A stretch of DNA of 64,000 nucleotides, taken from positions 558,001 to 622,000 of the forward strand of contig QPGO01000025.1 of NCBI GenBank assembly GCA_008632985.1, given 5' to 3'. The notes below the pieces were generated by a model. That model saw only the letters and a list, made by a program, of their open reading frames with translations, ran no database searches and was not told the origin of the DNA. Source of the DNA: Psammoneis japonica. Its lineage: Eukaryota. Shown here one piece after another: positions 1-64,000 of this stretch. Numbering within the stretch: position 1 is the stretch's first letter; every line of letters begins with the position of its first letter. The position numbers were made by a program, and so were the translations under genes.

Positions 1-138
1 CTGAATACGTGATACTGAAAGAATGAGTACCGGTAGCATGAATCAAATTAAGGATTCTCGTATGACAGAACATGACAGGCTAGGCCTAGAGAATCAGACG
101 CAACCGCCCTGAACGACAACACGTTTTCAAATATAATC

Positions 139-2806
139 CTATGTGCCATGCTGAACTAAACCTCTATCGCTATGCGAACGGCGGAAAAGGCGTTGCTCCA
201 AAACTTCTCGCGCCCAACGTTCTGCTCGTAAAGATCCCGACGAACTCTGAGACTGATCATCATCATCGACATTGGAATCATCCCTCCAAGAGGCGTTTGG
301 AGATGGTGACGAAACACCGGTTTGGAGCATCCCCATGGTTGACCGGCGAGAGACAGTCTCGGAAAACGTATCCGATGCCGATCTTGTAAAGAGCATCCTG
401 CTTCTTGAGCTTCGACGAGTCAGAGCCTTGTCCAGCTGATAGAATAGACGTTTGCGATTATTCGCGGTCTTGGTCCTTTCCAGCTCTGTTTTCTCGTCAA
501 AGTCGGTCTTCACGAGCATTTCCATTACTTCAATGTCAAGACGCTCCAACGCACTGTGGTTGACGTGAGAGTTGTTTGGGCTTGCGCCTTCCAACCAAAA
601 GGTCAACATGTCGCCCTTGCCCTTCATGTTTATTAATCCACGGGGTTTCAGGTAGTATTGTTCACCTGCGCGTTCGGTCAAATGGTCAAAGGTACGGCTT
701 GAGCAGTGAATCTTTCCGGATGAACCGGAACTTTCGTGACGCGCCGTCGTGTTGACCGTGTCTCCAAACACACAGTATCGTGGATTGGTGACCCCCACAA
801 TGCCGCTGGCGCAGGCTCCTGTATGAATTCCGATGCGCAGTTGAATCGGCTTGTTGTCAAGCGGCGACAGGACGTGCTTGCAGCAATGGTTTACGGCAAT
901 GGCAAAATTGGCAACCTTTTCAGCGTGGTTCACATCAGCTTGAGGAAGTCCACTGCAGCACACATAAGCATCACCGATCGTTTCGACCTTGAATAGATCA
1001 AACTTCTTGGCGAGGAAATCCATGACGCAATAGAGTCGGTTCAGCATGCCAATAACCTCCCACGGGTACATCTTGTCGCAAATGTTTGTGAAGCCGACTA
1101 TATCAGAGAAGAACATGGTTACATGCTTGTGTAGCATCGGTTCCACCACTTTACCGGCGCGGAGACCCTCTGCTGCATGTCGCGGCAGCAATGATTCTAA
1201 TAGAGACTTTTCTCGTCGTAACGTTTGAGTCATCTGCTCGAGTTTCAGGCTGGAGTTAAACTGTGACGATAGATGCTCTCGAAGAAACATGGCTTCTCGG
1301 CATCCACCATGAACTGGAAGGTTAGACATGGTAAGGTCCATTTCGCGGAGCTCCTCCAAATTTTGTGCGTTCGGCGTTAAAATGAACATCATCTGGAGAG
1401 GGCTCACTGCGATACGTATAGCACTGGCGGTAAAGCGCAACTGCGTGTCGAAGATAGGTTCGACATTGAACAGCTGATCTTCTAGTTTTCGAAGCCAGCT
1501 CCAATCCCAAGTAAAGCCACGCGGTTGGGATACTTCAAAAATGTCCCCAATATGCTCGCCTACAAATTCGTCGCCTTCCTTGCCAAAAAGTTCTGCGAGG
1601 CTTTCACCTACCTGAATGATAAAAGAATCGCTGTCAACAATCACATGATGTGGAAAGAGCTTCCTCGTGATCTCCCCAGAAAGTCCAATCGACTTTTGCG
1701 ATTCAGTCACACTGGGGTCGACATCAGATGGCTCCCGGTAGCTACTCTGAGAAGACTTTCCTTCTGTGGAAGTTACAGTGGAGGCCGTCTTCTCGCAATG
1801 AAGTGGAGGCTGCCTTAGACCCGAAAATGGACATTTCGTGTTATGCATATCTGCGTTTGCCGCACTCTGCGAAGTGCAAGAGCTATCAGCATCTTTATCA
1901 AGGATAGATTGTGAGACTTCACTATGATCGATAACTTCAGATGATTTTCGTGGTGACGACAGTGGTTGGAATGGCTTCAGAAGGTTCGGGCGACGAAAAG
2001 ACCTTCCCGTGAAGGACACTTTACTTCAGGAGCGTTTGGCAATGAAATGGACTGTCCTGTGAAGGGGCACGTGTCTTGCTAGGCGTCGGTTTGAATTCAT
2101 TAGTTGGGCATTTCGCCTGGGTAAGTTTCCACTGTTTAGACGGGTCTTTCGCGGAGATTAGCCATCTACAATCATTACAGCGAGAAACGTTTCACAATGT
2201 TAGTAAGGGAAAGATATCGAGCCTAAATACACCTGACAGCAACACGCGGCTGAACTTACGTGGTAAACTTGGCACCGTCAACGTCTTGTTTCTGTCGAAG
2301 CAACATCTCAATTTCAACGCTAAAATGGAATTTAGCAACTTCTTTAACAACTCCTACCGCGAGAGGCACCAGTAAATTCCCTCGATGTGAATGATAATGT
2401 AACAATAGTGACCCATCATTAGCATCCCCGTCTTCGCACCAAAAGTCTGGCATTGTCATCTTCTTCGGGAAGGTAGCTTGGAGATGTTGGTGCATTGCGT
2501 TGATGTTGCTCATCCAGCTTTTCAAAGTATCTCCCTGGCAACAGAGGAGGTTTTCGAAGCCTTCCCGACGGGTGTAAGTCATGAAGTATGCCCCAAATGT
2601 CTCCAGCACCGTGTCAACAGACAAGCCGCTAACTTCACTTGCGGCGACAACAAGATTAATGGTGGATTCGTCCGGATAGCCTCAAACTTGAGAAACCCTC
2701 CGTCAGGTGTGGTGCATCCCGCTTTTTGTTTTATTAGATGCCACGCATCGAGACCAAACGTCTCAATCACCAGCTTTTCGGTGCAATCATTGATCCACCC
2801 CAACAT
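139..2806 (-). CDS. Soluble guanylate cyclase-like protein, copy A (H-NOX + Cys-Pro linker + PAS/HNOBA + class III cyclase); one intron 2166-2259; apparent 1-nt frameshifts near 2678, 2078 and 2015
   Basis: N-terminus MLGWINDCTEKLV (H-NOX start); proximal His in NAMHQHL, P-x-F, YxSxR (HYHSHRG); HNOBA 'LFPHHV' and 'LLESLLP'; catalytic FSDIVGFT, KVETIGDAY and PRYCVFGDTVN (Glu/Cys guanine specificity). GTAAGT...TGTAG intron. Frameshifts located by comparison with copy B. Confidence 0.9.
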
Positions 2807-3080
2807 CGCAAGTTCTGTTGTGAAGCGAAGTGAGTAATTTCGACTGTTTTTGTGAGTAGCATCTTCTGCCCGCGTCGACAAAGCTTCTGAGGTGGTGATG
2901 TGACCAGGTGGTTGGTCGCACAGATGGCGTGTCGTGTGTCGTGGATTTCGTACCGAAGTTGTTGGTTTTTGACTAGTCACGGGTCATTGTAGATTTGAAA
3001 GTGCACCGCAAGATTTATGCACTCCGATGACATCTGTGAAGCCTTTCCGTCGTAGTCTGTCACAAACAACCACAATGACC

Positions 3081-3106
3081 TGATGACCGCATTCGATTTC
3101 CGTTGG
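3081..3106. promoter_or_regulatory. Upstream motif conserved between the two cyclase paralogs (copy A)
   Basis: TGATGACCGCATTCGATTTCCGTTGG matches TGATGACCGCATAGATTTTCCGTTGG at 9071-9096, while the surrounding upstream DNA aligns poorly. Confidence 0.5.
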
Positions 3107-3109
3107 TCT

Positions 3110-6080
3110 TTTCCTTGCCGCGTCGGCCCCTTTTACCTTTTACCCCATGGTGCAGTGAGCTGGACGGCAGGACCAAGAGGGGTGGGACAGCCAGGTGACG
3201 GCCTGATCTACAGCATCTCAGACGGGCTTCACCTTGGTCAATTTCACAAAAGAGTGAGACCAAGGGGAGCCAATCACTGGACACTCAATGCACGCAAACG
3301 GCCCACCCAGCTGGTGTGGCTTCGGCTCTCCTCAATCCTGGCACCCCCCCCCTGGTCTCTGGCGTGCACTTTTGTGCGATGCTGCGGGCTTGAACAGCAA
3401 AAAACATCAGCTTGTGAGATCAAAATGGTGTTTTTCACACAGTTCACCATGCAGCTTCAAATCTTCAAAAACTGGTGCAGCAACGAGCCCAAGAAGAAGT
3501 TGCTGTGCTCAAAGTGACAGACACACACTGTCTTGCATCTGCGCTGCTCCACACTCTGGAGAACAACCTCTTTTGCACAGGCTGTGCCACACAAGGCTTG
3601 GAGCAATCACCCTGTGTGCCAAACATTCCAGCTTGTTGCAGAAGTCCATGGAACAACAGCCAGTTTTTTGACCCCATGACTGCCCGTGAGTTTTGGACAA
3701 CTTGCCAGGGGGCGGGTTTTGCACATTTCTGCATGTCAAGCTCATTTGACACAAGCCAAATTGGGGAAGCAAACTCCAAAACAAAGACTTTTTTGTGCTT
3801 TGTGCTGCAAATCATGCACGTGAACAAAGCGCAATGCCGCCACCATGAACTCTTCCACTCTTCTTGGGTCTTGGGCCAGTGGTGATCATGACCAATGGGG
3901 CAAGCTCTTCACAAGACTCAGCCAAAAATTTGAGGTTTTTGCTGCTTGTTGCATCTCTCACAGAGAGTTTTTTGACTTGCAGTGTTTTTGATGTGTCTTT
4001 GCCTCTCCTTAGATTTCTCACAGCAGGGCTCTTCACAATGCTTGTCTCCATTGACTTGGCACACCAGCTGTGCAAACAACAGCGCCAGCAGCCTCGTGGT
4101 GAGATGGCGGCATGTTTTTTGCTGTGTGTTGTCTGCACCTTGAGCCATTGTGGTCAATGCCTTTGCTTTGACAGCAAGTCTCATGAACACATCAACAATT
4201 TTTGGCATGAACAAAAGAGCAACTCTGTGCAAAGTTTTGAGGGTTTGCACTGCAGCTGAGAAACCTGCAGAGATGTGAGAGGTGCAGCAGGCCCAACGTG
4301 CCATGCAAAGCAGAACAATGACAAATCAGCAATGCTCCAGTGACGAAGCTGTCTTGGTTCATTCTCAGGTGGAGCTTCTCATTTGAAAATTGAAGTTTTG
4401 TCAATGTTTTGTCATCGCTTGTCATGGGGGGGGCACCCGCTCTTTTTGCAACTGAGCTTGTCATGCTGTGAATGAAAAGTGTGGGCATGTTTGTTGAGAA
4501 CAGCTCTCAGATGCAGCAATGGAAGAAATGGCAGAAAAATGGTGGCTCAGAGAGGCAGCAGAACAAACAGCCGTGCACAGCTTCCTGCCACTTTTTTTCA
4601 AAAAACAGAGCTGGCCATCAGAAAAAAGACTTTTTTTGTTGTTGTTGACACCCTCCAAGCAATGAGAGTGATGATCGGCACCTCAAAATGAACAGATCTG
4701 AGGAGAGAAGCAACAAAAAACTGGGAAAAGTCCGCTCAGATCTGTGCGCACAAAGTGTGCAGTGAAGGAAAAATGACATGGGCACAATGTCCAACAACTT
4801 TAGAATGTGCGTTTCTCACCTGGGGTGAAAATGCATTTGTCCACAGAGTCATGTTGTGAGCTTTGAGTTGGTTTGGTCAGGTGTTGCAAACAAACAAGTG
4901 ATTGCCAACAGAAAATGTGGCAATTCATTGCAGAGAGCCTGCTGTGTGCTCAAAAGCCATGGCAGTTGTGGGCATGGCTGGTGCTTGGGCACACTCTCTC
5001 TGGGTGCCAAAGAGTGCATCTAAAGTTGCATGTTGACCAAAAATGTCAAGTGTTTGCAAGCTGTCTCACATTCTGGAAAAGAGGTGGTCAGGAAAAGGGG
5101 CTGTGAAAACAATCTGCATCCAGCTGCATGTGGCTTTGTGTGGCTTGCAATGTTGCATGAACCATGTCATGCACTGGCTCTGTGAGCCCCACCTGGCAAG
5201 AGCCAAAGCTGCCTCATCATGTTGCTGAGAGTTCCAGGGCCTGCCCAAAAAGAAAAAGAGATGACAAGCCCTCTCGAAATGGGTGGCTGCCAAAATTGCT
5301 GTGTGGAGGCAATGATTTTTCAGCTCAAAAGAGCCCAAGATCTGTCTCTCCACATGACCAGGCCTGCAGCAAGGTCACAATTCTGTTGAAACTCTTGCTG
5401 CTGAGAAATTGGCTGCTCTGCTTTTGAAGAACAAAGCCATCTTGTTGCTCCTTGACAAGAAAATGTGGCTCACAGGGGCGCTTTGCAAGGCCATTTGAGA
5501 TTGTTGCAAGCCAGCATCTGATGGCATCTTTGTGTCATCTGCTGGTCAGTGTGAGCACACTTGTGCCCAGCAACCATCTGTTTGCCTCTGCCCAACTTCA
5601 TGTGTGTTGAACCCTGTGCACACCGCAGGTCACTTCACTCCAAAGCCAGTCAGGCATGGAGGTGAGAAGCCCAGCAACACAGCAGAACAGGAACACTCAT
5701 GGAGCATCAGGCTCAAAAACAGAGTGGAGAGCCAGGAGGGCATGGGGGGGGGGGGGGGGGNTGGAGGAGAGACATGATGAATGACAAGGAGAGATGACAG
5801 AGGATTTTTCATGCACTTGGGCTGTGGCCAACACAAAGACTTAGGAACAGGAGCCCACAATGTGAGGTGCCATCAAGAATCTGGGGGCACAAATGGCCAG
5901 CGCATCCAAAAAGGCATCAGCTGCACAGACTGAGGCAAAAGAATGAACAGAAAGAGTCCCAGAAAGGATGAAAAAAGGAGAAGACACTGCAACACGAGAA
6001 GCAACCCAGTGTCCAGACATTGTCATGCATTGTGCTTTATGAATGTCCCAGCTGGCATTGAATGGTTCTGTCACTTTGCG
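3110..6080. other. TpA-depleted, TpG/CpA-rich degenerate block 1 between the cyclase paralogs
   Basis: Only a handful of TA dinucleotides are visible in ~3 kb; ORF translations lack Tyr and are Cys/His/Gln-rich; contains a poly-G run with an N at 5761. Confidence 0.85.
4370..4625 (-). mobile_element. Possible relic of a hAT transposase C-terminal dimerisation domain
   Basis: Fragments 'LCFLKK...SSIAASESCS' and 'VAKRA...DDKTLTKLQFSN' resemble the hAT pattern (L.FWK...ASSAxSERxFS...KRxRL...L.KL.FL..N); heavily degraded. Confidence 0.35.
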
Positions 6081-8693
6081 AACGGTGGAAAAGGCGTTGC
6101 TCCAAAACTTCTCGCGCCCAACGTTCTGCTCGTAAAGATCCCGACGAACTCTGAGACTGACCATCATCATCGACAGTGGAATCATCCCTCCAAGAGGCGT
6201 TTGGAGCTAGCGACGGAATCTCTGAGGAGAGCATCCCCATGGTTGAGCGGCGTGAAACAGTCTCCGAAAACGTATCAGATTCCGATCTTGTAAAGAGCAT
6301 CCTGCTTCTTGAGCTTCGACGAGTCAGAGCCTTGTCCAGCTGATAGAATAGACGTTTGCGATCAACAGCAGTCATCGTCCTTTCCCGCACTGTTTTCTCA
6401 TCAAAGTCAGTCTTGACGAGCATCTTCATTACTTCAATAGAGAGAAGCTCCAACGCACTGTGGTTGACGTAAGAGTTGTTTGGGCTTGCGCCTTCCAACC
6501 AAAAGGTCAACATGTCGCCCTTGCCCTTCATGTTTATTAATCCACGGGGTTTCAGGTAGTATTGTTCACCTGCGCGTTCGGTCAAAAGGTCAAAGGTACG
6601 GCTTGAGCAGTGAATCTTTCCGGATGAACCGGAGCTTTCGTGACGCGCCGTCGTGTTGACCGTGTCTCCAAACACACAGTATCGTGGATTGGTGACCCCC
6701 ACAATGCCGCTGGCGCAGGCTCCTGTATGAATTCCGATGCGCAGTTGAATCGGCTTGTTGTCAAGCGGGGACAGCACGTGCTTGCAGCAATGGTTTACGG
6801 CAATGGCAAAATTGGCAACCTTTTCAGCGTGGTTCGCATCAGCTTGAGGAAGTCCACTGCAGCGCACGTAAGCATCACCGATCGTTTCGACCTTGAATAG
6901 ATCAAACTTCTTGGCGAGGAAATCCATGACGCAATAGAGTCGGTTCAGCATGCCAATAACCTCCCACGGGTACATCTTGTCGCAAATGTTTGTGAAGCCG
7001 ACTATATCAGAGAAGAACATGGTTATATGCTTGTGTAGCATTGGTTCCACCCCTTTACCGGCGCGGAGACCATCTGCTGCATGTCGCGGTAGCAAGGACT
7101 CCAATAGAGACTTTTCTCGTCGTAACGTTTGAGTCATCTGCTCGAGTTTCAGGCTGGAGTTGATCTGTGATGATAGATGCTCGCGAAGAAACATGGCTTC
7201 TCGGCATCCACCATGAACTGGAAGGTTAGACAATGTAAGGTCCATTTCGCGGAGCTCCTCCAAATTTTGTGCGTCGGGAGTTAAAATGAACATCATCTGG
7301 AGAGGGCTCACTGCGATACGTATGGCACTGGCGTTGAAACGCAACTGTGTCAAAGATAGGTTCGACATTGAACAGCTGATCTTCTAGTTTTCGAAGCCAG
7401 CTCCAACCCCAACTGAAGCCACGTGGTTTGGATACTTCAAATATGCTGCCAATGTGCTCGCCAATAAATTCATCATCTTTCTTGCCGAAAAGGTCTGCGA
7501 GGTTTTCACCAACCTGATGAATATTAAACTCCTTGTCTACGATCACATGATGTGGAAAGAGCTTCCTCGTGATCTCCCCAGAAAGTCCAATCGACTTTTG
7601 CGATTCAGTCACACTGGGGTCGACATCAGATGATTCCGGGTAGCTTCCCCGAGAAGATTCAGTGTATGATTCACTGTAGGCCGTTTTCTCACAATCTCGC
7701 GCTGAAGATGTATATTTCCTGCCAAGCATATCTGCGTTTGCCACACTCTGCGAAGTGCAAGAGCCATCGGCATCTTTTTCAAGGATAGCTTGTACAACTT
7801 CACTGTCATCGATAACTTCGGATGCTATTCTCGTGGTGACGACAGTGGTTGGTATGGCTTCAGGAGGTTCCGTCGATGAAAATGCTTTTCCCGTGAAGGG
7901 GCACTTTACTTCAGCAGCGTTTGGCGATGAAATAGAATTTCCTGTGAAGGGACACGTGCCTTCGCTAGGCGTCGGCTTGAATCCATTGGTTGGGCATTTC
8001 GCCTGGGTAAGTTTCCACTGCTCGGACGGGACTTTTGCGGAGATTTGCCATCTACAATCATTACAGCGAGAAATGTTTCACAATGTTAGTAAGGGTAAGA
8101 TATCGAGCCTAAATACACCTGACAGCAACAAGCGGCTGAACTTACGTGGTAAACTTGGCACCGTCAACGTCTTGTTTCTGTCGAAGCAACATCTCAATTT
8201 CAACGCTAAAATGGAACTTGGCAACTTCTTTAACAACTCCTACCGCGAGAGGCACCAGTAAATTCCCTCGATGTGAATGATAATGCAACAACAGTGACCC
8301 ATCACTTGTATCCCCGTCTTCGCACCAAAAGTCTGGCATTGTCATCTTCTTCGGGAAGGTAGCTTGGAGATGTTGGTGCATTGCGTTGATGTTACTCATC
8401 CAGCTTTTCAAAGTATCTCCCTGGCAACAGAGGAGGTTTTCGAAGCCTTCCCGACGGGTGTAAGTCATGAAGTATGCCCCAAATGTCTCCAGCACCGTGT
8501 CAACAGACAAGCCGCTAACTTCACTTGCGGCGACAACAAGATTGATCGTGGATTCGTCCGGATAAGCCTCAAACTTGAGGAACCCCCCGTCAGGTGTGGT
8601 GCATCCCGCTTTTTGTTTTATTAGATGCCACGCATCGAGACCAAACGTCTCAATCACTAGCTTCTCAGTGCAATCATTGATCCACCCCAACAT
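6037..8693 (-). CDS. Soluble guanylate cyclase-like protein, copy B (tandem paralog); intron ~8052-8145; apparent 2-nt frameshift near 7349
   Basis: Same H-NOX, HNOBA and cyclase motifs as copy A, with near-identical DNA over the H-NOX and catalytic parts; ATG at 8693, TAA at 6037-6039. Confidence 0.9.
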
Positions 8694-8823
8694 CGTAACT
8701 CCTCGTCTGGAAAGCAGTGTTTGCCGCAACTACAGTATCTGCCGTGTGGGTCTGATTTGGAGATTTGCAGAGAGACTTGTGATTGGAGTTGGTGACACCT
8801 GCGTGTCAGGTTTTTGTCGCATG

Positions 8824-9460
8824 TCTACTCTACTCTAGCTACCGTAGTAGGGCCCCTCTACTAGCTCTAGTAGAGAAGTAGAGAGGGTAATAACGTTATG
8901 TACAGTACCGCGTTCTCGTAGGTTTTACGCAGTCACGTTTTCCGTGGGAGAATACAGTAGAAGTGTTCGCTCACAGTGGCGTAATGACTTTCGTTATGTA
9001 TTTGCTGAACTGGTGGTCACAATCCTCATCACCTTTCTGTCGTACGACGTATGAATGACCGAATTGAGAATGATGACCGCATAGATTTTCCGTTGGATGA
9101 ACTACTACAGTACTTCCTTACTACTCCGCTCTACTCTCAATACCGGTGCTAGAGGTGCTAGCTACTACTAGAGTAGAGCTAGAGTAGCTAGCGACAAGCT
9201 CTACTACCTAGAGGGGCCCTATGAGTGCGGCGTGATGCGTGCTGGGTGCCGAGGCGAGGATGAAGGCTCTTTAACTCTGTACTTAGTTTGAACCATTCCG
9301 CCCGCAATCCGCGTGGTGCGGCTGTCCTTGTACGGTAGCCACTCTAGAGAGTGGTGAGCTATCTCTACTAGTAGAGAGATCAGTCTAGTGTCGCTCTCTC
9401 TGCAGGAGACAGAGCCTACTCCTTCACTCTAGGGCCTACGAGAGAGAGAATAGTGGATAG
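8824..9460. repeat. CTA/TAG/CTAG-rich low-complexity patches (8824-8885, 9100-9221, 9335-9460) with a perfect 13-bp inverted repeat (8848-8860 / 9209-9221)
   Basis: TAGGGCCCCTCTA ... TAGAGGGGCCCTA; dense CTCTAG, TAGAG and CTACTA words. Confidence 0.7.
9071..9096. promoter_or_regulatory. Upstream motif conserved between the two cyclase paralogs (copy B)
   Basis: Matches 3081-3106; preceded in both copies by CCTTTCYGTCGTA and AATGACC. Confidence 0.5.
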
Positions 9461-9920
9461 GGCGACGAGTGGTCAACTCGGGAACAGTTGAAAAAAGTGA
9501 GGTATATATCATTCCTGGTATGGTCTTGCACTTTGCACTCTGCTATTTATACTATCCTATGTTGTTCGGGTTTTCTGGACTTCTGGCAAAAGGCGCGGAC
9601 CTCATGGCACCGATACAGTCTTCCTCTTTCTCGGGGCCGACGAACGCATTGGCGGTTGATCTTTCACCTGATGTGTCCACCAACTGGTCTCTCGGTTGGC
9701 GGTACGTGTACGACTAGGTCGATCTTTGTGCTTGACTACAATAACATGAGACTTCACAATGCAGTAGTCTACGCAATCAGTCTACGATCAGAAACTTTCT
9801 GTAGTTTTTCTGGACGTTCTCGTGACGATGTTGAATATATATGATCAAACGATTCCCTAAAACTAGACCGTTAAAATAGTTGTCACTTCTTGTCACCGCT
9901 CCTTCACTACGCGTAAGCTC

Positions 9921-10411
9921 TTAATCTCTTTTCTCTTCTAGCTTTGCAACTCCTTCTCCGTGATTTAACGGTTCAATTCCAACATTACGAAGAACATCAG
10001 GAAGTCCTCTCGCCTGCCGAGACTGCGGTGGTCGGGCAGCCTTTATCTCTCCGGGTCGATCAACATATTCCATCACCGCCATTGGCGCCTTGTCGCCCTG
10101 TCGCGGTCTCGCCAGCTTCAGAATTCTGGTGTATCCACCCTCTCTGTCTTGATATCGCGGTCCAAGCACTTCAAACAGCTTGGTGAGGGCAGGCTTTTCC
10201 CTTACCACTGCGTCGGCTGTCGTCTTGCGTGCAAACTCCCGTTCTTTCCAAGCGTAATCATTCTCTCCGCCAACCGGCGTAACTCCTTCGCCTTTGGGAC
10301 GGTGGTGACGATACGCTCGTGCTTGATCAGTGACGTGACCATATTCCGAAGCATGGCCCATTTATGGGACGGGGTTCGGGATAACTTGCGGAAGGCGAGT
10401 CGTTTCCTCAT
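9921..10411 (-). CDS. rpl17: Ribosomal protein bL17, probably mitochondrial; apparent 1-nt frameshift near 10218
   Basis: [46 protein letters not shown] joined to [23 protein letters not shown]...[13 protein letters not shown], the typical L17 motifs; no bipartite plastid presequence. Confidence 0.92.
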
Positions 10412-10677
10412 GGTGCTGTCGACGGCGGTGTGCGGTTGTGTGTTGGAATGGAGTGTTGAGTGTACCGGTATGTGCGCTGGGGTTTTCTTGTGACGTACGA
10501 TGGACGGGCTGAACGTGGTACGTACAAAGACAGACGCAAGATATCTATTCAATGCGTTTTAGGCGGATAAGCTAACTCGACCTTCGACACACTTCATCTG
10601 CGCTCTTTCCACTCAAGATCCACAAAGACGACCGCCGCCGCAGCGCCGCCGCACTCCCTCTCAACACATCAGCCGTC

Positions 10678-10944
10678 ATGAGTAGCACCGATAAAGACTC
10701 CAACAAGGCCGCCTCTACTACCGTCAAGGAAGACCCAGCTCAAAAGAAGCTCGAGGAAGCGGCAGCGGTTGAAGCTATTGAAGAGGATGATGAGTTTGAA
10801 GAATTCGACCCTGCACGCTGGGACGCTCGCGATGAGGATGCCGAAGACGCGCAGCAATGGCAAGACAACTGGGATGACGATGATATTGACGATGACTTTA
10901 CCAAGAGTTTGAGAGCTGAGCTGTCAAAGAATTCTGGGAAGTAG
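10678..10944 (+). CDS. SEM1: DSS1/SEM1 (26S proteasome lid subunit)
   Basis: 88 aa acidic protein with EEDDEFEEF...W...[22 protein letters not shown]; head-to-head with bL17. Confidence 0.95.
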
Positions 10945-11072
10945 ACACGGGAAATGAGTCGGGTTCCGTTCGGAAGGATTTCCGTTGTGCGTACATACCT
11001 GGAGATGATGTATGAAAGGATATCGAAGCAAATTATTCTGGACGTTATCCACAAAGTAAGAGAACTTGGGAC

Positions 11073-14000
11073 CTAGAATAATTTTTTACTAGCTCTCGCG
11101 TCTCGTTCAGCAAGTCTGGTTCGTTCCTCAACAAAGTCTGGCATCAAATTGTACCTTGTGACCATTCCAACGATCTCTCCTCCCGACTCACCGCCGAGAA
11201 CTACCACATGGCGTAGCCCTAGTGACGTGAACATCTCATATAATTTAGAGAGAGGACACGTTTCTGTACAGCAGTACGTGCCTCGATTCATGGCGGCATG
11301 TATATCAACCAATTCGTTTCTCTGTCGAATATCCAATTTCACAATGAGTCTGCCATTGACGTCCTTCGTGACAAACGTCGACGAGGAAGATCCGTCGTTC
11401 ATTTGAGGAAGGCTTTCTTCAATATGGGTGATGTCCGCTTTGCTGTGCCGGTGAATTGTGTCCACCAGCCACGCATGCTGGTCAAAGTTATCATCTTCTA
11501 GATTCGCTCTCTTTTCTGGGGTCAATTCCAAAAGAATCTCATGATATCGGTCGTCGCTTACGTTGTATGCTTGTTCAAGAAGCGGCGACTCCAGCACAGA
11601 CTCTCCTCCCGCTTCGTCGATTTCATGGGAAGGAGAGCGCAAAGCTGCAGGAACGGACGAATTATCATCATCCAGAAAGACACCACACTCAAGCAGAGCC
11701 ACCAGCTGGTCTCGTCGAACTAAACCCAAAAACTTGCCACTCCTCCCTACAACCGGAAAGCCGTGGTGGGTGTTGTCAATCAAAGCCCGTGCAATTGTCT
11801 CGGCCCGTTCGACTGCTTTCAACGTCACTGGTGGCCCGCTCATAATATCGCTTGCTTTGAGAGTGTCGTAGAACTGTTGACATGGTGCTCTAGATAGGGA
11901 TATCCGCTGATCTCCATTGCAATCTAGAATGAAGGTACGGGGGAAAGAAGATGGAAAAGAATTGAGGTAACAATGCAATGATTGTGAGTCGACATGATGC
12001 AAGTCCAGGCGTACCGTATACAAATCGTCAGTAAACAGGTTTCCCACATAGCGCGCCACCACAACGGTACAAATGACAGGGATTAAAACTTTTGTCTGTC
12101 CCGTTCCTTCCACTAAGATCACACAAAGGCTCACAGTTGATCGTTGAACCCCTGCCAAAGCGCCGCGGCGCCCAACAAGGCAAAAATGGCCGGGGAACCT
12201 CATGCGACAAGTACGCTTGGAAGACACACCGACAAATCCTCCTAAGCAGGACCCGATAAGCACGGTAGGCATAAATATTCCAGAAGGGAGAGACACGCCA
12301 AGTGTGATGGTCATGAGTGGGAAAAACAGCAAGCCAGTCAATAGCAGCGTCCTGGGGTCAAACTGAGTTGGGTCTGTCAATATTTCTTTGATGGAGTTCT
12401 CTGCACAGACAAAGTAAGGCCACAGAAGACGTCAGATGCAGATGCAACGTAAAGCCTCATCTACGTCCACCTATTCTTACCTCTCGAGCCGAAAAAGATA
12501 CTTCCGACCTCATTCACTTGTCCAGGTTCGCAATTGAATCTATGCTGCGGACTCAAGTTGAGAGGACGATCGTCGGTCGGTCACACCGTGACTTCGGCAT
12601 GCCCAGGAAGCAAAAGGTAACCAAAACGTCATTGTAGAAGTGGCAACTGATACAATGACCACCTCCAGAATCTGGTAGGCTACATGAGGCCTCCGTCCAA
12701 GTTTGACACGAATGAAGTGGCGGAATTCGTTCATTGACTTCCAAACGTAACAGAAGAGAGCCCCAAGCAAGCCACCACATGCACCAACCAATACGTAAAG
12801 AGGTATTTCAGCGAAGCGAATCAGAATCGCCCCATCTGGAGTGTCAAGGTTTCCCAATGAGATAACACTGAAGTCGGACAAATTTCCTCGAAACACAGCA
12901 AGACAAAAGGTGGCAATAGCGGTTGCCGTCAACGTCTTGAACAACATGGAATGGTCAAAGAAGCTAGATGCTTCTTCCAATGAGAAAAGTAGGCCGCCTA
13001 TGGGCGCTCCAAACGCTGAAGCAAAGCCAGCAGCTGCCCCAATGGAAATCATGTCCCTTCTTTCCCCATCGGTGCAGAAATGACTCAGGTCCAACAGCAT
13101 CTTTGAGAGCCACCTGTAGCGGGAACTTTTCTCTTCTCCCAACCAAGACTGGATGTTTGGTCCAAGCTTTGTAAGAGTACCTCCAATCATGGCACCAACA
13201 TGGATCAAGGGCCCTTCTGGTCCTACGGCCAGTCCAGAAGACACTGACAAGATTGTGGCTACAATCTTTGCAGGAAACAGTCTTTTCATTGTGAATCGCT
13301 TCACCCTAACTCCGTTCAGATATGCTTTGACTCCGGGTATACCAGATCCAATCGCTTCTGGAGCCCGTACTAAGCATAGAACTGATGATATCAAGGCCAG
13401 CACTAAGTTGTACAATAGGTAGCCGCCAAACAAGGACCCTGTAGGTATGCGATACGCAAAGCGATCCAACAAATTCGAACGGTAGCCAATGATAGTTTCG
13501 GTGGCAACGACGATTAGTATTGCCGTCAATCCAGTCAATAGGCCTGTAACACAGACTATCATCCACCTGGAAGCTGTTCTGCCAATGTAACTAGCTTTCG
13601 GTTTCGCCGGATGAAATTCTGAAGAACGATGCCGAGGAAAGGATCCATACGATGTGGCTTCTTCTTGCTTTGCATCATAATCGCTTCCCAAAAGACTGTA
13701 ATCCCCAGCACTGGGACGACCACTTTTGCGACGGCTCTTGAGGCGGTTTCTGGTCGCTTGAATGGAATACGTGTTGATGATGCGTTCAAAATCGAGACTA
13801 CCAAACTTTGATGTTGGTGCTGGAGGATGACGACTCTGCGACTTTTCTTCTCGCATTGGCGGCTCCTTGAGTGTTGAACTTGCAACATCATCCACTGAAT
13901 TTTCCAGCTTGCTAAAGCTGACCTGCTTATCTTCTTCCCCGAGTTTCGTGGTTATCTTTGAAACAGTCAACAGAACACGACATAAAGATAGCACATCACA

Positions 14001-14167
14001 TCATTGCGGACATCAAACATCGTCGGAAGTTGAAAGCCGACTGCGAGCACGATGCACGCGCGCGCGTATGAAAAGTATGTAAAGCGCGAAGCGTATGCGC
14101 GCACGTGCGTCGTCCGTGTCGGAGGGAGAAACCGGATCGGCGGGGCGGCTTTTTTTGTTGTCGACAT
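11073..14167 (-). CDS. CLC chloride channel/antiporter (CLC-6/7/CLC-d-like) with CBS domains; introns ~13956-14104, ~12403-12480 and ~11926-12014; several apparent frameshifts
   Basis: GSGIP, GPEGP (gating Glu), GAAAGFASAFGAPIGGLLFSLEE, PSGIFMP, HHGFPVV and FTSLGLRHVVV motifs. The putative first exon MSTTKKAAPP... splices in frame to ITTKLG. Confidence 0.88.
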
Positions 14168-14283
14168 CACGCAAGGGTCTAGGCAAACGATTTGCACTGG
14201 AGACTACTTTGCACTGAAAATAGTGTTGTACCGGTATTGAGAGTACCGGTAACTAAACTTCGTGAGTTGCTCGGCCGCAGACG

Positions 14284-15467
14284 ATGTGGAAGATTCTTTT
14301 GTTGCTGTGCCTTTCTCTGTTTCAATCAGATGCGTTCGTTGCTCCGGCCCGACCTGAAGCGCGCTCGCACTCGGTTACCCGAGGTGCACCAGCGTTTTCG
14401 GCCGTCGGTTCGACAATTGAAAAGGTTGGAAACACAGTGAAACGTGTAAAGGATTCCGTTCTCTCAAAGGAAAGGAGCAGGGATGATCTCAAAATAGGAA
14501 TTGCTGGTTTTTATGACCGCTCCAGTAAGCTGTGGGAAGATGTTTGGGGAGAGGTACGTGTTTCCGAGAGAGCAAGGATGATTCGCCGAGCATTTTCACA
14601 AGCAAACTCGTAGCTTATAACGTTCCTTCGTTGTTTCAGCATATGCACCATGGATATTATGTTCCAGAAGACAGAACCGATCACGTGCAAGCACAAATCG
14701 ATTTGATTGACGAGGTTCTAAAGTGGGCTGGAGCAGAATCATCATCGGTGAAGAACGTAGTTGACGTTGGATGCGGAATTGGCGGGAGCTCGAGACATAT
14801 TGCCAAAAAGTTTGGATGCAAAGCTCAAGGTATCACTTTGTCGCCCTACCAAGCAAACCGAGGAAATGAGCTGGCGTTGGAACAGGGACTGGAGGACCAG
14901 GCGTCCTTTCAGGTTGCGGACGCGCTGGATATGCCGTTTGAGGATAATAGCTTTGATTTGGTTTGGTCCTTGGAATCTGGAGAGCACATGCCGGATAAGA
15001 CTCAATTCGTCAATGAGCTCTTTCGTGTAGCAACACCGGGTGGTCGCATCATTATCGTCACATGGTGTCATCGTGATTTGAAGGAGGGTGAAACGTCTCT
15101 CGCGAAGAAAGAGGAACGACTCCTTGCGAAAATCAACCGTGCGTATTATCTTCCAAAGTGGTGCAGTGTGGATGACTATGTTAAACTGTTGGAAGCCAAG
15201 GGTGCCACAGATGTTCGTCGAGAGGATTGGTCCTATATCATCGCTCCTTTCTGGAAAGCTGTCATCAAAAGTAGTCTCAACTTGAAGAGTTTATGGGGTT
15301 TGATGAAAAGTGGCTTTTCTACCCAGAGAGGAGCATACGCAATGTTTCTCATGCTCAGGGGATTCAATCGTGGCCTCATTAAGTTTGGTCTGATTACCTG
15401 CACAAAGCCACGAGCTAAGGCAGAGGATGACTCTGAGAATAATGAAAACGAGGAAGATTTAAATTGA
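14284..15467 (+). CDS. VTE4: Gamma-tocopherol methyltransferase, plastid-targeted; intron 14554-14639
   Basis: GIAGFYDRSSKLWEDVWGE|HMHHGYY, SAM motif VDVGCGIGGSSR, SLESGEHMPDK, WCHR, AYYLP; signal peptide followed by SDA-F (ASAFAP-type). Confidence 0.93.
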
Positions 15468-15512
15468 AAATTGACGTTGTCTGCGGAGATAATGCTAAGC
15501 AATTGTAAAAAA

Positions 15513-16709
15513 TCATATGTCAGCTCCTGCAAAGTATTGATATCGTCGCATGTCCTCTTCGAGAGTTGGTTTCGGAATCACATCCGAATCGAGACCGCGC
15601 CCATTCAGCTCTGGCCTAAAGCAGACTTTGCTGACCGATGCGGTAGCCCCTGATCAAACAGAATCAGCTCTCCCTGATTCAGCTCTACCCAGTCTTCATC
15701 GATTGTTAGTGGTTTCGTAGCAATGACCGCTACGCGATCGTCGTCAGAAGTAACCTCCGAAAAGTCAACCGAGTAGTCAACATCACTGAGATTCGCCTGT
15801 CCGAACGGCGGCTCTCGAATTACATAATAAAGCCCATTCCAGACTGAAGATCCTGGACGAGAACCCGGCCAACTATAGACAAACAAGGTATGTGGTCCAC
15901 ACGTCAAAAGAAAGTTTAGAATGGTTCCATCCGGATCGTAGTCGACAATCTCGCGACATAATCTTGCAGAGTGTCATGGAGAACGGGGAGGGATGGGAGA
16001 CTGTCGAATTTCGCCGTAGCGCATTGAGGAGCGAACAAAAGATTGCTTCCGAATCTGTGTCTCCAACTGGGTGATAAACAGGCTCAGTTTTCACGGTCCC
16101 AAGCATTTTGAGTGCATGACCCTTTTTGAACAAGGAGACGTCTCCGTTGTGTGAAAATGCCCATTGAATGCCCCACATCTCTCGTTGGAAAGGATGCACA
16201 TTGGCCAACGAGACCTGTCCTTGCGTAGCGTATCGAATATGTGCCATCATATTTAGCGTTCGGATGGGGTATTCTGTGAGAAAAGACGCTATTGGCGACT
16301 CGCTCGCAGCAGCAGTGTCGTGAAAGGCACGCAATCCACGACCCTCATAAAAGCACAAACCCCATCCATCAGAATGAATATCAGTTCCTCCACCCCGTTG
16401 TGCAAATCCTATGAAAGAAAACCTAAAGTCAGTCGGTTTGGCAGCGTTCATGGCGAGTAGCTGACAAAGAAGTCTGGTATCAAATCGATGAGCTTGTGGC
16501 TGGCGTATTGAAACCCTTCTCAAAATATTCGCATCAAATAGATGAGCTTGAGACTGCAGTGTTGAAGAAAAGCCTCGTGTGGTATCAAATCGTTCAGTTC
16601 GTGACTGCAGCATTGAGAAACCCCGCACAAAACCAATGCGTCCGATCAAGAGCAAGAAAATGGAACATCTGCGGAATCTAGTCGACAATTGATCGTGACT
16701 ATACATCAT
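15513..16709 (-). CDS. Class II glutamine amidotransferase / Ntn-hydrolase, YafJ/DUG3-like, with N-terminal targeting extension; apparent frameshifts in the 3' half
   Basis: CQLLAMN..PTDFRFSF.GF..RGGGTD.HSDGWG, AHIRYATQG, NVHPF.RE.WG..W.F.HNGD, PVGDTDSE, VAVIATKPLT..E.W; C-terminal frame ends ...FAGADI at TGA 15513. Confidence 0.85.
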
Positions 16710-16905
16710 TGAGACAAAATGAACGGCAATCTAAGGATTTTGGTAAGCATCAGTGGAACGGAAGGGCTGCCGCTCTCAGGTTAGTTGACCGTTCAGAAAA
16801 ATAAATAAAAGTAGCATTCATAGGCACTGTAGAAGGCAGAAGTGAGAATTCTTTTGTTCACTGCTTCCAGCTTCCTGCTTCAAGTTCAAGCGCCAAGCGC
16901 AAGGA

Positions 16906-17133
16906 CACAACCTCGTTTGATGAGAATTTTTCTTAAATTTTCTCATGAAACGTTCACAACCTCCGTTTGAATGAGCATTTTTCCAAAATTTTTTATGAAA
17001 CGCTCACAACCTCCGTTTGATGAGAATTTTTCCCAACTTTTCTCATGAAACGCTCACAACCTCCGCACCGTTTGATGAGAATTTTTCTGAAATTTTCTCA
17101 TGAAACGCTCACAACTCACAACCTCCGTTTGAT
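16906..17133. repeat. Tandem array of ~4.5 x 50-bp units, each an imperfect hairpin
   Basis: Unit CACAACCTCCGTTTGATGAGAATTTTTCYYAAATTTTCTCATGAAACGCT starting near 16906, 16955, 17005 and 17055; CGTTTGATGAGAA pairs with TTCTCATGAAACG (1 mismatch). Confidence 0.9.
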
Positions 17134-18689
17134 TGCCATGATGCCTACGAACGGTGCACGGTGCCCCCTGCCTCCAACAACTGCATCCTCTTCTGTGCTC
17201 CGTCTTGCCCCTGCCTCAAAGAAGACACTTGGTGAGCAAACAGTTTCATCGCAATGCGCTGCGGTGCTGTTCGCCGGGAGAAAAGCAGCTCGCTTCGCTT
17301 GGCAGAAAGCAGAAATGCTGCAGGATCACCTGCCAGTGCCACCAACAATCAAGGATGAGCCAAAGGAGCAGTCCGAGGAGGAATTTTTTTTTCTTCAAAT
17401 CAAGCAGCAAAGCCGAATCTTTTTGGGGAGGTTTGGATGAATGGCGGAGTTTTGGATGGCGACTCAACGTTGTTGCTGATTGCCGCCGTGCTGCCATCCA
17501 TCTGTCTAACCAACATGCACTGGGACGAGATGGTGGCCACTTCATCAGCCCCAGTCGTGCCCACAGACGTCAGTTAGTTGCTCACACAGGTTTGTGGCTG
17601 GTTGGGCTCAGGCCAATACTTCACAAAGACGCATGGCAGGAGTCACGTTGAGGGCCAAGCAACCTCTGGTTTGGAGGCATCTGTCTTGTCACCAGGGTAG
17701 AAGAAGCCATGCCAGGACCAGAGATCACACCACCCAAGATTGTCATCATGGTCGTTGATTGTTCCTGCAATGTGTTTGACCATTGTGCTGCCCATCGCCT
17801 GTTTAAGAGAAACGTGCCCCTTGGAGTAACTTGAATCCAAGGATGGAACAACAAGGTGGCAAAAACAACAGCCAATCCAACCCGTGACTTGGCAAATGGA
17901 GAATTCATGAATCAACTGTTGTGCTTGGGGGTGCGTCTTTTGTGGCCTGTCGTGAGATGCAAAACTGCAAAAATCCAACAAGAGCAGTCCAAAGACACCT
18001 GCACATGACAGCGCTGCTTCACCCTCCACAACTGCAAAAAGGCTGCTTTGCAGTGATTGTTTTGTGGCACCAACAAATGCCATGACAGACTGCTCAAGTT
18101 GAATCAATTGTTCATGGATGATCCCCTGGTGGTTCTGTGTCAGCTCATGCCTGGAAACACGGATTGCCATCAGTCGCAGAAACATGGTCAGTTTGCCGAT
18201 GTCTTGTGGGTCAGCCTTTTAAAGAACCTTTCCCAAATTGAGGTGGAAGCCGTTGTCATCTTGCCTTCAAAGTCAAAATCTAGATTTCCATCAGGAAGCC
18301 TTTCTTTGGTCTCTTGCGAATGTGTTGTGGAGGATGTGGAAGGCTCCAGTTTCAAGTTGAGTCCACACCCTTGCTTGGTGTGAACAATTGCTTGGTGGGA
18401 GGGAAAGGATGACAGATGCACCTGCTGCACCAGAAACACTTTGGTTGACAGAGGAGGAAACATGCAGTCAATTTGCTGTGACCTGTGCCTGTCAGCTGCT
18501 GTGCTTGCTTTGCGCTCAAATGCCAACAGCCCTGCACTGTCAAGTTGAGGTGTCTGTGGCTTTCTCTCTAAACACACATTTTGCCATGAACTGTGTCTCT
18601 GCCCATTGGCTGTTGTCTTTTCTCTTGTTTTCTTGTCTCTCCACCAGCTGTTGAGGGGCAGTCTCTGCTGAGTTTTTTTGCACTGCCTG

Positions 18690-19550
18690 TCTCAGTTTCC
18701 CCTTCCTTCAATGCCCGTTTTGGTCTTGATGTGTTCCAGACCATCATTGCAGCTCCCACTGTGGTTCGTTTCGGGGGTCTGCATGTGCATGCCCTTGCAA
18801 AGCTTCACCAGTTCCTGGAGGGCAGTTGCATCTTGTGAAATCATGTCAAAGGGCATTTTGTGGGCCAGGGTGCCCGACTCGAGCTCCGTTTCACCCCTGA
18901 GGAGTTGGCACTGAATCGCGCCGGCAGCATGCATGTGCTTGCGGCACCACACAACTTGATTTTGGGGCTTCCATTTCCATTCAAGATGGACTCTGGGCAA
19001 TGTGCCATTTTGTCCCAATGCACAGTGTTTGCTCTTCATCCAAGTCTGCTTGCGAGCCAAACCAAAGTCACCAACTTTCAGCATAAGACCATCAGCACCC
19101 ATGAAAATGTTGTCGGGCTTCAGATCATGGTGAACAATCTTCTGGCTTGTCCAAGCCTTTAACGCAGATAGAATTTGCTTGGATGAGGACAATCCAATGC
19201 CTTGTCTTCTTCAGATTGGACTTGCTGATTTTGATTTGGTTTGTCAATGTGGAGCCAGAGCACAGCTCCATGACAGTGCCCATCATGAGCTTGCTGTTGC
19301 TGTTGCTCTTCTTGGCATTGGACGCCTTTGCTTCTGGCTGATTGACAATGAACCAACCAAAACTCGAACGACATTCTTATGATTGAGTTGACTCTGGCAG
19401 TGAACCAGCCAACAAAAGCATTTTGCAAATCGGGCTGGTCACACAGCTCCAGCTTGAGTGCCGCACGACACCCCTTTGCTTCGCCACTGAAGACAACTCC
19501 CCAGGCACCATTTCCCAGGATGTCGACCAAACCAAATTGTTCATGTTCCA
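18690..19550 (-). pseudogene. Degenerate Ser/Thr protein kinase
   Basis: ILGNGAWGVVFSG...AALKLE (subdomains I-II) and IVHHDLKPDNIF...LKVGDFGLA (VIb-VII) lie in different frames; HRD reads HHD. Confidence 0.8.
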
Positions 19551-22500
19551 CAGAAGACCGATTCAGCCTGCTCCAGAGGTGTTTTGGGCTCCTTCAAAGG
19601 CTGCTGCAGGGCTTTGGCCAGCCCTGCAAAACAAGAGTCTTGTTGTTCTGCTGATGGATTCTGGAGAATTCAAGCCACTTTTGAAGTTTGGAATTGTTCG
19701 TGAAAGCATTCAGACTGAAAACAGGATCAATGGCGGCATTGCAGCTTGCCTCTTTCCAATTGTCTCCATTGCAGAGACCTGCCAATGCATTGGAGATGAA
19801 CGGAAATGCGGAGATTTGCAGCAAGCCAAAAGGAGGTGGGACACTGGCTGGGACACTGGCTTGAAGCCGATCGTGTGTGCCCACACGTGGAACAAGCTCA
19901 TCCAGAGCACTGGCAACCTCAACTCGGCTCTTCAATGAAATGTAGTTGTCGCTTGAATGCAGAGTTTGCAAAGGGTCCCAACGGCTTCCTCTGTGCAGCC
20001 ACAAGGAGGAGACAGGAATGCGGGGCCACTGCTCATTCCCTCGACACCAATGTTGTCAACCCTGGTTGGTTTCGAGAGGTTGGAACCAAAATGAAAGCTC
20101 ACGGTCTCCACCTGAAGGATTGCACTCACATGCCAAATTGGAACTTTGGGTTTGCCTCTGCAACTGCTTCACAGTCTTGAAGCATTTCTTGAGCTTGTCT
20201 TCCATCTTCCGAAAGCACAGCATCAAACAGTCCGAGGAAGGAGTCACCACCCAGGAGCAGTTGGAGCACTTGGCACTTGATCATCTTCTTTTTTTCAAAT
20301 GGATCTGTTTCAACAACATTGAGCTCCAACTCATCTGCCAACCGCTGACAGTGTTTGACTCCATCACTGTAGAGAAAGACCCCCTTGAGCAGGTGCATCG
20401 TGAAATGATGGAGAAGTTCTTTTGGTGGGCTTCATCATCACAGTCTAAGATCAACTTGCGGATTGCAGAGATGAAGTCTGCAACCAACATGCAAAGATAT
20501 TGATTGCGCAACCTTCCATGTGAGGACACTGTGCTTGAGAAGACCTGTGTAAGAAGTTCAAAGATCTTCTATCATTGTCACCAAGGGCTCCCTTGTTGCA
20601 GTTTTCTTCCAGGCAAAGCTTCTTTTGGAGAAGACACATCCCATGGAGTTTGCAAATGCAGTGTTTCCACATGCCACCCAAAGCTGCCCCAACAGACTTG
20701 TTGGCATTGGGAATCCTTTGAGTTGCTAAACAAGTGACATCAGTGACTTCCTGCGTGACTCCCCATGAGGCAAGTTGTCCTCACAGATGATCGGGGTGCA
20801 GGACTTTTCATCTTTGGCAGTGGAAGATTTCTCGAGTTTCACGCTGGCCTCTTGTTCATGATTCTTTGAGAATGGACCAAGGTTTTGATCTTGGAACACA
20901 TTGGTTGCTTTCAGTGTGCTTCTGCACTTTGGGCTTTGGCATTTTAGCTGGTGTTTTGGGATTTGAGCCATCTTGTGGTCACTCAACAAAACAAGCAATG
21001 TGGTCCTGAACAAAGTTCCAAAGTTGTGTGTGTCTTTGCTCTGCTGCCTGCTGTCTTTTTGTTTTGAGTTTTTGTCTTGAGATCACGCACAGGGAAACTG
21101 TGAATCTTTTCATGAATGATTCCAAACTCCACTGTGCTGTCGAGCAAGTGAGCGCACGATTCTTCCTTCCAGGTTAAAAAAGCACACAGTCTGTGACAAA
21201 AAAGGCACTTGCACATGGACTGGACGAAAGAATGTCATCTCAGAAATTGGCAAGAGAAAGCACAGTCAACAGGGCCCTGCCACCTCCCAAAAAATGAGCA
21301 GCTTGTGAGTTGCCCCACATTTGCTCACTCATTCAGCGCTGTTTCAAACACGAAAGTGAGAGAACCCCCAATGCCACAACAGGCTTGTAGTCAAGAGAAG
21401 GAAAAATGCACCCAGTGACCAACTTGAAACTGCCAGCCGTGAGCAGCCTCCTGGGCTTCAGCAAGCTGTTCCTCCTCTTTGTTGGTTGGCAGATGCTTCA
21501 ACAGTTCATCACACAATGCCTTGTTCTCATCAGCAGCAGCCCCCTCTCCACACAGCAGCACCCAATGCATCTGCAGCAGCCAAGACTGTTGCATCAGAAG
21601 ACACATCTGATGCAGCCAAGGCACACCCCAAAAGCAAGAGTGTCCAAGTCACCCATGTGTGATGCCAGTGACATGCTGGGCCAAATCAAAAAAGGAGCCA
21701 GCAGTGTCACAATGGCGCATTGGCTCCTGGGAGCTCATTGATCCAGGAAACCATTGAAAATCTGCCGGATCATTGCGCTGGTCCAAAGCAAACAATGGTC
21801 CACCTTTGCAACCAACAAGAGCTGTTGGCAGCATGAAGATGCCCCACGCCACTCTTCCATGCCACACCCAAAGGGAAATCAGCATCGGATCAAACACACA
21901 ACAACCCTGATCCTGGGATGCTCATCAACAGTCTCCCATGAAACCAAGCCATCAAGCCTTTTGGGACCAACGTCACAACAGATGCTCAGAAAAGGTCAAG
22001 TGAAATCAATGTTGGAGGATGATTCTTGATGGCATCAGAAACAGTCACAACGCTGATGCTTTTGGGAACAAAGAATGGCAGCATGCATGAGAACATCATC
22101 CCGTTCACACAAAAGCATGTCACATCATGTCCATGTCCATGCTGTGCAGATGTGTGGTGTGCAGAATGAAACACCAACAATGCAGCACTGCATTGATCAA
22201 AAAAACACCATTGAATCTCTCTCAACAAGGACATGGGTTGCTCCTGCACTTCACTGTTGATCACCTGGGTGGTCACAACTTCTTCTTTTGCTGCTTCCTC
22301 TTCAGATCTTCACTTTCTGCCACCTGTCCCAAGCACCCAAGCCTCCCTCCTGGTGACTTCTTCTCTGCAACAGCAGAGACTTGGACAACTCTGGCAGAAT
22401 TTCTTGCACTGCTTTCATTCACACCCTCTCGCATCTCCCACCTCTCTCCTTTCATCTGCCAATTGCCTGTCATCACCACACATTTTCCCTTTGGCTGCAA

Positions 22501-24949
22501 CAGGCAGCATGCATCACCTTTCCACCCATGTGATCTCCCATCTGCTCCTCTCGGCCCCCTGGTGTGTGCAGAGACACCTTCCCAGCCCCCATCTGCAAAG
22601 TCGTGCCCTGCATGCTGTGCTGTGCAACCCTTCTGCTCCTCCATTCTGACTGCCCTTTTGAAGCCTCCATCTTCTATCATTCACACCTCTGCTTGGGCTC
22701 TTTGGCCCCTTGCTTGAATTGTGCAAAGACAGAGGAAGCTTGGGCTCAGTGGATTTGCTGTGTGTGCAAAAAGATTGACTTTGGAATCTGCACTCCACAA
22801 CCAAATGTTGTGCTCTGAATGATGCCAACCCAGCACCTTGGCAGCCTGTGAGCAGCTGGTGTTCTTCAACTCCACATTCCATGATGTCAAAGCAACAAAC
22901 ACAAAAATCTTTCAACAAGGCGTGTCCCAGGTGGAATGACATGATGAACATGTGTTTTTTTTTGCAAGTCACCATGGTGGTGTGTGGTTGTTTTTGACAA
23001 CTTCTTTCAATCTTGCAATTGCAGAAGTGATGCCAATTGACAACATGGACATGACATGAGTTGCAAAGAGAAAATGGTGAATGCTGACAGTGTTTTCTTT
23101 CCAAAATGGACCTCTTTGCATTCATGGGATTTTTGCAGGTCTTTCATGCATCACAGAAAGTCAATGCACAAAGCAACTAAAACAGATCTTTGTGGCACAG
23201 AAATGACATTGTGGACCAATTTGGATGCAGCATGGATTCGATGGCAACATCTTCATGTTGAATGATTGTAGAGCAGGTGGTCAAAGTGGTGCAAGAAGAG
23301 GGAGCAGAAACTTTTCAATTGAAAGCTCTGAAGCCTCCACATGTTTGCAGCTGTTGCTGCAGACCAATGAAAACATTCCAGTTTTGATGGTTTCATTTTT
23401 GTTGCCACAAGGCAGAAATTTGATGCCAATTTGGGTGGTCATTGTCACTGTGTGTTGGTGTTTGTTCTTTGCATTTTTTGTTTTGGCTGATGAAATCTCA
23501 TGGAGCACTTGACCTTGAGCTGGTGACCTCCTTCTTGGTGTGGCAGCAAAAATTCCAAAGTGTTTTGGTCACAGATTTCCCATTTTTTCAGGAATCCTTC
23601 AGGCAAAAAAAGATCCTTCAGGCCCACTTTTTCCCAAAAACAAAGTTTGCACCCACATCACTGAGTGGAGCAGGAAAAATGGCCAACCATGACCAACAAG
23701 CATGAGACCACAAATTGGCTGCTTGGGAGCAAATAAAGGAGATGTGGTGGCTGCTGATGGAGAGACAGCACACTGAAAAGTGGAGCTTCCAAGTCATTTG
23801 TGGAAGGAAGGGCAGTTTCTGCACACAAGAATGAACCAAAGAGCAATGCTGGGCAGCAGCTGCAAGATTTTTGCAGAAGCTGTTGGTTCATTTGCATGGG
23901 AGCCACGGCTGCACAATTGTCTCATTGGGTGACTGCCAAGAAAACAGCAGTGGGTGGGTGGGTCCAGTTTTGAGCTGTGCCATGTTTTTTGTCCTGTCTG
24001 GTGCCAATGGCCTGTGCTGGCATCTTCCATCCTCAGCTGTCTGTCTGTCCTCCACTCATCTGCTCCATGTGACAACCAGCTGTGACTTGCTTGGTCCATG
24101 ACATCTTCCCATTTCTTGGCTCAGAGTCTTGACTGTGATGTGCATCTTTTTTCAGAGCTCACAGATCATCTGTGACCCATGGTGCAGTCTCAACACTTGA
24201 GTCATTGAGATTGCAGGGCCGCTGTTGGTGCCACAAAAGAAGTGTTGAAGCATGGCTGAAGTGTTGGATCATGTCTGAGGAAAATTGAGTGGGGAAGCAA
24301 CATCTTGAGATGGGAGCAGTGTTGGGAAACAGGCAAACAAAACATTCCCACACCCCACATGTGCACTTTGAAGGCTTTGACACCATCTTCAAGGCCCTCT
24401 TCCTGATGCTGGGTTGTGGCTCTCACCCACTCTTGGACACAGGCAGGCATTTCAAAATGCAACAAAATGCTTTGCCCCACTGTGGTGCTGGGGCTAGCAG
24501 TGGTGCATCATCAAGCCCTTGTTGAGTTAGAGGGACTCGTCATTTTCTCAAACATTTTGAGGGCAGTTGGCAACAGCATGCTTTGACAAACATTTGGCTT
24601 TCTTTCTGTTTAAACTGCAGAAAAGAAGTTGAAGAGCTTGGGTGGTGGCAGGCATTGCAGGGCACTTGTGCCTTTTGTCAGCTCTTGGACAGGCTTCTCA
24701 TCTTCATTTGCCACATCCTCACATTTGTTTCAATCTGCTCCAAGCTTTGTCTCTGTGTTCTGGCAGAGACATTTTTTCTTCATGCTCACAGAGCCACAAC
24801 CAACAAACAACTCATTGACCAATGCATGGAAATTGAACAGCAGCAACAGTGCCACACCCAAGAGCAAAATGAAAACATTGTCAATGACAGTTGTCTGTGA
24901 ATTGCAGTCATTGTTGAGATTGCAGCTGCAATTTGACAAAAAATGAGCT

Positions 24950-26350
24950 CAAGAAATCAAGGTTTTGTCATGATGCAATGTGACTCTTGTGACGGCAACA
25001 CAAAACAACAAGATGACACACTCAGCCTCAATCTCCATGGTTGAAGGTGAGTCATGACTCTCCCTCTCAACCAAGAAAGAGGTTGAGCTGCCAGCCCATT
25101 GTGAGAGCCTTTCACCCATCCAGAGCATTTCCACAGAGACACCCTTTCATGCACTGGTCAGCAATGGCTCAGCAGCACTGACAGGTTGAGTGGCAATCTT
25201 CAAATTCTCCACTTCAGTGCAAAACCAGTGATGTGGAATGCCCATGTGTTTGGTTGGTGGAGTGAGTTTTGGCACGTGGGCAAATGTGAGAGACAGGCAG
25301 CAACATTGTCTCACACACAAAAGATGCTGGCAGCAGGGTTGTGGGGTCAATGGGAGATTCATTGGCACCATCATCTTTGCAGCATGAGATGCTTGAAGCA
25401 GAGTGCAGGAAAACTGAGCTGCTTGGTGGGTGGCATGCATGATGTCTCCTGACCTGTGGCTGTGGCTGCGTGATGCATTGGCACCCTTGCAACAGCACAA
25501 CAGATCAGTGGCTCATTGAAAGGCAAGCTGTCCTTGTCCACACCACTGCTCTTGGGCAAGCAGGGAGCAGGTGTTCCCATGCAATCTTCCATCTTGGTGG
25601 CTGGCATGGCCCAGGAAGGCCTTCTTGACAAGTCCAGACAAGTTGGCAAAAACAGCGCTTCTTCATCTTGATTCTGAGGAAGTTTCTGACCTCTCCTTTT
25701 CATTGCAGCACTCAAATTCATGGTGCTTTTTGTGTTCAGCAGAGGGGCTCTCCTCCAGCCTTGTGGAATTGGCCTCAAGTTTGTTGGAGCATTGTCAGCA
25801 GAAACAGCATCATCAACATGAGTGGCACGCAGTGCATCCTTCTTGAAACATGCAGACAGATGAGGTTGACAGCAGATCATGGGATTCATCTGGCTGTGCT
25901 CCAGCACCAGCAACAGACCAGCTCTCAGTTTCTCACAAAAGCATCACAGAGATTGCTTCAGGCCATGTGAGCCTTTCAAAAGTCATGTGGCACCATTGTC
26001 AGTCCAGACAATGCTGGCACAAATCCCTCAGGAGAGGCTGTGCACACACACTCTGGCTGAGTTGACCTGAGCTTGTTGTGAAAATGCAGCAGTGCAGTTG
26101 ACGACTTGATGTGTGGCCCACGCTTCCTTGAGAGAACAGCAGCAAGCAAGAGGCAGATGCCAACCCACCACTCCACATTTCTGCTGAAGGTTGCCACAAA
26201 CACAATGTTGTGCCTTCCACTTTTCATGGAGCACCACAATCCCATGAGGGTCTCTTGAGTCTCAAAGCTTGCATGCTGGATTGTGGCACAGTCACTCACA
26301 TCTTGAGTGCACTGCTCAACAATTGCCCACGCACAACTCAAAGCCAGCAC
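24950..26350 (-). mobile_element. Ty1/copia LTR retrotransposon relic (reverse transcriptase to RNase H start)
   Basis: HVDD (YVDD), TPA...GVDKD..PFNE, RSGDIMHATHQAAQF (RPDIAFAVHQCARF) and STMEIEAEC (STMEAEY), in the expected order on the minus strand. Confidence 0.75.
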
Positions 26351-27039
26351 AGCTGCTTCAAGTTTTCACAACCTCAGCCCAGTTGCCACAGTCTGGTTTG
26401 TTCTGAGCTTGATGCAAAGATGGCACATCAGACTCTGGTCTTCTTGGTGGCAGCACAGGCTTGCTCGTCCTTGTCTTGGACAGAATTCATTTTGTGCTTC
26501 CATGTTGAGATGCAAGTTTCCACCAATGCAAGCTGTGCAAGTTGCAATTTCTTGTGTCCAACCAGCACATTTTTGGACTCAACAACTGGACCAAGATGTG
26601 ATTCATCAAAAAAGGGCTTGGGGCAGACAAAACTGACCTTTGCTGGACTCAGCAGACCACTCAAACTTGGCTGGGCTTCAACTTGAGTGGAGATGCTTGA
26701 GATGCTGCAGGTGGTTGCAATGTTTTGGGTGGTGGAAGCTCATTCTGTCCAGCTGTTTCTGATGATGGTTTGGCAATGGAAGGCAGCAGGAGCCTCAGGC
26801 TTCTGAGTTTTGGGTGACAAAACTTGAGAGAAGTCCTCATCCATGGTCACAGGAATGATGTGCCAAAGATGGTCATCTGAGCTGGAGTTGGTGTGATGGG
26901 CAGTCAGATGCTGGACACAAGCCCAGGATTGGGTTGAAAAGTTTGACAGATGTGAGATTCATGTGCCAGCGGGCTCTGTTGCAGACAATCTTCTGGAAAT
27001 CTTGAGAAACCAGACAAAGTGCTCAAGAGGCTTCATGCT

Positions 27040-28450
27040 AGATTTTGAGTGCACCACAAAGTTGATCTTTGCCAAACTCACCCTGAAGGCACTCAACCCT
27101 CAATGAAACAGGTGTCAAGGCAATTGAGCATGCAGCTGAGCCACAGAAAAAAAGTGCTGCACTTATTTTCTGCAGGAATGATTGAATGCCACCAAGATGC
27201 ATGGTTGCACTGTTCAGACATTTTGGTGCCCCTTGGAAGACTTGCAGACAGGGCTTGCAAATGGCACTCATCAATGACAAAGCACTCAATGACGTCAAGC
27301 GTGCAACATCTGAAGAGACATTGTTTGTGCACCCAGATTGCAATGAGCCATTTGAAGTGCACGACAATGCCTTTGGTGATCATCAGGAGCATGGAGCAGT
27401 GATGTTGCAGGCTGGCAGACAACTGGTGTGCACTCTGCACCAGAAAGCTTGACAGCACTCAGCTGAGCCATAAAGTGCAGGAGAGGAAATTGCTCACCAC
27501 TGTCAAGACTTTGACAGAACTCAGATCTGGTGCTCCACTTCTTGGCCATTGTGTTGGTTGTGCACACTGGTCATAAAATTTTCACTTGCAAGGCATTCAG
27601 TGCTGAGCATGCAGTGCATTGTTGGCACTTGACACATGAAGAATGTGGTGTGAATCATGACACAGCATCAAAGGTCACCACAGTTTGGTTGCACCAGAGC
27701 GCCGAGTGCCATCCCAACCTCACTCCATCCTTGGACTCCATGGCAGCAGATGTAATGCTGGAAGTGGTGCATTCTCTTTTAGGAAGCCTTCATGGTGGAA
27801 AACCAGAGGACAGTTGGATGACTCCCATCAGCTTCAAGAAACTGTGAACAAAACAAAATGAGAGGACAAGAGCCCAGGCAGAAAGAAGCTTGAGTGTCAG
27901 ATGAGTGCTCTCCACACACTCTTCTTTGTGGGGAAGGGCAAGCTTCCACAAGACAGTTGATTTGCCACAAGGACAAAATCATCATCCCAGTGTCACCTTG
28001 TTTGGTTCTGCCATGGGTCCCCAAATTTCACCAGGATCACCACCCTTTTGTTTGCAGTGTTCTTCTGCAGGGAGTGTGGGTTTCTTTGGAATCACCATGA
28101 GCACCCCTTTGTCACACACTGATGTGTGACACAGACAGACATGCATCAAAACTGGCACATTGGGAATTCTGGCCCACGCTTCCCCTGTCCCCTGCACTCT
28201 CACTCTGTCATGAGCCATGAGCTGTGAGCCTGGGACATGGAAGAAAATGTGCCAGTCAAATGATGATTGATTGCATTGTCCCATCAACACCACAGCCCTG
28301 CACCATGAGCTTGTCACAGAAGCATGCCACAGCATTGGGGCAGAAACAACTTGTGGTTGTTTCATTCATTTTCATTCAAGACTGGATGAGTGCAAAATCT
28401 TCACTTTTTTGGCTTGGCACTGACTTGTGTCATTGCTTGTCAAAGTCAAA
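27040..28450 (+). mobile_element. Ty3/gypsy LTR retrotransposon relic (RT end, RNase H, integrase start)
   Basis: ETLFVHPDCNEPFEVHDNA...GAVMLQAG (LxYPDFNxPFxIYTDAS..QLGAVIxQ), CWHLTHEECG (RWRLLLEEYG), LICHKDKIIIP. Confidence 0.7.
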
Positions 28451-31400
28451 TCCTCTCCATTTGCACCTTCTTGGCTGCAAGCAATGGCATGGAAACTTGT
28501 GCATGTTTTTGTTGTTTTCTCTCAGTGGCTTTGTTTTTGTTTAAGAAGAACCCTTGTTTTGGCATTCATTGCAAAATGATTTTCTTTTTTCAAGAAGCAA
28601 GCTCACCCATCATGGACTGCATTTTTTCTCAGTGCAGTGCAGGTTGTCAGCCCATGTGATGCCTTGGCATTGTTTGTTTGTTTGTTTGTTTCTGTGTCAG
28701 CTGTCAGCCATGGCAGGACCACAGTTCTGAGATGATTTGAGGTGAACGCAGTCTGGGGCCTCATTTTTGGTTGGCACGTCAGGGCCCTGAGATTTTCATT
28801 GATGTTTTTGCATGGCTGCAGCACTGGTTTCTTGCTGCTTGAGAAGATTTGAGTGCACAGAGCCACTCGAGACACTCCAGCAGTGACACCAAGTCAAAAG
28901 GTGAGCTCAGGTGACAAAATTGCCAAAGGTCAGTTTGCAAACCCGCTCAATGGGGCTTGCACTTTTTGCAGGTTGCCATGAAATGCACCTCCTGAAGATG
29001 AGACACAGCACAGCTCCCCTGGACCAAGTTGCCCAATTGGACCACACCAATCCAAATAGAGTTCTTGTTGCATTGTTCATCAACAAAAGCCAGTCATCAT
29101 TTACAGAGTGATTTCCAGTGCTTGGATTGCTGAGAGAAAACTCTGCACCACATTTGCAAAGTTTGGCACCCACTCCACTTTTTTGGCTCTTGTGCAGAGA
29201 GTTGTTCTTGTTGACCTGCGCTGTTCTTGTTCACGGTGAACACCACCACCCTGATGTGCATGACATGCTTCTCCCAGTCTCTGTTGCACAGCACCCAATC
29301 CACATCATTGAGAGAGACTGCACATTGTTTTGGTGCAGGCTGGATGGCTGAACACATGCATGGATGGATGACTGTGGCTGAATCCACAAAGCACTGCTCG
29401 CGATGCTGAAAACACACCTGCCCAAAAACAGTCATTGATTTTTTGCTGTGGTCCACTTGTTTTTTCTTCCTCTCCCCTGAGCCCTTTCAGGCATTCTTCC
29501 TTCACACAAAATTGCTCTCATTTCCTGGGTGTTCCCCCCAAAAGGGCAAGGTGACTCCCCCCTGCACCCTGGTCATTTTGGGGATCCCCCAAATGGGAAA
29601 AAACCAAACTGCCAGATGAGCATTGTTGCTGCGCAGCAGAAGCAGATGAGACTGGGTGGTGTCATCTCCAGTTCTTGTGCCATCCTGGAGAGAGGCACAA
29701 GCTGAAATGTCCATTGCTCAACACACCTCTGCTGGTGTGGTGTGTGAGCTGTGGTGCACTCCAGCACATGCTCGAAGTGCAAAGCATGTCAGCAGAGAAA
29801 ACAAAAAAATGAAATCAAAAACATGAGAAAAAGTTGCCAGAATGGGTGCAGCTGAAATCTGATGTTGCCCCACTGGATGAATCCCCATGCACAGTGGATG
29901 TGACAGGGGCACACACTGACTGTTCAGCATTGAGGGGAACTCTTCCACTTCTTGTGGGGCAGATGTGACAGTTGACCCTGCAACAGGGAAGCTCAAGATT
30001 GCTGAAGCACTTGCTGAGTTTGCTGACATTGTGTCTGTGGCACCATTGAGCAAGCACAGCTCTGCAGATGTCCATGACCAAGAAAGACAATCTTTGACAC
30101 CAGAGAAGCCAAATTCATGGCTGAATTTAACCAATGATGCAGGACAACTGTAGCCTTCTAAAGAAACCTGGAGTGCACATGCCAGACAGCCAGAAACATG
30201 TTTCACTCATTTTCAGTGCAGGGTGTGGTGCCAAGCAAAGATGACCCATCTTGGAGTGGCCTGCCACCTCGCACTCATTCACCACACACACAAGCTGTGC
30301 ACACAACACCACATGAGCAAGCCCAACACAACTGGTGTTCAGCAGAGATGCTCGCACATTGAGCCAAGCAGAAATGTGCCAGGACAGAAGGCAGAGAGGA
30401 TGAGCTGCCCAGACAAACAACAAGCAAGAAAACACTGAGTGCAAGGAGTGCCAACATGCTGTCAGATGTCAGACAACTGGCACTTGTCAAACAGGAAGAA
30501 CAAAGGTCCAAATGAGGAGCTGACAGTTGTGCAGCAGGCCCTGGCAGAGTTGTCCATGCAAATGACAACAGCACATTGTGGCACGTGCAAGATGGCATGC
30601 TGACAGACACAGCACACCACAAATCCATGGAAGATTGTGCCCTGCCCTGTTGTCAGCAAGCAAGAAGGCATCTGCTGGCACTCTGAGGCCCTTGTTGTTG
30701 TGGAGAGCATGCAGTGCATGCACTGTGCTGACAGCTGGCAGATGTGCCAGCAATGTCTTGCATCATGAGACTCTCAAAGCAGGGGGTGCACAGCTCAAAA
30801 GTGCTTTTGTGCAAAAGTCAGCATGAGACTCATGCTTGTTCCACTGAGTGGGTGTGTTTCAACAAGGCTGAGTGTCAAAGACCCACATCATGAGGATTGC
30901 ACATTCAACTGGTGGTCTTCCAAAATCATGCCTGGTGAATGAAAGCTCTGTGCACAAGGTTTTGCCTGCTGTGCAGTGTTCACTGAAAACCAAAATGATG
31001 TTGGAGCGAAGCTTTTTGTTTGCAAGCTGTGGCAGTTGCAGCACACATGTGTGGTGTGAAGAGAGTGCAAAGCTCACATGGCCAAATGTTTTGCTGCAAC
31101 ATGTGCGCCAACTCAGAAACAGCTCTCTTGGCTCTCACAATTGCCAGCCACAGCAATCTTTGCAGCTGCTTGGACACCCATCTCCCAATTTGGTGCACGA
31201 GGCACAAAAAACAAGTGTGCAATGCTTCCCACGTGGATCTGTTGGACATGGGTTGGTGCAGAGCTGACACAATGTGTGGTCAATGGCCACAGTCCTTTGC
31301 ACGCCAAGTCACCACTCTGTGTCCTCAGACCAAAGCAAGAAAAAGCACATTCTCACACTGGCTGGTGACACCTGCACTCCTGGAAATGGACCAGCACAAC

Positions 31401-31994
31401 AGCCGCTCAAAGTGGACAACGTCGACATGTGCAAGCAATGCAAGCGGTTTAGGGCCTATAACGTTATACAATTGTTGCTCGACACATGCAAAGTATAAGC
31501 AACTCGAAACTTTCGCTGGCATTACACAGATGTTAAATCGAAATTTTTGGACAGTCCTTGTTTCACAACGGTAAAGCTCGGTGAATCGTTCGCCGAATTG
31601 CCGCGCAAATCGCCAGCAAGACACTGCTTTATGAGGCTCTCTATGACTTAGAAAGTAGATTCTTTCGGTAGAAGATCGTTGCTTATTCGTCAAGTAAGGT
31701 TATGTCTATTCTATCAGCATGTAAAATCAAGAGATATCGCCGTTGTTTCCATGCTTTTTAACACGGTGAAGTACGTACGTAATTTTGTACCAAGCGCTAC
31801 TGCATGCTCAAATGCTGTGGTTTTGCTGACAAAGGTAAATATCCCGCGGATACATCGCACATCCAACATCGCATCGCCACAAAGATGGTGGCAAAGTAAC
31901 ACTCGTAGTCGTCGCAAAGACGCACCCGAGCAGTTCGGGAAGCTTTTGTATCAACCGGAGGAATAGCTCAAACTATAAAGTGTGTCTGGGAGAT

Positions 31995-33332
31995 ATGAAG
32001 AAACGAATGTTTCAGCAATTGGCGCGCCGTCGCAAGGAAGGAACGTTGCGCACCCTTCGTACGGTCGAAGAGTTGGAAGCATACGAGAAGCGTCCTAACG
32101 TTGACTTTTCCAGCAACGACTATCTTGGTCTGGCACATTCTGCTCATCAACGAGATAAAGTCAAGAATTTAAATACTGAGTGGGAACGAAAGAAAGCAAG
32201 TCATCATCTTCTTGGAGCAACTGGTTCTCGCTTGCTGTCGGGGGATTCCCTCGAGTGTCGTCGTCTGGAACAGTATTTGGCCAAGGTACACCACAGTGAG
32301 GGAGCTCTCATTTTCAACAGCGGTTATGATGCTAATTTGTCGATATTGTCTTCTGTACCAATGGAGGGTGACGTTGTAATCATGGACGAACTGGCACACA
32401 ATAGTCTTGTCATGGGCGTCAGAATGAGCAGACTGGATCCGTCCAATTCACTGCATCTGTTTCGTCATAACAATGTCGAAAGTTTGCGATCCGTGCTGAA
32501 ACAGTTCTCGTCGAGTCAACTACACCGGATCTTGGTCGTCGTAGAAAGCGTTTACAGCATGGATGGTGACGTATCACCGCTTGCCGACATTCTCGACTTG
32601 GCGCTTGAGTTTGGCGCAGAAGTAATGGTCGACGAAGCCCATGGTTTGGGTGTCTACGGACGCACCAATAAAACAGACATGACTCTCCCCGAACATCAGA
32701 AAGCTTCACTAGACAATCCGAGTACATCAATGGTTGGAGGGACTGGAGTTCTGGCTGCGCTTGGATTGGAGACACATCCGGCGCTCCTGTGCAGTGTGTT
32801 TACTTTTGGAAAAGCTGCTGGCTGCCATGGGGCGGTAGTTTGCGGCGCGCGGGTCCTATTGGACTATTTGATCAATTATGCTCGCCCGTTGATATATTCT
32901 ACTGCCTTACCTGTTCATTCTCTGTTGTGCATTCAGTGCGCATATGAAACAATGTTGGCAAACGGCGACCCCTTGAGAGCAAACGTGTTTGGTCTAGTTA
33001 AAACGTTTAGGAGGGAGATAATGAAGATATTGCAACGCACGGGACCCAGTGAAGGCTCTGGTCAGACGGTTTTGCTATGGCCAAGTCCTTCGCCTATTCA
33101 GGCATTGGTTGTTCGTGGTAATGACAATTGCATGGAGTTCTGCCGCAGGATACGAACTAGATCGGACATTATTCTGTACCCGATTCGGAGTCCGACGGTG
33201 CCAAAAGGAGAAGAACGCATTCGCATCGTTTTGCATGCACATAATACAGAAGAGGAAGTTCTTGAATTGGTGAAGTTGATTCATGAAACGCTGAGCGACA
33301 TGAATCTCATCAAACTAAATAGCCGTCTGTAG
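31995..33332 (+). CDS. bioF: 8-amino-7-oxononanoate synthase (biotin synthesis) with C-terminal PTS1 (-SRL)
   Basis: DFSSNDYLGL, GATGSRLLSG, FNSGYDAN, DELAHNS, ESVYSMDGD, VDEAHG, PLP-Lys TFGKA.G, IRSPTVPKG..RIRI. Confidence 0.95.
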   Translation: MKKRMFQQLARRRKEGTLRTLRTVEELEAYEKRPNVDFSSNDYLGLAHSAHQRDKVKNLNTEWERKKASHHLLGATGSRLLSGDSLECRRLEQYLAKVHHSEGALIFNSGYDANLSILSSVPMEGDVVIMDELAHNSLVMGVRMSRLDPSNSLHLFRHNNVESLRSVLKQFSSSQLHRILVVVESVYSMDGDVSPLADILDLALEFGAEVMVDEAHGLGVYGRTNKTDMTLPEHQKASLDNPSTSMVGGTGVLAALGLETHPALLCSVFTFGKAAGCHGAVVCGARVLLDYLINYARPLIYSTALPVHSLLCIQCAYETMLANGDPLRANVFGLVKTFRREIMKILQRTGPSEGSGQTVLLWPSPSPIQALVVRGNDNCMEFCRRIRTRSDIILYPIRSPTVPKGEERIRIVLHAHNTEEEVLELVKLIHETLSDMNLIKLNSRL

Positions 33333-33409
33333 GGATAATCAATCCCATCGGGAGAGGGCAGAGCATTCTCGATTGCGATCTGCGATACTGCTAATGTGCA
33401 ATGTTGCAG

Positions 33410-33486
33410 TCTAGCATTCATTTCTTTTGGAACTAGAGTAGGACTCTCTAGAGTAGGGTACTGTAGGGCTCTCTCTAGAGTAGAGA
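33410..33486. repeat. CTAG/CTCTAGAG-rich patch followed by an AT-rich tract (to ~33770)
   Basis: ACTAGAGTAGGACTCTCTAGAGTAGGGTACTGTAGGGCTCTCTCTAGAGTAGAG. Confidence 0.65.
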
Positions 33487-34108
33487 CGGACACAAAAGGT
33501 GGCAAAAATCTTGGTAAAAATAAAAAAATGACAATGGCATGAAAATGGCAAAAATCACACCTTTTCCTGCCAATTTTTCATTCAATCCCATATAAATATC
33601 CGTTACACCAATGATCGCCAAAAACTATTTATTCACTCTATGTACTCTAATAAAAGAAATAAAAATTTCATTGCAATGAGCATTCATTCTTTTACCTCTC
33701 ATAATAGAAATATAAGCCTAAAAGGCTGTACAACATCAATTCATTACTATCACTAATTTAGAGACACCCCATCATGTGTTTCGTTCTGTCCTTGGCCGAC
33801 TAAACTTTCTCCCTACGTAGGGATAGTACCAACTTCTACACGTTGGCGGGTCCTTCGAATTATTCACGTGGAGTTGTACGGCAACGTGCGTGCGAGCGAC
33901 CTCGCACAACATCGTTGCAAACAAAATCCACACAAAGAAGAATCGCACTCGATCGAAGCTGAAGCAACTCTGAACAATGTAAGACAATAATTGGCAACGC
34001 CGCACCCGACGCCTCGTGGCTGAATGTGATATGATGGTCCGCTAGCGTCTATATTAAAGCTTGTTTTGGGGATGCGCGGGTTGGCGACAATTCTGTTTGA
34101 GCATCGTT

Positions 34109-36128
34109 ATGGCGCCGCGCTGTGAGCAATGCGGGAATCGACTTCTCACGTTCTCTCGTTTTCTTCCGTACACAGGGTTTCGTTTCGCCGCAAGAAGAGC
34201 AAGAAGGAGGATGGTATCAAGGGAGAGGAGGGAAGGAAAAGCTTTAAGGAAAAGCCCGGCAAATCCGGTAAAGAGGAGGTAAGCCGCTTCGCCATCATTG
34301 TTTTCGGCGTGCGACGACTTGGTTTGCTGGCTGGATATCCACGACTGTTTGTTTATTATGTTCTTCATATTTGTCTTCGTCTACGTATTTTATGCTATAT
34401 ATTGGGGTTCGTTTTTTTCGATTTTTTTACCGGAACGGTCAATTTGCATTCATTACATTCGAGTCCGTACATGTATATACGCGTCGCGTGACAAAGCTCA
34501 AAATGAAATATTGTCGAACCATGCTCATTCTTCCGTTCCTTTTCTAACATTCACTACTACAGAAAGCACCCAAATCCGCACCTGCTCCGACGAAGCCCCC
34601 GACTCTCGATGACATTCCAGAGCTCGTTGAGACGATGACCAATGAGACTGGCGAAAAAAGCGCGGCCGCAACCAAGCGCATCTACGAACTATGTGACGTT
34701 GGCCACAAGCAGAACCGTGTCCCGATGGTGTGCAGCGGCAAATGGGATGTTCTTACCCCCCTAGCAAACTGTTTGACCCAGGAGAGCGGCGACGGTCGTC
34801 ATTTGGCTTGCCTTGCTTTGAACAACCTCTCGATCCCTACGGAGAACAAGCGCGTTATGGCTCTTGGACCTGCTTCGGAGGCTGTTATTGGTGGATTGTG
34901 CAAAGTGATTGCCGAGGATAAGCAGGAGTCTTATTTGTGTTGCATCTGTCTCATGAATCTTTCGTTCCTTGAGGCCAGCATCACCACCATCTTGCAGCAT
35001 TCCCCTGTTGCTGAAGGTGCTCGTGCTCTCCCCCCACTTGAGAACCCCAAGTCGCTTCTCCGTGTGCTTGAAAAGCTTCTCACGAACTCTCCCTCTGTGC
35101 CCAAATCTGGCTCTGGAAAGTCCGAGGGTGTTCGCTGGGCTTGTGGCTTGATCAAAAATCTCGCCAAGAGCGAGGAAAATGCGGCGCTTCTCGCGCAGAC
35201 CGACATCCCCAAATGCGTCGTCGAGAACATTCGAGCGACGACTTCTCCTCCATCTCGGTGGACTTCCAATAGTCTGGAGGATTTCTCCCTTTTCGTTGTT
35301 TTGAACCTTGGCCAGTGGTCCGTTGCGAAGGATGCCCTTATCCAGGCCGATGCCGTGGAGGTCGTGAAGCCCATCATGTCGGAGGGTGACCTCCAAGGCC
35401 TGAAGGCTACCATGGCCTGCGCATTCCTCGATACGCCCTGGGATGCTTTCCCGGACGGTGGAAGTCCGGCCGCTAAGTCTGTAGCTGAGCTAATGACGAA
35501 CATCACTGAGAAGAAGGGCAAGGATGGTCAGTATGCCTATGGCGTCTTCAAGCTCTACACAGCGGCCAAGGCTTACCGTGATCTGGCAGTGGCTGCAGCC
35601 AAGGCCGATGACGGCTCCGGCGAATCCAACACTAAGTGTCTTGCGGTACCTTCTGCGGTCTCCCTCAATTTCCAGATTGTGTCCGACCTTGTCCTTTCAG
35701 CCATGGATGAAGCCGAAGGTGGTTCAAAGTATGTGCCCGACGCCATGTCTGCGGAGTACGCCGTTGGTGCTATTGAAGCGATGCTTCCCGCAATCCTTGA
35801 GCCAGCTGAACCCGCCCGCACGTCTGTGGAAAGCGAAAAGGCAGCTGGTGAAGTGAGCCAGATGCTTCTTACTTACGCCGACATTGCTGGTACATCCGCC
35901 GAGGCCAAGGATAGCGCAAAGAATGCTGCTGAGAAGATCCAGGAGTCTGCTAGCACGGCCAGGCCAATTCTGGAGATTAGCCACGACCTGTGGACTCAAT
36001 ACCGCAAACGCGAAGGTCAGCCCCTCGATCAGTTTATCTCGTCAGAACGTGGTATCGAGGTCGACGAGAGTGGCCCGCTCGACTTCTTGCCTTGCGCAAA
36101 CAGCGACAGCAACTGCGTTATTCTCTAA
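34109..36128 (+). CDS. ARM-repeat-like protein with Lys-rich N-terminus and C-terminal CaaX (CVIL); intron ~34279-34562; 5' exon structure uncertain
   Basis: ACLALNNLS, CLMNLS and WACGLIKNLA helices. Exon RRKKSKKEDG...GKEE|GTAAG splices in frame to KAPKSAP...ELVETMTNE. Ends LPCANSDSNCVIL. Confidence 0.75.
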
Positions 36129-36526
36129 GCAGTTAGTCTTGCAGTGTTTTCGGACCAATCTTCTCTTCCGAAAGTTATATGTTCTAGTGGATGGCTTTCG
36201 TTTGCGCTGAGACTCGCACATGAAAATTGATTTCACAAATTGTTTTGGTGTGTAGATGCTGGAAGTTGTGTTTCGATAATACGGTAAATATAGGTTCTTT
36301 TCATGTTTTGTCATTACGTTGTTCCCAGTAGGAATGCTCACCGGAAAATACCGAATACATCGATGTTATTTCAATATGTATGCAGTTATTTTATGAAAGG
36401 GTTTTTGTTTGCATGCATCCAGGGACAGGCAAATACCTGGCAGCTATGTTGCTTAGCGCGCTAGACAGTCATTTATGAATATATAATGTGTAGGAGGAAG
36501 CATTTACGAGTGCATGTTTTGCAGTC

Positions 36527-38684
36527 TCAAGTTGAAACAGAAGAAACGGCAGGTGAATTTCGGTTCAGATCCAGCAGCAAGTCTGCGTCGCTCCTCTCCG
36601 CGCGTTGCTGCTTGTCCTTCTTTCTAGACTTGTCTCCAATGGACGCGCCTCTTTTCTTGCTTGCCTCGGATATGAGCGTTCGCTCGGTATCTGGTTTCAC
36701 AAGTACATAGAAAGAGTCAAAAGCAACATTGAGGTTCTGTATCATGGCGGAATGAGGCTGCCTCTCGGTGTTTCTGGAACGTACCATTACTGCCATGCAG
36801 CGGTGACACTGGCCTCTCCTCGACAGAGGTGTCAATTTCCGTCAGAGGGACTGAAGTAACTTCAGGAACGCTTTTTGTAACAGGACGCGAAGCGCTTGGG
36901 GAACTTGCCAAACCACTTAATGCTTCAGCTGCCAGCTTTGAAGCCTTGTCGCTTATGCCGCCTTCAAATTCGACTGCTAAAGCATTTGGGATCAGCGCAA
37001 CCGCTTCTTTGGTAGATAGATTTGACGGAATTCTGCTGCGGACTCTACCTTTAGCAGATTCTTGGAGATCAACCGGGGAAGTCTTGCGCGTGCGGCCCAA
37101 TAGCGATGATCTGCCACCGGCGATGCTCTCACGATTCCCTTGTTTTGACGTGACTCTCTTGAGGGTGGAATTCCAACGATTCTTGATGGCATTGTCTGTC
37201 CTACCCGGTAGTAGTTTAGCGATTTCTGCCCACTTGTTGCCCAGCCTGTTGTGGGCCTCAATGATGATTTCATCCTCTGCCTCCGTCCATTCCCCTTTAT
37301 TAATGTCCGGATTAAGATGGTTGTACCAACGTTCTCGACACTGCTTGCCGAGCCGCCCTTTGAGCTGCCGAGCAATGAAGGACCACTTCTTGTTGCCATG
37401 AATTTGAACAAGCTTCATGACTGTTGCATCCTCTTCGGTTGTCCAAGGTCCTTTCACTAGGCCAGGTTTCAGCACCTTCTGCCACCTGTGCAGGCACTGA
37501 ACGTCTGTGCGTCTTGGTAGACTCGCAGCAATTCTCTTCCAGTTCTTGCCTGAGTGTTTAGCAACGGCCTGTCGCAAAAGCTCATCTTCGTGCTCCGTCC
37601 ACTTGCCCATGGAAGCTCGGCGTTTACCAGAAGGTAGGGTGGATGGAGTAATTTCCTTGGGTTTCTCTACCGACGCGGCAAATCGTGCGGCGCCCACCGC
37701 AACTTGGTCTTCTTTCTTTGCCGGAGAACTTGGTGTACCTCCCGTACTATGGCTATCATCGCTCACCAACCGGTACTGGACGCCATCTTTACCCATAGGA
37801 TGCTGTCTAGCAGAAAAACCTTGAGACGGGGCCATATTGATTGCTCCAGGGGATGCGTCTTGGCCTGGAGACTCATTCGGAGGTCCAGGTCTAGGGAGGA
37901 GACGATGGTCGTGATGCGGATGGTATGGATGGTACGGCGGAAGACGAGCAAAAGGTGGCGGCGGATGAGCTTGATATGGGTGCGGCGGTGGGTAGAGGTT
38001 ATGCCCTGGTGGTACTGGGGGTGAAGGAGGCTTGTTTCCCATTCGTCGTGGGCCATGCTTCAGAGCGTAGTGGGGAACTGAATGCTGCTGCACCAGTGGA
38101 GGGCGTGGATGTCCTTGATGATGAAAATGTGGTGCTTGACCTTGTCCCAAGGGGTGAGGAGGCGGCGGACCACCGTGTTTCCAGAAACCAGGATGTGAAG
38201 GGTCACCCTGCGGCGAGTACGGTGAAGATCCGTGGGACCAATATGGGCTGCCAGCTGACTGTGGCGTGTGCGGATGATGTTCATGTGGCTCACCGTAGTG
38301 ATGATAGTTCCCACGATAAGTATGATACTGTGCATAGTGGTCTTCGCGAGAAGGGGAGCCTGGCGATTGCTCTGAACGGGTGTACTCATTTGGATGATGC
38401 CTGTGACCAGATGGAGGACCAGGCTTAGTCGGTTCTTTGTCGTAGTTTTTCTTCTTTTCGTCGGATGACGTAATGCCACCTGCATTTCTTTCTCCTCCAT
38501 TTGACGGATAATCTGTGTCCTTCCTGCTCAATTCGGAAGAATTATGTTTTTCTTTGTCCTCGATAGAACGCACGGCAGAAGATGCTATTGACGCTAGTGC
38601 CCCTAAGGCATCGACGGGGGCGACACTGCTCGGCGCTTGTCCTGTTGGTTTTGATGCTCCATTTTCTCTGACAAGGGAGGGCAT
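36527..38684 (-). CDS. Three-repeat (R1R2R3) MYB transcription factor; intron ~36691-36784
   Basis: KWTEHED...NWKRIA...[19 protein letters not shown]...[21 protein letters not shown]...[23 protein letters not shown]; His/Pro-rich N-terminus; last exon ends ADLLLDLN...SVST. Confidence 0.93.
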
Positions 38685-39275
38685 TTTGTGCAGTGTCTCC
38701 GCGATACTCGTCGTAATAACTTTGTTCCTCTTTCTTGTGATCCTGTAGTTGTCCTTCTCAAAACAAAGTTGCCACCCGTTGTGAAGAGCCGGCGGCAACC
38801 AAAAAATTAAAATGTGAATGGGGTGATGGGTCAAAAATTGCGCTCTAAATAGAAGCCAGTAGGCGTTGAATCTTCTTATATAATTTATGTGTATATAGAC
38901 TTACTTAGGAATACAATTATGATTCTAATACTCTACAGTACTTCTGATGTATATTCCAACAGATTTGTTTGTATCGGTGTAAAAGACATCTAAATTTTGA
39001 TTTGAAATACGTAACGGATCGAATATTAAAAAATATATGTACGTTGCTCGTAACGTCTCAATCCATCTGTATCAAGAAGTGTACTCTACGTCAGACAATA
39101 CCAGGAATGATTTGCCTTCATGGACGAATGTTCTATTCGGGCAGAGGGCATGCACCTCATTTTTTCTGTCCGTCCACCGTTGCCGCTCCCCTCCACAAAT
39201 AATTTCATACAAACGAAAAAGAGAAGAAAAACGAACGACAGAACGAAAACAAACTGCTTGTGTTGTCCTTGTTCC

Positions 39276-40883
39276 ATGTTGGATCGTCACTTTGGTATTA
39301 CTGCGCACCCATACGGTGTCTTGCCGAGCGGAAACGCCCTACTAGACCCCATACAAGGGTCTTTGGAAAGCGGACATGAACAGCTAAGATTGCTCCTGTC
39401 GGATGAATTGTGGCAGCAGGTTCTGGGCTTTTGTGATGGGCCGACTTTGGGTCGACTCGTTCAGACTTGTCGGATTTTTTACGTTGCAGGTCATCAACCT
39501 GAACTATGGCGTGACTTGGTGTTGCGAGATGTCAATAATAAAGGTGGTGAGCTTTTGCGGGTCGGTAAAACATGGAAAGATACATTTGTCTTGAGATTTG
39601 TGAAACCGAACGACAAGGTCTCGCCACATGTTCCAATCGCTGTTCCAGGAATTTACTCGGATTTCTTGTTCCGTTCGCATTTGTGTCGGTCTTTTGGAAT
39701 CCCCACATCTTGGATGAAACCCTCAAACGACAAAAAGAGCGACGTGCCTCGAGTCACAAATTTGTCGGTTGATGAATTCGTTTCTGAATTCGAGAAACCG
39801 AATCGACCGGTCGTTCTCGCCGGAGTAGCAAAGTCGTGGGAGGCAGTCAAGAAATGGAAAAACGTCGAATATCTATTGGAATGCACAAAAGGCAGAACCT
39901 TTCGATCAACAAGCGGTGCGGCTCCGTTCCCTGCCAATTTCTCTGTCGAATCTTACATTCAGTATTGCCGATCAACGGATCTAGAGGAAGCACCGCTCTA
40001 TTTGTTTGATCGGACCGCCCTACTAGATGGTCCTTTGCGAAAAGATTATTACCCTGATATGCAACGGACTTGTCCGTACTTTGATCCAGAGAACTGTGCG
40101 AAGAATGGAGGACATGACTTGTTTCAGCATCTGGGCGAAGGCAAACGCCCGGACCACACTTGGCTTATTATGGGACCAAAAAGGAGCGGGTCGGCGATGC
40201 ACATCGATCCTAATGCCACAAATGCGTACAATATTGCCATTGTTGGCAGGAAACGATGGCTATTTTATCCTCCCGGAGTTGTTCCGCCCGGTGTGCACCC
40301 GTCGCCTTCTGGTGATGAGGTTGCCATGCCGATATCACTTGGTGAATGGCTTGTCAATTTTTGGGATGAACACGAGAAACGACGACGCACCAGCGGGGCT
40401 CTAGAGTGTACCGTTGAACCAGGCGATGTGGTGTTTGTGCCCTGTGGATGGTGGCACATGGTGATTAATCTTGACGACATTAACATCGCGGTAACGCACA
40501 ACTATGTTTCCAAAAGCAACCTGCCGACTGTGCTGCGCTTTCTTGAAAAGAAGCAAGATCAAATAAGCGGTTGTCGAGATCGGGCTGAAAGCATCAAACC
40601 CGAGCATCTTAGATCCGCATTCACCAAGGTGCTTCGCCAGAAACATCCTGAGTGGTTTGAGGAAGCTCAAGCGCTGGCAAAGCAGGGCTGGGAAGTGAAG
40701 GCGTGGACAGATGCCACCAATGATGACGAAGAGTGCCGAGATAAAATGCTAAAGCCGAAAAAGCGAAAGCGACAGGCCTTACAGAACATCGGATCCAGCG
40801 TGATTGCAAAGGCGAAGACTACTAGTGCTGCGGGAAACGACCCAGAAAGCGCTTCGACAGGCTTTAGCTTCTCTTTCTTGTAG
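39276..40883 (+). CDS. F-box-like + JmjC dioxygenase (JMJD6 / plant JMJ22-like)
   Basis: HPYGVLPSGNA, LSDELWQQVL (F-box-like), PLYLFD, WLIMGPKRSGSAMHIDPNAT (HxD), GRKRW, WWHMVINL. Confidence 0.9.
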   Translation: MLDRHFGITAHPYGVLPSGNALLDPIQGSLESGHEQLRLLLSDELWQQVLGFCDGPTLGRLVQTCRIFYVAGHQPELWRDLVLRDVNNKGGELLRVGKTWKDTFVLRFVKPNDKVSPHVPIAVPGIYSDFLFRSHLCRSFGIPTSWMKPSNDKKSDVPRVTNLSVDEFVSEFEKPNRPVVLAGVAKSWEAVKKWKNVEYLLECTKGRTFRSTSGAAPFPANFSVESYIQYCRSTDLEEAPLYLFDRTALLDGPLRKDYYPDMQRTCPYFDPENCAKNGGHDLFQHLGEGKRPDHTWLIMGPKRSGSAMHIDPNATNAYNIAIVGRKRWLFYPPGVVPPGVHPSPSGDEVAMPISLGEWLVNFWDEHEKRRRTSGALECTVEPGDVVFVPCGWWHMVINLDDINIAVTHNYVSKSNLPTVLRFLEKKQDQISGCRDRAESIKPEHLRSAFTKVLRQKHPEWFEEAQALAKQGWEVKAWTDATNDDEECRDKMLKPKKRKRQALQNIGSSVIAKAKTTSAAGNDPESASTGFSFSFL

Positions 40884-40953
40884 CGATAATTCGGTAATAT
40901 CGCCAAATATTGTTCTTGTTTTTAACCGTGTATGTTATTGTTTTGGCTAGTCC

Positions 40954-42746
40954 TCACTTTTCTTTTGTCCTGTTTGCTCGATTGTGCAATACTCGTAGTT
41001 TGTCGTTGCTCGACAACACTATCCATTCTTTGCCGGGGTGTACTGCAAATGCGTGAGGCGATCCATATTTGCGAGGGAGTTTGATGGTTCCTTTCGTTGC
41101 AGTGTTAGCGTCCATAAACAACAGACGAGAATTTTCTTGAGGGCAAACGACATCCACAGCTAAGGACGTGTCCAGCAACACCCGCTTATCATGATGAGGA
41201 AGAATGCGGACGTTCGTCTGGACTTGTCGCCAACAGATGAAATCATCCACACAATCAACAGGAGTGATATCCACTGGCAAGCTGTAAACCGTTTCTTCAG
41301 TCTCTACGACCTCTCCGTCCGCCCTTTGAAGGCGATATTTGGGAGACGTGTGGATAACTGAAACAGTTGGCAAAGCCGTGTCCATCTGCGGATCTGACAG
41401 CTTCATGGACAAGAGCCACCCACATGCAGTCACCCACGTGACAGTAGTCGCCCATATCGGTATCGACAATTTGTCAGTCGCTTTTGATATCTTTGACTGA
41501 GAAACCGCTTGCTCAACATTAAACTTTCAATGCCCATCCACGATCGAGGAGGTAGAGAAGCCGTCGGAAGTTCCAAACAACTGTACGTTTCCCATTTGCC
41601 AACAACGGTGGGCGTGACTGCCGTCGAAAATGCCTTTCGAGTACAACGTTTCCAATTTAGCAACTGAATGCTTCCGTTTGCCCCGCCCAGGAGCACAAAG
41701 TTTGAAGAGAGAGGGGCAATCGCCGTAACTTTTTCGTGCGAATTGAACACCCACCTTGGTTGAGAGGCTGCGTCGACTTTCCACAGAACCAGCGCTCCAC
41801 CCGAGTGCGACACTAGGAGGTGATTGTCCCTCAAAAATAGATAGCTCGATACCCCATTCGAAGGTGAAATCGACGCTGGTGCCTTCAACCCTTGCATACG
41901 GAATGTGTCACCACGGTCGTTCCTGCTTCCGCAATCTTTGCAATGTCGTAAATACGAACCTCGGACGTCGACCTGTTTTTGAAAAGAAGACGGATAGTGA
42001 GAAGAAATGGAGTCATGGTCGATAGTTCACATTCGTAAATCGTACCGAAATGCCACTGCTAATTGATCTGGATCATGTGGATTCCAACAGAGGCAAGTTG
42101 CGGAATAGGGAGTTGAGAAAGTCCAAGAGGGAAGGACGCGACGTTGAAGTTTTTCTCCGCTTGATCTTGACTGTATCCGGCGGCTTCTCATATCCTGTGC
42201 GACTACCACATCCCAATCATAAATCAATATCGATTTTTTCGTTGTAGCAACCGCCAACAGTGCCCCAATAGAATCCCAGGCAAAGCAGGAGACACCGCCT
42301 ACTGTCCTGGGACCCAACGATACAGTTGTGGGAACGGCCCAATTGTCGTTTGGTGTCTTGATTCTCTTCTCATATCTAATGACTGACATTGAACGACGCA
42401 TCAACTGCAATGCAATGTTCTTGGAAGTGAGACATAATATGGAGCGTCTAGCCAGCTGATTTCTGGAGTTCACGCAAGATCCCCCAACCTCTGAAGAGCC
42501 GGATGTAGGAGATGGCGAAATCGACCGTAAGTTGCTTTTGGATGGCTGTTCAGGGCACTCAGACTGTGGCGCTATTGTGATAGTCTCGTCATCTTGACTT
42601 ATGGTAGAAGTCTCTCTTGAAGAATAATCCGCGTCGCTGGGTACCTCGTTTGTGTCTGTTTTTCTGCGTCTCTGTTTCTTCTCGGTCCGTGCAAAAATGG
42701 AATATACTTTATCCGCATCGTGTGATGAAGAGTCTTGACTGTCCAT
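40954..42746 (-). CDS. WD40/beta-propeller-like protein; intron ~41972-42044; apparent frameshift near 41470
   Basis: VSCFAWDSIGALLAVAT...ILIYDWD, TCLCWNP..PDQLAV, GALVLWKV, VLLGGANGSIQLLNW, AFAVHPGKEWIV. Confidence 0.7.
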
Positions 42747-44075
42747 ATCCTTTCGAAGCATCAGAAGAAATCGAACAATGAGGACTCTCTTCCAGAACGT
42801 GCGTGCTGTTTTGTTTTTGTTTTCGATGTGTCTGGATTTGCATTGAAGAAAATCGGGGGGGGCGGCACGCAAAAAATGGCGCGGTCCACGAGCTCAAAAA
42901 TGAAGTAAACAGCCAACAGAGCTCGCAGCCAACACCATGGCATATTGCATAGGCAGGATGGAACTGGAACGCTGTCACGCAATGACGGTGATTCCTCGTC
43001 TTTGCATATGCCGTTGCCCAGCAAAGGCTGGCACATTATTTGGTGATTATGTGGTTGTCTATGTGGCTCGTTTTGTACGGCCGTCTAACGTGCGGGTTAA
43101 TTCTTTATTCGCCCGTGGTCTAATGAGTGTGCGACGATTGATCATCGATGGCGCAACAGCAATAACCAAACGCTACCGGTAGTAAATTTCGATGCGGCTA
43201 AAGGAGCGTTTATTAACGGACTGTGTGGTTGTAAATGGTGATTGAGTTCTTCAGCAATGATATTGTATGAGGACGAGACGGATTTGCTTCGACAACATTA
43301 GCTTCCTTCGTGTTCATGAGAGTCTGCGTCTTGTCATTTTTCGAGTACTCGAGATCTACGTGACACTTCACTCGGTGTAAAAGGCGGCGAATGTACTTTA
43401 TGCTGGTCCATCGAATTTACAAGTCACTTGAGAAACGTGTGATACTATGTGCACGAGACACGAGATCCAACCAAAACTACCCGAGACCCGAGACTGAGTC
43501 AGGCGCTGACGAAAGGTAGACAAATCCTTGTTTGTTGTGATTCAAACCACTAGTTTTATGCCCGGTCAGTGATATACTTTGTTCCATCCGAGGATCGAGA
43601 CGCTATACCCTTCTTGACTGCATCAGGTGCTCAGGGAAGGTCGTATTATAATCTGCATAAGTTTTCACAGCTCCATGTCCGTGTTGGCGCAGATGGTTGA
43701 TAGCCAAGAGCAAAGGACCATTCGAATGACAAGAAGAAGGCGTGATTTCGCCCTACTGTATGCCACATTCCCGCTTTTGGTGCCAACAATGGAAGCGAAG
43801 CCTTTCGGCGCTCAGAAGATCCGTCCGATTGATCTCATTTTCCGGGATTCAAACTGTCGCTACGTGACGACACGTAGAACAGTACTGCAAACCTCTTTTT
43901 GTCCCAGAAAGCGCGGGACGCAAACCTGGCGGTGACCATGATCCCACACACGACCACTTGCAAGCGAATCTCGTGTTACTGCATTTGCCACTCTTCTCCG
44001 TTCGGCCGACACAATCACAACCAAAGCATCAAACACAACAAGAGACTACAAAAACAACACTCAGCCAAGATTATC

Positions 44076-47000
44076 ATGTCGATGCTTACCCTTTTCTCGG
44101 CCCTCAATGCCACTCAGCATGCTGGATTTTGCGGATTCCCTTTGGATTTTATCTCGAGTGGCAATCCGTTTGAAGAACCTCGCGAAATCTGCAACGCCGC
44201 TGCTCAGAGCGACTCTGCTTGTAAGACGTCGACTTTCTTTGGTGCTTACCGGTGCAGATGGGAAAACGGTAAATGCACGTCTGATGCCGACGAGACCGGC
44301 GAGGATCCAACGTGTCCTTCTATTTTCATCGAGGAAGATTGCGAGGTGGAGACGTGGTTTGGTTCACGATCGTGCAAGTGGTACGAGCTTACCGCTGCTC
44401 CAAGTCAAGCGCCTTCGATGGCTCCGTCGATCTCTCCCGAATTCTGCGGATATCCACTGGACTTCCTAGGAGAGGACGAGGATCCTTTCATTGAGCCTCG
44501 TCAGTACTGCAACAGCCTTGCTGGCTCCGAGAGTGATTGTGGAGCTTCCTTATTCTTTGGTGAATATCAATGTCGCTGGGAAGACCGTCGTTGCACTTCT
44601 GACGCCGATCAAACGGGCGAGGACGAGACGTGTCCTTCCATCAGGAACCCTACGAAATGCCGTGCGGCGACATGGTCGGGAGCTCGCTCCTGTGTTTGGT
44701 ACGCCCCCACACCCTCACCGACTCAAGAGCCTTCGTCAGCTCCATCGGCATCTCCGGAGTTCTGTGGATTTCCACTGGATGTCCTTAATGACGAGGATCC
44801 GTTTCTCGAGCCACGGGAGTACTGCAACGGTTTCGCCAAGTCGGAGAGTGACTGTGATGCAACCGAGTTCTTTGGTGAATATCAGTGCCGGTGGGAAGAT
44901 CGCCGTTGCACGTCGGACGCGGATGAAACGGGCGAGGATGAGACTTGTCCTTCCATCAGGAACCCTACGAAGTGCCGCAATGCCACGTGGTCGGGAACTC
45001 GCTCCTGTGTTTGGTACTCGCCCACGCCGTCGCCTACTCAAGAGCCTTCGTCAGCTCCATCGGCCTCTCCGGAATTCTGTGGATTTCCTCTGGACATCCT
45101 CGAGGAAAACGAGGATCCGTTTCAAGAGCCACGGGAGTACTGCAACAGTTTCGCCAAGTCGGAGAGTGACTGTGACGCAACCGAATTCTTTGGCGAATAT
45201 CAGTGCCGGTGGGAAGATCGTCGTTGCACATCCGACGCGGATGAAACGGGCGAAGATGAGACTTGTCCTTCTATTAGGAACCCTACGAAGTGCCGTAATG
45301 CTACGTGGTCGGGAACTCGCTCCTGTGTTTGGTACTCGCCCACGCGGTCACCAACTCAAGAGCCTTCGTCAGCTCCATCGGCGTCTCAAGAGTTCTGCGG
45401 ATTTCCTCTGGACATCCTCGAGGAAGACGAGGATCCGTTCCTCGAGCCTCGGCGTTACTGTAACAGTCTTGCCATGTCAGAGAGTGACTGCGGTGCAACT
45501 GACTTCTTTGGTGAATATCAGTGTCGCTGGGAAGATCGTCGTTGCACGTCCGACGCCGATCAAACTGGTGAGGACGAGACGTGTCCTTCCATCAGGAACC
45601 CAACAAAATGTCGCAACGCGACGTGGTCCGGAACTCGCTCCTGCGTTTGGTACACGCCTACAGCATCACCAAGTGAAGAGCCCTCTTCGGCTCCTTCGGT
45701 GTCTGCGGAATTTTGTGGATTTCCCCAAGACATCCTTGGCGAGGACGAGGATCCATTTCTTGAGCCGAGGGAGTACTGTGATATCCTCGCGGAATCGGAG
45801 AGCGACTGTATGGAAGCTACATTCTCTGGCGAGTATCGATGCCGATGGGAAGATCGTCGTTGCACGTCCGACGCGGATGAAACTGGCGAGGATGAGACTT
45901 GTCCTTCCATCAGGAACCCTACGAAGTGCCGCAATGCTACGTGGTCGGGAACTCGCTCATGTGTTTGGTACGCCCCTACACCATCGCTTTCCCCTTCAGT
46001 ATCAGTGAGTCCGAGTTTAGAGCCTTCTTCTATTCCTAGCGCCGAACCGTCGTTCAGTTCAGTTCCAAGCCATTCGCCATCAGTTGGTCCGAGCACGAGT
46101 CAAACGCCGTCGGCTCTGCCATCGGCTCTTCCGTCGGCTCTGCCGTCCGCGAGCTTCAGTCCCAGCAGATATGGCCCGACACTGCTGCCATCCCATTCTC
46201 CGAGCTTCGAACAGACATTTGAGCCTACTGGCCACCCAAGCATCATCCCAACGCAGACGCCCACGTTTGTTTTGACGATGGGACCCACCGCTAGGCCAAC
46301 AAGAAAGCCTACCCCGATGCCAAGCAAAAACCCCACGGGGAAGCCAACGGCGAAACCATCAAATGATCAAACTGAAAGTCCAACTTCACAGCCAACACTT
46401 GGACCCACAGCATTCCCGTCCTCATACCCAACCACTGATGAGCCCACTTCAACACCGACCGCTCTCCCCACTCCAAACCAAACTGGTGAACCAACTCCGC
46501 TTCCGACGCCGCTACCTACGCGTCTGCCAACCCTTGCCCCGACTGGACCTCCAACAATGCGTCCTACACCTCAACCAAGTTTACCTCCCTCTGCAAGTCC
46601 GACCTTGGCTCCTACTGTTACCCCGACGTTGTCACCGAGTGCGCGTCCCACTAGACGCCCGAGTTCGCGCCCGACTCCGATACCGACTCCTCCGCCTACA
46701 TGGACTTTTCCTCCAACCCCTCGTCCAACCAACCAGTTTGCGCCGGGAGAGAGGCTTGTGAGTGCCTGTCAGTGCGATACCGCTGGCAGGACGTGTGTGT
46801 CAGACACGGTGCAGGAAGGTTCTTCTGTTTACTTGTGCTTGAATACCGAGCACGAAAACGTTGAGTTTGTAGATATTCAGGATCTTCGGTTTCTTCAGGA
46901 TGGCAACATCAAGGATGAGCCAATTAACAACTACGGTCGTAGCTCCAATACGTTCGTATCAATTGAGGGCAGGTATGTCTTGATACGGGCCGAGCTCATT

Positions 47001-47486
47001 GACTCGTTTTATACGACGACCTATGACGAGGAAGCTCCTGGTGACGTTCATGCCAATGGAGTTGCGATCCTTGCAATTACGGACCTACGAGGGAATCGCA
47101 AGCTACATGATGCAGACTTGCGTTTGCTTCAGTCCGGAAACGGCGACTTTGACATTGAATTTTCGCTACAGGCCTCCGATGACATTGGCGGCGGCTTTAG
47201 CGGAGGAGGAAACATTGATGATTCAGGAAATGGCAATAATGTTTGGACTTGGACTGGTGTATTGATCGTTCTCGGAGTTGCAATTACTGGCCTAATTATT
47301 TTGGCTGTTCTCAAGCGAGCCCGAAACCACTTGGCGGCGCGAGTGGCGAATCGTGAAGCAACAGAGGCTAGAGCGGCAGCCACAGCCAATAGAGCTTCTG
47401 CTCAAACGGGACAGTCATATGTGATCCCCGCGGGACAAATGATGATTCCCATGGCCATTCAGCCGAATCCTCCTCCTCAGGAATAA
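44076..47486 (+). CDS. Putative cell-surface protein: six ~102-aa 8-Cys repeats, Pro/Ser/Thr stalk, Cys-containing domain, one TM helix and a short tail
   Basis: Repeat FCGFPLD..PF.EPR.YCN..SDC..FFGEYQCRWEDRRCTSDADETGEDETCPSIRNPTKCRNATWSGTRSCVWY; PT/PS tract ~45980-46730; TM WTGVLIVLGVAITGLIILAVL followed by KRAR. Start codon uncertain. Confidence 0.85.
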   Translation: MSMLTLFSALNATQHAGFCGFPLDFISSGNPFEEPREICNAAAQSDSACKTSTFFGAYRCRWENGKCTSDADETGEDPTCPSIFIEEDCEVETWFGSRSCKWYELTAAPSQAPSMAPSISPEFCGYPLDFLGEDEDPFIEPRQYCNSLAGSESDCGASLFFGEYQCRWEDRRCTSDADQTGEDETCPSIRNPTKCRAATWSGARSCVWYAPTPSPTQEPSSAPSASPEFCGFPLDVLNDEDPFLEPREYCNGFAKSESDCDATEFFGEYQCRWEDRRCTSDADETGEDETCPSIRNPTKCRNATWSGTRSCVWYSPTPSPTQEPSSAPSASPEFCGFPLDILEENEDPFQEPREYCNSFAKSESDCDATEFFGEYQCRWEDRRCTSDADETGEDETCPSIRNPTKCRNATWSGTRSCVWYSPTRSPTQEPSSAPSASQEFCGFPLDILEEDEDPFLEPRRYCNSLAMSESDCGATDFFGEYQCRWEDRRCTSDADQTGEDETCPSIRNPTKCRNATWSGTRSCVWYTPTASPSEEPSSAPSVSAEFCGFPQDILGEDEDPFLEPREYCDILAESESDCMEATFSGEYRCRWEDRRCTSDADETGEDETCPSIRNPTKCRNATWSGTRSCVWYAPTPSLSPSVSVSPSLEPSSIPSAEPSFSSVPSHSPSVGPSTSQTPSALPSALPSALPSASFSPSRYGPTLLPSHSPSFEQTFEPTGHPSIIPTQTPTFVLTMGPTARPTRKPTPMPSKNPTGKPTAKPSNDQTESPTSQPTLGPTAFPSSYPTTDEPTSTPTALPTPNQTGEPTPLPTPLPTRLPTLAPTGPPTMRPTPQPSLPPSASPTLAPTVTPTLSPSARPTRRPSSRPTPIPTPPPTWTFPPTPRPTNQFAPGERLVSACQCDTAGRTCVSDTVQEGSSVYLCLNTEHENVEFVDIQDLRFLQDGNIKDEPINNYGRSSNTFVSIEGRYVLIRAELIDSFYTTTYDEEAPGDVHANGVAILAITDLRGNRKLHDADLRLLQSGNGDFDIEFSLQASDDIGGGFSGGGNIDDSGNGNNVWTWTGVLIVLGVAITGLIILAVLKRARNHLAARVANREATEARAAATANRASAQTGQSYVIPAGQMMIPMAIQPNPPPQE
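44126..45975 (+). repeat. Coding tandem repeat, 6 x ~306 bp
   Basis: Recurring GAATTCTG(C/T)GGATTTCC ... TCCTGTGTTTGGTAC at ~300-bp spacing. Confidence 0.9.
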
Positions 47487-47833
47487 ATCTGGTGAGAGGA
47501 ATTCTCGGAAAACATTACGTGTTAGTTTTTAAGACGCCTCTTTTCCTTTGAAAATGACGGCATGTGAAGAAATAGTACAAGTATGAACGACTTACGTTAT
47601 CATCGTAGTCCATGATCAGTAGTGTTTTCTCAAAACTCATGCCAACACTAACGAAAGCAGAGTAGATTAGAGGTTGTAACAATTCTAGTACATAGATTAA
47701 GCCCGTCCATTGCACAACAGTAACTTGGGCATTTTACACTCGCAAACTTAAAAATGGCGGTGATGGGCCATACAGAGAAGCGCAACTTCTCGCCAAACAA
47801 AGCTATGGATGATGCACCTGCTCATCTCACAAT

Positions 47834-48754
47834 CTAGAAAAAGGACAGTCCAATCATCGCAACGGAGCCAACAATGAAGACCACGGAAGACGCAGTGAAA
47901 GCAGCGTCTGCCCCAGAGGTCGGTTCAGCACTGGGCACCGGTGTCACGGTCGGGAACAACGTCGGAGAGTCCGAGGGACTGGCAGTCGGAAAATCCGTCG
48001 GTGACAACGATGGGGAAGTCGTCGGAAAATTGGTCGGCGACACACTTGGAACCTCGGTGGGAGAAGCCGAAGGCGAGTACGACGGCGAAGCTGAAGGCTG
48101 GGGAGTTCTTGTGGGCGCCGCTGTCGGAGCGGGACAATCATCACGAGACTCTTCCATAATCTGCTGAGCTTTGGAGCGAGGAAGACAGTTCGCATCAAAA
48201 TCTCCTCCACTTCCGCAAAACATCTCGAGAACGTCCGCATCATTCCTCGTAACACGAACGTTCCAGCAGAGGCTTTGTTGGAAGGAGATGGCGTCGGTGA
48301 ACATATGACTCATATCGAGCACATTGGCAACGTCCCATTGAGAAATGTCATAGTTGAAGGCAAAGGCCTGGCGGAACATTTCCTGCATGGCGACGCAGGA
48401 AGAGGTCTGCCACCCAGCGATATTCTGGTTGAAGGAGCTCGCACCGTAAAACATACTGTCGAGACGATTCACGTTTCGAATGTCCCAAGTACCGATTGGT
48501 TGATTAAAAGACTGGGCAAACCTAAACATGAGCTGCATGTCGACCACGTTAGACGTATCCCACCGAGAGATGTCATCATTGAACGTTCTTGCGCCAGGGA
48601 ACTGGTCGAGAGCGTCAAACAGGCCGTTCATGGACGTAACTAACGATGTGTCCCAATCTCGAATGTCGCCATACCTAAGGAACGCCCTCTCTCGGTCGTT
48701 GACCCACTCACGAACGGCAGAATGGATGTTGGCTTGGGTAATCTGAGCCGACAT
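47834..48754 (-). CDS. DUF285 / bacterial surface 25-26-residue repeat (PARCEL/BspA-like) protein with PT stalk and hydrophobic, GPI-like C-terminus
   Basis: YGDIRDWDTSLVTSM..LF, FNDDISRWDTSNV..M..MF, FNQPIGTWD, FNQNIAGW; ends SGADAAFTASSVVFIVGSVAMIGLSFF. Confidence 0.88.
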   Translation of the reverse strand: MSAQITQANIHSAVREWVNDRERAFLRYGDIRDWDTSLVTSMNGLFDALDQFPGARTFNDDISRWDTSNVVDMQLMFRFAQSFNQPIGTWDIRNVNRLDSMFYGASSFNQNIAGWQTSSCVAMQEMFRQAFAFNYDISQWDVANVLDMSHMFTDAISFQQSLCWNVRVTRNDADVLEMFCGSGGDFDANCLPRSKAQQIMEESRDDCPAPTAAPTRTPQPSASPSYSPSASPTEVPSVSPTNFPTTSPSLSPTDFPTASPSDSPTLFPTVTPVPSAEPTSGADAAFTASSVVFIVGSVAMIGLSFF

Positions 48755-49514
48755 GGTGCACGAGTAGTGGGACCGTACACGTGACTCTTCTCAGAATGAC
48801 GAGAGAAGCAACCGGGTTGAGTGAAGTGTGTTGGTTGGGGTCGAATCGTTTCAAATCGGCAGTTTTCGCCGTGAACAAGCAAAAAATGATCTGTGTTTAT
48901 CACGTGTGGTTCAACGGAAATCCCAATAAACGTGTATGTATGAGTCATAGAAACTCAAAATTTGAGAGCTAAAACCGTTTATTAAAAAGCTACAGAAATT
49001 GAATTAATCAATAACGGCAGGGTAGTAGCGAATCCCGTACTTTTTCGCCGTGGATCGTTGGAAAATTCAATAAAAATTTCGTTCACGTTGGATCATTAAT
49101 CAGTTCTTCTAAAAAATTGTAATCATAAATATATAAGTATATACATTCCTAATTTTTCCACGACGCGCGGGACTGGCGTGAGCGCGTGGAGTGGGCGGGA
49201 GGCGGGCAGGCGGGAAAGATTTTTCAACCCGGCCGTCCGCCCGTCGTCCTCGTGTATCTTTCGCGATCTTTTTTGTCACGACATCATCATCATTCATCAT
49301 CTCATTCATTCGTTTCTTATCTCTCACAAGTCACAAGCACCATACCCATACTGTACCCATACCACATACCACCTCGCTGTCAAGCAGTCCAGCAGTCAAG
49401 CAAACCCCATTTTGCCACCGCTCGTCATCGCTTTAGTTGACACGGCCATCGTTGTTCTTGTCAGAAGGCTCCTCGATTTCTATACTGCTCAATCCAAACC
49501 CAATCAGCTGTGAA

Positions 49515-50371
49515 ATGCGACCTTCTCTTTTCTTGGCAATTCTTGGCATTGTAGGACGCTTTGCTAACGGTTTCTCTGCCAGCACGTCTCCGTCGTTTGT
49601 GACAACTCAACCATCATCATTGCAGCCTCTCGTTTCACGGAGTGACAACAGCAAGCTTCGGACCACCATGCCTCTTCAAACCGCACCCACAGTTCGTGGA
49701 GGTGCAGTAAAAGCACAATCTACAGAAACCGATGAAGGATTTGCCTCATCCACTATTCTCGTCTCTCTCTGGGGCACTCTGGGCGTGGCATATATTCTGC
49801 TAAAAGCCATTGTAAGGGTGCTCCCGATTGCTCTGGAGCCTTTTGCGAAGGAAGCGACACCGCTTTCTCAGTTTCAACTAGGGTAAGGTGGAATCCGACT
49901 TAATGCGTCAAGTTTTGTGCATCTTGCTCTAGATTTCTGGATCTAACACTCACACTACATATGCTTTTTTGTTGCATGGAAAACAGCGCATACATTGTAA
50001 CCTGCCTTTGGTTTGCCTACGTGGAGGGCTACAAAGGCTTTCAACTGAAATTTTCACCTCTTGTGGTTTCCCGCTCGCTCACTCTCAAGCCTGGAAGCTC
50101 GCCGATACATCACTTAATTCTGGCACCCTTTTACTCAATGGGCTTGTTTCACGCAACTAGCAAACGAATGAAAGTAAGTTGGGGTGTTACGCTAGGAGTT
50201 GCGGCGATTGTGGCTGCTGTCAAGAAGCTGGCGTATCCATGGAGGAATATAGTAGATGCAGGTGTTGTGGCTGGACTGACATGGGGAACTTTGAGCATGT
50301 TGATTGGTTATGTAAAAGCCCTAGCCACTGGCAAGGCACCAGCGGATCCTGCACTTCCAAAGACGGACTAG
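49515..50371 (+). CDS. Uncharacterised multi-pass membrane protein, probably plastid-targeted; intron 49883-49986
   Basis: Signal peptide + ANG-F + Ser/Thr-rich transit; in-frame splice QLG|AY; motifs AYVEGYKGFQ.KFSP, APFYSMGLFHA, PWRNIVDAGVV.GL.WG. Confidence 0.8.
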
Positions 50372-50529
50372 TCTAATTTGCATAAGCTAGCTCGTCATAT
50401 TTTTTTTTGCAAAATGGTATTCATAAAAAGGCTATTGGAAAAGAGCAGTATTACGGTAACTTTTCTGTTCACGAGGTTGTTCTCGCTCTCTCTGGAGACA
50501 AAATGAGCTTCTGATTTTACATGTTGCGA

Positions 50530-50600
50530 CTCTAGCTAGAATGCACGGTGTCACTCTCTCTCTCTCTCTCTAGAGCTCTCTGTCGAGCAGCTAGCTACAA
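50530..50600. repeat. CTAG/(CT)n patch at the left edge of block 3
   Basis: CTCTAGCTAGA...CTCTCTCTCTCTCTCTCTAGAGCTCTC...CTAGCTAC. Confidence 0.6.
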
Positions 50601-52309
50601 GAGTTGTTAAGGCTTTTATTTCCTTTATCATGGTCGTCTTCGCATGCTTTGAGCTTGCGCACGTGCGGTGCGTGCATGCACGAGGAACGCACTCGTAAGC
50701 TCAGCAACCTAAAAAACATAAAGGAGAAAAAAGAGGACGACGCTTGTTGAGCTCATCTAAAAAAGAAGTGCAAGTGCCTTTTTTGTCAACCAACTGAAGA
50801 AATAAGAGAACTCACCCAATTGACACCACCAAATCATCTAATGGGTTGGGTGGATCAGGCAGTTGTCTCGCTTGAGCAAGGATTTGAGGATGGCATGACC
50901 TTCTCCTCTCTCGAGAAGCTCGCAGAGAGGGGTTGAAGATGGCGGCAGCAGCTGCCTTGTCTGTGTGTGTCCTCAGTTGCTGCCTGCAAATTTTGTGCAC
51001 ACTGGGTGCTCTGCTTTGGTGGCAAAGCTTTTTGGTGGCAGCAGTGGCACAATTGGCAGCAAAGGCAGTGCACGCAAGCTGGGGGGGGGAATGTCTCTTT
51101 TTGCAAATAATCCAATCATGGTGAGAATCGCCATGGAAAGAAGAGGCGAAAGCAAGACATTTGTTGCATCAATTGAGCTGTCTCTCTTGCAACTTTTCCC
51201 ATCTCTGACATTGATGTTGTGCTGTTCACCCCAATTTTGCAGGGTCACTTGTGTGCTGGCGCTTCACACCAGTGCTTTGAAGAGTCGAGCGACAGCTGGC
51301 GGCCCTTCTCAAAACATGCTCTTTTGCCTCATTTGTGCAACATGTGGCATGACTGCACATGTGCTCACAACATTAAAAAAGGCAGATGTGCTGACCAATG
51401 GCTCTTCCAGATGTTTGTTTGACCTTGCAGCTGCAACAATGAGACGACAGTGTTGAAAACATCCTGAACCTCTTTTTGCAAGTTGACCCACCACTTGACT
51501 GCCTCATCACAAATGGAAACATTGCTCCAAGGACAAGCTCACCTCTGAGGCTTCAAAGACAGCTTCCTTCCAAGAGAGTGTTTGAGCAACAAACATTCAC
51601 CTGCTTGCTTCATTCAATGTGTTCCCGTGGAGCTGTTGCCATTGCGATTGAGTGCTTGAGAAAGCAAGTGGAGCACGGAGGGAGCACTCCACTCCCTGGT
51701 CCACAAAAGCCCCCAAACGATTTGCTCAAGCAAGATTTGACAGAACTTGGCCCCTGTCACACAGAGCATTGCAAAATTTGGGCCATGGGCAGATGCCCTT
51801 GCAGTGCAGCCACACATTGAGACCCACCAGTGTGTCGTCACCCTGTGGATTCTTCACCTGTGTGCTTCGTCAAAGACAATCATGCCAGACAAGGTTCTTG
51901 CAGCTTCAATGGCATTTTTTTGTTTGAAAGAAATCCCATGGGGTGAGCTGTTTCTTCCAGGCAAGACCCCCCCCCAGTTGGATGAGAAAATTCTCTTTTT
52001 CCCAAACATTGCTCGCTTGATGGGCAGGACAGTTGATGCAACCAATGTTGTTCAAAGCCCGTTTTGCATCCAAATGCAAGTTCCAGCAAAGATCTGTCAA
52101 TCCCTCAAAGGAGCACAGCAGCAAAGATGCAATGGTGACTGGCAGCAGCCAAGGCTGCACCCTCTAATTTTGCAGCAGAGACAAGACCTGTCACAGTGGC
52201 AAACAGAAATTTGCAGCTGGCACAAGCATCAAAAAACAGCGCAAGGCAAACATGCAGGAGAGAGAGAGAGAGAGAGTCCTTGCACACCTTGCCCTTGGCC
52301 AACTTTTCA

Positions 52310-53460
52310 GGCACTCTGCATCTTCCTCTGAAGCAGTCGGTGCAGAGACACTGGCAAGAAGCACCAACTTTGCTTTTCTGCTGCACAATTTTGTCACTTG
52401 TGTTGTCTTTTGTCAGCGCAGTTGCAGCCCAAAGACTCTGGGGCAATGCCGTGGGCACATGCATCAAAACATGCCAACCACCAATCCCTCTCCCCTTGGC
52501 TTTGTCAAGCACTCTGCATTTTTCAGAGACACTGGCCAGAAGCACTGACTCCAACAGGAATCATTGTGGCTCTCAGAGTCATTGCATGGAAATTGTGCAG
52601 AAGAGCACAAGAAACAATTGTTGTCAGTCTGTCTGCCTTTCCACACTTGAATGTCAACTTCTGGGGAAATCAACTGAAATGTTGTCTGACCAAAGGCACT
52701 GCTCTTCACCATGCAAATCAAAATGCCTTTGGTTAGATGACATTTCAGTTGAGCTCCCGAAAAGTTGCTAGAGCTCCAATCACTCTCTTGCATGACATTG
52801 TGCACATTTCCACACGATTTGGCATTTTTCCTCATGCAAAATGCCGGCTGTGACTCTTGCAACATTTTTGAATGACTCCCATTGCATGTGGGAAATGTGT
52901 GAGAAGGGATCTCATCAAAAATGCCATTGCCAAGTTTGGGAGTGCTGGAGTCATCAGATTTGCTGCAGAGAGATGCTGTGGCATCTTTTCATGGTTCCTC
53001 ATCATTGCCGTCACTCCAGAATCTCAATGACCCCTCTTTGTTTGTGGCCCACACAAGCCGCTGGCACTCCTTTGCCTCTTCTCTCCCTTGGCTTTGTCAG
53101 GCACTTTGCACTTTCTTCTGAAGCAGTCAATGCAGAGACACTGGCCAGAAGCACTGACTTGCATGCAAGAAATGTGTGAGAAAGGATCTGATCAAAAATG
53201 GCATCACCAACTTTGGGAATCTGGAGTTGTTGTCAGATTTGCTGCAGAATGATGCTGCGGCATCTTTTCATGGTTCTTCATCATTGCTGTCCAGAATCTC
53301 AATGGCCCCACTTTGTTTGTGGTCTGCACAGGCCACTGGCATCTTTGCTGCTGCTTCTTCTGCTGCAGTTTTGTCACGTGTGTTGTCTTTGGTTGGCACA
53401 ACTGCGTCCAGCTAAAAAATTCTTGGGCAGTGCCACAGGCACGTGCATCAAAAACATGTC
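52310..53460. repeat. Degenerate internal direct repeats
   Basis: CAGAGACACTGGC(C/A)AGAAGCAC at ~52344, 52523 and 53133; TCAGATTTGCTGCAG...GCATCTTTTCATGGTTC at ~52954 and 53233. Confidence 0.7.
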
Positions 53461-55949
53461 AATCACCAATCACCCTCCCATCTCAGCATCCTTCTCCTTT
53501 TTCTTCTCTGGAACAGCTGCTGGTGGTGTTGCAGCGGCTGGCCATGGTGACAATGTCAGCAACAAATGACTCCATGTTGCATTGTGCACAACAACAACCT
53601 GAAGCAGGAAAGTGAGGCATGAAGCACAAAACAAAACAAACATGCAGGCACATTGATTGAGCAAGCAACCAACCACAACTTTTTGCATTTGCAGCATTGT
53701 CAACCCTGTCTGACCATGGCCACCAAAAGATTTTCACCACATGAAAAAAAGTCTTTCTTTGGTGTGGAAACCATCAGCAATTGTGGCTCCAATCTCTTCT
53801 TGGCTTGTTTTCTTGGCCACCAGGCCACATGTCCAGAGATGCCCAGGGCATCTTGAAAACATCTTTGCACAATGATTGGCAAAGCTGTGGCATGAAAAAT
53901 TTGGCAAGGCATGCTCCAAGAAAGCCAGAGCACACAAAACAAAGTGCAAGCTGTTGCTTGTTTCTGGCGCAGTCAATGAAAGTTTTTTGTTTGTGCTTGT
54001 AACAGGTTTCTCCCCACATTGCTTGCTGTCTGACAATCATTTTTAATGTGCCAGGTGGGTTTGTGCACCTGCTTTTGTTAAAAGCCATGGGGTGCAAAGG
54101 ACAGCATGGCTGTGCCAAGTGCTGATTTTTCCTCTGAAATCAGCAGCAAAGTGAAATGGCACACAAAATGGACCACACCCTGTTGTGACAACCATGCACT
54201 TGTTCACCCATGATGATGTTGTGCCACATCAGCCAAACTAAAAACATTTGAGTGCAACCATTGGGCACAACTCCTGCTGCTTTTGTTGAGTGCCTCACTC
54301 AAAAACAGCATCAATGCCACGGCAGATTGCACAGTGCTCCTGTGCCACCACAGCTCAGACAACATTGATGCCATGGCAGGTTGCATGACTCCTGCTGTTG
54401 TCAGTCAAACAACAACATTCACATCAGAGCTCTGGCAGCAGAGCAGCAGCATCTTCACCCCAAAACAGCATTCTTCTTGACTGAGTTTCAACAAAATCAA
54501 CATGTGAGTCTACAAATTTTCTTTGCTGGCTCATCAAGCACTTGTTTTCATCTTGCTGTTGCTTGTTTTCCTTCTGAGAAACAGCAGACTTCAGCTTGGT
54601 GGCACACGCTGATGTTTGCTTCTTTTTGTTGTTGTTGTTGACACCAGGCTTCTTTTGCTGCCAGCTGGCTTCCTGGTCTTGTTTTGGGTGCAGATGGCTT
54701 GTTTCTTTTTTCTGGGTGTCTTTGCAGCAACCCACATGTTGACAGCATTGGATGCAAGCTCCTCTTCCAAAGCCATTTTGCTTTGTTTTTTTGTGCCACT
54801 TTGCTGGCTCTTGTGGGTTCTTGGTTGGCTTCTTTGAGCGTCTCCATTTCTTGGTGCTTTCTGGCTGCTTCAACAAGAGAGTCCATCTTGATGAGCTGCT
54901 TGCCTCCTGTGCAATGCCATTGGGCAATGCTTGTGAAAGCCACAAGAAATCTGTTGACTGTCAAGTTTTTTTTTTGCACCCAGATTTTTGGTTTGGCCAT
55001 CGTCAGTGTTGGACATGCGATGCTGTCACTCCTTCTCTCATCTGAGCCAGACCAGTTGAAAAGTGGGGCAATGGAAAAAGAGTGCCACCAAGCATTGTTG
55101 CCTTCTGCTGTGTGACCTCTTCCCTGCACCATCCAGACTGTTGGCCTGCCGTGCTGCATTTTTCATGGTGCTCCTGACCTTCCCACCATTGCCGATGATG
55201 ATCCTGCATTTCAAGATCCAGGGAGGGATCAACACAGTGTAGAGGAGGCACACAAGGCTTTTCAGTGTTCAAGATTGGACCAAGATGCCACATTTGGTGA
55301 TCAAAATTTGCACATCCGCGGATGCTCACCTGCCCAGCATTCACCTTCTTTCCATGTTGAGTCACTCCAGGCTGCATCCATTGCAGCAAAGAGGAAGCCT
55401 GCAAGTGCAATGGAAGTGGGGCGACCACACAAGAGGGCCACAAAGTCTCATCACCTTCTGCCTCAACACATCTTTTGTTCACTGACAAGGCCATTGCGTT
55501 GTCAAATGGCATTTTTCCTGGTGCTCCCAACCTGTTGATCATCGCAGATGATGACCCTGCATGTTGTGAACAGGGGAGAGATCCCTGTTGTGCAGTGCAA
55601 GCACACAAGGCTGTTCAGCATTCAAGATTTTTCAAGCCGCCATGTTTGAAGGCCAAGATTTGCACATGCTGCCATCCTCACCTGTCGTGCGCACACGTCT
55701 TTCCAATGTTGAGGACTTTTACAATGCATTTTTTTTGTCCAGTGTGTTTTTCAAGGATGAAGCAAAATGTGACAGAGGTGCTGCTTTGTCCAGTGGGCTT
55801 TTTCCATTTTGTTTTTGCCACATCATGCACCATGGTGAATTTCCATCTGGCCCCATTTTGCTGGATGGGATTCAGCAAAACATTGGGGCTCACCAGAATG
55901 TCCCTGGCTCACCTTTGCCTTCAATCATTTGTTGACTGACAGAATTCTT

Positions 55950-56240
55950 CCTTGGTTCAAGACTCAGTTGACATGCAAAAATTGCTGGAAACTGCCTTTG
56001 ATGTTTTTTGTCCAAGACTTGGCGACAATGAAGCTGTCTTCAAGAGCTCAACCAAACCGGAGTCTGCTTTGAAGAAGAAGCACAGTGCGGTTGCCTGTCA
56101 CAGGACTTGTGAGGCACAAGCCGCTGGAATGGTGTGCATTGCTTGGGAAGATGGGCGCACGAATTTGGCAGACGAACTGCTGGCCAAGTTGTCACCTGGA
56201 CCGGGTTTGCTGCATGGGCGCAGCTTTTTCCCACCCCCAA
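55950..56240 (+). mobile_element. Ty1/copia RNase H relic
   Basis: LGDNEAVFKSSTKPESALKKKHSAVACHRTCEAQAAG.V.IAWEDGRTNLAD.L.K matches the copia pattern DNxAV...PESTLKKKH.SIAYHR.REAVAAG...NLADxxTK. Confidence 0.85.
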
Positions 56241-56514
56241 AGTGAAAATGCTGCCCTGGAACAGGGCAGCATCAGGTTGCACTTGTCTGTCGATCTGGCC
56301 CGAGTGGAGCCAGTGTCAGCTCAAGGGGGCTGAACAAATGCTGACACACTGTCACGAATGTGGGCAGTTCATGTGCTGTTGGCGAGTGGTCCACTGTTGC
56401 TTGTTTGGTGGTCCCAGTGGCACAACACCTCACAACTCTAGAGCCTGTTGATGCTGTTCAACACTCAGTCTTGTCTTGCACCCAATTCTCAGCTGTCATG
56501 GCGGCATTTGCTCA

Positions 56515-59500
56515 CTGCACCCTTTGCCACCATTTTGTGCCCTTTGTGGTTTTGCATCCTTTGTGATTTTGCGCCCTTGTCCATTTTGCACCCTTTGTGA
56601 TTTTGCACCCTTTGCCGCCATTTTGCACCCTTGGCCATTCTGCACCCTTTGTCATTTTGCGCCCTTGCCCATTTTGAGCCGTTTGCCACCATTTTGCACC
56701 CTTTGTGATTTTGCGCCCTTTGCCATTTTGTGCCCTTTGTGATTTTGCGCCCTTTGTGATTTTGCACCCTTTGCCGCCATTTTGTGCCCTTTGTGATTTT
56801 GCACCCTTTGTGATTTTGCGCCCTTGTCCACTTTGCACCCTTTGTGATTTTGCACCCTTTGCCGCCATTTTGCACCCTTTGATCTTCTGATTTTGCGCCC
56901 TTGGCCATCTCAAGCCCTTGGTCATTTTGTGCCCTTTGTGATTTTGCACTGTGATTTTGTGCCATTGTCCATTTTGCGCCCTTTGTGATTTTGCACCCTT
57001 TGCCACCATTTTGCACCCTTTGTGATTTTGCTCCCTTTGTGATTTTGCACCCTTTGCCGCCATTTTGCACCCTTCGCCATTTTGCGCCCTTTGTGATTTT
57101 GCGCCCTTGCCCATTTTGCACCCTTTGCTGCCATTTTGCACCCTTGGCCATTTTGCACCCTTTGTGATTTTGCACCCTTTGCCGCCATTTTGTGCCCTTT
57201 GTGATTTTGCACCCTTTGTGATTTTGTGCCCTTGTCAATTTTGCACCCTTTGTGATTTTGCACCCTTTGCCGCCATTTTGCACCCTTTGTGATTTAGAGC
57301 CCTTTGTGAACTTGCACCCTTTGCCACCGTTTTGCACCCTTTGTGATTTTGCGCCCTTGGCCATTTTGCACCCTTTGTGGTTTTGCACCCTTTGCCGCCA
57401 TTTTGCACCCTTTGTGATTTTGTGCCCTTTGTGATTTTGCGCCCTTGTCCATTTTGCACCCTTTGTGATTTTGCACCTTTTGCCGCCATTTTGCACCCTT
57501 GGCCATTTTGCGCCCTTTGTGATTTTGCACCCTTTGCTGCCATTTTGCGCCCTTTGTGATTTTGCACCCTTTGTGATTTTGCGCCCTTGTCCATTTTGCA
57601 CCCTTTGTGATTTTGCGCCCTTTGTGATTTTGCGCCCTTTGTGACTTTGCACCCTTTGCCGCCATTTTGCACCCTTTGTGATTTTGCGCCCTTGTCCATC
57701 TTGCGCCCTTTGTGATTTTGCACCCTTTGCCGCCATTTTGCACCCTTGGCCATTTTGCGCCCTTTGTGATTTTGCACCCTTTGCTGCCATTTTGCGCCCT
57801 TTGTGATTTTGCACCCTTGGCCATTTTGTGCCCTTTGTGATTTTGCGCCCTTTGTGATTTTGCGCCCTTGCCCATTTTGCACCCTTTGTGATTTTGCACC
57901 CTTTGCTGCCATTTTGCACCCTTGGCCATTTTGCACCCTTTGTGATTTTGCACCCTTTGCCGCCATTTTGCGCCCTTTGTGATTTTGCGCCCTTGTCCAT
58001 CTTGCGCCCTTTGTGATTTTGCACCCTTTGCCGCCGTTTTGCACCCTTGGCCATTTTGCGCCCTTTGTGATTTTGCACCCTTGCCCATTTTGCACCCTTT
58101 GTGATTTTGCACCCTTTGCCACCATTTTGCACCCTTTTTGATTTTGCGCCCTTTGTGAGTTTGCACCCTTTGCCGCCATTTTGCACCCTTTGTGATTTTG
58201 CGCCCTTGCCCATTTTGCACCCTTTGTGATTTTGCACCCTTTGCTGCCATTTTGCGCCCCCCCTCATTTTGCACCCTTGGCCATTTTGTGCCCTTGTCCA
58301 CTTTGCACCCTTTGTCATTTTGCACCCTTGGCCATTTTTGCGCCCTTTGTGATTTTGCGCCCTTTGCCGCCGTTTTGCACCCTTTGTGATTTTGAGCCCT
58401 TTGTGATTTTGCACCCTTTGCCACCATTTTGCACCCTTTGTGATTTTGCGCCCTTTGTGATTTTGCACCCTTGGCCATTTTGCGCCCTTTGTGATTTTGC
58501 GCCCTTTGCCGCCATTTTTGTGCCCCCCGTGATTTTGCACCCTTTGCCGCCATTTTGCACCCTTGGCCATTTTGCGCCCTTTGTGATTTTGCACCCTTTG
58601 CCGCCATTTTGCGCCCTTTGTGATTTTGCACCCTTGTCCATCTTGCACCCTTTGTGATTTTGCACCCTTTGCCGCCATTTTGCACCCTTGGCCATTTTGC
58701 GCCCTTTGTGATTTTGCACCCTTTGCTGCCATTTTGCACCCTTTGTGATTTTGCGCCCTTTGTGATTTTGCACCCTTTGCTGCCATTTTGCACCCTTTGT
58801 CATTTTGCACCCTTTGTGATTTTGCACCCTTTGCTGCCATTTTGCACCCTTGGCCATTTTGCGCCCTTTGTGATTTTGCGCCCTTGTCCATTTTGCGCCC
58901 TTTGTGATTTTGCACCCTTTGCCGCCATTTTGCACCCTTTGTGATTTTGTGCCCTTTGTGATTTTGCGCCCTTTGACGCCATTTTGCACCCTTTGTGATT
59001 TTGAGCCCTTTGTGATTTTGTGCCATTTTGCACCCTTTGTGATTTTGCACCCTTTGCCACCATTTTGCACCCTTGTCCATTTTGTGCCCTTTGTGATTTT
59101 GCGCCCTTTGCCGCCATTTTGCGCCCTTTGTGATTTTGCACCCTTTGTGATTTTGTGCCCTTGCCCGTTTTGTGCCCTTTGTGATTTTGCACCCTTTGCT
59201 GCCATTTTGCGCCCTTTGTGATTTTGCGCCCTTTGCCATTTTGTGCCCTTTGTGATTTTGCACCCTTTGCCGCCATTTTGCACCCTTTGTCATTTTGCGC
59301 CCTTTGTGATTTTATGCCCTTGTCCATTTTGCACCCTTTGTGATTTTGCACCCTTTGCCGCCATTTTGTGCCCTTTGTGACATTGCACCCTTTGTGATTT
59401 TGTGCCCTTGCCCATTTTGCGCCCTTTGTGATTTTGCACCCTTTGCCGCCATTTTGCACCCTTTGTGATTTTGTGCCCTTGGCCATTTTGCGCCCTTTGT

Positions 59501-59556
59501 GATTTTGCACCCTTTGCTGCCATTTTGCGCCCTTTGTGATTTTGCGCCCTTTGTGA
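56515..59556. repeat. ~3 kb minisatellite of interleaved 17- and 20-bp units
   Basis: Units TTTTGCRCCCTTTGTGA (17), TTTTGCRCCCTTGBCCA (17) and TTTTGCACCCTTTGCYGCCA (20). Confidence 0.97.
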
Positions 59557-60629
59557 TTCAACATCACAGCTCTGCCCGCAAGGTGTGGCCAGTTGCGCGG
59601 CTGCATCGAACCCAAATGTGTGCGACCAACTGGCCATGGATCAGTGCATGTGCCCTGCTCCTGTTGAAGACTTTTTGGAGATGTCGTCGCCCTGTGTGAT
59701 TCTTTTGCATTTGCGAGTTGAGCTTGGACACTTTGTTTTGTCATCCAGTCTGTTCTCACACATCATCCCTGTTCTTTTGTTGACCTTCATTGTCTTTTAC
59801 ATTTTGACATTGCAGATCAGGGGAGGGTGTCAGTCTGCCTGTCGTGCAATGGCCAGACTGTGCGCAGATGATGACCGGACCTCTCAGATGGATGAGCAGA
59901 TCTCTCTGAGATCTGCCTCTCATTTTCTTCTGCTGGCACTTGTGACATCATTGTCCCAGTGCTTGGAGAGTCTTTCATGTCATCATCATCATTGCCCTTT
60001 GGCATTCTGTCACAGCCATCATGCTCAGCAACCACACTCCTCAGCAATCGTGCCAAGCAATGCACCAGGATGTGCAAAATCCACGCAAATTTGGAAACAA
60101 GGCCCAATTTGATGATTGTTGGGATCAGGTCTTGCAAGTGCCATGAAGGTGTTGACTTGAGCAACAGAGTTTTCAAACAGCCATTTTTCAGCCGTTGTCA
60201 ACAACCACTGACCACCCCCTTTGGTTTCTCAATGTTGCTTTTGGGTGTCAGAGGGAAGTTCTGCAAGTTGAGTTTTTGCATGCAATCTTTGTCATGCACA
60301 TTTGAAACCTTCGTCATGAACTTGCAATGCATTGATTGTGATCTCACAACACAGCCATGATGTGGAGCAGACTGCGACACATTTCTCTGGCTCTCGCAGC
60401 CTCAATGACAGATCAACTGCAGTGCCATCTCAGTGGCATCACCATGTCATCTTCCAAGTTGGATTGCTTGTCCAGGTGCACATCCGCACAGAGCAAAATG
60501 AGGAAAGACAAGAAGAAACAGAAAAAAAGAAGGACAAAATGACAAATCTGCTGTGCAAGTCATTCATGATGATGGGTGCAACAAGCTTCCTCCCATGCAA
60601 AAAGACCACAACAGTTTGGAAGAGGAGCT

Positions 60630-61470
60630 GGTTGTTGTTGTGGTCTCAGAGGAAATGCCAAAGAAGAAACAGGAATGGGAGGCAGTGGACAATTGCGGTT
60701 CTTGCCCAACATGATTCTGATGATCACAATGACAGCAGCAGAAGAGATTTGCTGCCAAGACAAAGAAAGCATCGCAACTCACTGAGTGCATCACCTCCTT
60801 GCAGAAAAAGCCATCGGACAGCGACAGCAGTGCACAGGCTTGTGTGTGACATCAGATGGCAAGGATTCTCCTGCAAGAAGATGTTGGAAACATGACTCAG
60901 GTGACACCAGCTCTCCTCCTCCCAGAAGAAGGCACAGGCATGGTTCAGACCATGCACAATGACCAGCAGGGATCACATTCAATGATTTGTCCTTCCGCTG
61001 ATGTGGCGCTGCTTTGTCAGTCATGCAGCACAATGACAAATTGGGCCAACTTGATTCAAACTTGTCAAGAGCTCTTTTGCAGCCACTTGACTGGGACCCT
61101 GTCATGAGACATGAGCTTCCTCCTGCACAAGAATGTCGCAGTTTAGAAGAAGAGTTGTTGCTGTTGTTGTTGTTGTTGTTGTTGTTGCTGCTGCTGCTGC
61201 AGAAGAAATGCCAAAGAAGAAATGGGAGGCTGTGGACAGTCGTGATTCTGACCTGACACAATGACAGCACAGCAGAGGCAATTTGCCACCAAGACAAAGA
61301 ACGCATCACAACTTGCCAAGTGCATTGCCTCCTCACAGAAAAAGTCATGATTCAGACAGTGGAAGCAGTGTGCAGGCTCGCAAGTGACACAGACATGACT
61401 CAGATGACAACGAGAATTCTCCTTCAAGGAGACGCCGGAGACATGATTCAGACAACAGCTCTTCTCCTCC
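60630..61470. repeat. Degenerate ~550-bp direct duplication including a (TTG/CTG)n microsatellite at 61155-61200
   Basis: CAGARGAAATGCCAAAGAAGAAA...GGGAGGC.GTGGACA at ~60647 and ~61200; ACATGACTCAG.TGACA at ~60890 and ~61393. Confidence 0.7.
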
Positions 61471-61801
61471 TGGAAGAAGGCACAGACATGACAAAGACAA
61501 TCAAAAAGTCCTCATCTCCTCTGAGATGCCACAGACATGACTCTTCTGACAACAGCAGCAGCTGCAATTTCTGCAAGGCAGAAATCGGTTGGCAGCGGGG
61601 AAAAAATGAGAAGCCCAGTTCATGGCAGATCACAACAAGCAGAGTTGAGTGAAATGCAAACAGAATCCTTTGCACAGTGGGCTGATCATGAAGGCTTGAA
61701 AGACATGAGAAAGAATGAGATTCATGCAGAACAAACCATGGCTGCACATTCAATGGTGTGAACTGACAGCCGGAGGGGAAAGGTGGACAGCTGGCCATGT
61801 G

Positions 61802-61915
61802 GATTTGGTTTTTGGATCCAATTCTCAGCTTCAAGCAATTGCTGAGTGCTGTGCCCATGCAGATTTGGTTTTTGGATCCAATTCTCAGCTTCAAGCAATT
61901 GCTGAGTGCTGTGCC
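61802..61915. repeat. Two tandem 60-bp copies
   Basis: GATTTGGTTTTTGGATCCAATTCTCAGCTTCAAGCAATTGCTGAGTGCTGTGCC at 61802 and 61862. Confidence 0.9.
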
Positions 61916-64000
61916 TGTGGCTGTTTGCAAAGCGTGTTTGCAAGCAATTTTGCCAAGGTGTGAACAAAGATTGTGAATCTTGGTCATTTTGACCAGGTTG
62001 TGAATGGCTCTTCTGCACCCAAGTTGAAGTCCTGCAGAAGCAGGGAGGCAAGACATGATCACATGAGTGCTTCATGACAAACATCAATTGTGCCTGCAAA
62101 ATTGTCATCCGTGTGTCTCGTTGCACTTGCAGCATGGTCATTCACAACAAATGCAAAGACAAGATGAAGAAGCGACACCTCTCTTGCTGAGATGGAAACA
62201 GTGTCTCTGGTCTTCAAGCAGCCATTGGGGTGGACTTTTCTCCTGTGTAGTTTCATCAGTGGTGTTGTGCTTGTTGCTTGCATCACTTGGGTTTGCATCT
62301 TTGCCAGGAGCATTTTGTGTGTTGCTTGCATCACTTGGGTTCACACCTGAGCTGAAGCTGGGGTGCATTGTCATGGTGAAACCCACCCTCCACAATTTGA
62401 AGATGCCACAGCAATGACCCTTCATTGAGTGCAGAATCCCCAAGTGTGAGTGCACAAGAAAGTTGAGGAATCAAAAAGGAAGCTGCACACAACAAGCCAA
62501 ACCAAGTTCAATGATCTGTGCAAATGGAAGAAACAACAAAGACAGCAGGCCAAGAGATGCAAAAGCAGACAAGATGCTGCCAAAACCCTTGCCAAAAAAC
62601 TGCCCAGGAAATGCTCATGCCCTGATTTGAGCTCCAGCACAAAGAGCGATTCTCTTGGCAATGGACTGTCAAGAGTGTCCCTGTCATGATGGGAGCAGCA
62701 TGCACCATGACAAGCCCAACAGGAACCGCAATGAATGTGTTTTCACACTCATTTTCAAAGTGACAAATTTTGATGCTGACCCCACAATGTTTGGGAATCC
62801 CTGCACAAGCAAGGGCCAGACTGGCCCCACGAGGCATGCCAACTCGTCCAATCCCGAATTGCTTGAGTTTGTCTTTGCTCAACTGACATGCTGTGGATGA
62901 CATGTGCACGAGGGCAAGGAAAAAACTTAAGAAAGGTGCAACAATGCCACACTGGATGAAGGGTGCTTGAGCAGCACAGGTTGCATTTGTTTCCTTTGGT
63001 GCCACATTCCCCTGAGTCCTCTGGCATGGGCAGTGTTGACAGCGACCATGCTGTTGATGATGTGACATCTGTGCAACTCATGGGCTCAGGTGGGAGCATG
63101 CCATGCTGGGCAGTGCTCTTCTTTCTTCAAACCAGCATGTTGTGGGTCATGAACGAAGATCTCTGTGTTGCACTCAATGCAAATGAATCAGCAACTTTGA
63201 GACAGCTGTGCACGAAACACCTTTTGTCCTTGGTGACAAAATGAGCTGGGACAACAGAGCAGACATCTGCACAAATGTGCTGCACTGTCCTGGTTGAAGG
63301 TGCAGTCTTCATCACCTTCTGCAAATGCCCAAGCGATTGACAGACTGACAAAGTTGTGGCACAAGGCGACATTGCCCAACAAAGAAAGAATTTGTTCTGG
63401 ATGCACGCAGCATTCCATTTCCTGACCAGAGAAGTACATTCTGCCTCTCTTGGCTGCAATGGCTGCAACTGTCAGCCCTGATGTTCTTGCAGCCACATGA
63501 AGGACCCACAGCACCAAAGTGGCCTCAAAGAACTTTGAGGCATCCACGCCAAGAGAGAGAGTGCGCAAATGGGCCTCAAACAACTCGCAAGTCGGCACCA
63601 CTCCATCAAACTCATGGATCTCACAACTGTCCTCAAATGCATGGGCTTGCAACAAGACTGATGCAAATCCAGGCATCCCCTGAAACCACCAGCGCAGTTG
63701 GGTCCAAAGAGGCGCAAGAAGCTGAGTGAGCCCCAACTGGTTTTCTTGGCCTCTGTCAGTGAAGAATGGATCAACAGCAGCGTTTGCTTACAAAACCACA
63801 GAAAAACATCTTCAGTCCTGCTCCAAATGCTGCTTTGTAAGTCAGGAGAGGAAAGTGGTGAGCAGAGTCAAACCTCTCAGCTGTCTGGCACTAGAACAAA
63901 TAAAATGTGCTGGCAGCGTGAAATAGCGCGACCATCTAAACCCGATGGGTAAACCAACTGCGCCAAAATAACCATCGCGAAACTTTCTTCGAACTTTTTA

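Follow-up and report, generated by a model that had tools for sequence, protein, structure and literature searches.

Three sharp-edged blocks with almost no TA, little CG and much TG and CA are present in a 64,000-nucleotide stretch of the Psammoneis japonica genome (GCA_008632985.1, contig QPGO01000025.1, positions 558,001 to 622,000 of the forward strand; hereafter the window), and our analysis confirmed that this pattern is real. The blocks very probably record two domain-limited transition processes, TpA hypermutation and CpG decay, acting in place on old silent DNA. A preliminary description of the window had claimed that, besides losing CpG, DNA already in place underwent a region-limited conversion of TA to TG or CA; our results support this claim, and dinucleotide counts and change-points uphold the block positions that it gave (Table 1).

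Composition and limits of the blocks

For counting, the block limits were set at 3210-6037, 17147-31449 and 50840-63788, which placed 30,079 of the 64,000 nucleotides (47% of the window) inside the TA-depleted blocks and 33,920 outside. TA steps numbered 67 in the blocks (observed/expected, o/e, 0.03) versus 1302 outside (o/e 0.59), in agreement with the claimed contrast to the gene islands, and CG steps numbered 379 (o/e 0.22) versus 2039 (o/e 1.01; Fisher p 2e-271 for TA and 1e-240 for CG). TG rose from 2499 outside (o/e 1.15) to 3460 in the blocks (o/e 1.78) and CA from 2279 (o/e 1.10) to 3256 (o/e 1.81). The loss of TA was nearly saturated, with 94-95% of the steps gone. Inside and outside the blocks, respectively, GC content was 0.484 and 0.488 and the pyrimidine-purine steps summed to 23.8% and 23.9% of dinucleotides, and 0.084 of TA plus CG lost was balanced by 0.082 of TG plus CA gained.

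Table 1. Positions of the blocks and of other features in the window
Feature	Position	Strand	Remarks
Guanylate-cyclase copy A (HNOBA + cyclase)	163-2811	-	Control; not hypermutated; TA o/e ~0.5
Block 1, anonymous TA/CG-depleted DNA	3210-6075		Between the two tandem guanylate-cyclase copies; TA o/e 0.01-0.08, CG 0.08-0.41
Guanylate-cyclase copy B	6067-8698	-	Control; adjoins block 1 directly; not hypermutated, TA and CG kept
50-bp tandem repeat, 4 copies	16906-17115		Left edge of block 2; TA-poor, CG kept
Block 2, 14.3 kb, TA/CG-depleted	17147-31449		The block originally flagged; dinucleotide counts and change-points
Protein-kinase relic	18695-19210	-	Inside block 2; Pkinase E 6e-11 on ORF
Block 3, 12.9 kb, TA/CG-depleted	50840-63788		Contains the satellite; dinucleotide counts and change-points
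Internal short-range repeats of block 3	52292-53479, 55156-55713, 60631-61490, 61792-61915		20 TG-vs-CA double changes
17-bp satellite, ~170 units	56532-59558		Inside block 3; TA o/e 0.00-0.04, CG 0.4-0.5

We then simulated the conversion with a model that takes the neighbouring, mostly coding sequence as the ancestral composition. Random conversion of 93.7% of the TA and 81.8% of the CG steps of the flanks matched the 16 dinucleotide shifts with r 0.96 and lowered the RMSD from 0.022 to 0.006, with a misfit at GC steps (0.059 predicted, 0.074 seen) and AT steps (0.064 predicted, 0.054 seen). Both strands were affected alike, the absolute TG-CA skew not exceeding 0.14 in 23 of 25 non-satellite 1-kb segments.

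At five of the six block edges, the TA and CG change-points lay 46-176 bp apart; those of block 1 were at 3210 and 6133 for TA and at 3386 and 6079 for CG. The right edge of block 2 (31445-31450) is step-like, with about 450 bp without TA followed, from 31450 on, by one TA in roughly 10 bp, and the first 400 bp past the block are TA-rich and non-coding. Its left edge is less sharp (TA change-point 16831, CG change-point 17569); a gap of this size is found only here because the 50-bp tandem repeat is TA-poor yet retains CG. In block 1, even the final ~12 bp before the duplicated gene (6062-6075) carry TA>TG and CG>CA changes relative to the unaffected copy. At the block edges, the mutation process ends over a distance of tens of bases.

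Block content and origin of the changes

The preliminary description listed copia, gypsy, kinase, possible hAT and satellite relics in the blocks, of which we recovered the kinase fragment and the satellite. The kinase relic aligned with MAP-kinase catalytic cores (E 2e-7), and its invariant HRD motif reads HHD with the codon CAT, which fits CGT>CAT. No copia, gypsy or hAT relic was retrieved: apart from the kinase fragment, six-frame read-through of block 2 against Pfam matched nothing credible, 198 ORF segments (53 from block 1 and 145 from block 3) gave no credible Pfam match, and 120 diatom copia polyproteins produced no tblastn HSP in the window. R/Y recoding identified no LTR or TIR in block 2. 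By k-mer depth, this block is mostly single-copy, with spikes indicating repeats at 22712-23312, 29323-29923 and 31126-31726, and its decay is milder on the left (to ~21500) than on the right. In the satellite, unit variants read GCGC, GCAC or GTGC at one site and CCGCC, CTGCC or CCACC at another, indicating that CG was ancestral and decays in both directions. The signs of a putative foreign or transposon origin in the blocks are limited to the kinase relic, the satellite and some k-mer depth spikes. Their DNA is best explained as old, silent and largely unrecognisable, with some parts repeated elsewhere in the genome.

So extreme a signature, in regions likely to bear base modifications, could in principle reflect an artefact of sequencing or assembly, such as miscalling of modified bases in heavily modified heterochromatin. 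To our reading this is extremely unlikely. A public DNA run made from the same sample, probably the sample behind the assembly itself and with a library type that is not on record, yielded short contigs that covered all 30 bins of positions 15500-33500 at a depth of ~50-60. These accurate k-mer contigs reproduced the blocks, and their differences from the assembly were symmetric (A>G 76, G>A 71, C>T 68, T>C 61), indicating that the reads lack TA where the assembly has TG or CA. Among the 40 differences listed of 377, 23 of the 32 in-block ones interconverted TA, CG, TG and CA, and two adjacent TG<>CA pairs were found within these 23. Miscalling would not produce the TG-vs-CA pairs between in-block repeats described next, and L026 and L027, two metagenome contigs that other projects assembled independently, carry the same signature, the latter with coherent coding changes (Tyr>Cys/His) against intact relatives.

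The internal repeats of block 3 were 85-92% alike in R/Y space versus 72-83% in nucleotides. Between in-block repeat pairs, 20 of 36 changed pyrimidine-purine steps were TG-vs-CA double differences, versus 0 of 57 between the two guanylate-cyclase copies (Fisher 7e-11). Duplicates in block 3 had thus settled the same ancestral step as TG in one copy and CA in the other, demonstrating that they were mutated after duplication, in the chromosome; the origin of the changes in place is shown. The 2.65-kb guanylate-cyclase copies were 91.9% identical, with 179 mismatches and a Ts/Tv of 1.3, and duplication as such is not the trigger.

It might still be argued that the blocks are insertions already edited before integration, as retroelement RNA or cDNA or as replicating viral DNA, much as retroviruses are edited by APOBEC3 or ADAR. 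Very sharp edges would follow naturally, the sole target identified is the copia retroelement of L027, and the TA-poor zone there stops approximately at the element end. However, the satellite, the kinase fragment and the local tandem duplicates are affected equally, the neighbouring duplicates of block 3 resolved the same steps differently, the two strands are about equally affected, TA/TG and TA/CA differences persist among the reads (in the differences listed), and mutations in the alga Bigelowiella natans are reported to have appeared during culture in integrated single-copy DNA (bioRxiv 10.64898/2026.01.13.699255). We consider editing before integration very unlikely.

TA loss is separable from CpG loss

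Contig L027 is an environmental contig from a second, diatom-like lineage (44% identity in a shared gene) and carries a copia relic that could be polarised against four intact relatives. The relic covered 573 four-way conserved columns and differed at 71. Among 58 polarised single-step changes there were 22 TA>TG and 14 TA>CA, 4 CG>TG/CA, 10 other transitions and 8 transversions, so that TA>TG/CA changes (36) exceeded other transitions (10) as had been proposed, which shows the direction of change. Of 24 conserved Tyr codons, 12 had become Cys and 8 His and only one was kept, whereas the control copia relatives retained 41 of 42-45 Tyr with no Tyr>Cys change. Intact young copies, as judged from this copia family, are therefore not TA-free. 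Per kb, the relic contained 4.9 TA and 69 CG, versus 47 TA and 51 CG in the remaining contig. The relic lost TA but kept CG, indicating that TA loss is separate from, and faster than, CpG decay. The missing CpG loss in L027 may, however, reflect youth or absent methylation instead of an independent mechanism.

A single machinery for both transitions, for example a deaminase acting on A as well as C or a form of repair directed at methylated domains, would account for the shared edges, for the common TG/CA end product and for the balanced GC, and the B. natans preprint cites ADAT2-type enzymes able to deaminate either base. Against it, the L027 relic has lost ~90% of its TA and no CG, with 36 TA-type versus 4 CG-type changes; the two losses are very unequal in the satellite and in block 2a; flank effects are opposite, resistance being highest in YTAR for TA and in RCGY, especially GCGC, for CG; and the de novo mutations reported in B. 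natans are at TpA only. We regard a single machinery as improbable and favour two processes. The first would be a fast, saturated, TpA-specific A:T>G:C hypermutation, turning TA into TG or CA according to the strand struck and of the same kind as that measured directly in B. natans. The second would be a slower CpG decay (CG>TG/CA), for which 5-methylcytosine deamination on methylated repeats is the simplest source. As both would yield TG or CA, TA and CG would vanish and TG and CA double while GC and the purine/pyrimidine sequence stay constant.

Flank preference, candidate agents and related systems

TA steps left over in the blocks were enriched in YTAR (35 of 65 versus 237 of 1298 outside, p 5e-10), with only three RTAY, and RTAY accounted for 0 of 18 leftover TAs in L027. 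The ratio RCAR+YTGY : RTGR+YCAY, in which TA-derived and CG-derived changes are pooled, was 1.30-1.76 in five of five block segments and 0.91-1.12 in three of three flanks (chi2 41.7, p 1e-10). Polarised Tyr codons (n = 20) pointed the same way, YTAY giving 10 TG and 3 CA and RTAY 2 TG and 5 CA (Fisher 0.06). A flank rule would place TG-vs-CA doubles mainly in symmetric flanks, and 8 of 16 were in asymmetric ones, which leaves the rule unsupported by these pairs. From these patterns we tentatively suggest that the base changed is mainly the A of 5'-TAY-3' (equivalently the T of 5'-RTA-3').

The requirement for a 5' T looks strict because AA is spared, AA/TT steps making up 0.080/0.084 in the blocks and 0.075/0.075 outside. 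This bears on polymerase-eta-type error-prone repair, which the preliminary description had put forward and which would act at WA, and on ADAR-like editing with a loose 5' preference. Both yield A>G favouring a 5' T, and repair tracts could be restricted to marked chromatin. Nevertheless, AA should erode under a WA or a U=A>C>G preference, so the WA signature fits poorly. ADARs have a 3'-G preference, yet TAG was not the most sensitive context, since CTAG, CTAA and TTAG are among the block survivors, and ADARs are not known from diatoms. Either of these agents seems highly improbable in place of a TA-strict deaminase.

TadA/ADAT2 enzymes and TadA-derived base editors convert A to G with a 5' pyrimidine, and some variants favour a 3' C; for ABE8e-A48E, a review gives the context as 'YAC' (PMC13109818), which the TAY preference resembles. 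We infer that a polynucleotide adenine deaminase of this type is a possible agent, at a little short of even chances. For DNA edited in nature by such enzymes, the B. natans preprint cites amphioxus and trypanosomes only. Oxidative modification of T at TpA appears unlikely, and other causes take up the remaining probability. Because TpA is its own complement, deamination of A and modification of T leave the same sequence. Targeting may proceed via silencing marks or small RNAs, and the process may serve genome defence.

Among known systems, repeat-induced point mutation (RIP) of ascomycete fungi is likewise defence-like, segment-limited and confined to transitions with a dinucleotide preference, contrasts sharply with adjacent genes and makes relics unrecognisable. 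Its direction is the reverse, however: RIP makes TpA from CpA and TpG, whereas TpA is destroyed here. RIP is also triggered by duplication, whereas the tandem guanylate-cyclase duplicate is untouched, and there is no GC drop here. CpG decay of methylated transposons resembles the blocks in its CG>TG/CA changes, its TG/CA excess and its restriction to repeat DNA, and DNMT5a is reported to methylate CG in diatom transposable elements (Hoguin et al. 2023, PMC9998398); 5-methylcytosine deamination covers the CG half only, and neither removes TA nor holds GC constant. APOBEC3 and ADAR systems share deaminase-type transition hypermutation that disables mobile elements with a neighbour-base preference. 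They act strand-asymmetrically on cDNA or RNA intermediates, whereas here any kind of DNA resident in the chromosome is affected, on both strands, and the bases targeted are A/T at TpA rather than C at TC/CC.

The closest system has been reported in Bigelowiella natans by Mettrop et al. (bioRxiv 10.64898/2026.01.13.699255), which supersedes the earlier remark that no description of such a system was known. There, integrated DNA of giant viruses and virophages undergoes TpA->TpG/CpA hypermutation, and of 231 de novo mutations in viral regions, 230 were A>G or T>C, all of these at TpA. Both systems share exclusive TpA>TpG/CpA changes on both strands and discrete silent foreign or repeat stretches beside normal genes, and the long-term footprint in B. 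natans consists of clustered segments that are poor in TpA, rich in CpA+TpG and enriched in reverse-transcriptase and DDE domains. The lineages differ, diatoms being stramenopiles and B. natans a chlorarachniophyte (Rhizaria), as does the extent, the very low TA o/e over nearly half of our window comparing with a Rho of 0.45 reported for the B. natans NCLDV region. Strong CpG loss is co-located here, whereas the preprint text makes no mention of CpG, and a flank preference is seen here, whereas that text gives only TpA as the motif. This kind of process has thus been described once already, in an unrelated alga; what is new here is its occurrence in diatoms, the saturation of TA loss, its co-location with CpG decay and, tentatively, the preference for A in TAY.

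Composition and limits of the TA-poor blocks

Sliding 1-kb windows revealed three stretches in which the observed/expected ratio (o/e) of TA was 0.00-0.12 and that of CG 0.03-0.5, while TG and CA were raised to 1.5-2.3. In the rest of the window, TA o/e was mostly 0.4-0.75 and CG o/e about 0.7-1.3. We set the limits of three blocks accordingly (Table), which together covered 30,079 b and left 33,920 b outside. The blocks held only 67 TA steps as compared with 1302 outside (Fisher p 2e-271), and 379 CG steps as compared with 2039 (Fisher p 1e-240), corresponding to pooled o/e values of 0.03 for TA and 0.22 for CG. GC content was near-equal inside and outside (0.484 and 0.488), as was the share of pyrimidine-purine steps among all dinucleotides (23.8% and 23.9%), and the combined loss of TA and CG frequency (0.084) was matched by the gain of TG and CA (0.082). 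These results confirm the depletion of TA and CG in the blocks, together with the contrast between blocks and gene islands claimed in the preliminary description.

Features of the window and of the second-lineage contig, with coordinates
Feature	Location	Strand	Remarks
Block 1	window 3210-6037		one N at 5761
Block 2	window 17147-31449
Block 3	window 50840-63788
Soluble-guanylate-cyclase-like gene pair (HNOB, HNOBA, cyclase)	window 142-2811 and 6040-8729	-	tandem duplicates with block 1 between; aligned parts 163-2811 and 6067-8698
Intergenic stretch upstream of the second cyclase gene	window 8500-10000		TA o/e 1.04-1.09, AG/CT about 1.3; opposite extreme to the blocks
Protein-kinase fragment	window 18695-19210	-	sole credible Pfam match in the blocks; aligns to MAP-kinase cores
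ORF without informative Pfam domain	window 43878-47483	+	1202 aa; five in-frame 318-bp repeat copies at 44400-45982 (73-80% identity by blastn; TRF 82% matches)
17-bp satellite	window 56532-59558		in block 3
Spurious long ORF	window 56492-59311	-	940 aa
Ty1/copia element, 3' part	L027 5-2655		RVT_2 E 1e-5 (under the Pfam cut-off), and tblastn

We then modelled the blocks by random conversion of 93.7% of the TA and 81.8% of the CG steps of the flanking sequence to TG or CA. The model matched the 16 dinucleotide frequencies of the blocks (r 0.96 for the shifts; RMSD reduced from 0.022 to 0.006), with a misfit in that GC steps came out too low and AT steps too high. AA and TT were not depleted in the blocks. 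This speaks against a polymerase-eta-like process, one of the candidates named in the preliminary description, and against ADAR hyperediting, as in both signatures A to G changes occur also at ApA (WA).

The edges of the blocks were step-like. For example, TA was absent from about 31000 to 31449, and then occurred about once per 10 bp. Change-points of TA and CG, estimated by maximum likelihood, lay within 46-176 bp of each other at five of the six edges; the discordant one was the left edge of block 2 (TA 16831, CG 17569), the site of a 50-bp tandem repeat that is poor in TA. The genes and the TA-rich intergenic stretch flanking the blocks were unaffected. Selection on genes as the source of the sharp edges was ruled out, because 400 bp of TA-rich non-coding sequence adjoin block 2.

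To compare the assembly with sequencing reads, we used a public sample covering the stretch (runs X1-X3) and compared contigs over 15500-33500. Run X1, for which no library type is recorded, probably derives from the assembly's own sample; its contigs spanned 30 of the 30 bins at a k-mer depth of about 50-60, which equals the depth of the flanking genes. An 11.4-kb contig covering the neighbouring gene had 0 differences, and block 2 was represented by short contigs that were 1-2% divergent. The 221 aligned records comprised 54 at identities of at least 99%, 66 at 95-99% and 101 at 90-95%. Differences between contigs and assembly were symmetric (A>G 76, G>A 71, C>T 68, T>C 61), in addition to 88 transversions. 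If TG or CA of the assembly stood for TA or CG in the reads, an excess of G>A and C>T would be expected; none was found, indicating that the reads, probably of the same sample, do not restore TA or CG. Among the 40 differences listed out of 377, 32 were located in the block, and 23 of these were transitions interconverting TA, CG, TG and CA. Among these were two TG<>CA pairs next to each other, and at four sites TA in one sequence was matched by TG or CA in its counterpart. Three spikes of k-mer depth (224, 401 and 180) indicated that some pieces of the block are repeated elsewhere in the genome.

Contents of the islands and blocks, and change in place

The genes of the islands are ordinary and poor in introns, and encode the two tandem HNOB/HNOBA/guanylate-cyclase proteins, a CLC channel, a methyltransferase, a class-II amidotransferase, an aminotransferase, a 3R-Myb, a JmjC/F-box protein and a DUF285 protein. 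All ten named taxa in the best 120 matches to the flanking aminotransferase were diatoms (48-53% identity), and the best match outside these taxa reached 64%. The DNA is accordingly that of a diatom, and not of Bigelowiella, without a close relative among the sequences compared.

Pfam searches for relics in ORFs of at least 140 aa and in a six-frame read-through of block 2 identified only Pkinase, and there was no credible match among 53 segments of block 1 or 145 segments of block 3. Weak matches (E 2e-4 to 1e-2; Nucleoporin_FG2, Reticulon, HpaP and others) fell under the curated cut-offs and were treated as chance. No transposable-element or viral domain was recognised by Pfam in the blocks, tblastn of 120 diatom copia polyproteins against the window gave 0 HSPs, and recoding to the purine/pyrimidine (R/Y) sequence, which the process cannot alter, revealed no hidden LTRs or TIRs in blocks 1 and 2. 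Therefore, the copia, gypsy and hAT relics that had been proposed for the window were not recovered by these searches, whereas the kinase and satellite relics were both reproduced. Only about 100 residues of the kinase relic could be aligned with PDB MAP-kinase cores, too few for a mutation spectrum, and a word-indexed search at longer lengths gave no match for it. Its HRD motif is HHD, with the codon CAT, which we read as CGT>CAT. Spurious long ORFs fill the blocks in all six frames; TA-free DNA allows only TGA stops, so that gene callers would over-predict there.

Local duplicates were used to examine whether the composition had arisen in place. If two copies resolve an ancestral TA or CG differently, one to TG and one to CA, a TG|CA double difference is expected. 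The two cyclase genes on either side of block 1 served as the control: over 2.65 kb they were 91.9% identical, with 179 mismatches, a Ts/Tv of 1.3 and normal TA and CG, and none of their 57 changed pyrimidine-purine steps was a TG|CA double difference. This ordinary spectrum indicates that duplication is not the trigger, unlike in fungal RIP, which is triggered by duplication. RIP also changes C:G to T:A, creates TpA and lowers GC, whereas here TA was removed and GC was unchanged. In the short-range repeats of block 3, by contrast with the cyclase control, 20 of 36 changed pyrimidine-purine steps were TG|CA double differences (Fisher 7e-11), and the repeats were 85-92% similar in R/Y space as compared with 72-83% in nucleotides. 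Moreover, one site of the satellite unit occurred as GCGC, GCAC or GTGC and a second site as CCGCC, CTGCC or CCACC, which identifies CG as the ancestral state. At its right edge, block 1 reads TG or CA in the final ~12 bp before gene copy B, at steps that are TA or CG in the unaffected copy A, and beyond the edge every TA and CG of copy B was kept. The alternative that the blocks are foreign DNA with an inborn TA- and CG-free composition was ruled out by the TG|CA differences of local duplicates together with the polarised data described below.

The loss of CG resembles decay by deamination of 5-methylcytosine, as reflected by the CG o/e, the satellite CG/CA/TG variants and the HRD>HHD change, and diatom transposons are reported to be CG-methylated through DNMT5a (PMC9998398).

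A polarised copia relic from a second lineage

We scanned metagenome contigs carrying relatives of the flanking aminotransferase (80 loci, 719,032 b, 2597 1-kb windows). TA o/e was below 0.25 in 17 windows, of which six were on L026, ten on L027 and one on a GC-rich contig without TG/CA excess. L026, L027 and L029 are environmental contigs of a second diatom-like lineage and derive from the same locus in genomes that are closely related (97.5-100% identity over the shared part), with a gene 44% identical to that of the window and a DUF285/F-box gene alongside. Upstream, at the same place, L026:1-1300 and L027:1-3060 hold different, non-homologous TA-free sequences, one with CG halved and the other with normal CG, next to a shared 3.9 kb that is 97.5% identical. 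This arrangement suggests an insertion polymorphism of hypermutated elements. In L027:3001-4500 and L029:5501-7500, TA was 0.29-0.45 and CG 0.31-0.65, with TG and CA raised; the former stretch lies in an apparently intact, internally repetitive DUF285/F-box gene, and the low values may stem either from codon usage or from the process having acted there in part.

The TA-free part of L027 contains the 3' part of a Ty1/copia element, which was 59-76% identical to P0122 by tblastn. It had 232 relatives at E <=1e-5, the named ones from Nitzschia and Fragilaria, and four of 1535-1677 aa at 78% identity. TA and CG densities in the relic are 4.9 and 69 per kb, as compared with 47 and 51 in the remaining contig. 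Scans of viral_contigs found no DNA of intact relatives, so the spectrum was polarised from protein alignments and the codons of the relic, using 573 columns in which the four intact relatives agree and the relic is covered. The relic deviated at 71 columns: 22 were TA>TG, 14 TA>CA, 4 CG>TG/CA, 10 other transitions, 8 transversions, 11 multi-step changes and 2 stops. TA>TG/CA thus made up 36 of the 58 single-step polarised changes, against 10 other transitions, an excess that had been named as a check in the preliminary description.

Conserved tyrosines showed the same direction. Only 1 of 24 was kept in the relic, the others having become Cys (12), His (8), Asp (2) or Phe (1), whereas each intact relative kept 41 of 42-45 when compared with the other three (overall Tyr>Cys 0, Tyr>His 1). 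Within this copia family, intact copies are thus not equally depleted of TA at Tyr codons, another check named in the preliminary description. As a rough indication of an elevated rate, the loss exponent was 3.2 per conserved Tyr TA step, as compared with 0.06 other amino-acid-changing differences per codon. These data establish the direction TA to TG/CA, in large excess over other transitions, and show that TA loss can be near-complete with CG untouched. Taken together, the evidence for change in place and the polarised spectrum support the central claim of the preliminary description, a region-targeted TpA hypermutation acting on DNA already in place.

Flank context and relation to known systems

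Residual TAs in the window blocks were enriched in YTAR (35 of 65, as compared with 237 of 1298 outside; p 5e-10), and only three were RTAY; in L027, 8 of 18 were YTAR and 0 of 18 RTAY. Among products in asymmetric flanks, the ratio of RCAR+YTGY to RTGR+YCAY was 1.30-1.76 in all five block segments and 0.91-1.12 in all three flanking segments (chi2 41.7), although this window test is confounded by CG-derived changes. Polarised Tyr codons gave 10 TG and 3 CA from YTAY, and 2 TG and 5 CA from RTAY (Fisher 0.06). Residual TAs, product ratios and Tyr codons together fit a change at the A of TAY, which equals the T of RTA, and we tentatively suggest from these sequence patterns that the A of TAY is targeted and YTAR spared. 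Against this rule, 8 of 16 TG|CA double differences were in asymmetric flanks, with no concentration in symmetric ones, and the baseline product ratio in the normal DNA of L027 is already 1.3 (171 to 128). The product asymmetry of L027 1-3000 (140 to 126) did not exceed that of the normal part and is uninformative. CG survival was highest in GCGC (0.40, as compared with 0.12-0.21 in other contexts), a flank pattern that is the reverse of the one seen for TA. For a TadA variant, a preference for the YAC context is mentioned in a review (PMC13109818).

The preliminary description knew of no account of such a system. Our literature search for this signature found one description, a preprint by Mettrop et al. 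on the alga Bigelowiella natans (bioRxiv 10.64898/2026.01.13.699255), and no report from a diatom or stramenopile. According to the text of that preprint, 231 of 302 nuclear mutations in mutation-accumulation lines fell in integrated giant virus and virophage DNA, at a viral-region rate of ~6e-7 and a de novo elevation of ~1000-fold; with one exception, the 231 were A>G or T>C changes, each of them at TpA. Its genome has 124 clusters of TpA-poor, CpA- and TpG-rich windows, and an ADAT2-like deaminase was proposed. The text mentions neither CpG nor diatoms and gives no motif beyond TpA (bioRxiv 10.64898/2026.01.13.699255).

Our observations resemble that system in the A:T>G:C transitions at TpA that yield TpG and CpA, seen in the mass balance and model of the window and polarised in L027, and in the confinement to discrete regions adjoining normally evolving genes. 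The targets in B. natans are foreign (virus, transposon) and transcriptionally silent; in L027 the target is a copia retroelement, and the window blocks hold the kinase relic, the satellite and the pieces with depth spikes. ADAR-type editing gives strand-asymmetric clusters tied to transcripts, unlike the blocks, in which the absolute TG-CA skew was at most 0.14 in 23 of 25 non-satellite 1-kb windows.

The window blocks are a further case of a kind of process that was described only very recently, here in another lineage, one of major ecological importance. New here are the saturation of TA loss together with co-located CpG decay, the evidence that the two are separable, and, as a candidate, the flank preference. 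We propose, as a plausible but still tentative reading, that TpA hypermutation is a conserved genome-defence system of diatoms and chlorarachniophytes, perhaps old in SAR. It would be a chromosomal DNA-editing activity that recognises foreign or repeat DNA once it is silenced, with limits sharp to the base pair, prefers the A of TAY or T of RTA, and acts more rapidly than CpG methylation decay and independently of it, leaving a large genome share in some diatoms TA-free, with no Tyr codons, TAA or TAG stops, TATA or AATAAA signals.

In our literature search, targeted chromosomal A:T>G:C hypermutation had a single description, from one rhizarian alga in a 2026 preprint. That a diatom carries its footprint at saturation, and that a second diatom-like lineage shows it in a younger copia relic, indicates that the process is not peculiar to one species and may be widespread in ecologically dominant phytoplankton. 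L027 provides material with TA loss but no CG loss, separating the two processes, and the candidate flank preference and base-pair-sharp borders narrow the search for the enzyme and its guide. Such TA-free DNA is missed by homology-based transposon annotation, and TA-free, CG-poor blocks offer a simple marker for mapping long-silenced DNA in diatom assemblies.

Follow-up and report, generated by a model that had tools for sequence, protein, structure and literature searches.

Three blocks of a Psammoneis japonica contig appear to have lost TpA and CpG through regional, strand-symmetric hypermutation and CpG decay

The window, the whole 64,000 bp stretch of Psammoneis japonica DNA that was analysed, contains three gene-free blocks from which the dinucleotides TA and CG have been largely erased. 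An earlier note on this DNA had drawn attention to tyrosines of retroelement motifs that are read as histidine or cysteine. These changes are a symptom of a wider local mutation process that erases TA and CG. The blocks have very probably arisen through regional, strand-symmetric hypermutation of TpA to TpG or CpA, combined with CpG decay, in repeat DNA that would be silenced, as judged from the sequence itself. Their positions are as follows.

3200 to 6000, strand not applicable: block A, TA/CG erased, without genes, between two unmutated tandem gene copies.
17000 to 31400, strand not applicable: block B, 14 kb, TA/CG erased, containing the motif span 25015 to 27650.
50800 to 63800, strand not applicable: block C, 13 kb, TA/CG erased, including a satellite.

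Erasure is confined to these three blocks, a regional confinement of the type described for Bigelowiella natans, and the block edges are sharp (≤200 nt). Block A has 2–5 TA and 5–26 CG per kb, against ~39 and ~61 in host DNA; TA occurs regularly up to 3209 and again from 6038. Block B has 0–7 TA per kb along its whole length and its CG drops from 36 per kb at 17–18 kb to 2–6 per kb in the core. The last regular TAs at its left edge are at 16934 and 16994, and at the sharp right edge CG is back at 31404 and TA at 31450. Block C, with edges at ~50839 and ~63789, has 0–4 TA and 3–30 CG per kb. Host genes only 100–450 nt from the blocks have normal TA and CG, as do the tandem gene duplicates at 163–2811 and 6067–8698 (2.6 kb, 91.9% identical). 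TA erasure extends up to ~500 nt beyond CG erasure and is also more complete, and for this reason the two are probably separate processes acting on the same DNA.

The content of the blocks is not limited to possible retroelements, since a kinase relic and the satellite lie inside them. Retroelement Pfam families were found in none of the 12 ORFs of block A and, at E≤0.05, in none of the 74 ORFs of block C. No mutated paralogue of a host ORF was found when 49 host ORFs were compared with the blocks by tblastn, and no unmutated progenitor of block DNA was found within the window by self-comparison in a purine/pyrimidine alphabet. Rfam and tRNA scans gave no matches.

The dinucleotide balance of the blocks accounts for what has been lost. 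Pooled over the three blocks, 67 TA are seen against 1140 expected and 359 CG against 1785 expected. Over these 29,452 bp, TA has an o/e of 0.03, CG of 0.21 (0.08 in the block core), TG of 1.78 (3396 occurrences) and CA of 1.81 (3193 occurrences). The 32,302 bp of host DNA hold 1250 TA (o/e 0.59), 1958 CG (1.01), 2381 TG and 2160 CA. TA and CG together are down by ~2499 in the blocks and TG and CA together are up by ~2449, so that YR steps occur at 238 per kb in the blocks and 240 per kb in host DNA. GC content is unchanged at ~0.48. AA, AT and GA are not depleted (AA o/e 1.24 vs 1.17 in host DNA), against a TA loss of ~95%. Outside the satellite the TG share of TG and CA is 0.494, making the pattern strand-symmetric, and no runs of one type occur along these sites (z=0.3). 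The blocks thus carry the B. natans type of pattern, A:T>G:C change at TpA only and on either strand, as a footprint rather than as observed events.

Conversion of TA to TG or CA means that TAY codons can end only as CAY (His) or TGY (Cys), whichever frame is read. In all six frames the blocks have 34 Tyr codons in 58,894, against 1399 in 64,592 for host DNA. The loss of tyrosine, presented earlier as a feature of conserved motif sites, is unspecific and affects all frames of the blocks alike. Per 1000 six-frame codons, from host DNA to blocks, Tyr falls from 21.7 to 0.58, TAA and TAG together from 17.1 to 1.7 and CGN from 60.6 to 12.2, with His rising from 32.8 to 50.3, Cys from 33.9 to 63.4 and Gln from 37.5 to 61.6. 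The motif span 25015–27650 has 4 TA, 12 CG, 302 TG and 323 CA, and its 3 Tyr codons among 5268 represent a depletion far beyond chance. Between 25001 and 27000 there is no TA at all, which makes Tyr, TAA and TAG codons impossible there in every frame. The hypermutation reading would also explain the appearance of long spurious ORFs, with TGA as the only surviving stop codon.

The polarity of these changes can be read from repeat copies within the blocks and from the states of single sites in the satellite. Two tandem arrays are of use here.

56516 to 59558, strand not applicable: satellite of 3 kb inside block C, with a 17-bp unit and a higher-order unit of 54/71 bp.
16906 to 17115, strand not applicable: 50-bp tandem repeat of 4.1 copies, spanning the left edge of block B.

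Double differences of TG against CA occupy 22 of 1134 columns between intra-block repeats and 5 of 4098 columns between unmutated duplicates, a 16-fold excess (p=5e-11). Single TA against CA differences number only 2 between the intra-block repeats, compared with 42 other transitions and 51 transversions. In the satellite, for which Tandem Repeats Finder gives ~171 copies, one site followed over 126 units is found as GCAC (32 of the commonest unit type), as GCGC (13) or as GTGC, and a second one as CCGCC, CTGCC or CCACC. With 0–2 TA and 25–30 CG per kb, the satellite appears to be in the middle of CpG decay. One site of the 50-bp tandem repeat is TA, CA, CA and TG in units 1, 2, 3 and 4. Within the blocks both TA and CG behave as transient, which implies that mutation continued long after the elements had died. 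It had been proposed earlier that TpA is hit on both strands in parallel with CpG decay, and the mass balance, the TG share, the TG/CA doubles, the satellite and the tandem repeat all agree with this. Change of TA to CA and to TG with CpG decay is thus supported, on better ground in the sequence than the motifs had offered.

The motifs themselves were read as follows, all six strings and their codons being found where they had been placed.

19124 to 19132, minus strand: HHD, codons CAC CAT.
25018 to 25026, minus strand: AEC, with cysteine as TGT.
25809 to 25820, minus strand: HVDD, with histidine as CAT.
27330 to 27338, plus strand: HPD, with histidine as CAC.
27638 to 27649, plus strand: EECG, with cysteine as TGT.
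56093 to 56104, plus strand: ACHR, with cysteine as TGT, cited earlier as copia AYHR.

Five of these strings were taken to be invariant retroelement tyrosines read as His or Cys. The residues and codons are verified, and the retroelement identity, on profile, representative and PDB searches, is mostly unproven. The relics in block B that contain the motifs are the following.

18695 to 19593, minus strand: protein kinase relic with HHD, in a zone where TA is gone and CG is half lost.
24949 to 26365, minus strand: putative copia-type pol relic with HVDD, and with EAEC ending at 25018.
27186 to 27847, plus strand: putative gypsy-type RNase H relic with HPD and EECG.

The ORFs carrying HVDD, AEC and EECG match no Pfam family at E≤0.1, and 24949–26365 on the minus strand has no significant reverse transcriptase or RNase H profile match (Ty1/copia pol, RVT_2). 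The HVDD ORF has no match at E≤0.001 among 1,835,955,588 representatives, gives no Atlas lead and is unmatched in the PDB at E≤10. A same-strand pair of [HCY]VDD and EAE[HCY], separated by 600–1000 nt, came up in 1 of 300 Markov simulations, and this post hoc test gives some support to the pol reading of the HVDD/EAEC relic. The ORF at 27186–27452 reaches RT_RNaseH_2 at E=0.012 with 16.1 bits, below the Pfam gathering cut-off of 29.8. No Pfam family is matched by the ORF at 27515–27847 or by the ACHR ORF at 55940–56242, and the gypsy-type ORF has no PDB match at E≤10. The retroelement labels used here are therefore weak ones. The relics additionally carry frameshifts and other substitutions.

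The kinase is the sole family match when block B is read in six frames with X at stops. On the minus strand, 18695–19210 matches Pkinase at 6e-11 with 42.7 bits, above the Pfam gathering cut-off of 31.7, and 293 PDB sequences are matched at E≤0.001, the best being MAPK6 (4.5e-8). Only ~50 residues, from HxDLKPxN to DFG, are recognisable, and the N-lobe ORF at 19162–19593 is unrecognisable as a kinase. No homologue was found at E≤1e-5 among 224 candidates, a threshold that was overly strict given 5.8 billion database entries, nor was a nearer one found at E≤1 among 583 candidates. Both of the natural kinases retrieved have HHD, in a region-limited search biased towards shared words. Polarising the changes by motif conservation, as had been done, is therefore unsafe, given that HHD is natural in kinases and the retroelement identity is mostly unproven. 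Back-mutation of TG/CA raised the score against a two-sequence kinase HMM by 15.1 bits, compared with 2.4 bits for an RY control, with 4 of 30 decoys gaining more (maximum +32.9). Greedy back-mutation of the kinase subsampled to 108 sites gained 3.9 to 11.2 bits, a procedure in which decoys overfit equally or more. Codon reachability of the kinase mismatches was 3/16 vs 1/16 and 2/19 vs 0/19, counts without statistical power.

The process that would give this footprint converts TpA to TpG or CpA by A:T>G:C transitions, on either strand at about 50:50 and independently from site to site, and CpG to TpG or CpA on the same block DNA. The adenine of TpA in silenced chromatin may be enzymatically deaminated, A>I, and read as G, as has been proposed for B. 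natans, with ordinary deamination of 5-methyl-CpG added on top. Adenine deamination is suggested only tentatively, by analogy, as the chemistry behind TpA loss, and falls a little short of being probable. The A and the T of TpA are indistinguishable by sequence, which leaves at least two chemistries, adenine deamination among them. An enzyme, a targeting signal and any role in defence are presumed from the pattern.

An unlikely alternative is that the thymine is modified and not the adenine. A dioxygenase of the TET/JBP type would oxidise the thymine of TpA to 5-hydroxymethyl- or 5-formyl-uracil, which would mispair with G and give T>C. TpA is self-complementary, and T>C before A and A>G after T are one event seen on opposite strands; the TG share fits either route. 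The T in TpA and the 5mC in CpG are both 5-methylpyrimidines before a purine. 5-Formyluracil is mutagenic, and 5-hydroxymethyluracil in dinoflagellates has a TpA bias. The CG and TA footprints differ, however, which argues against one shared step, and the sole experimental precedent proposes adenine deamination, likewise without proof.

Editing at the RNA level is much less likely than this. Retroelement transcripts would be hyper-edited A>I by an ADAR-like activity before reverse transcription and inserted already mutated. ADAR prefers a 5' U, according to the available part of a preprint (10.64898/2026.01.13.699255), and the relics had been read as retroelements. The blocks, however, are continuous over 3–14 kb with the kinase relic and the 3-kb satellite, and not limited to retroelement transcripts, and the loose 5' preference of such editing is not seen, AA remaining undepleted beside the loss of TA. 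Repeat copies have diverged in place through TG/CA exchange, the tandem repeat switches state across a block edge, and CG decays on the same DNA.

It is highly improbable that no mutation has taken place, with the blocks being DNA of foreign or ancient origin that had little TA and CG from the start, and with HVDD, AEC and HHD being natural variants. The two natural kinases with HHD would fit this, as would the failure of searches to find an intact relative of the pol relics. It is contradicted by the equality of the YR totals of blocks and host DNA, in which loss matches gain, by the TG/CA doubles between copies and by the alternation of CG, CA and TG at one satellite site. The complete absence of TA from 25001–27000, and with it of Tyr, TAA and TAG codons in any frame, is also contrary to this.

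The blocks are real DNA. Contigs assembled by Logan from a public run (X1), built on exact 31-letter words and perhaps from the same sample as the window assembly, cover 30 of 30 bins of block B at a depth of ~50–90, and block and flanks alike are at ~50–60. They reproduce the blocks at 98–99%, with pieces differing by 1–2% (9/909, 10/771, 12/546 and 7/710), and one of them (record 7, 31234–31784) bridges the right edge of block B. There are 454 differences between the window and X1 in total, and individual sites are known from 40 of the 454. A TG of the window is CA in X1 at 17194–17195 and a CA is TG at 17217–17218. Differences of TA/CA and TG/TA at 17507 and 22624 are no more than hints of de novo mutation. 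Contigs of a second run (X2), a spliced form included, match the flanking genes and have zero cover on 17170–31751, although lack of cover is not the same as silence. Some long-read chemistries make systematic base-calling errors at methylated motifs, but a sequencing or assembly artefact, in which modified bases of heterochromatin are miscalled as TG or CA, is the least credible explanation, since X1 matches the blocks and bridges an edge at a depth of ~50–60, miscalls on two strands would leave mixtures with TA and CG and not their absence, and the relics have frameshifts and other substitutions as well.

Regional hypermutation of TpA with CpG decay would, if true, mean that a second eukaryote lineage, very different from the first, has a TpA-specific A:T>G:C mutator directed against selfish DNA, in a case where the process is completed and legible straight from the sequence. 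Such domains would be marked in genomes by the loss of both TA and CG with YR constant and GC unchanged. This would explain why transposon relics escape profile searches in this genome, and it warns against polarising changes from single motifs. The question of the enzyme would become testable in transformable diatoms, and the process bears on the setting of local mutation rates by chromatin.

The closest known system is that of B. natans, in which integrated NCLDV and virophage DNA undergoes TpA hypermutation (Mettrop et al., 10.64898/2026.01.13.699255). In its mutation-accumulation lines, as described in the accessible part of that preprint, A>G/T>C changes occur at TpA only and are ~1000-fold elevated in integrated viral DNA. 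TpA depletion with enrichment of CpA and TpG is clustered in 1-kb windows, and TpA-poor CDSs are enriched in reverse transcriptase and DDE domains (10.64898/2026.01.13.699255). As far as this source goes, the two cases share TpA>TpG/CpA changes that are restricted to particular non-host regions beside a normal genome. They differ in that B. natans is a chlorarachniophyte and the present organism apparently a diatom, to judge by its gene content, and in that mutation-accumulation lines gave a measured rate there, against the footprint alone here. An Atlas search for the placement of the host gave fungal and bacterial aminotransferase clusters, which are no guide to its lineage. Depletion is partial in the NCLDV region (Rho TpA 0.45) and near total here, and the target is integrated viral DNA there, whereas the sequences hit here are a kinase relic and a satellite as well as dead repeats. 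CpG has been erased here too, and it has 0 occurrences in the preprint text as available, so that the coupling of TA and CG loss is without precedent in that source. A literature search found no description of the pattern in diatoms; targeted TpA mutation is so far reported only in this one 2026 preprint, within what could be consulted of it, and in an unrelated alga.

CpG decay in methylated transposons resembles the blocks in that CG becomes TG or CA in repeats and is kept in genes, as seen here, with the satellite in mid-decay. It differs in accounting for the CG half only, the loss of TA being stronger and further-reaching. P. tricornutum is documented to have cytosine methylation (PMC6604790; PMC9998398, each in part). 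Mutation accumulation in that diatom finds CG, CC and TG contexts mutagenic and, in the portion available, no effect of TpA (PMC6604790). ADAR and APOBEC, which hyper-edit or hypermutate retroelements and viruses, likewise produce deaminase-type clusters of transitions in selfish nucleic acid, and ADAR prefers a 5' U/T (10.64898/2026.01.13.699255, in part). On the same partial source they act on RNA or replicating cDNA in a loose context, and here it is chromosomal DNA of mixed origin that is mutated, almost exclusively at TpA and equally on both strands.

Repeat-induced point mutation (RIP) consists of C>T change at CpA (or other CpN), raising TpA and reducing GC, and it is triggered by sequence duplication. 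Like the process proposed here, it kills repeated or selfish DNA through dense regional transitions and leaves a dinucleotide signature. RIP creates TpA, however, whereas in the blocks TpA is destroyed and CpA enriched, and C>T at CpA with TpA gain and a drop in GC is not seen. The 2.6-kb duplicates at 92% identity are unmutated, although as genes they may be protected or under selection, and so the trigger is not duplication by itself. RIP is described in Neurospora and other fungi (PMC3318451). It is possible, if on balance doubtful, that diatoms carry a chromatin-directed mutator that erases TpA from silenced repeats on both strands, by the A>I or the T>C route, independently of CpG methylation and slightly beyond it, and that it has reached saturation here. 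Such a mutator would be of the same kind as that of Bigelowiella, and would represent an old SAR-wide defence that mirrors fungal RIP in its direction.

Three blocks were delimited in the window by a composition scan: block A at ~3.2–6.0 kb, block B at 17.0–31.4 kb and block C at 50.8–63.8 kb. In these gene-free stretches TA and CG are close to absent, while TG and CA are not quite doubled.

Dinucleotide counts, with observed/expected ratios in brackets, for the blocks and for host DNA of the window
Blocks, 29,452 bp: TA 67 (0.03); CG 359 (0.21); TG 3396 (1.78); CA 3193 (1.81)
Host, 32,302 bp: TA 1250 (0.59); CG 1958 (1.01); TG 2381 (1.15); CA 2160 (1.10)

At host densities 1140 TA and 1785 CG are expected in the blocks. 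The TA+CG deficit is 2499 against a TG+CA surplus of 2449, and the number of YR steps per kb is 238 in the blocks versus 240 in the host. GC content is unchanged at ~0.48 and the remaining dinucleotides shift little between the two. The region 25015–27650 of block B contains 4 TA, 12 CG, 302 TG and 323 CA. Block A includes one N, at position 5761.

Alignments of repeat copies within the blocks (1134 columns) contain 22 adjacent TG↔CA doubles and 11 double transitions of other kinds. In two unmutated duplicates the corresponding counts are 5 and 15 over 4098 columns (odds ratio 16, p=5e-11). The presence of these doubles between repeat copies indicates that the mutation process continued after the duplications. 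A TG↔CA double must pass through TA or CG, yet the single differences between the intra-block repeats include just 2 TA↔CA and 13 CG, compared with 42 transitions of other kinds and 51 transversions, so that both intermediates must be short-lived in the blocks. The outcome of the conversion is strand-symmetric and site-independent, with a TG share of 0.494 and no runs (z=0.3). Two repeat arrays show the alternatives at single sites.

16906–17115: 50-bp tandem repeat, 4.1 copies, exactly over the left edge of block B
56516–59558: satellite in block C, 3 kb, 17-bp unit with 54/71-bp higher order and a strong T/C strand skew

One site of the tandem repeat reads TA, CA, CA and TG in units 1 to 4, and TA is retained in the outer units and missing from the inner ones. 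Among 126 satellite units, one site is GCAC, GCGC or GTGC and a second is CCGCC, CTGCC or CCACC. Mass balance, TG↔CA doubles, satellite, tandem repeat and symmetry together support the proposal of the earlier note that TpA is altered on both strands beside CpG decay.

The footprints of the two losses are not identical. On the left side of two blocks TA ends ahead of the drop in CG density, by ~180 nt in block A and ~500 nt in block B, while the limits agree within ~130 nt at the other four block edges. Between 17 and 22 kb there are 1–7 TA per kb with CG still at 14–36 per kb, and the satellite has 0–2 TA and 25–30 CG per kb. These differing extents point to two processes acting on the same DNA, that on TA being faster or wider.

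The sequence is also seen in public sequencing run X1, which contains 66% of sampled words from 24000–28000. Its assembled contigs cover 30 of 30 bins of 14000–33000 at a word depth of ~50–90, equal in block and flanks, and one contig (31234–31784) spans the right edge of block B. The X1 pieces listed within 25015–27650 differ from the window by 1–2%. Among the 40 of 454 differences listed, TG in the window is CA in the contigs at 17194–17195 and CA is TG at 17217–17218; several others are TA or CG versus TG or CA. As X1 may be the assembly's own sample, with its library unrecorded, this excludes an assembly artefact but not every sequencing artefact. In the unmutated genes at 14000–16600, of 20 listed positions at which the window disagrees with X1 or a second run, X2, 14 are transitions within YR steps (CG/TA versus TG/CA), a small sample in which roughly half of transitions would be expected to be of this kind. 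An X2 contig omits 86 nt with GT..AG ends in a methyltransferase-like gene (14551–14638), so X2 resembles RNA despite its listing as 'DNA?'.

The window DNA is eukaryotic, and its long, mostly unspliced genes are grouped in three stretches. The products include two tandem HNOBA guanylate cyclase copies, a DUF285 protein, a ClC-like channel, a Myb protein and a JmjC protein.

163–2811 and 6067–8698: HNOB/HNOBA-guanylate cyclase tandem duplicate, 91.9% identity over ~2.65 kb, block A between the copies
43878–47486: 1202-aa ORF, Cys-rich modules as internal repeats (318 nt, ~six) plus a long Pro/Thr/Ser tail

Both cyclase copies have normal TA and CG and retain long ORFs. The 1202-aa ORF is adjoined by the DUF285 protein, which has a similar PT tail.

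With TA gone, TAY, TAA and TAG codons are impossible. Over six frames there are 34 Tyr codons in 58,894 in the blocks, versus 1399 in 64,592 in the host; His, Cys, Gln and Trp are up, CGN Arg is down five-fold and TGA is the sole common stop. A spurious 940-aa ORF crosses the satellite (56489–59311, minus strand) because TGA is the only surviving stop. The earlier note had read conserved motif tyrosines as His or Cys, and its six strings and codons were verified.

25809–25820, minus strand: HVDD, H codon CAT
25018–25026, minus strand: AEC, C codon TGT
27330–27338, plus strand: HPD, H codon CAC
27638–27649, plus strand: EECG, C codon TGT
56093–56104, plus strand: ACHR, C codon TGT
19124–19132, minus strand: HHD, codons CAC CAT

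The replacement of Tyr is true of the blocks, but it is not specific to conserved sites, every frame being affected through the erasure of TA. The retroelement identity of the motif-bearing relics is mostly unproven. The 190-aa HVDD ORF is without a Pfam family or an Atlas lead; 1.84 billion representative proteins contain no match to it at E<=0.001, and the PDB none at E<=10. Neither the AEC ORF nor the EECG ORF has a Pfam family. The HPD ORF matches RT_RNaseH_2 at E=0.012, under the Pfam cut-off, with no PDB match. Six-frame read-through of block B against Pfam found the kinase alone and no retroelement domains, and at E<=0.05 no retroelement family was assigned to any ORF of block A or block C (86 in total). 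Block C's only transposon-flavoured Pfam hint is a weak CxC4 match (KDZ-transposase-associated cysteine cluster; 53158–53412, E=0.045, far under cut-off). On the other side, a same-strand [HCY]VDD...EAE[HCY] pair at 600–1000 nt spacing, motifs that we take to be copia-type, appeared in 1 simulation out of 300 under a first-order Markov model; this post hoc result gives some support to a copia-type relic at HVDD/AEC.

The kinase relic is genuine (Pkinase, 42.7 bits; 293 PDB matches). Its HHD aligns with HRD in PDB kinases, but derivation by CGT>CAT is not a safe reading, as HHD is present in both of the two natural kinases retrieved, a retrieval by common words and hence biased. When scored with an HMM from these two kinases under greedy optimisation, TG/CA reversal gained 15.1 bits versus 2.4 for the RY control, although greedy search overfits and 4 of 30 decoy segments exceeded this gain (maximum 32.9 bits). 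A codon reachability test on this relic was without power. The case is weakest where it relies on the motifs.

RIP mutates in the opposite direction to the TA erasure in these blocks, and a trigger by duplication is argued against by the tandem genes, which are 92% identical yet unmutated. The blocks are best read as silenced repeat DNA that underwent regional TpA>TpG/CpA hypermutation together with CpG decay. A full-text literature search did not find the TA/CG-erasure pattern in diatoms, and passages of a P. tricornutum mutation-accumulation paper report no TpA effect. The nearest system is described in a 2026 preprint on Bigelowiella natans (Mettrop et al., bioRxiv 10.64898/2026.01.13.699255), in text where diatoms and CpG are both absent. 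In mutation-accumulation lines, two integrated viral regions have ~1000-fold raised mutation, every change lying at TpA and being either A>G or T>C, and elsewhere there are clusters of TpA-poor, CpA+TpG-rich windows; an ADAT2-like DNA adenine deaminase is proposed. On this reading the blocks would add a member, from a further lineage and with the process at saturation, to a kind of hypermutation described once.
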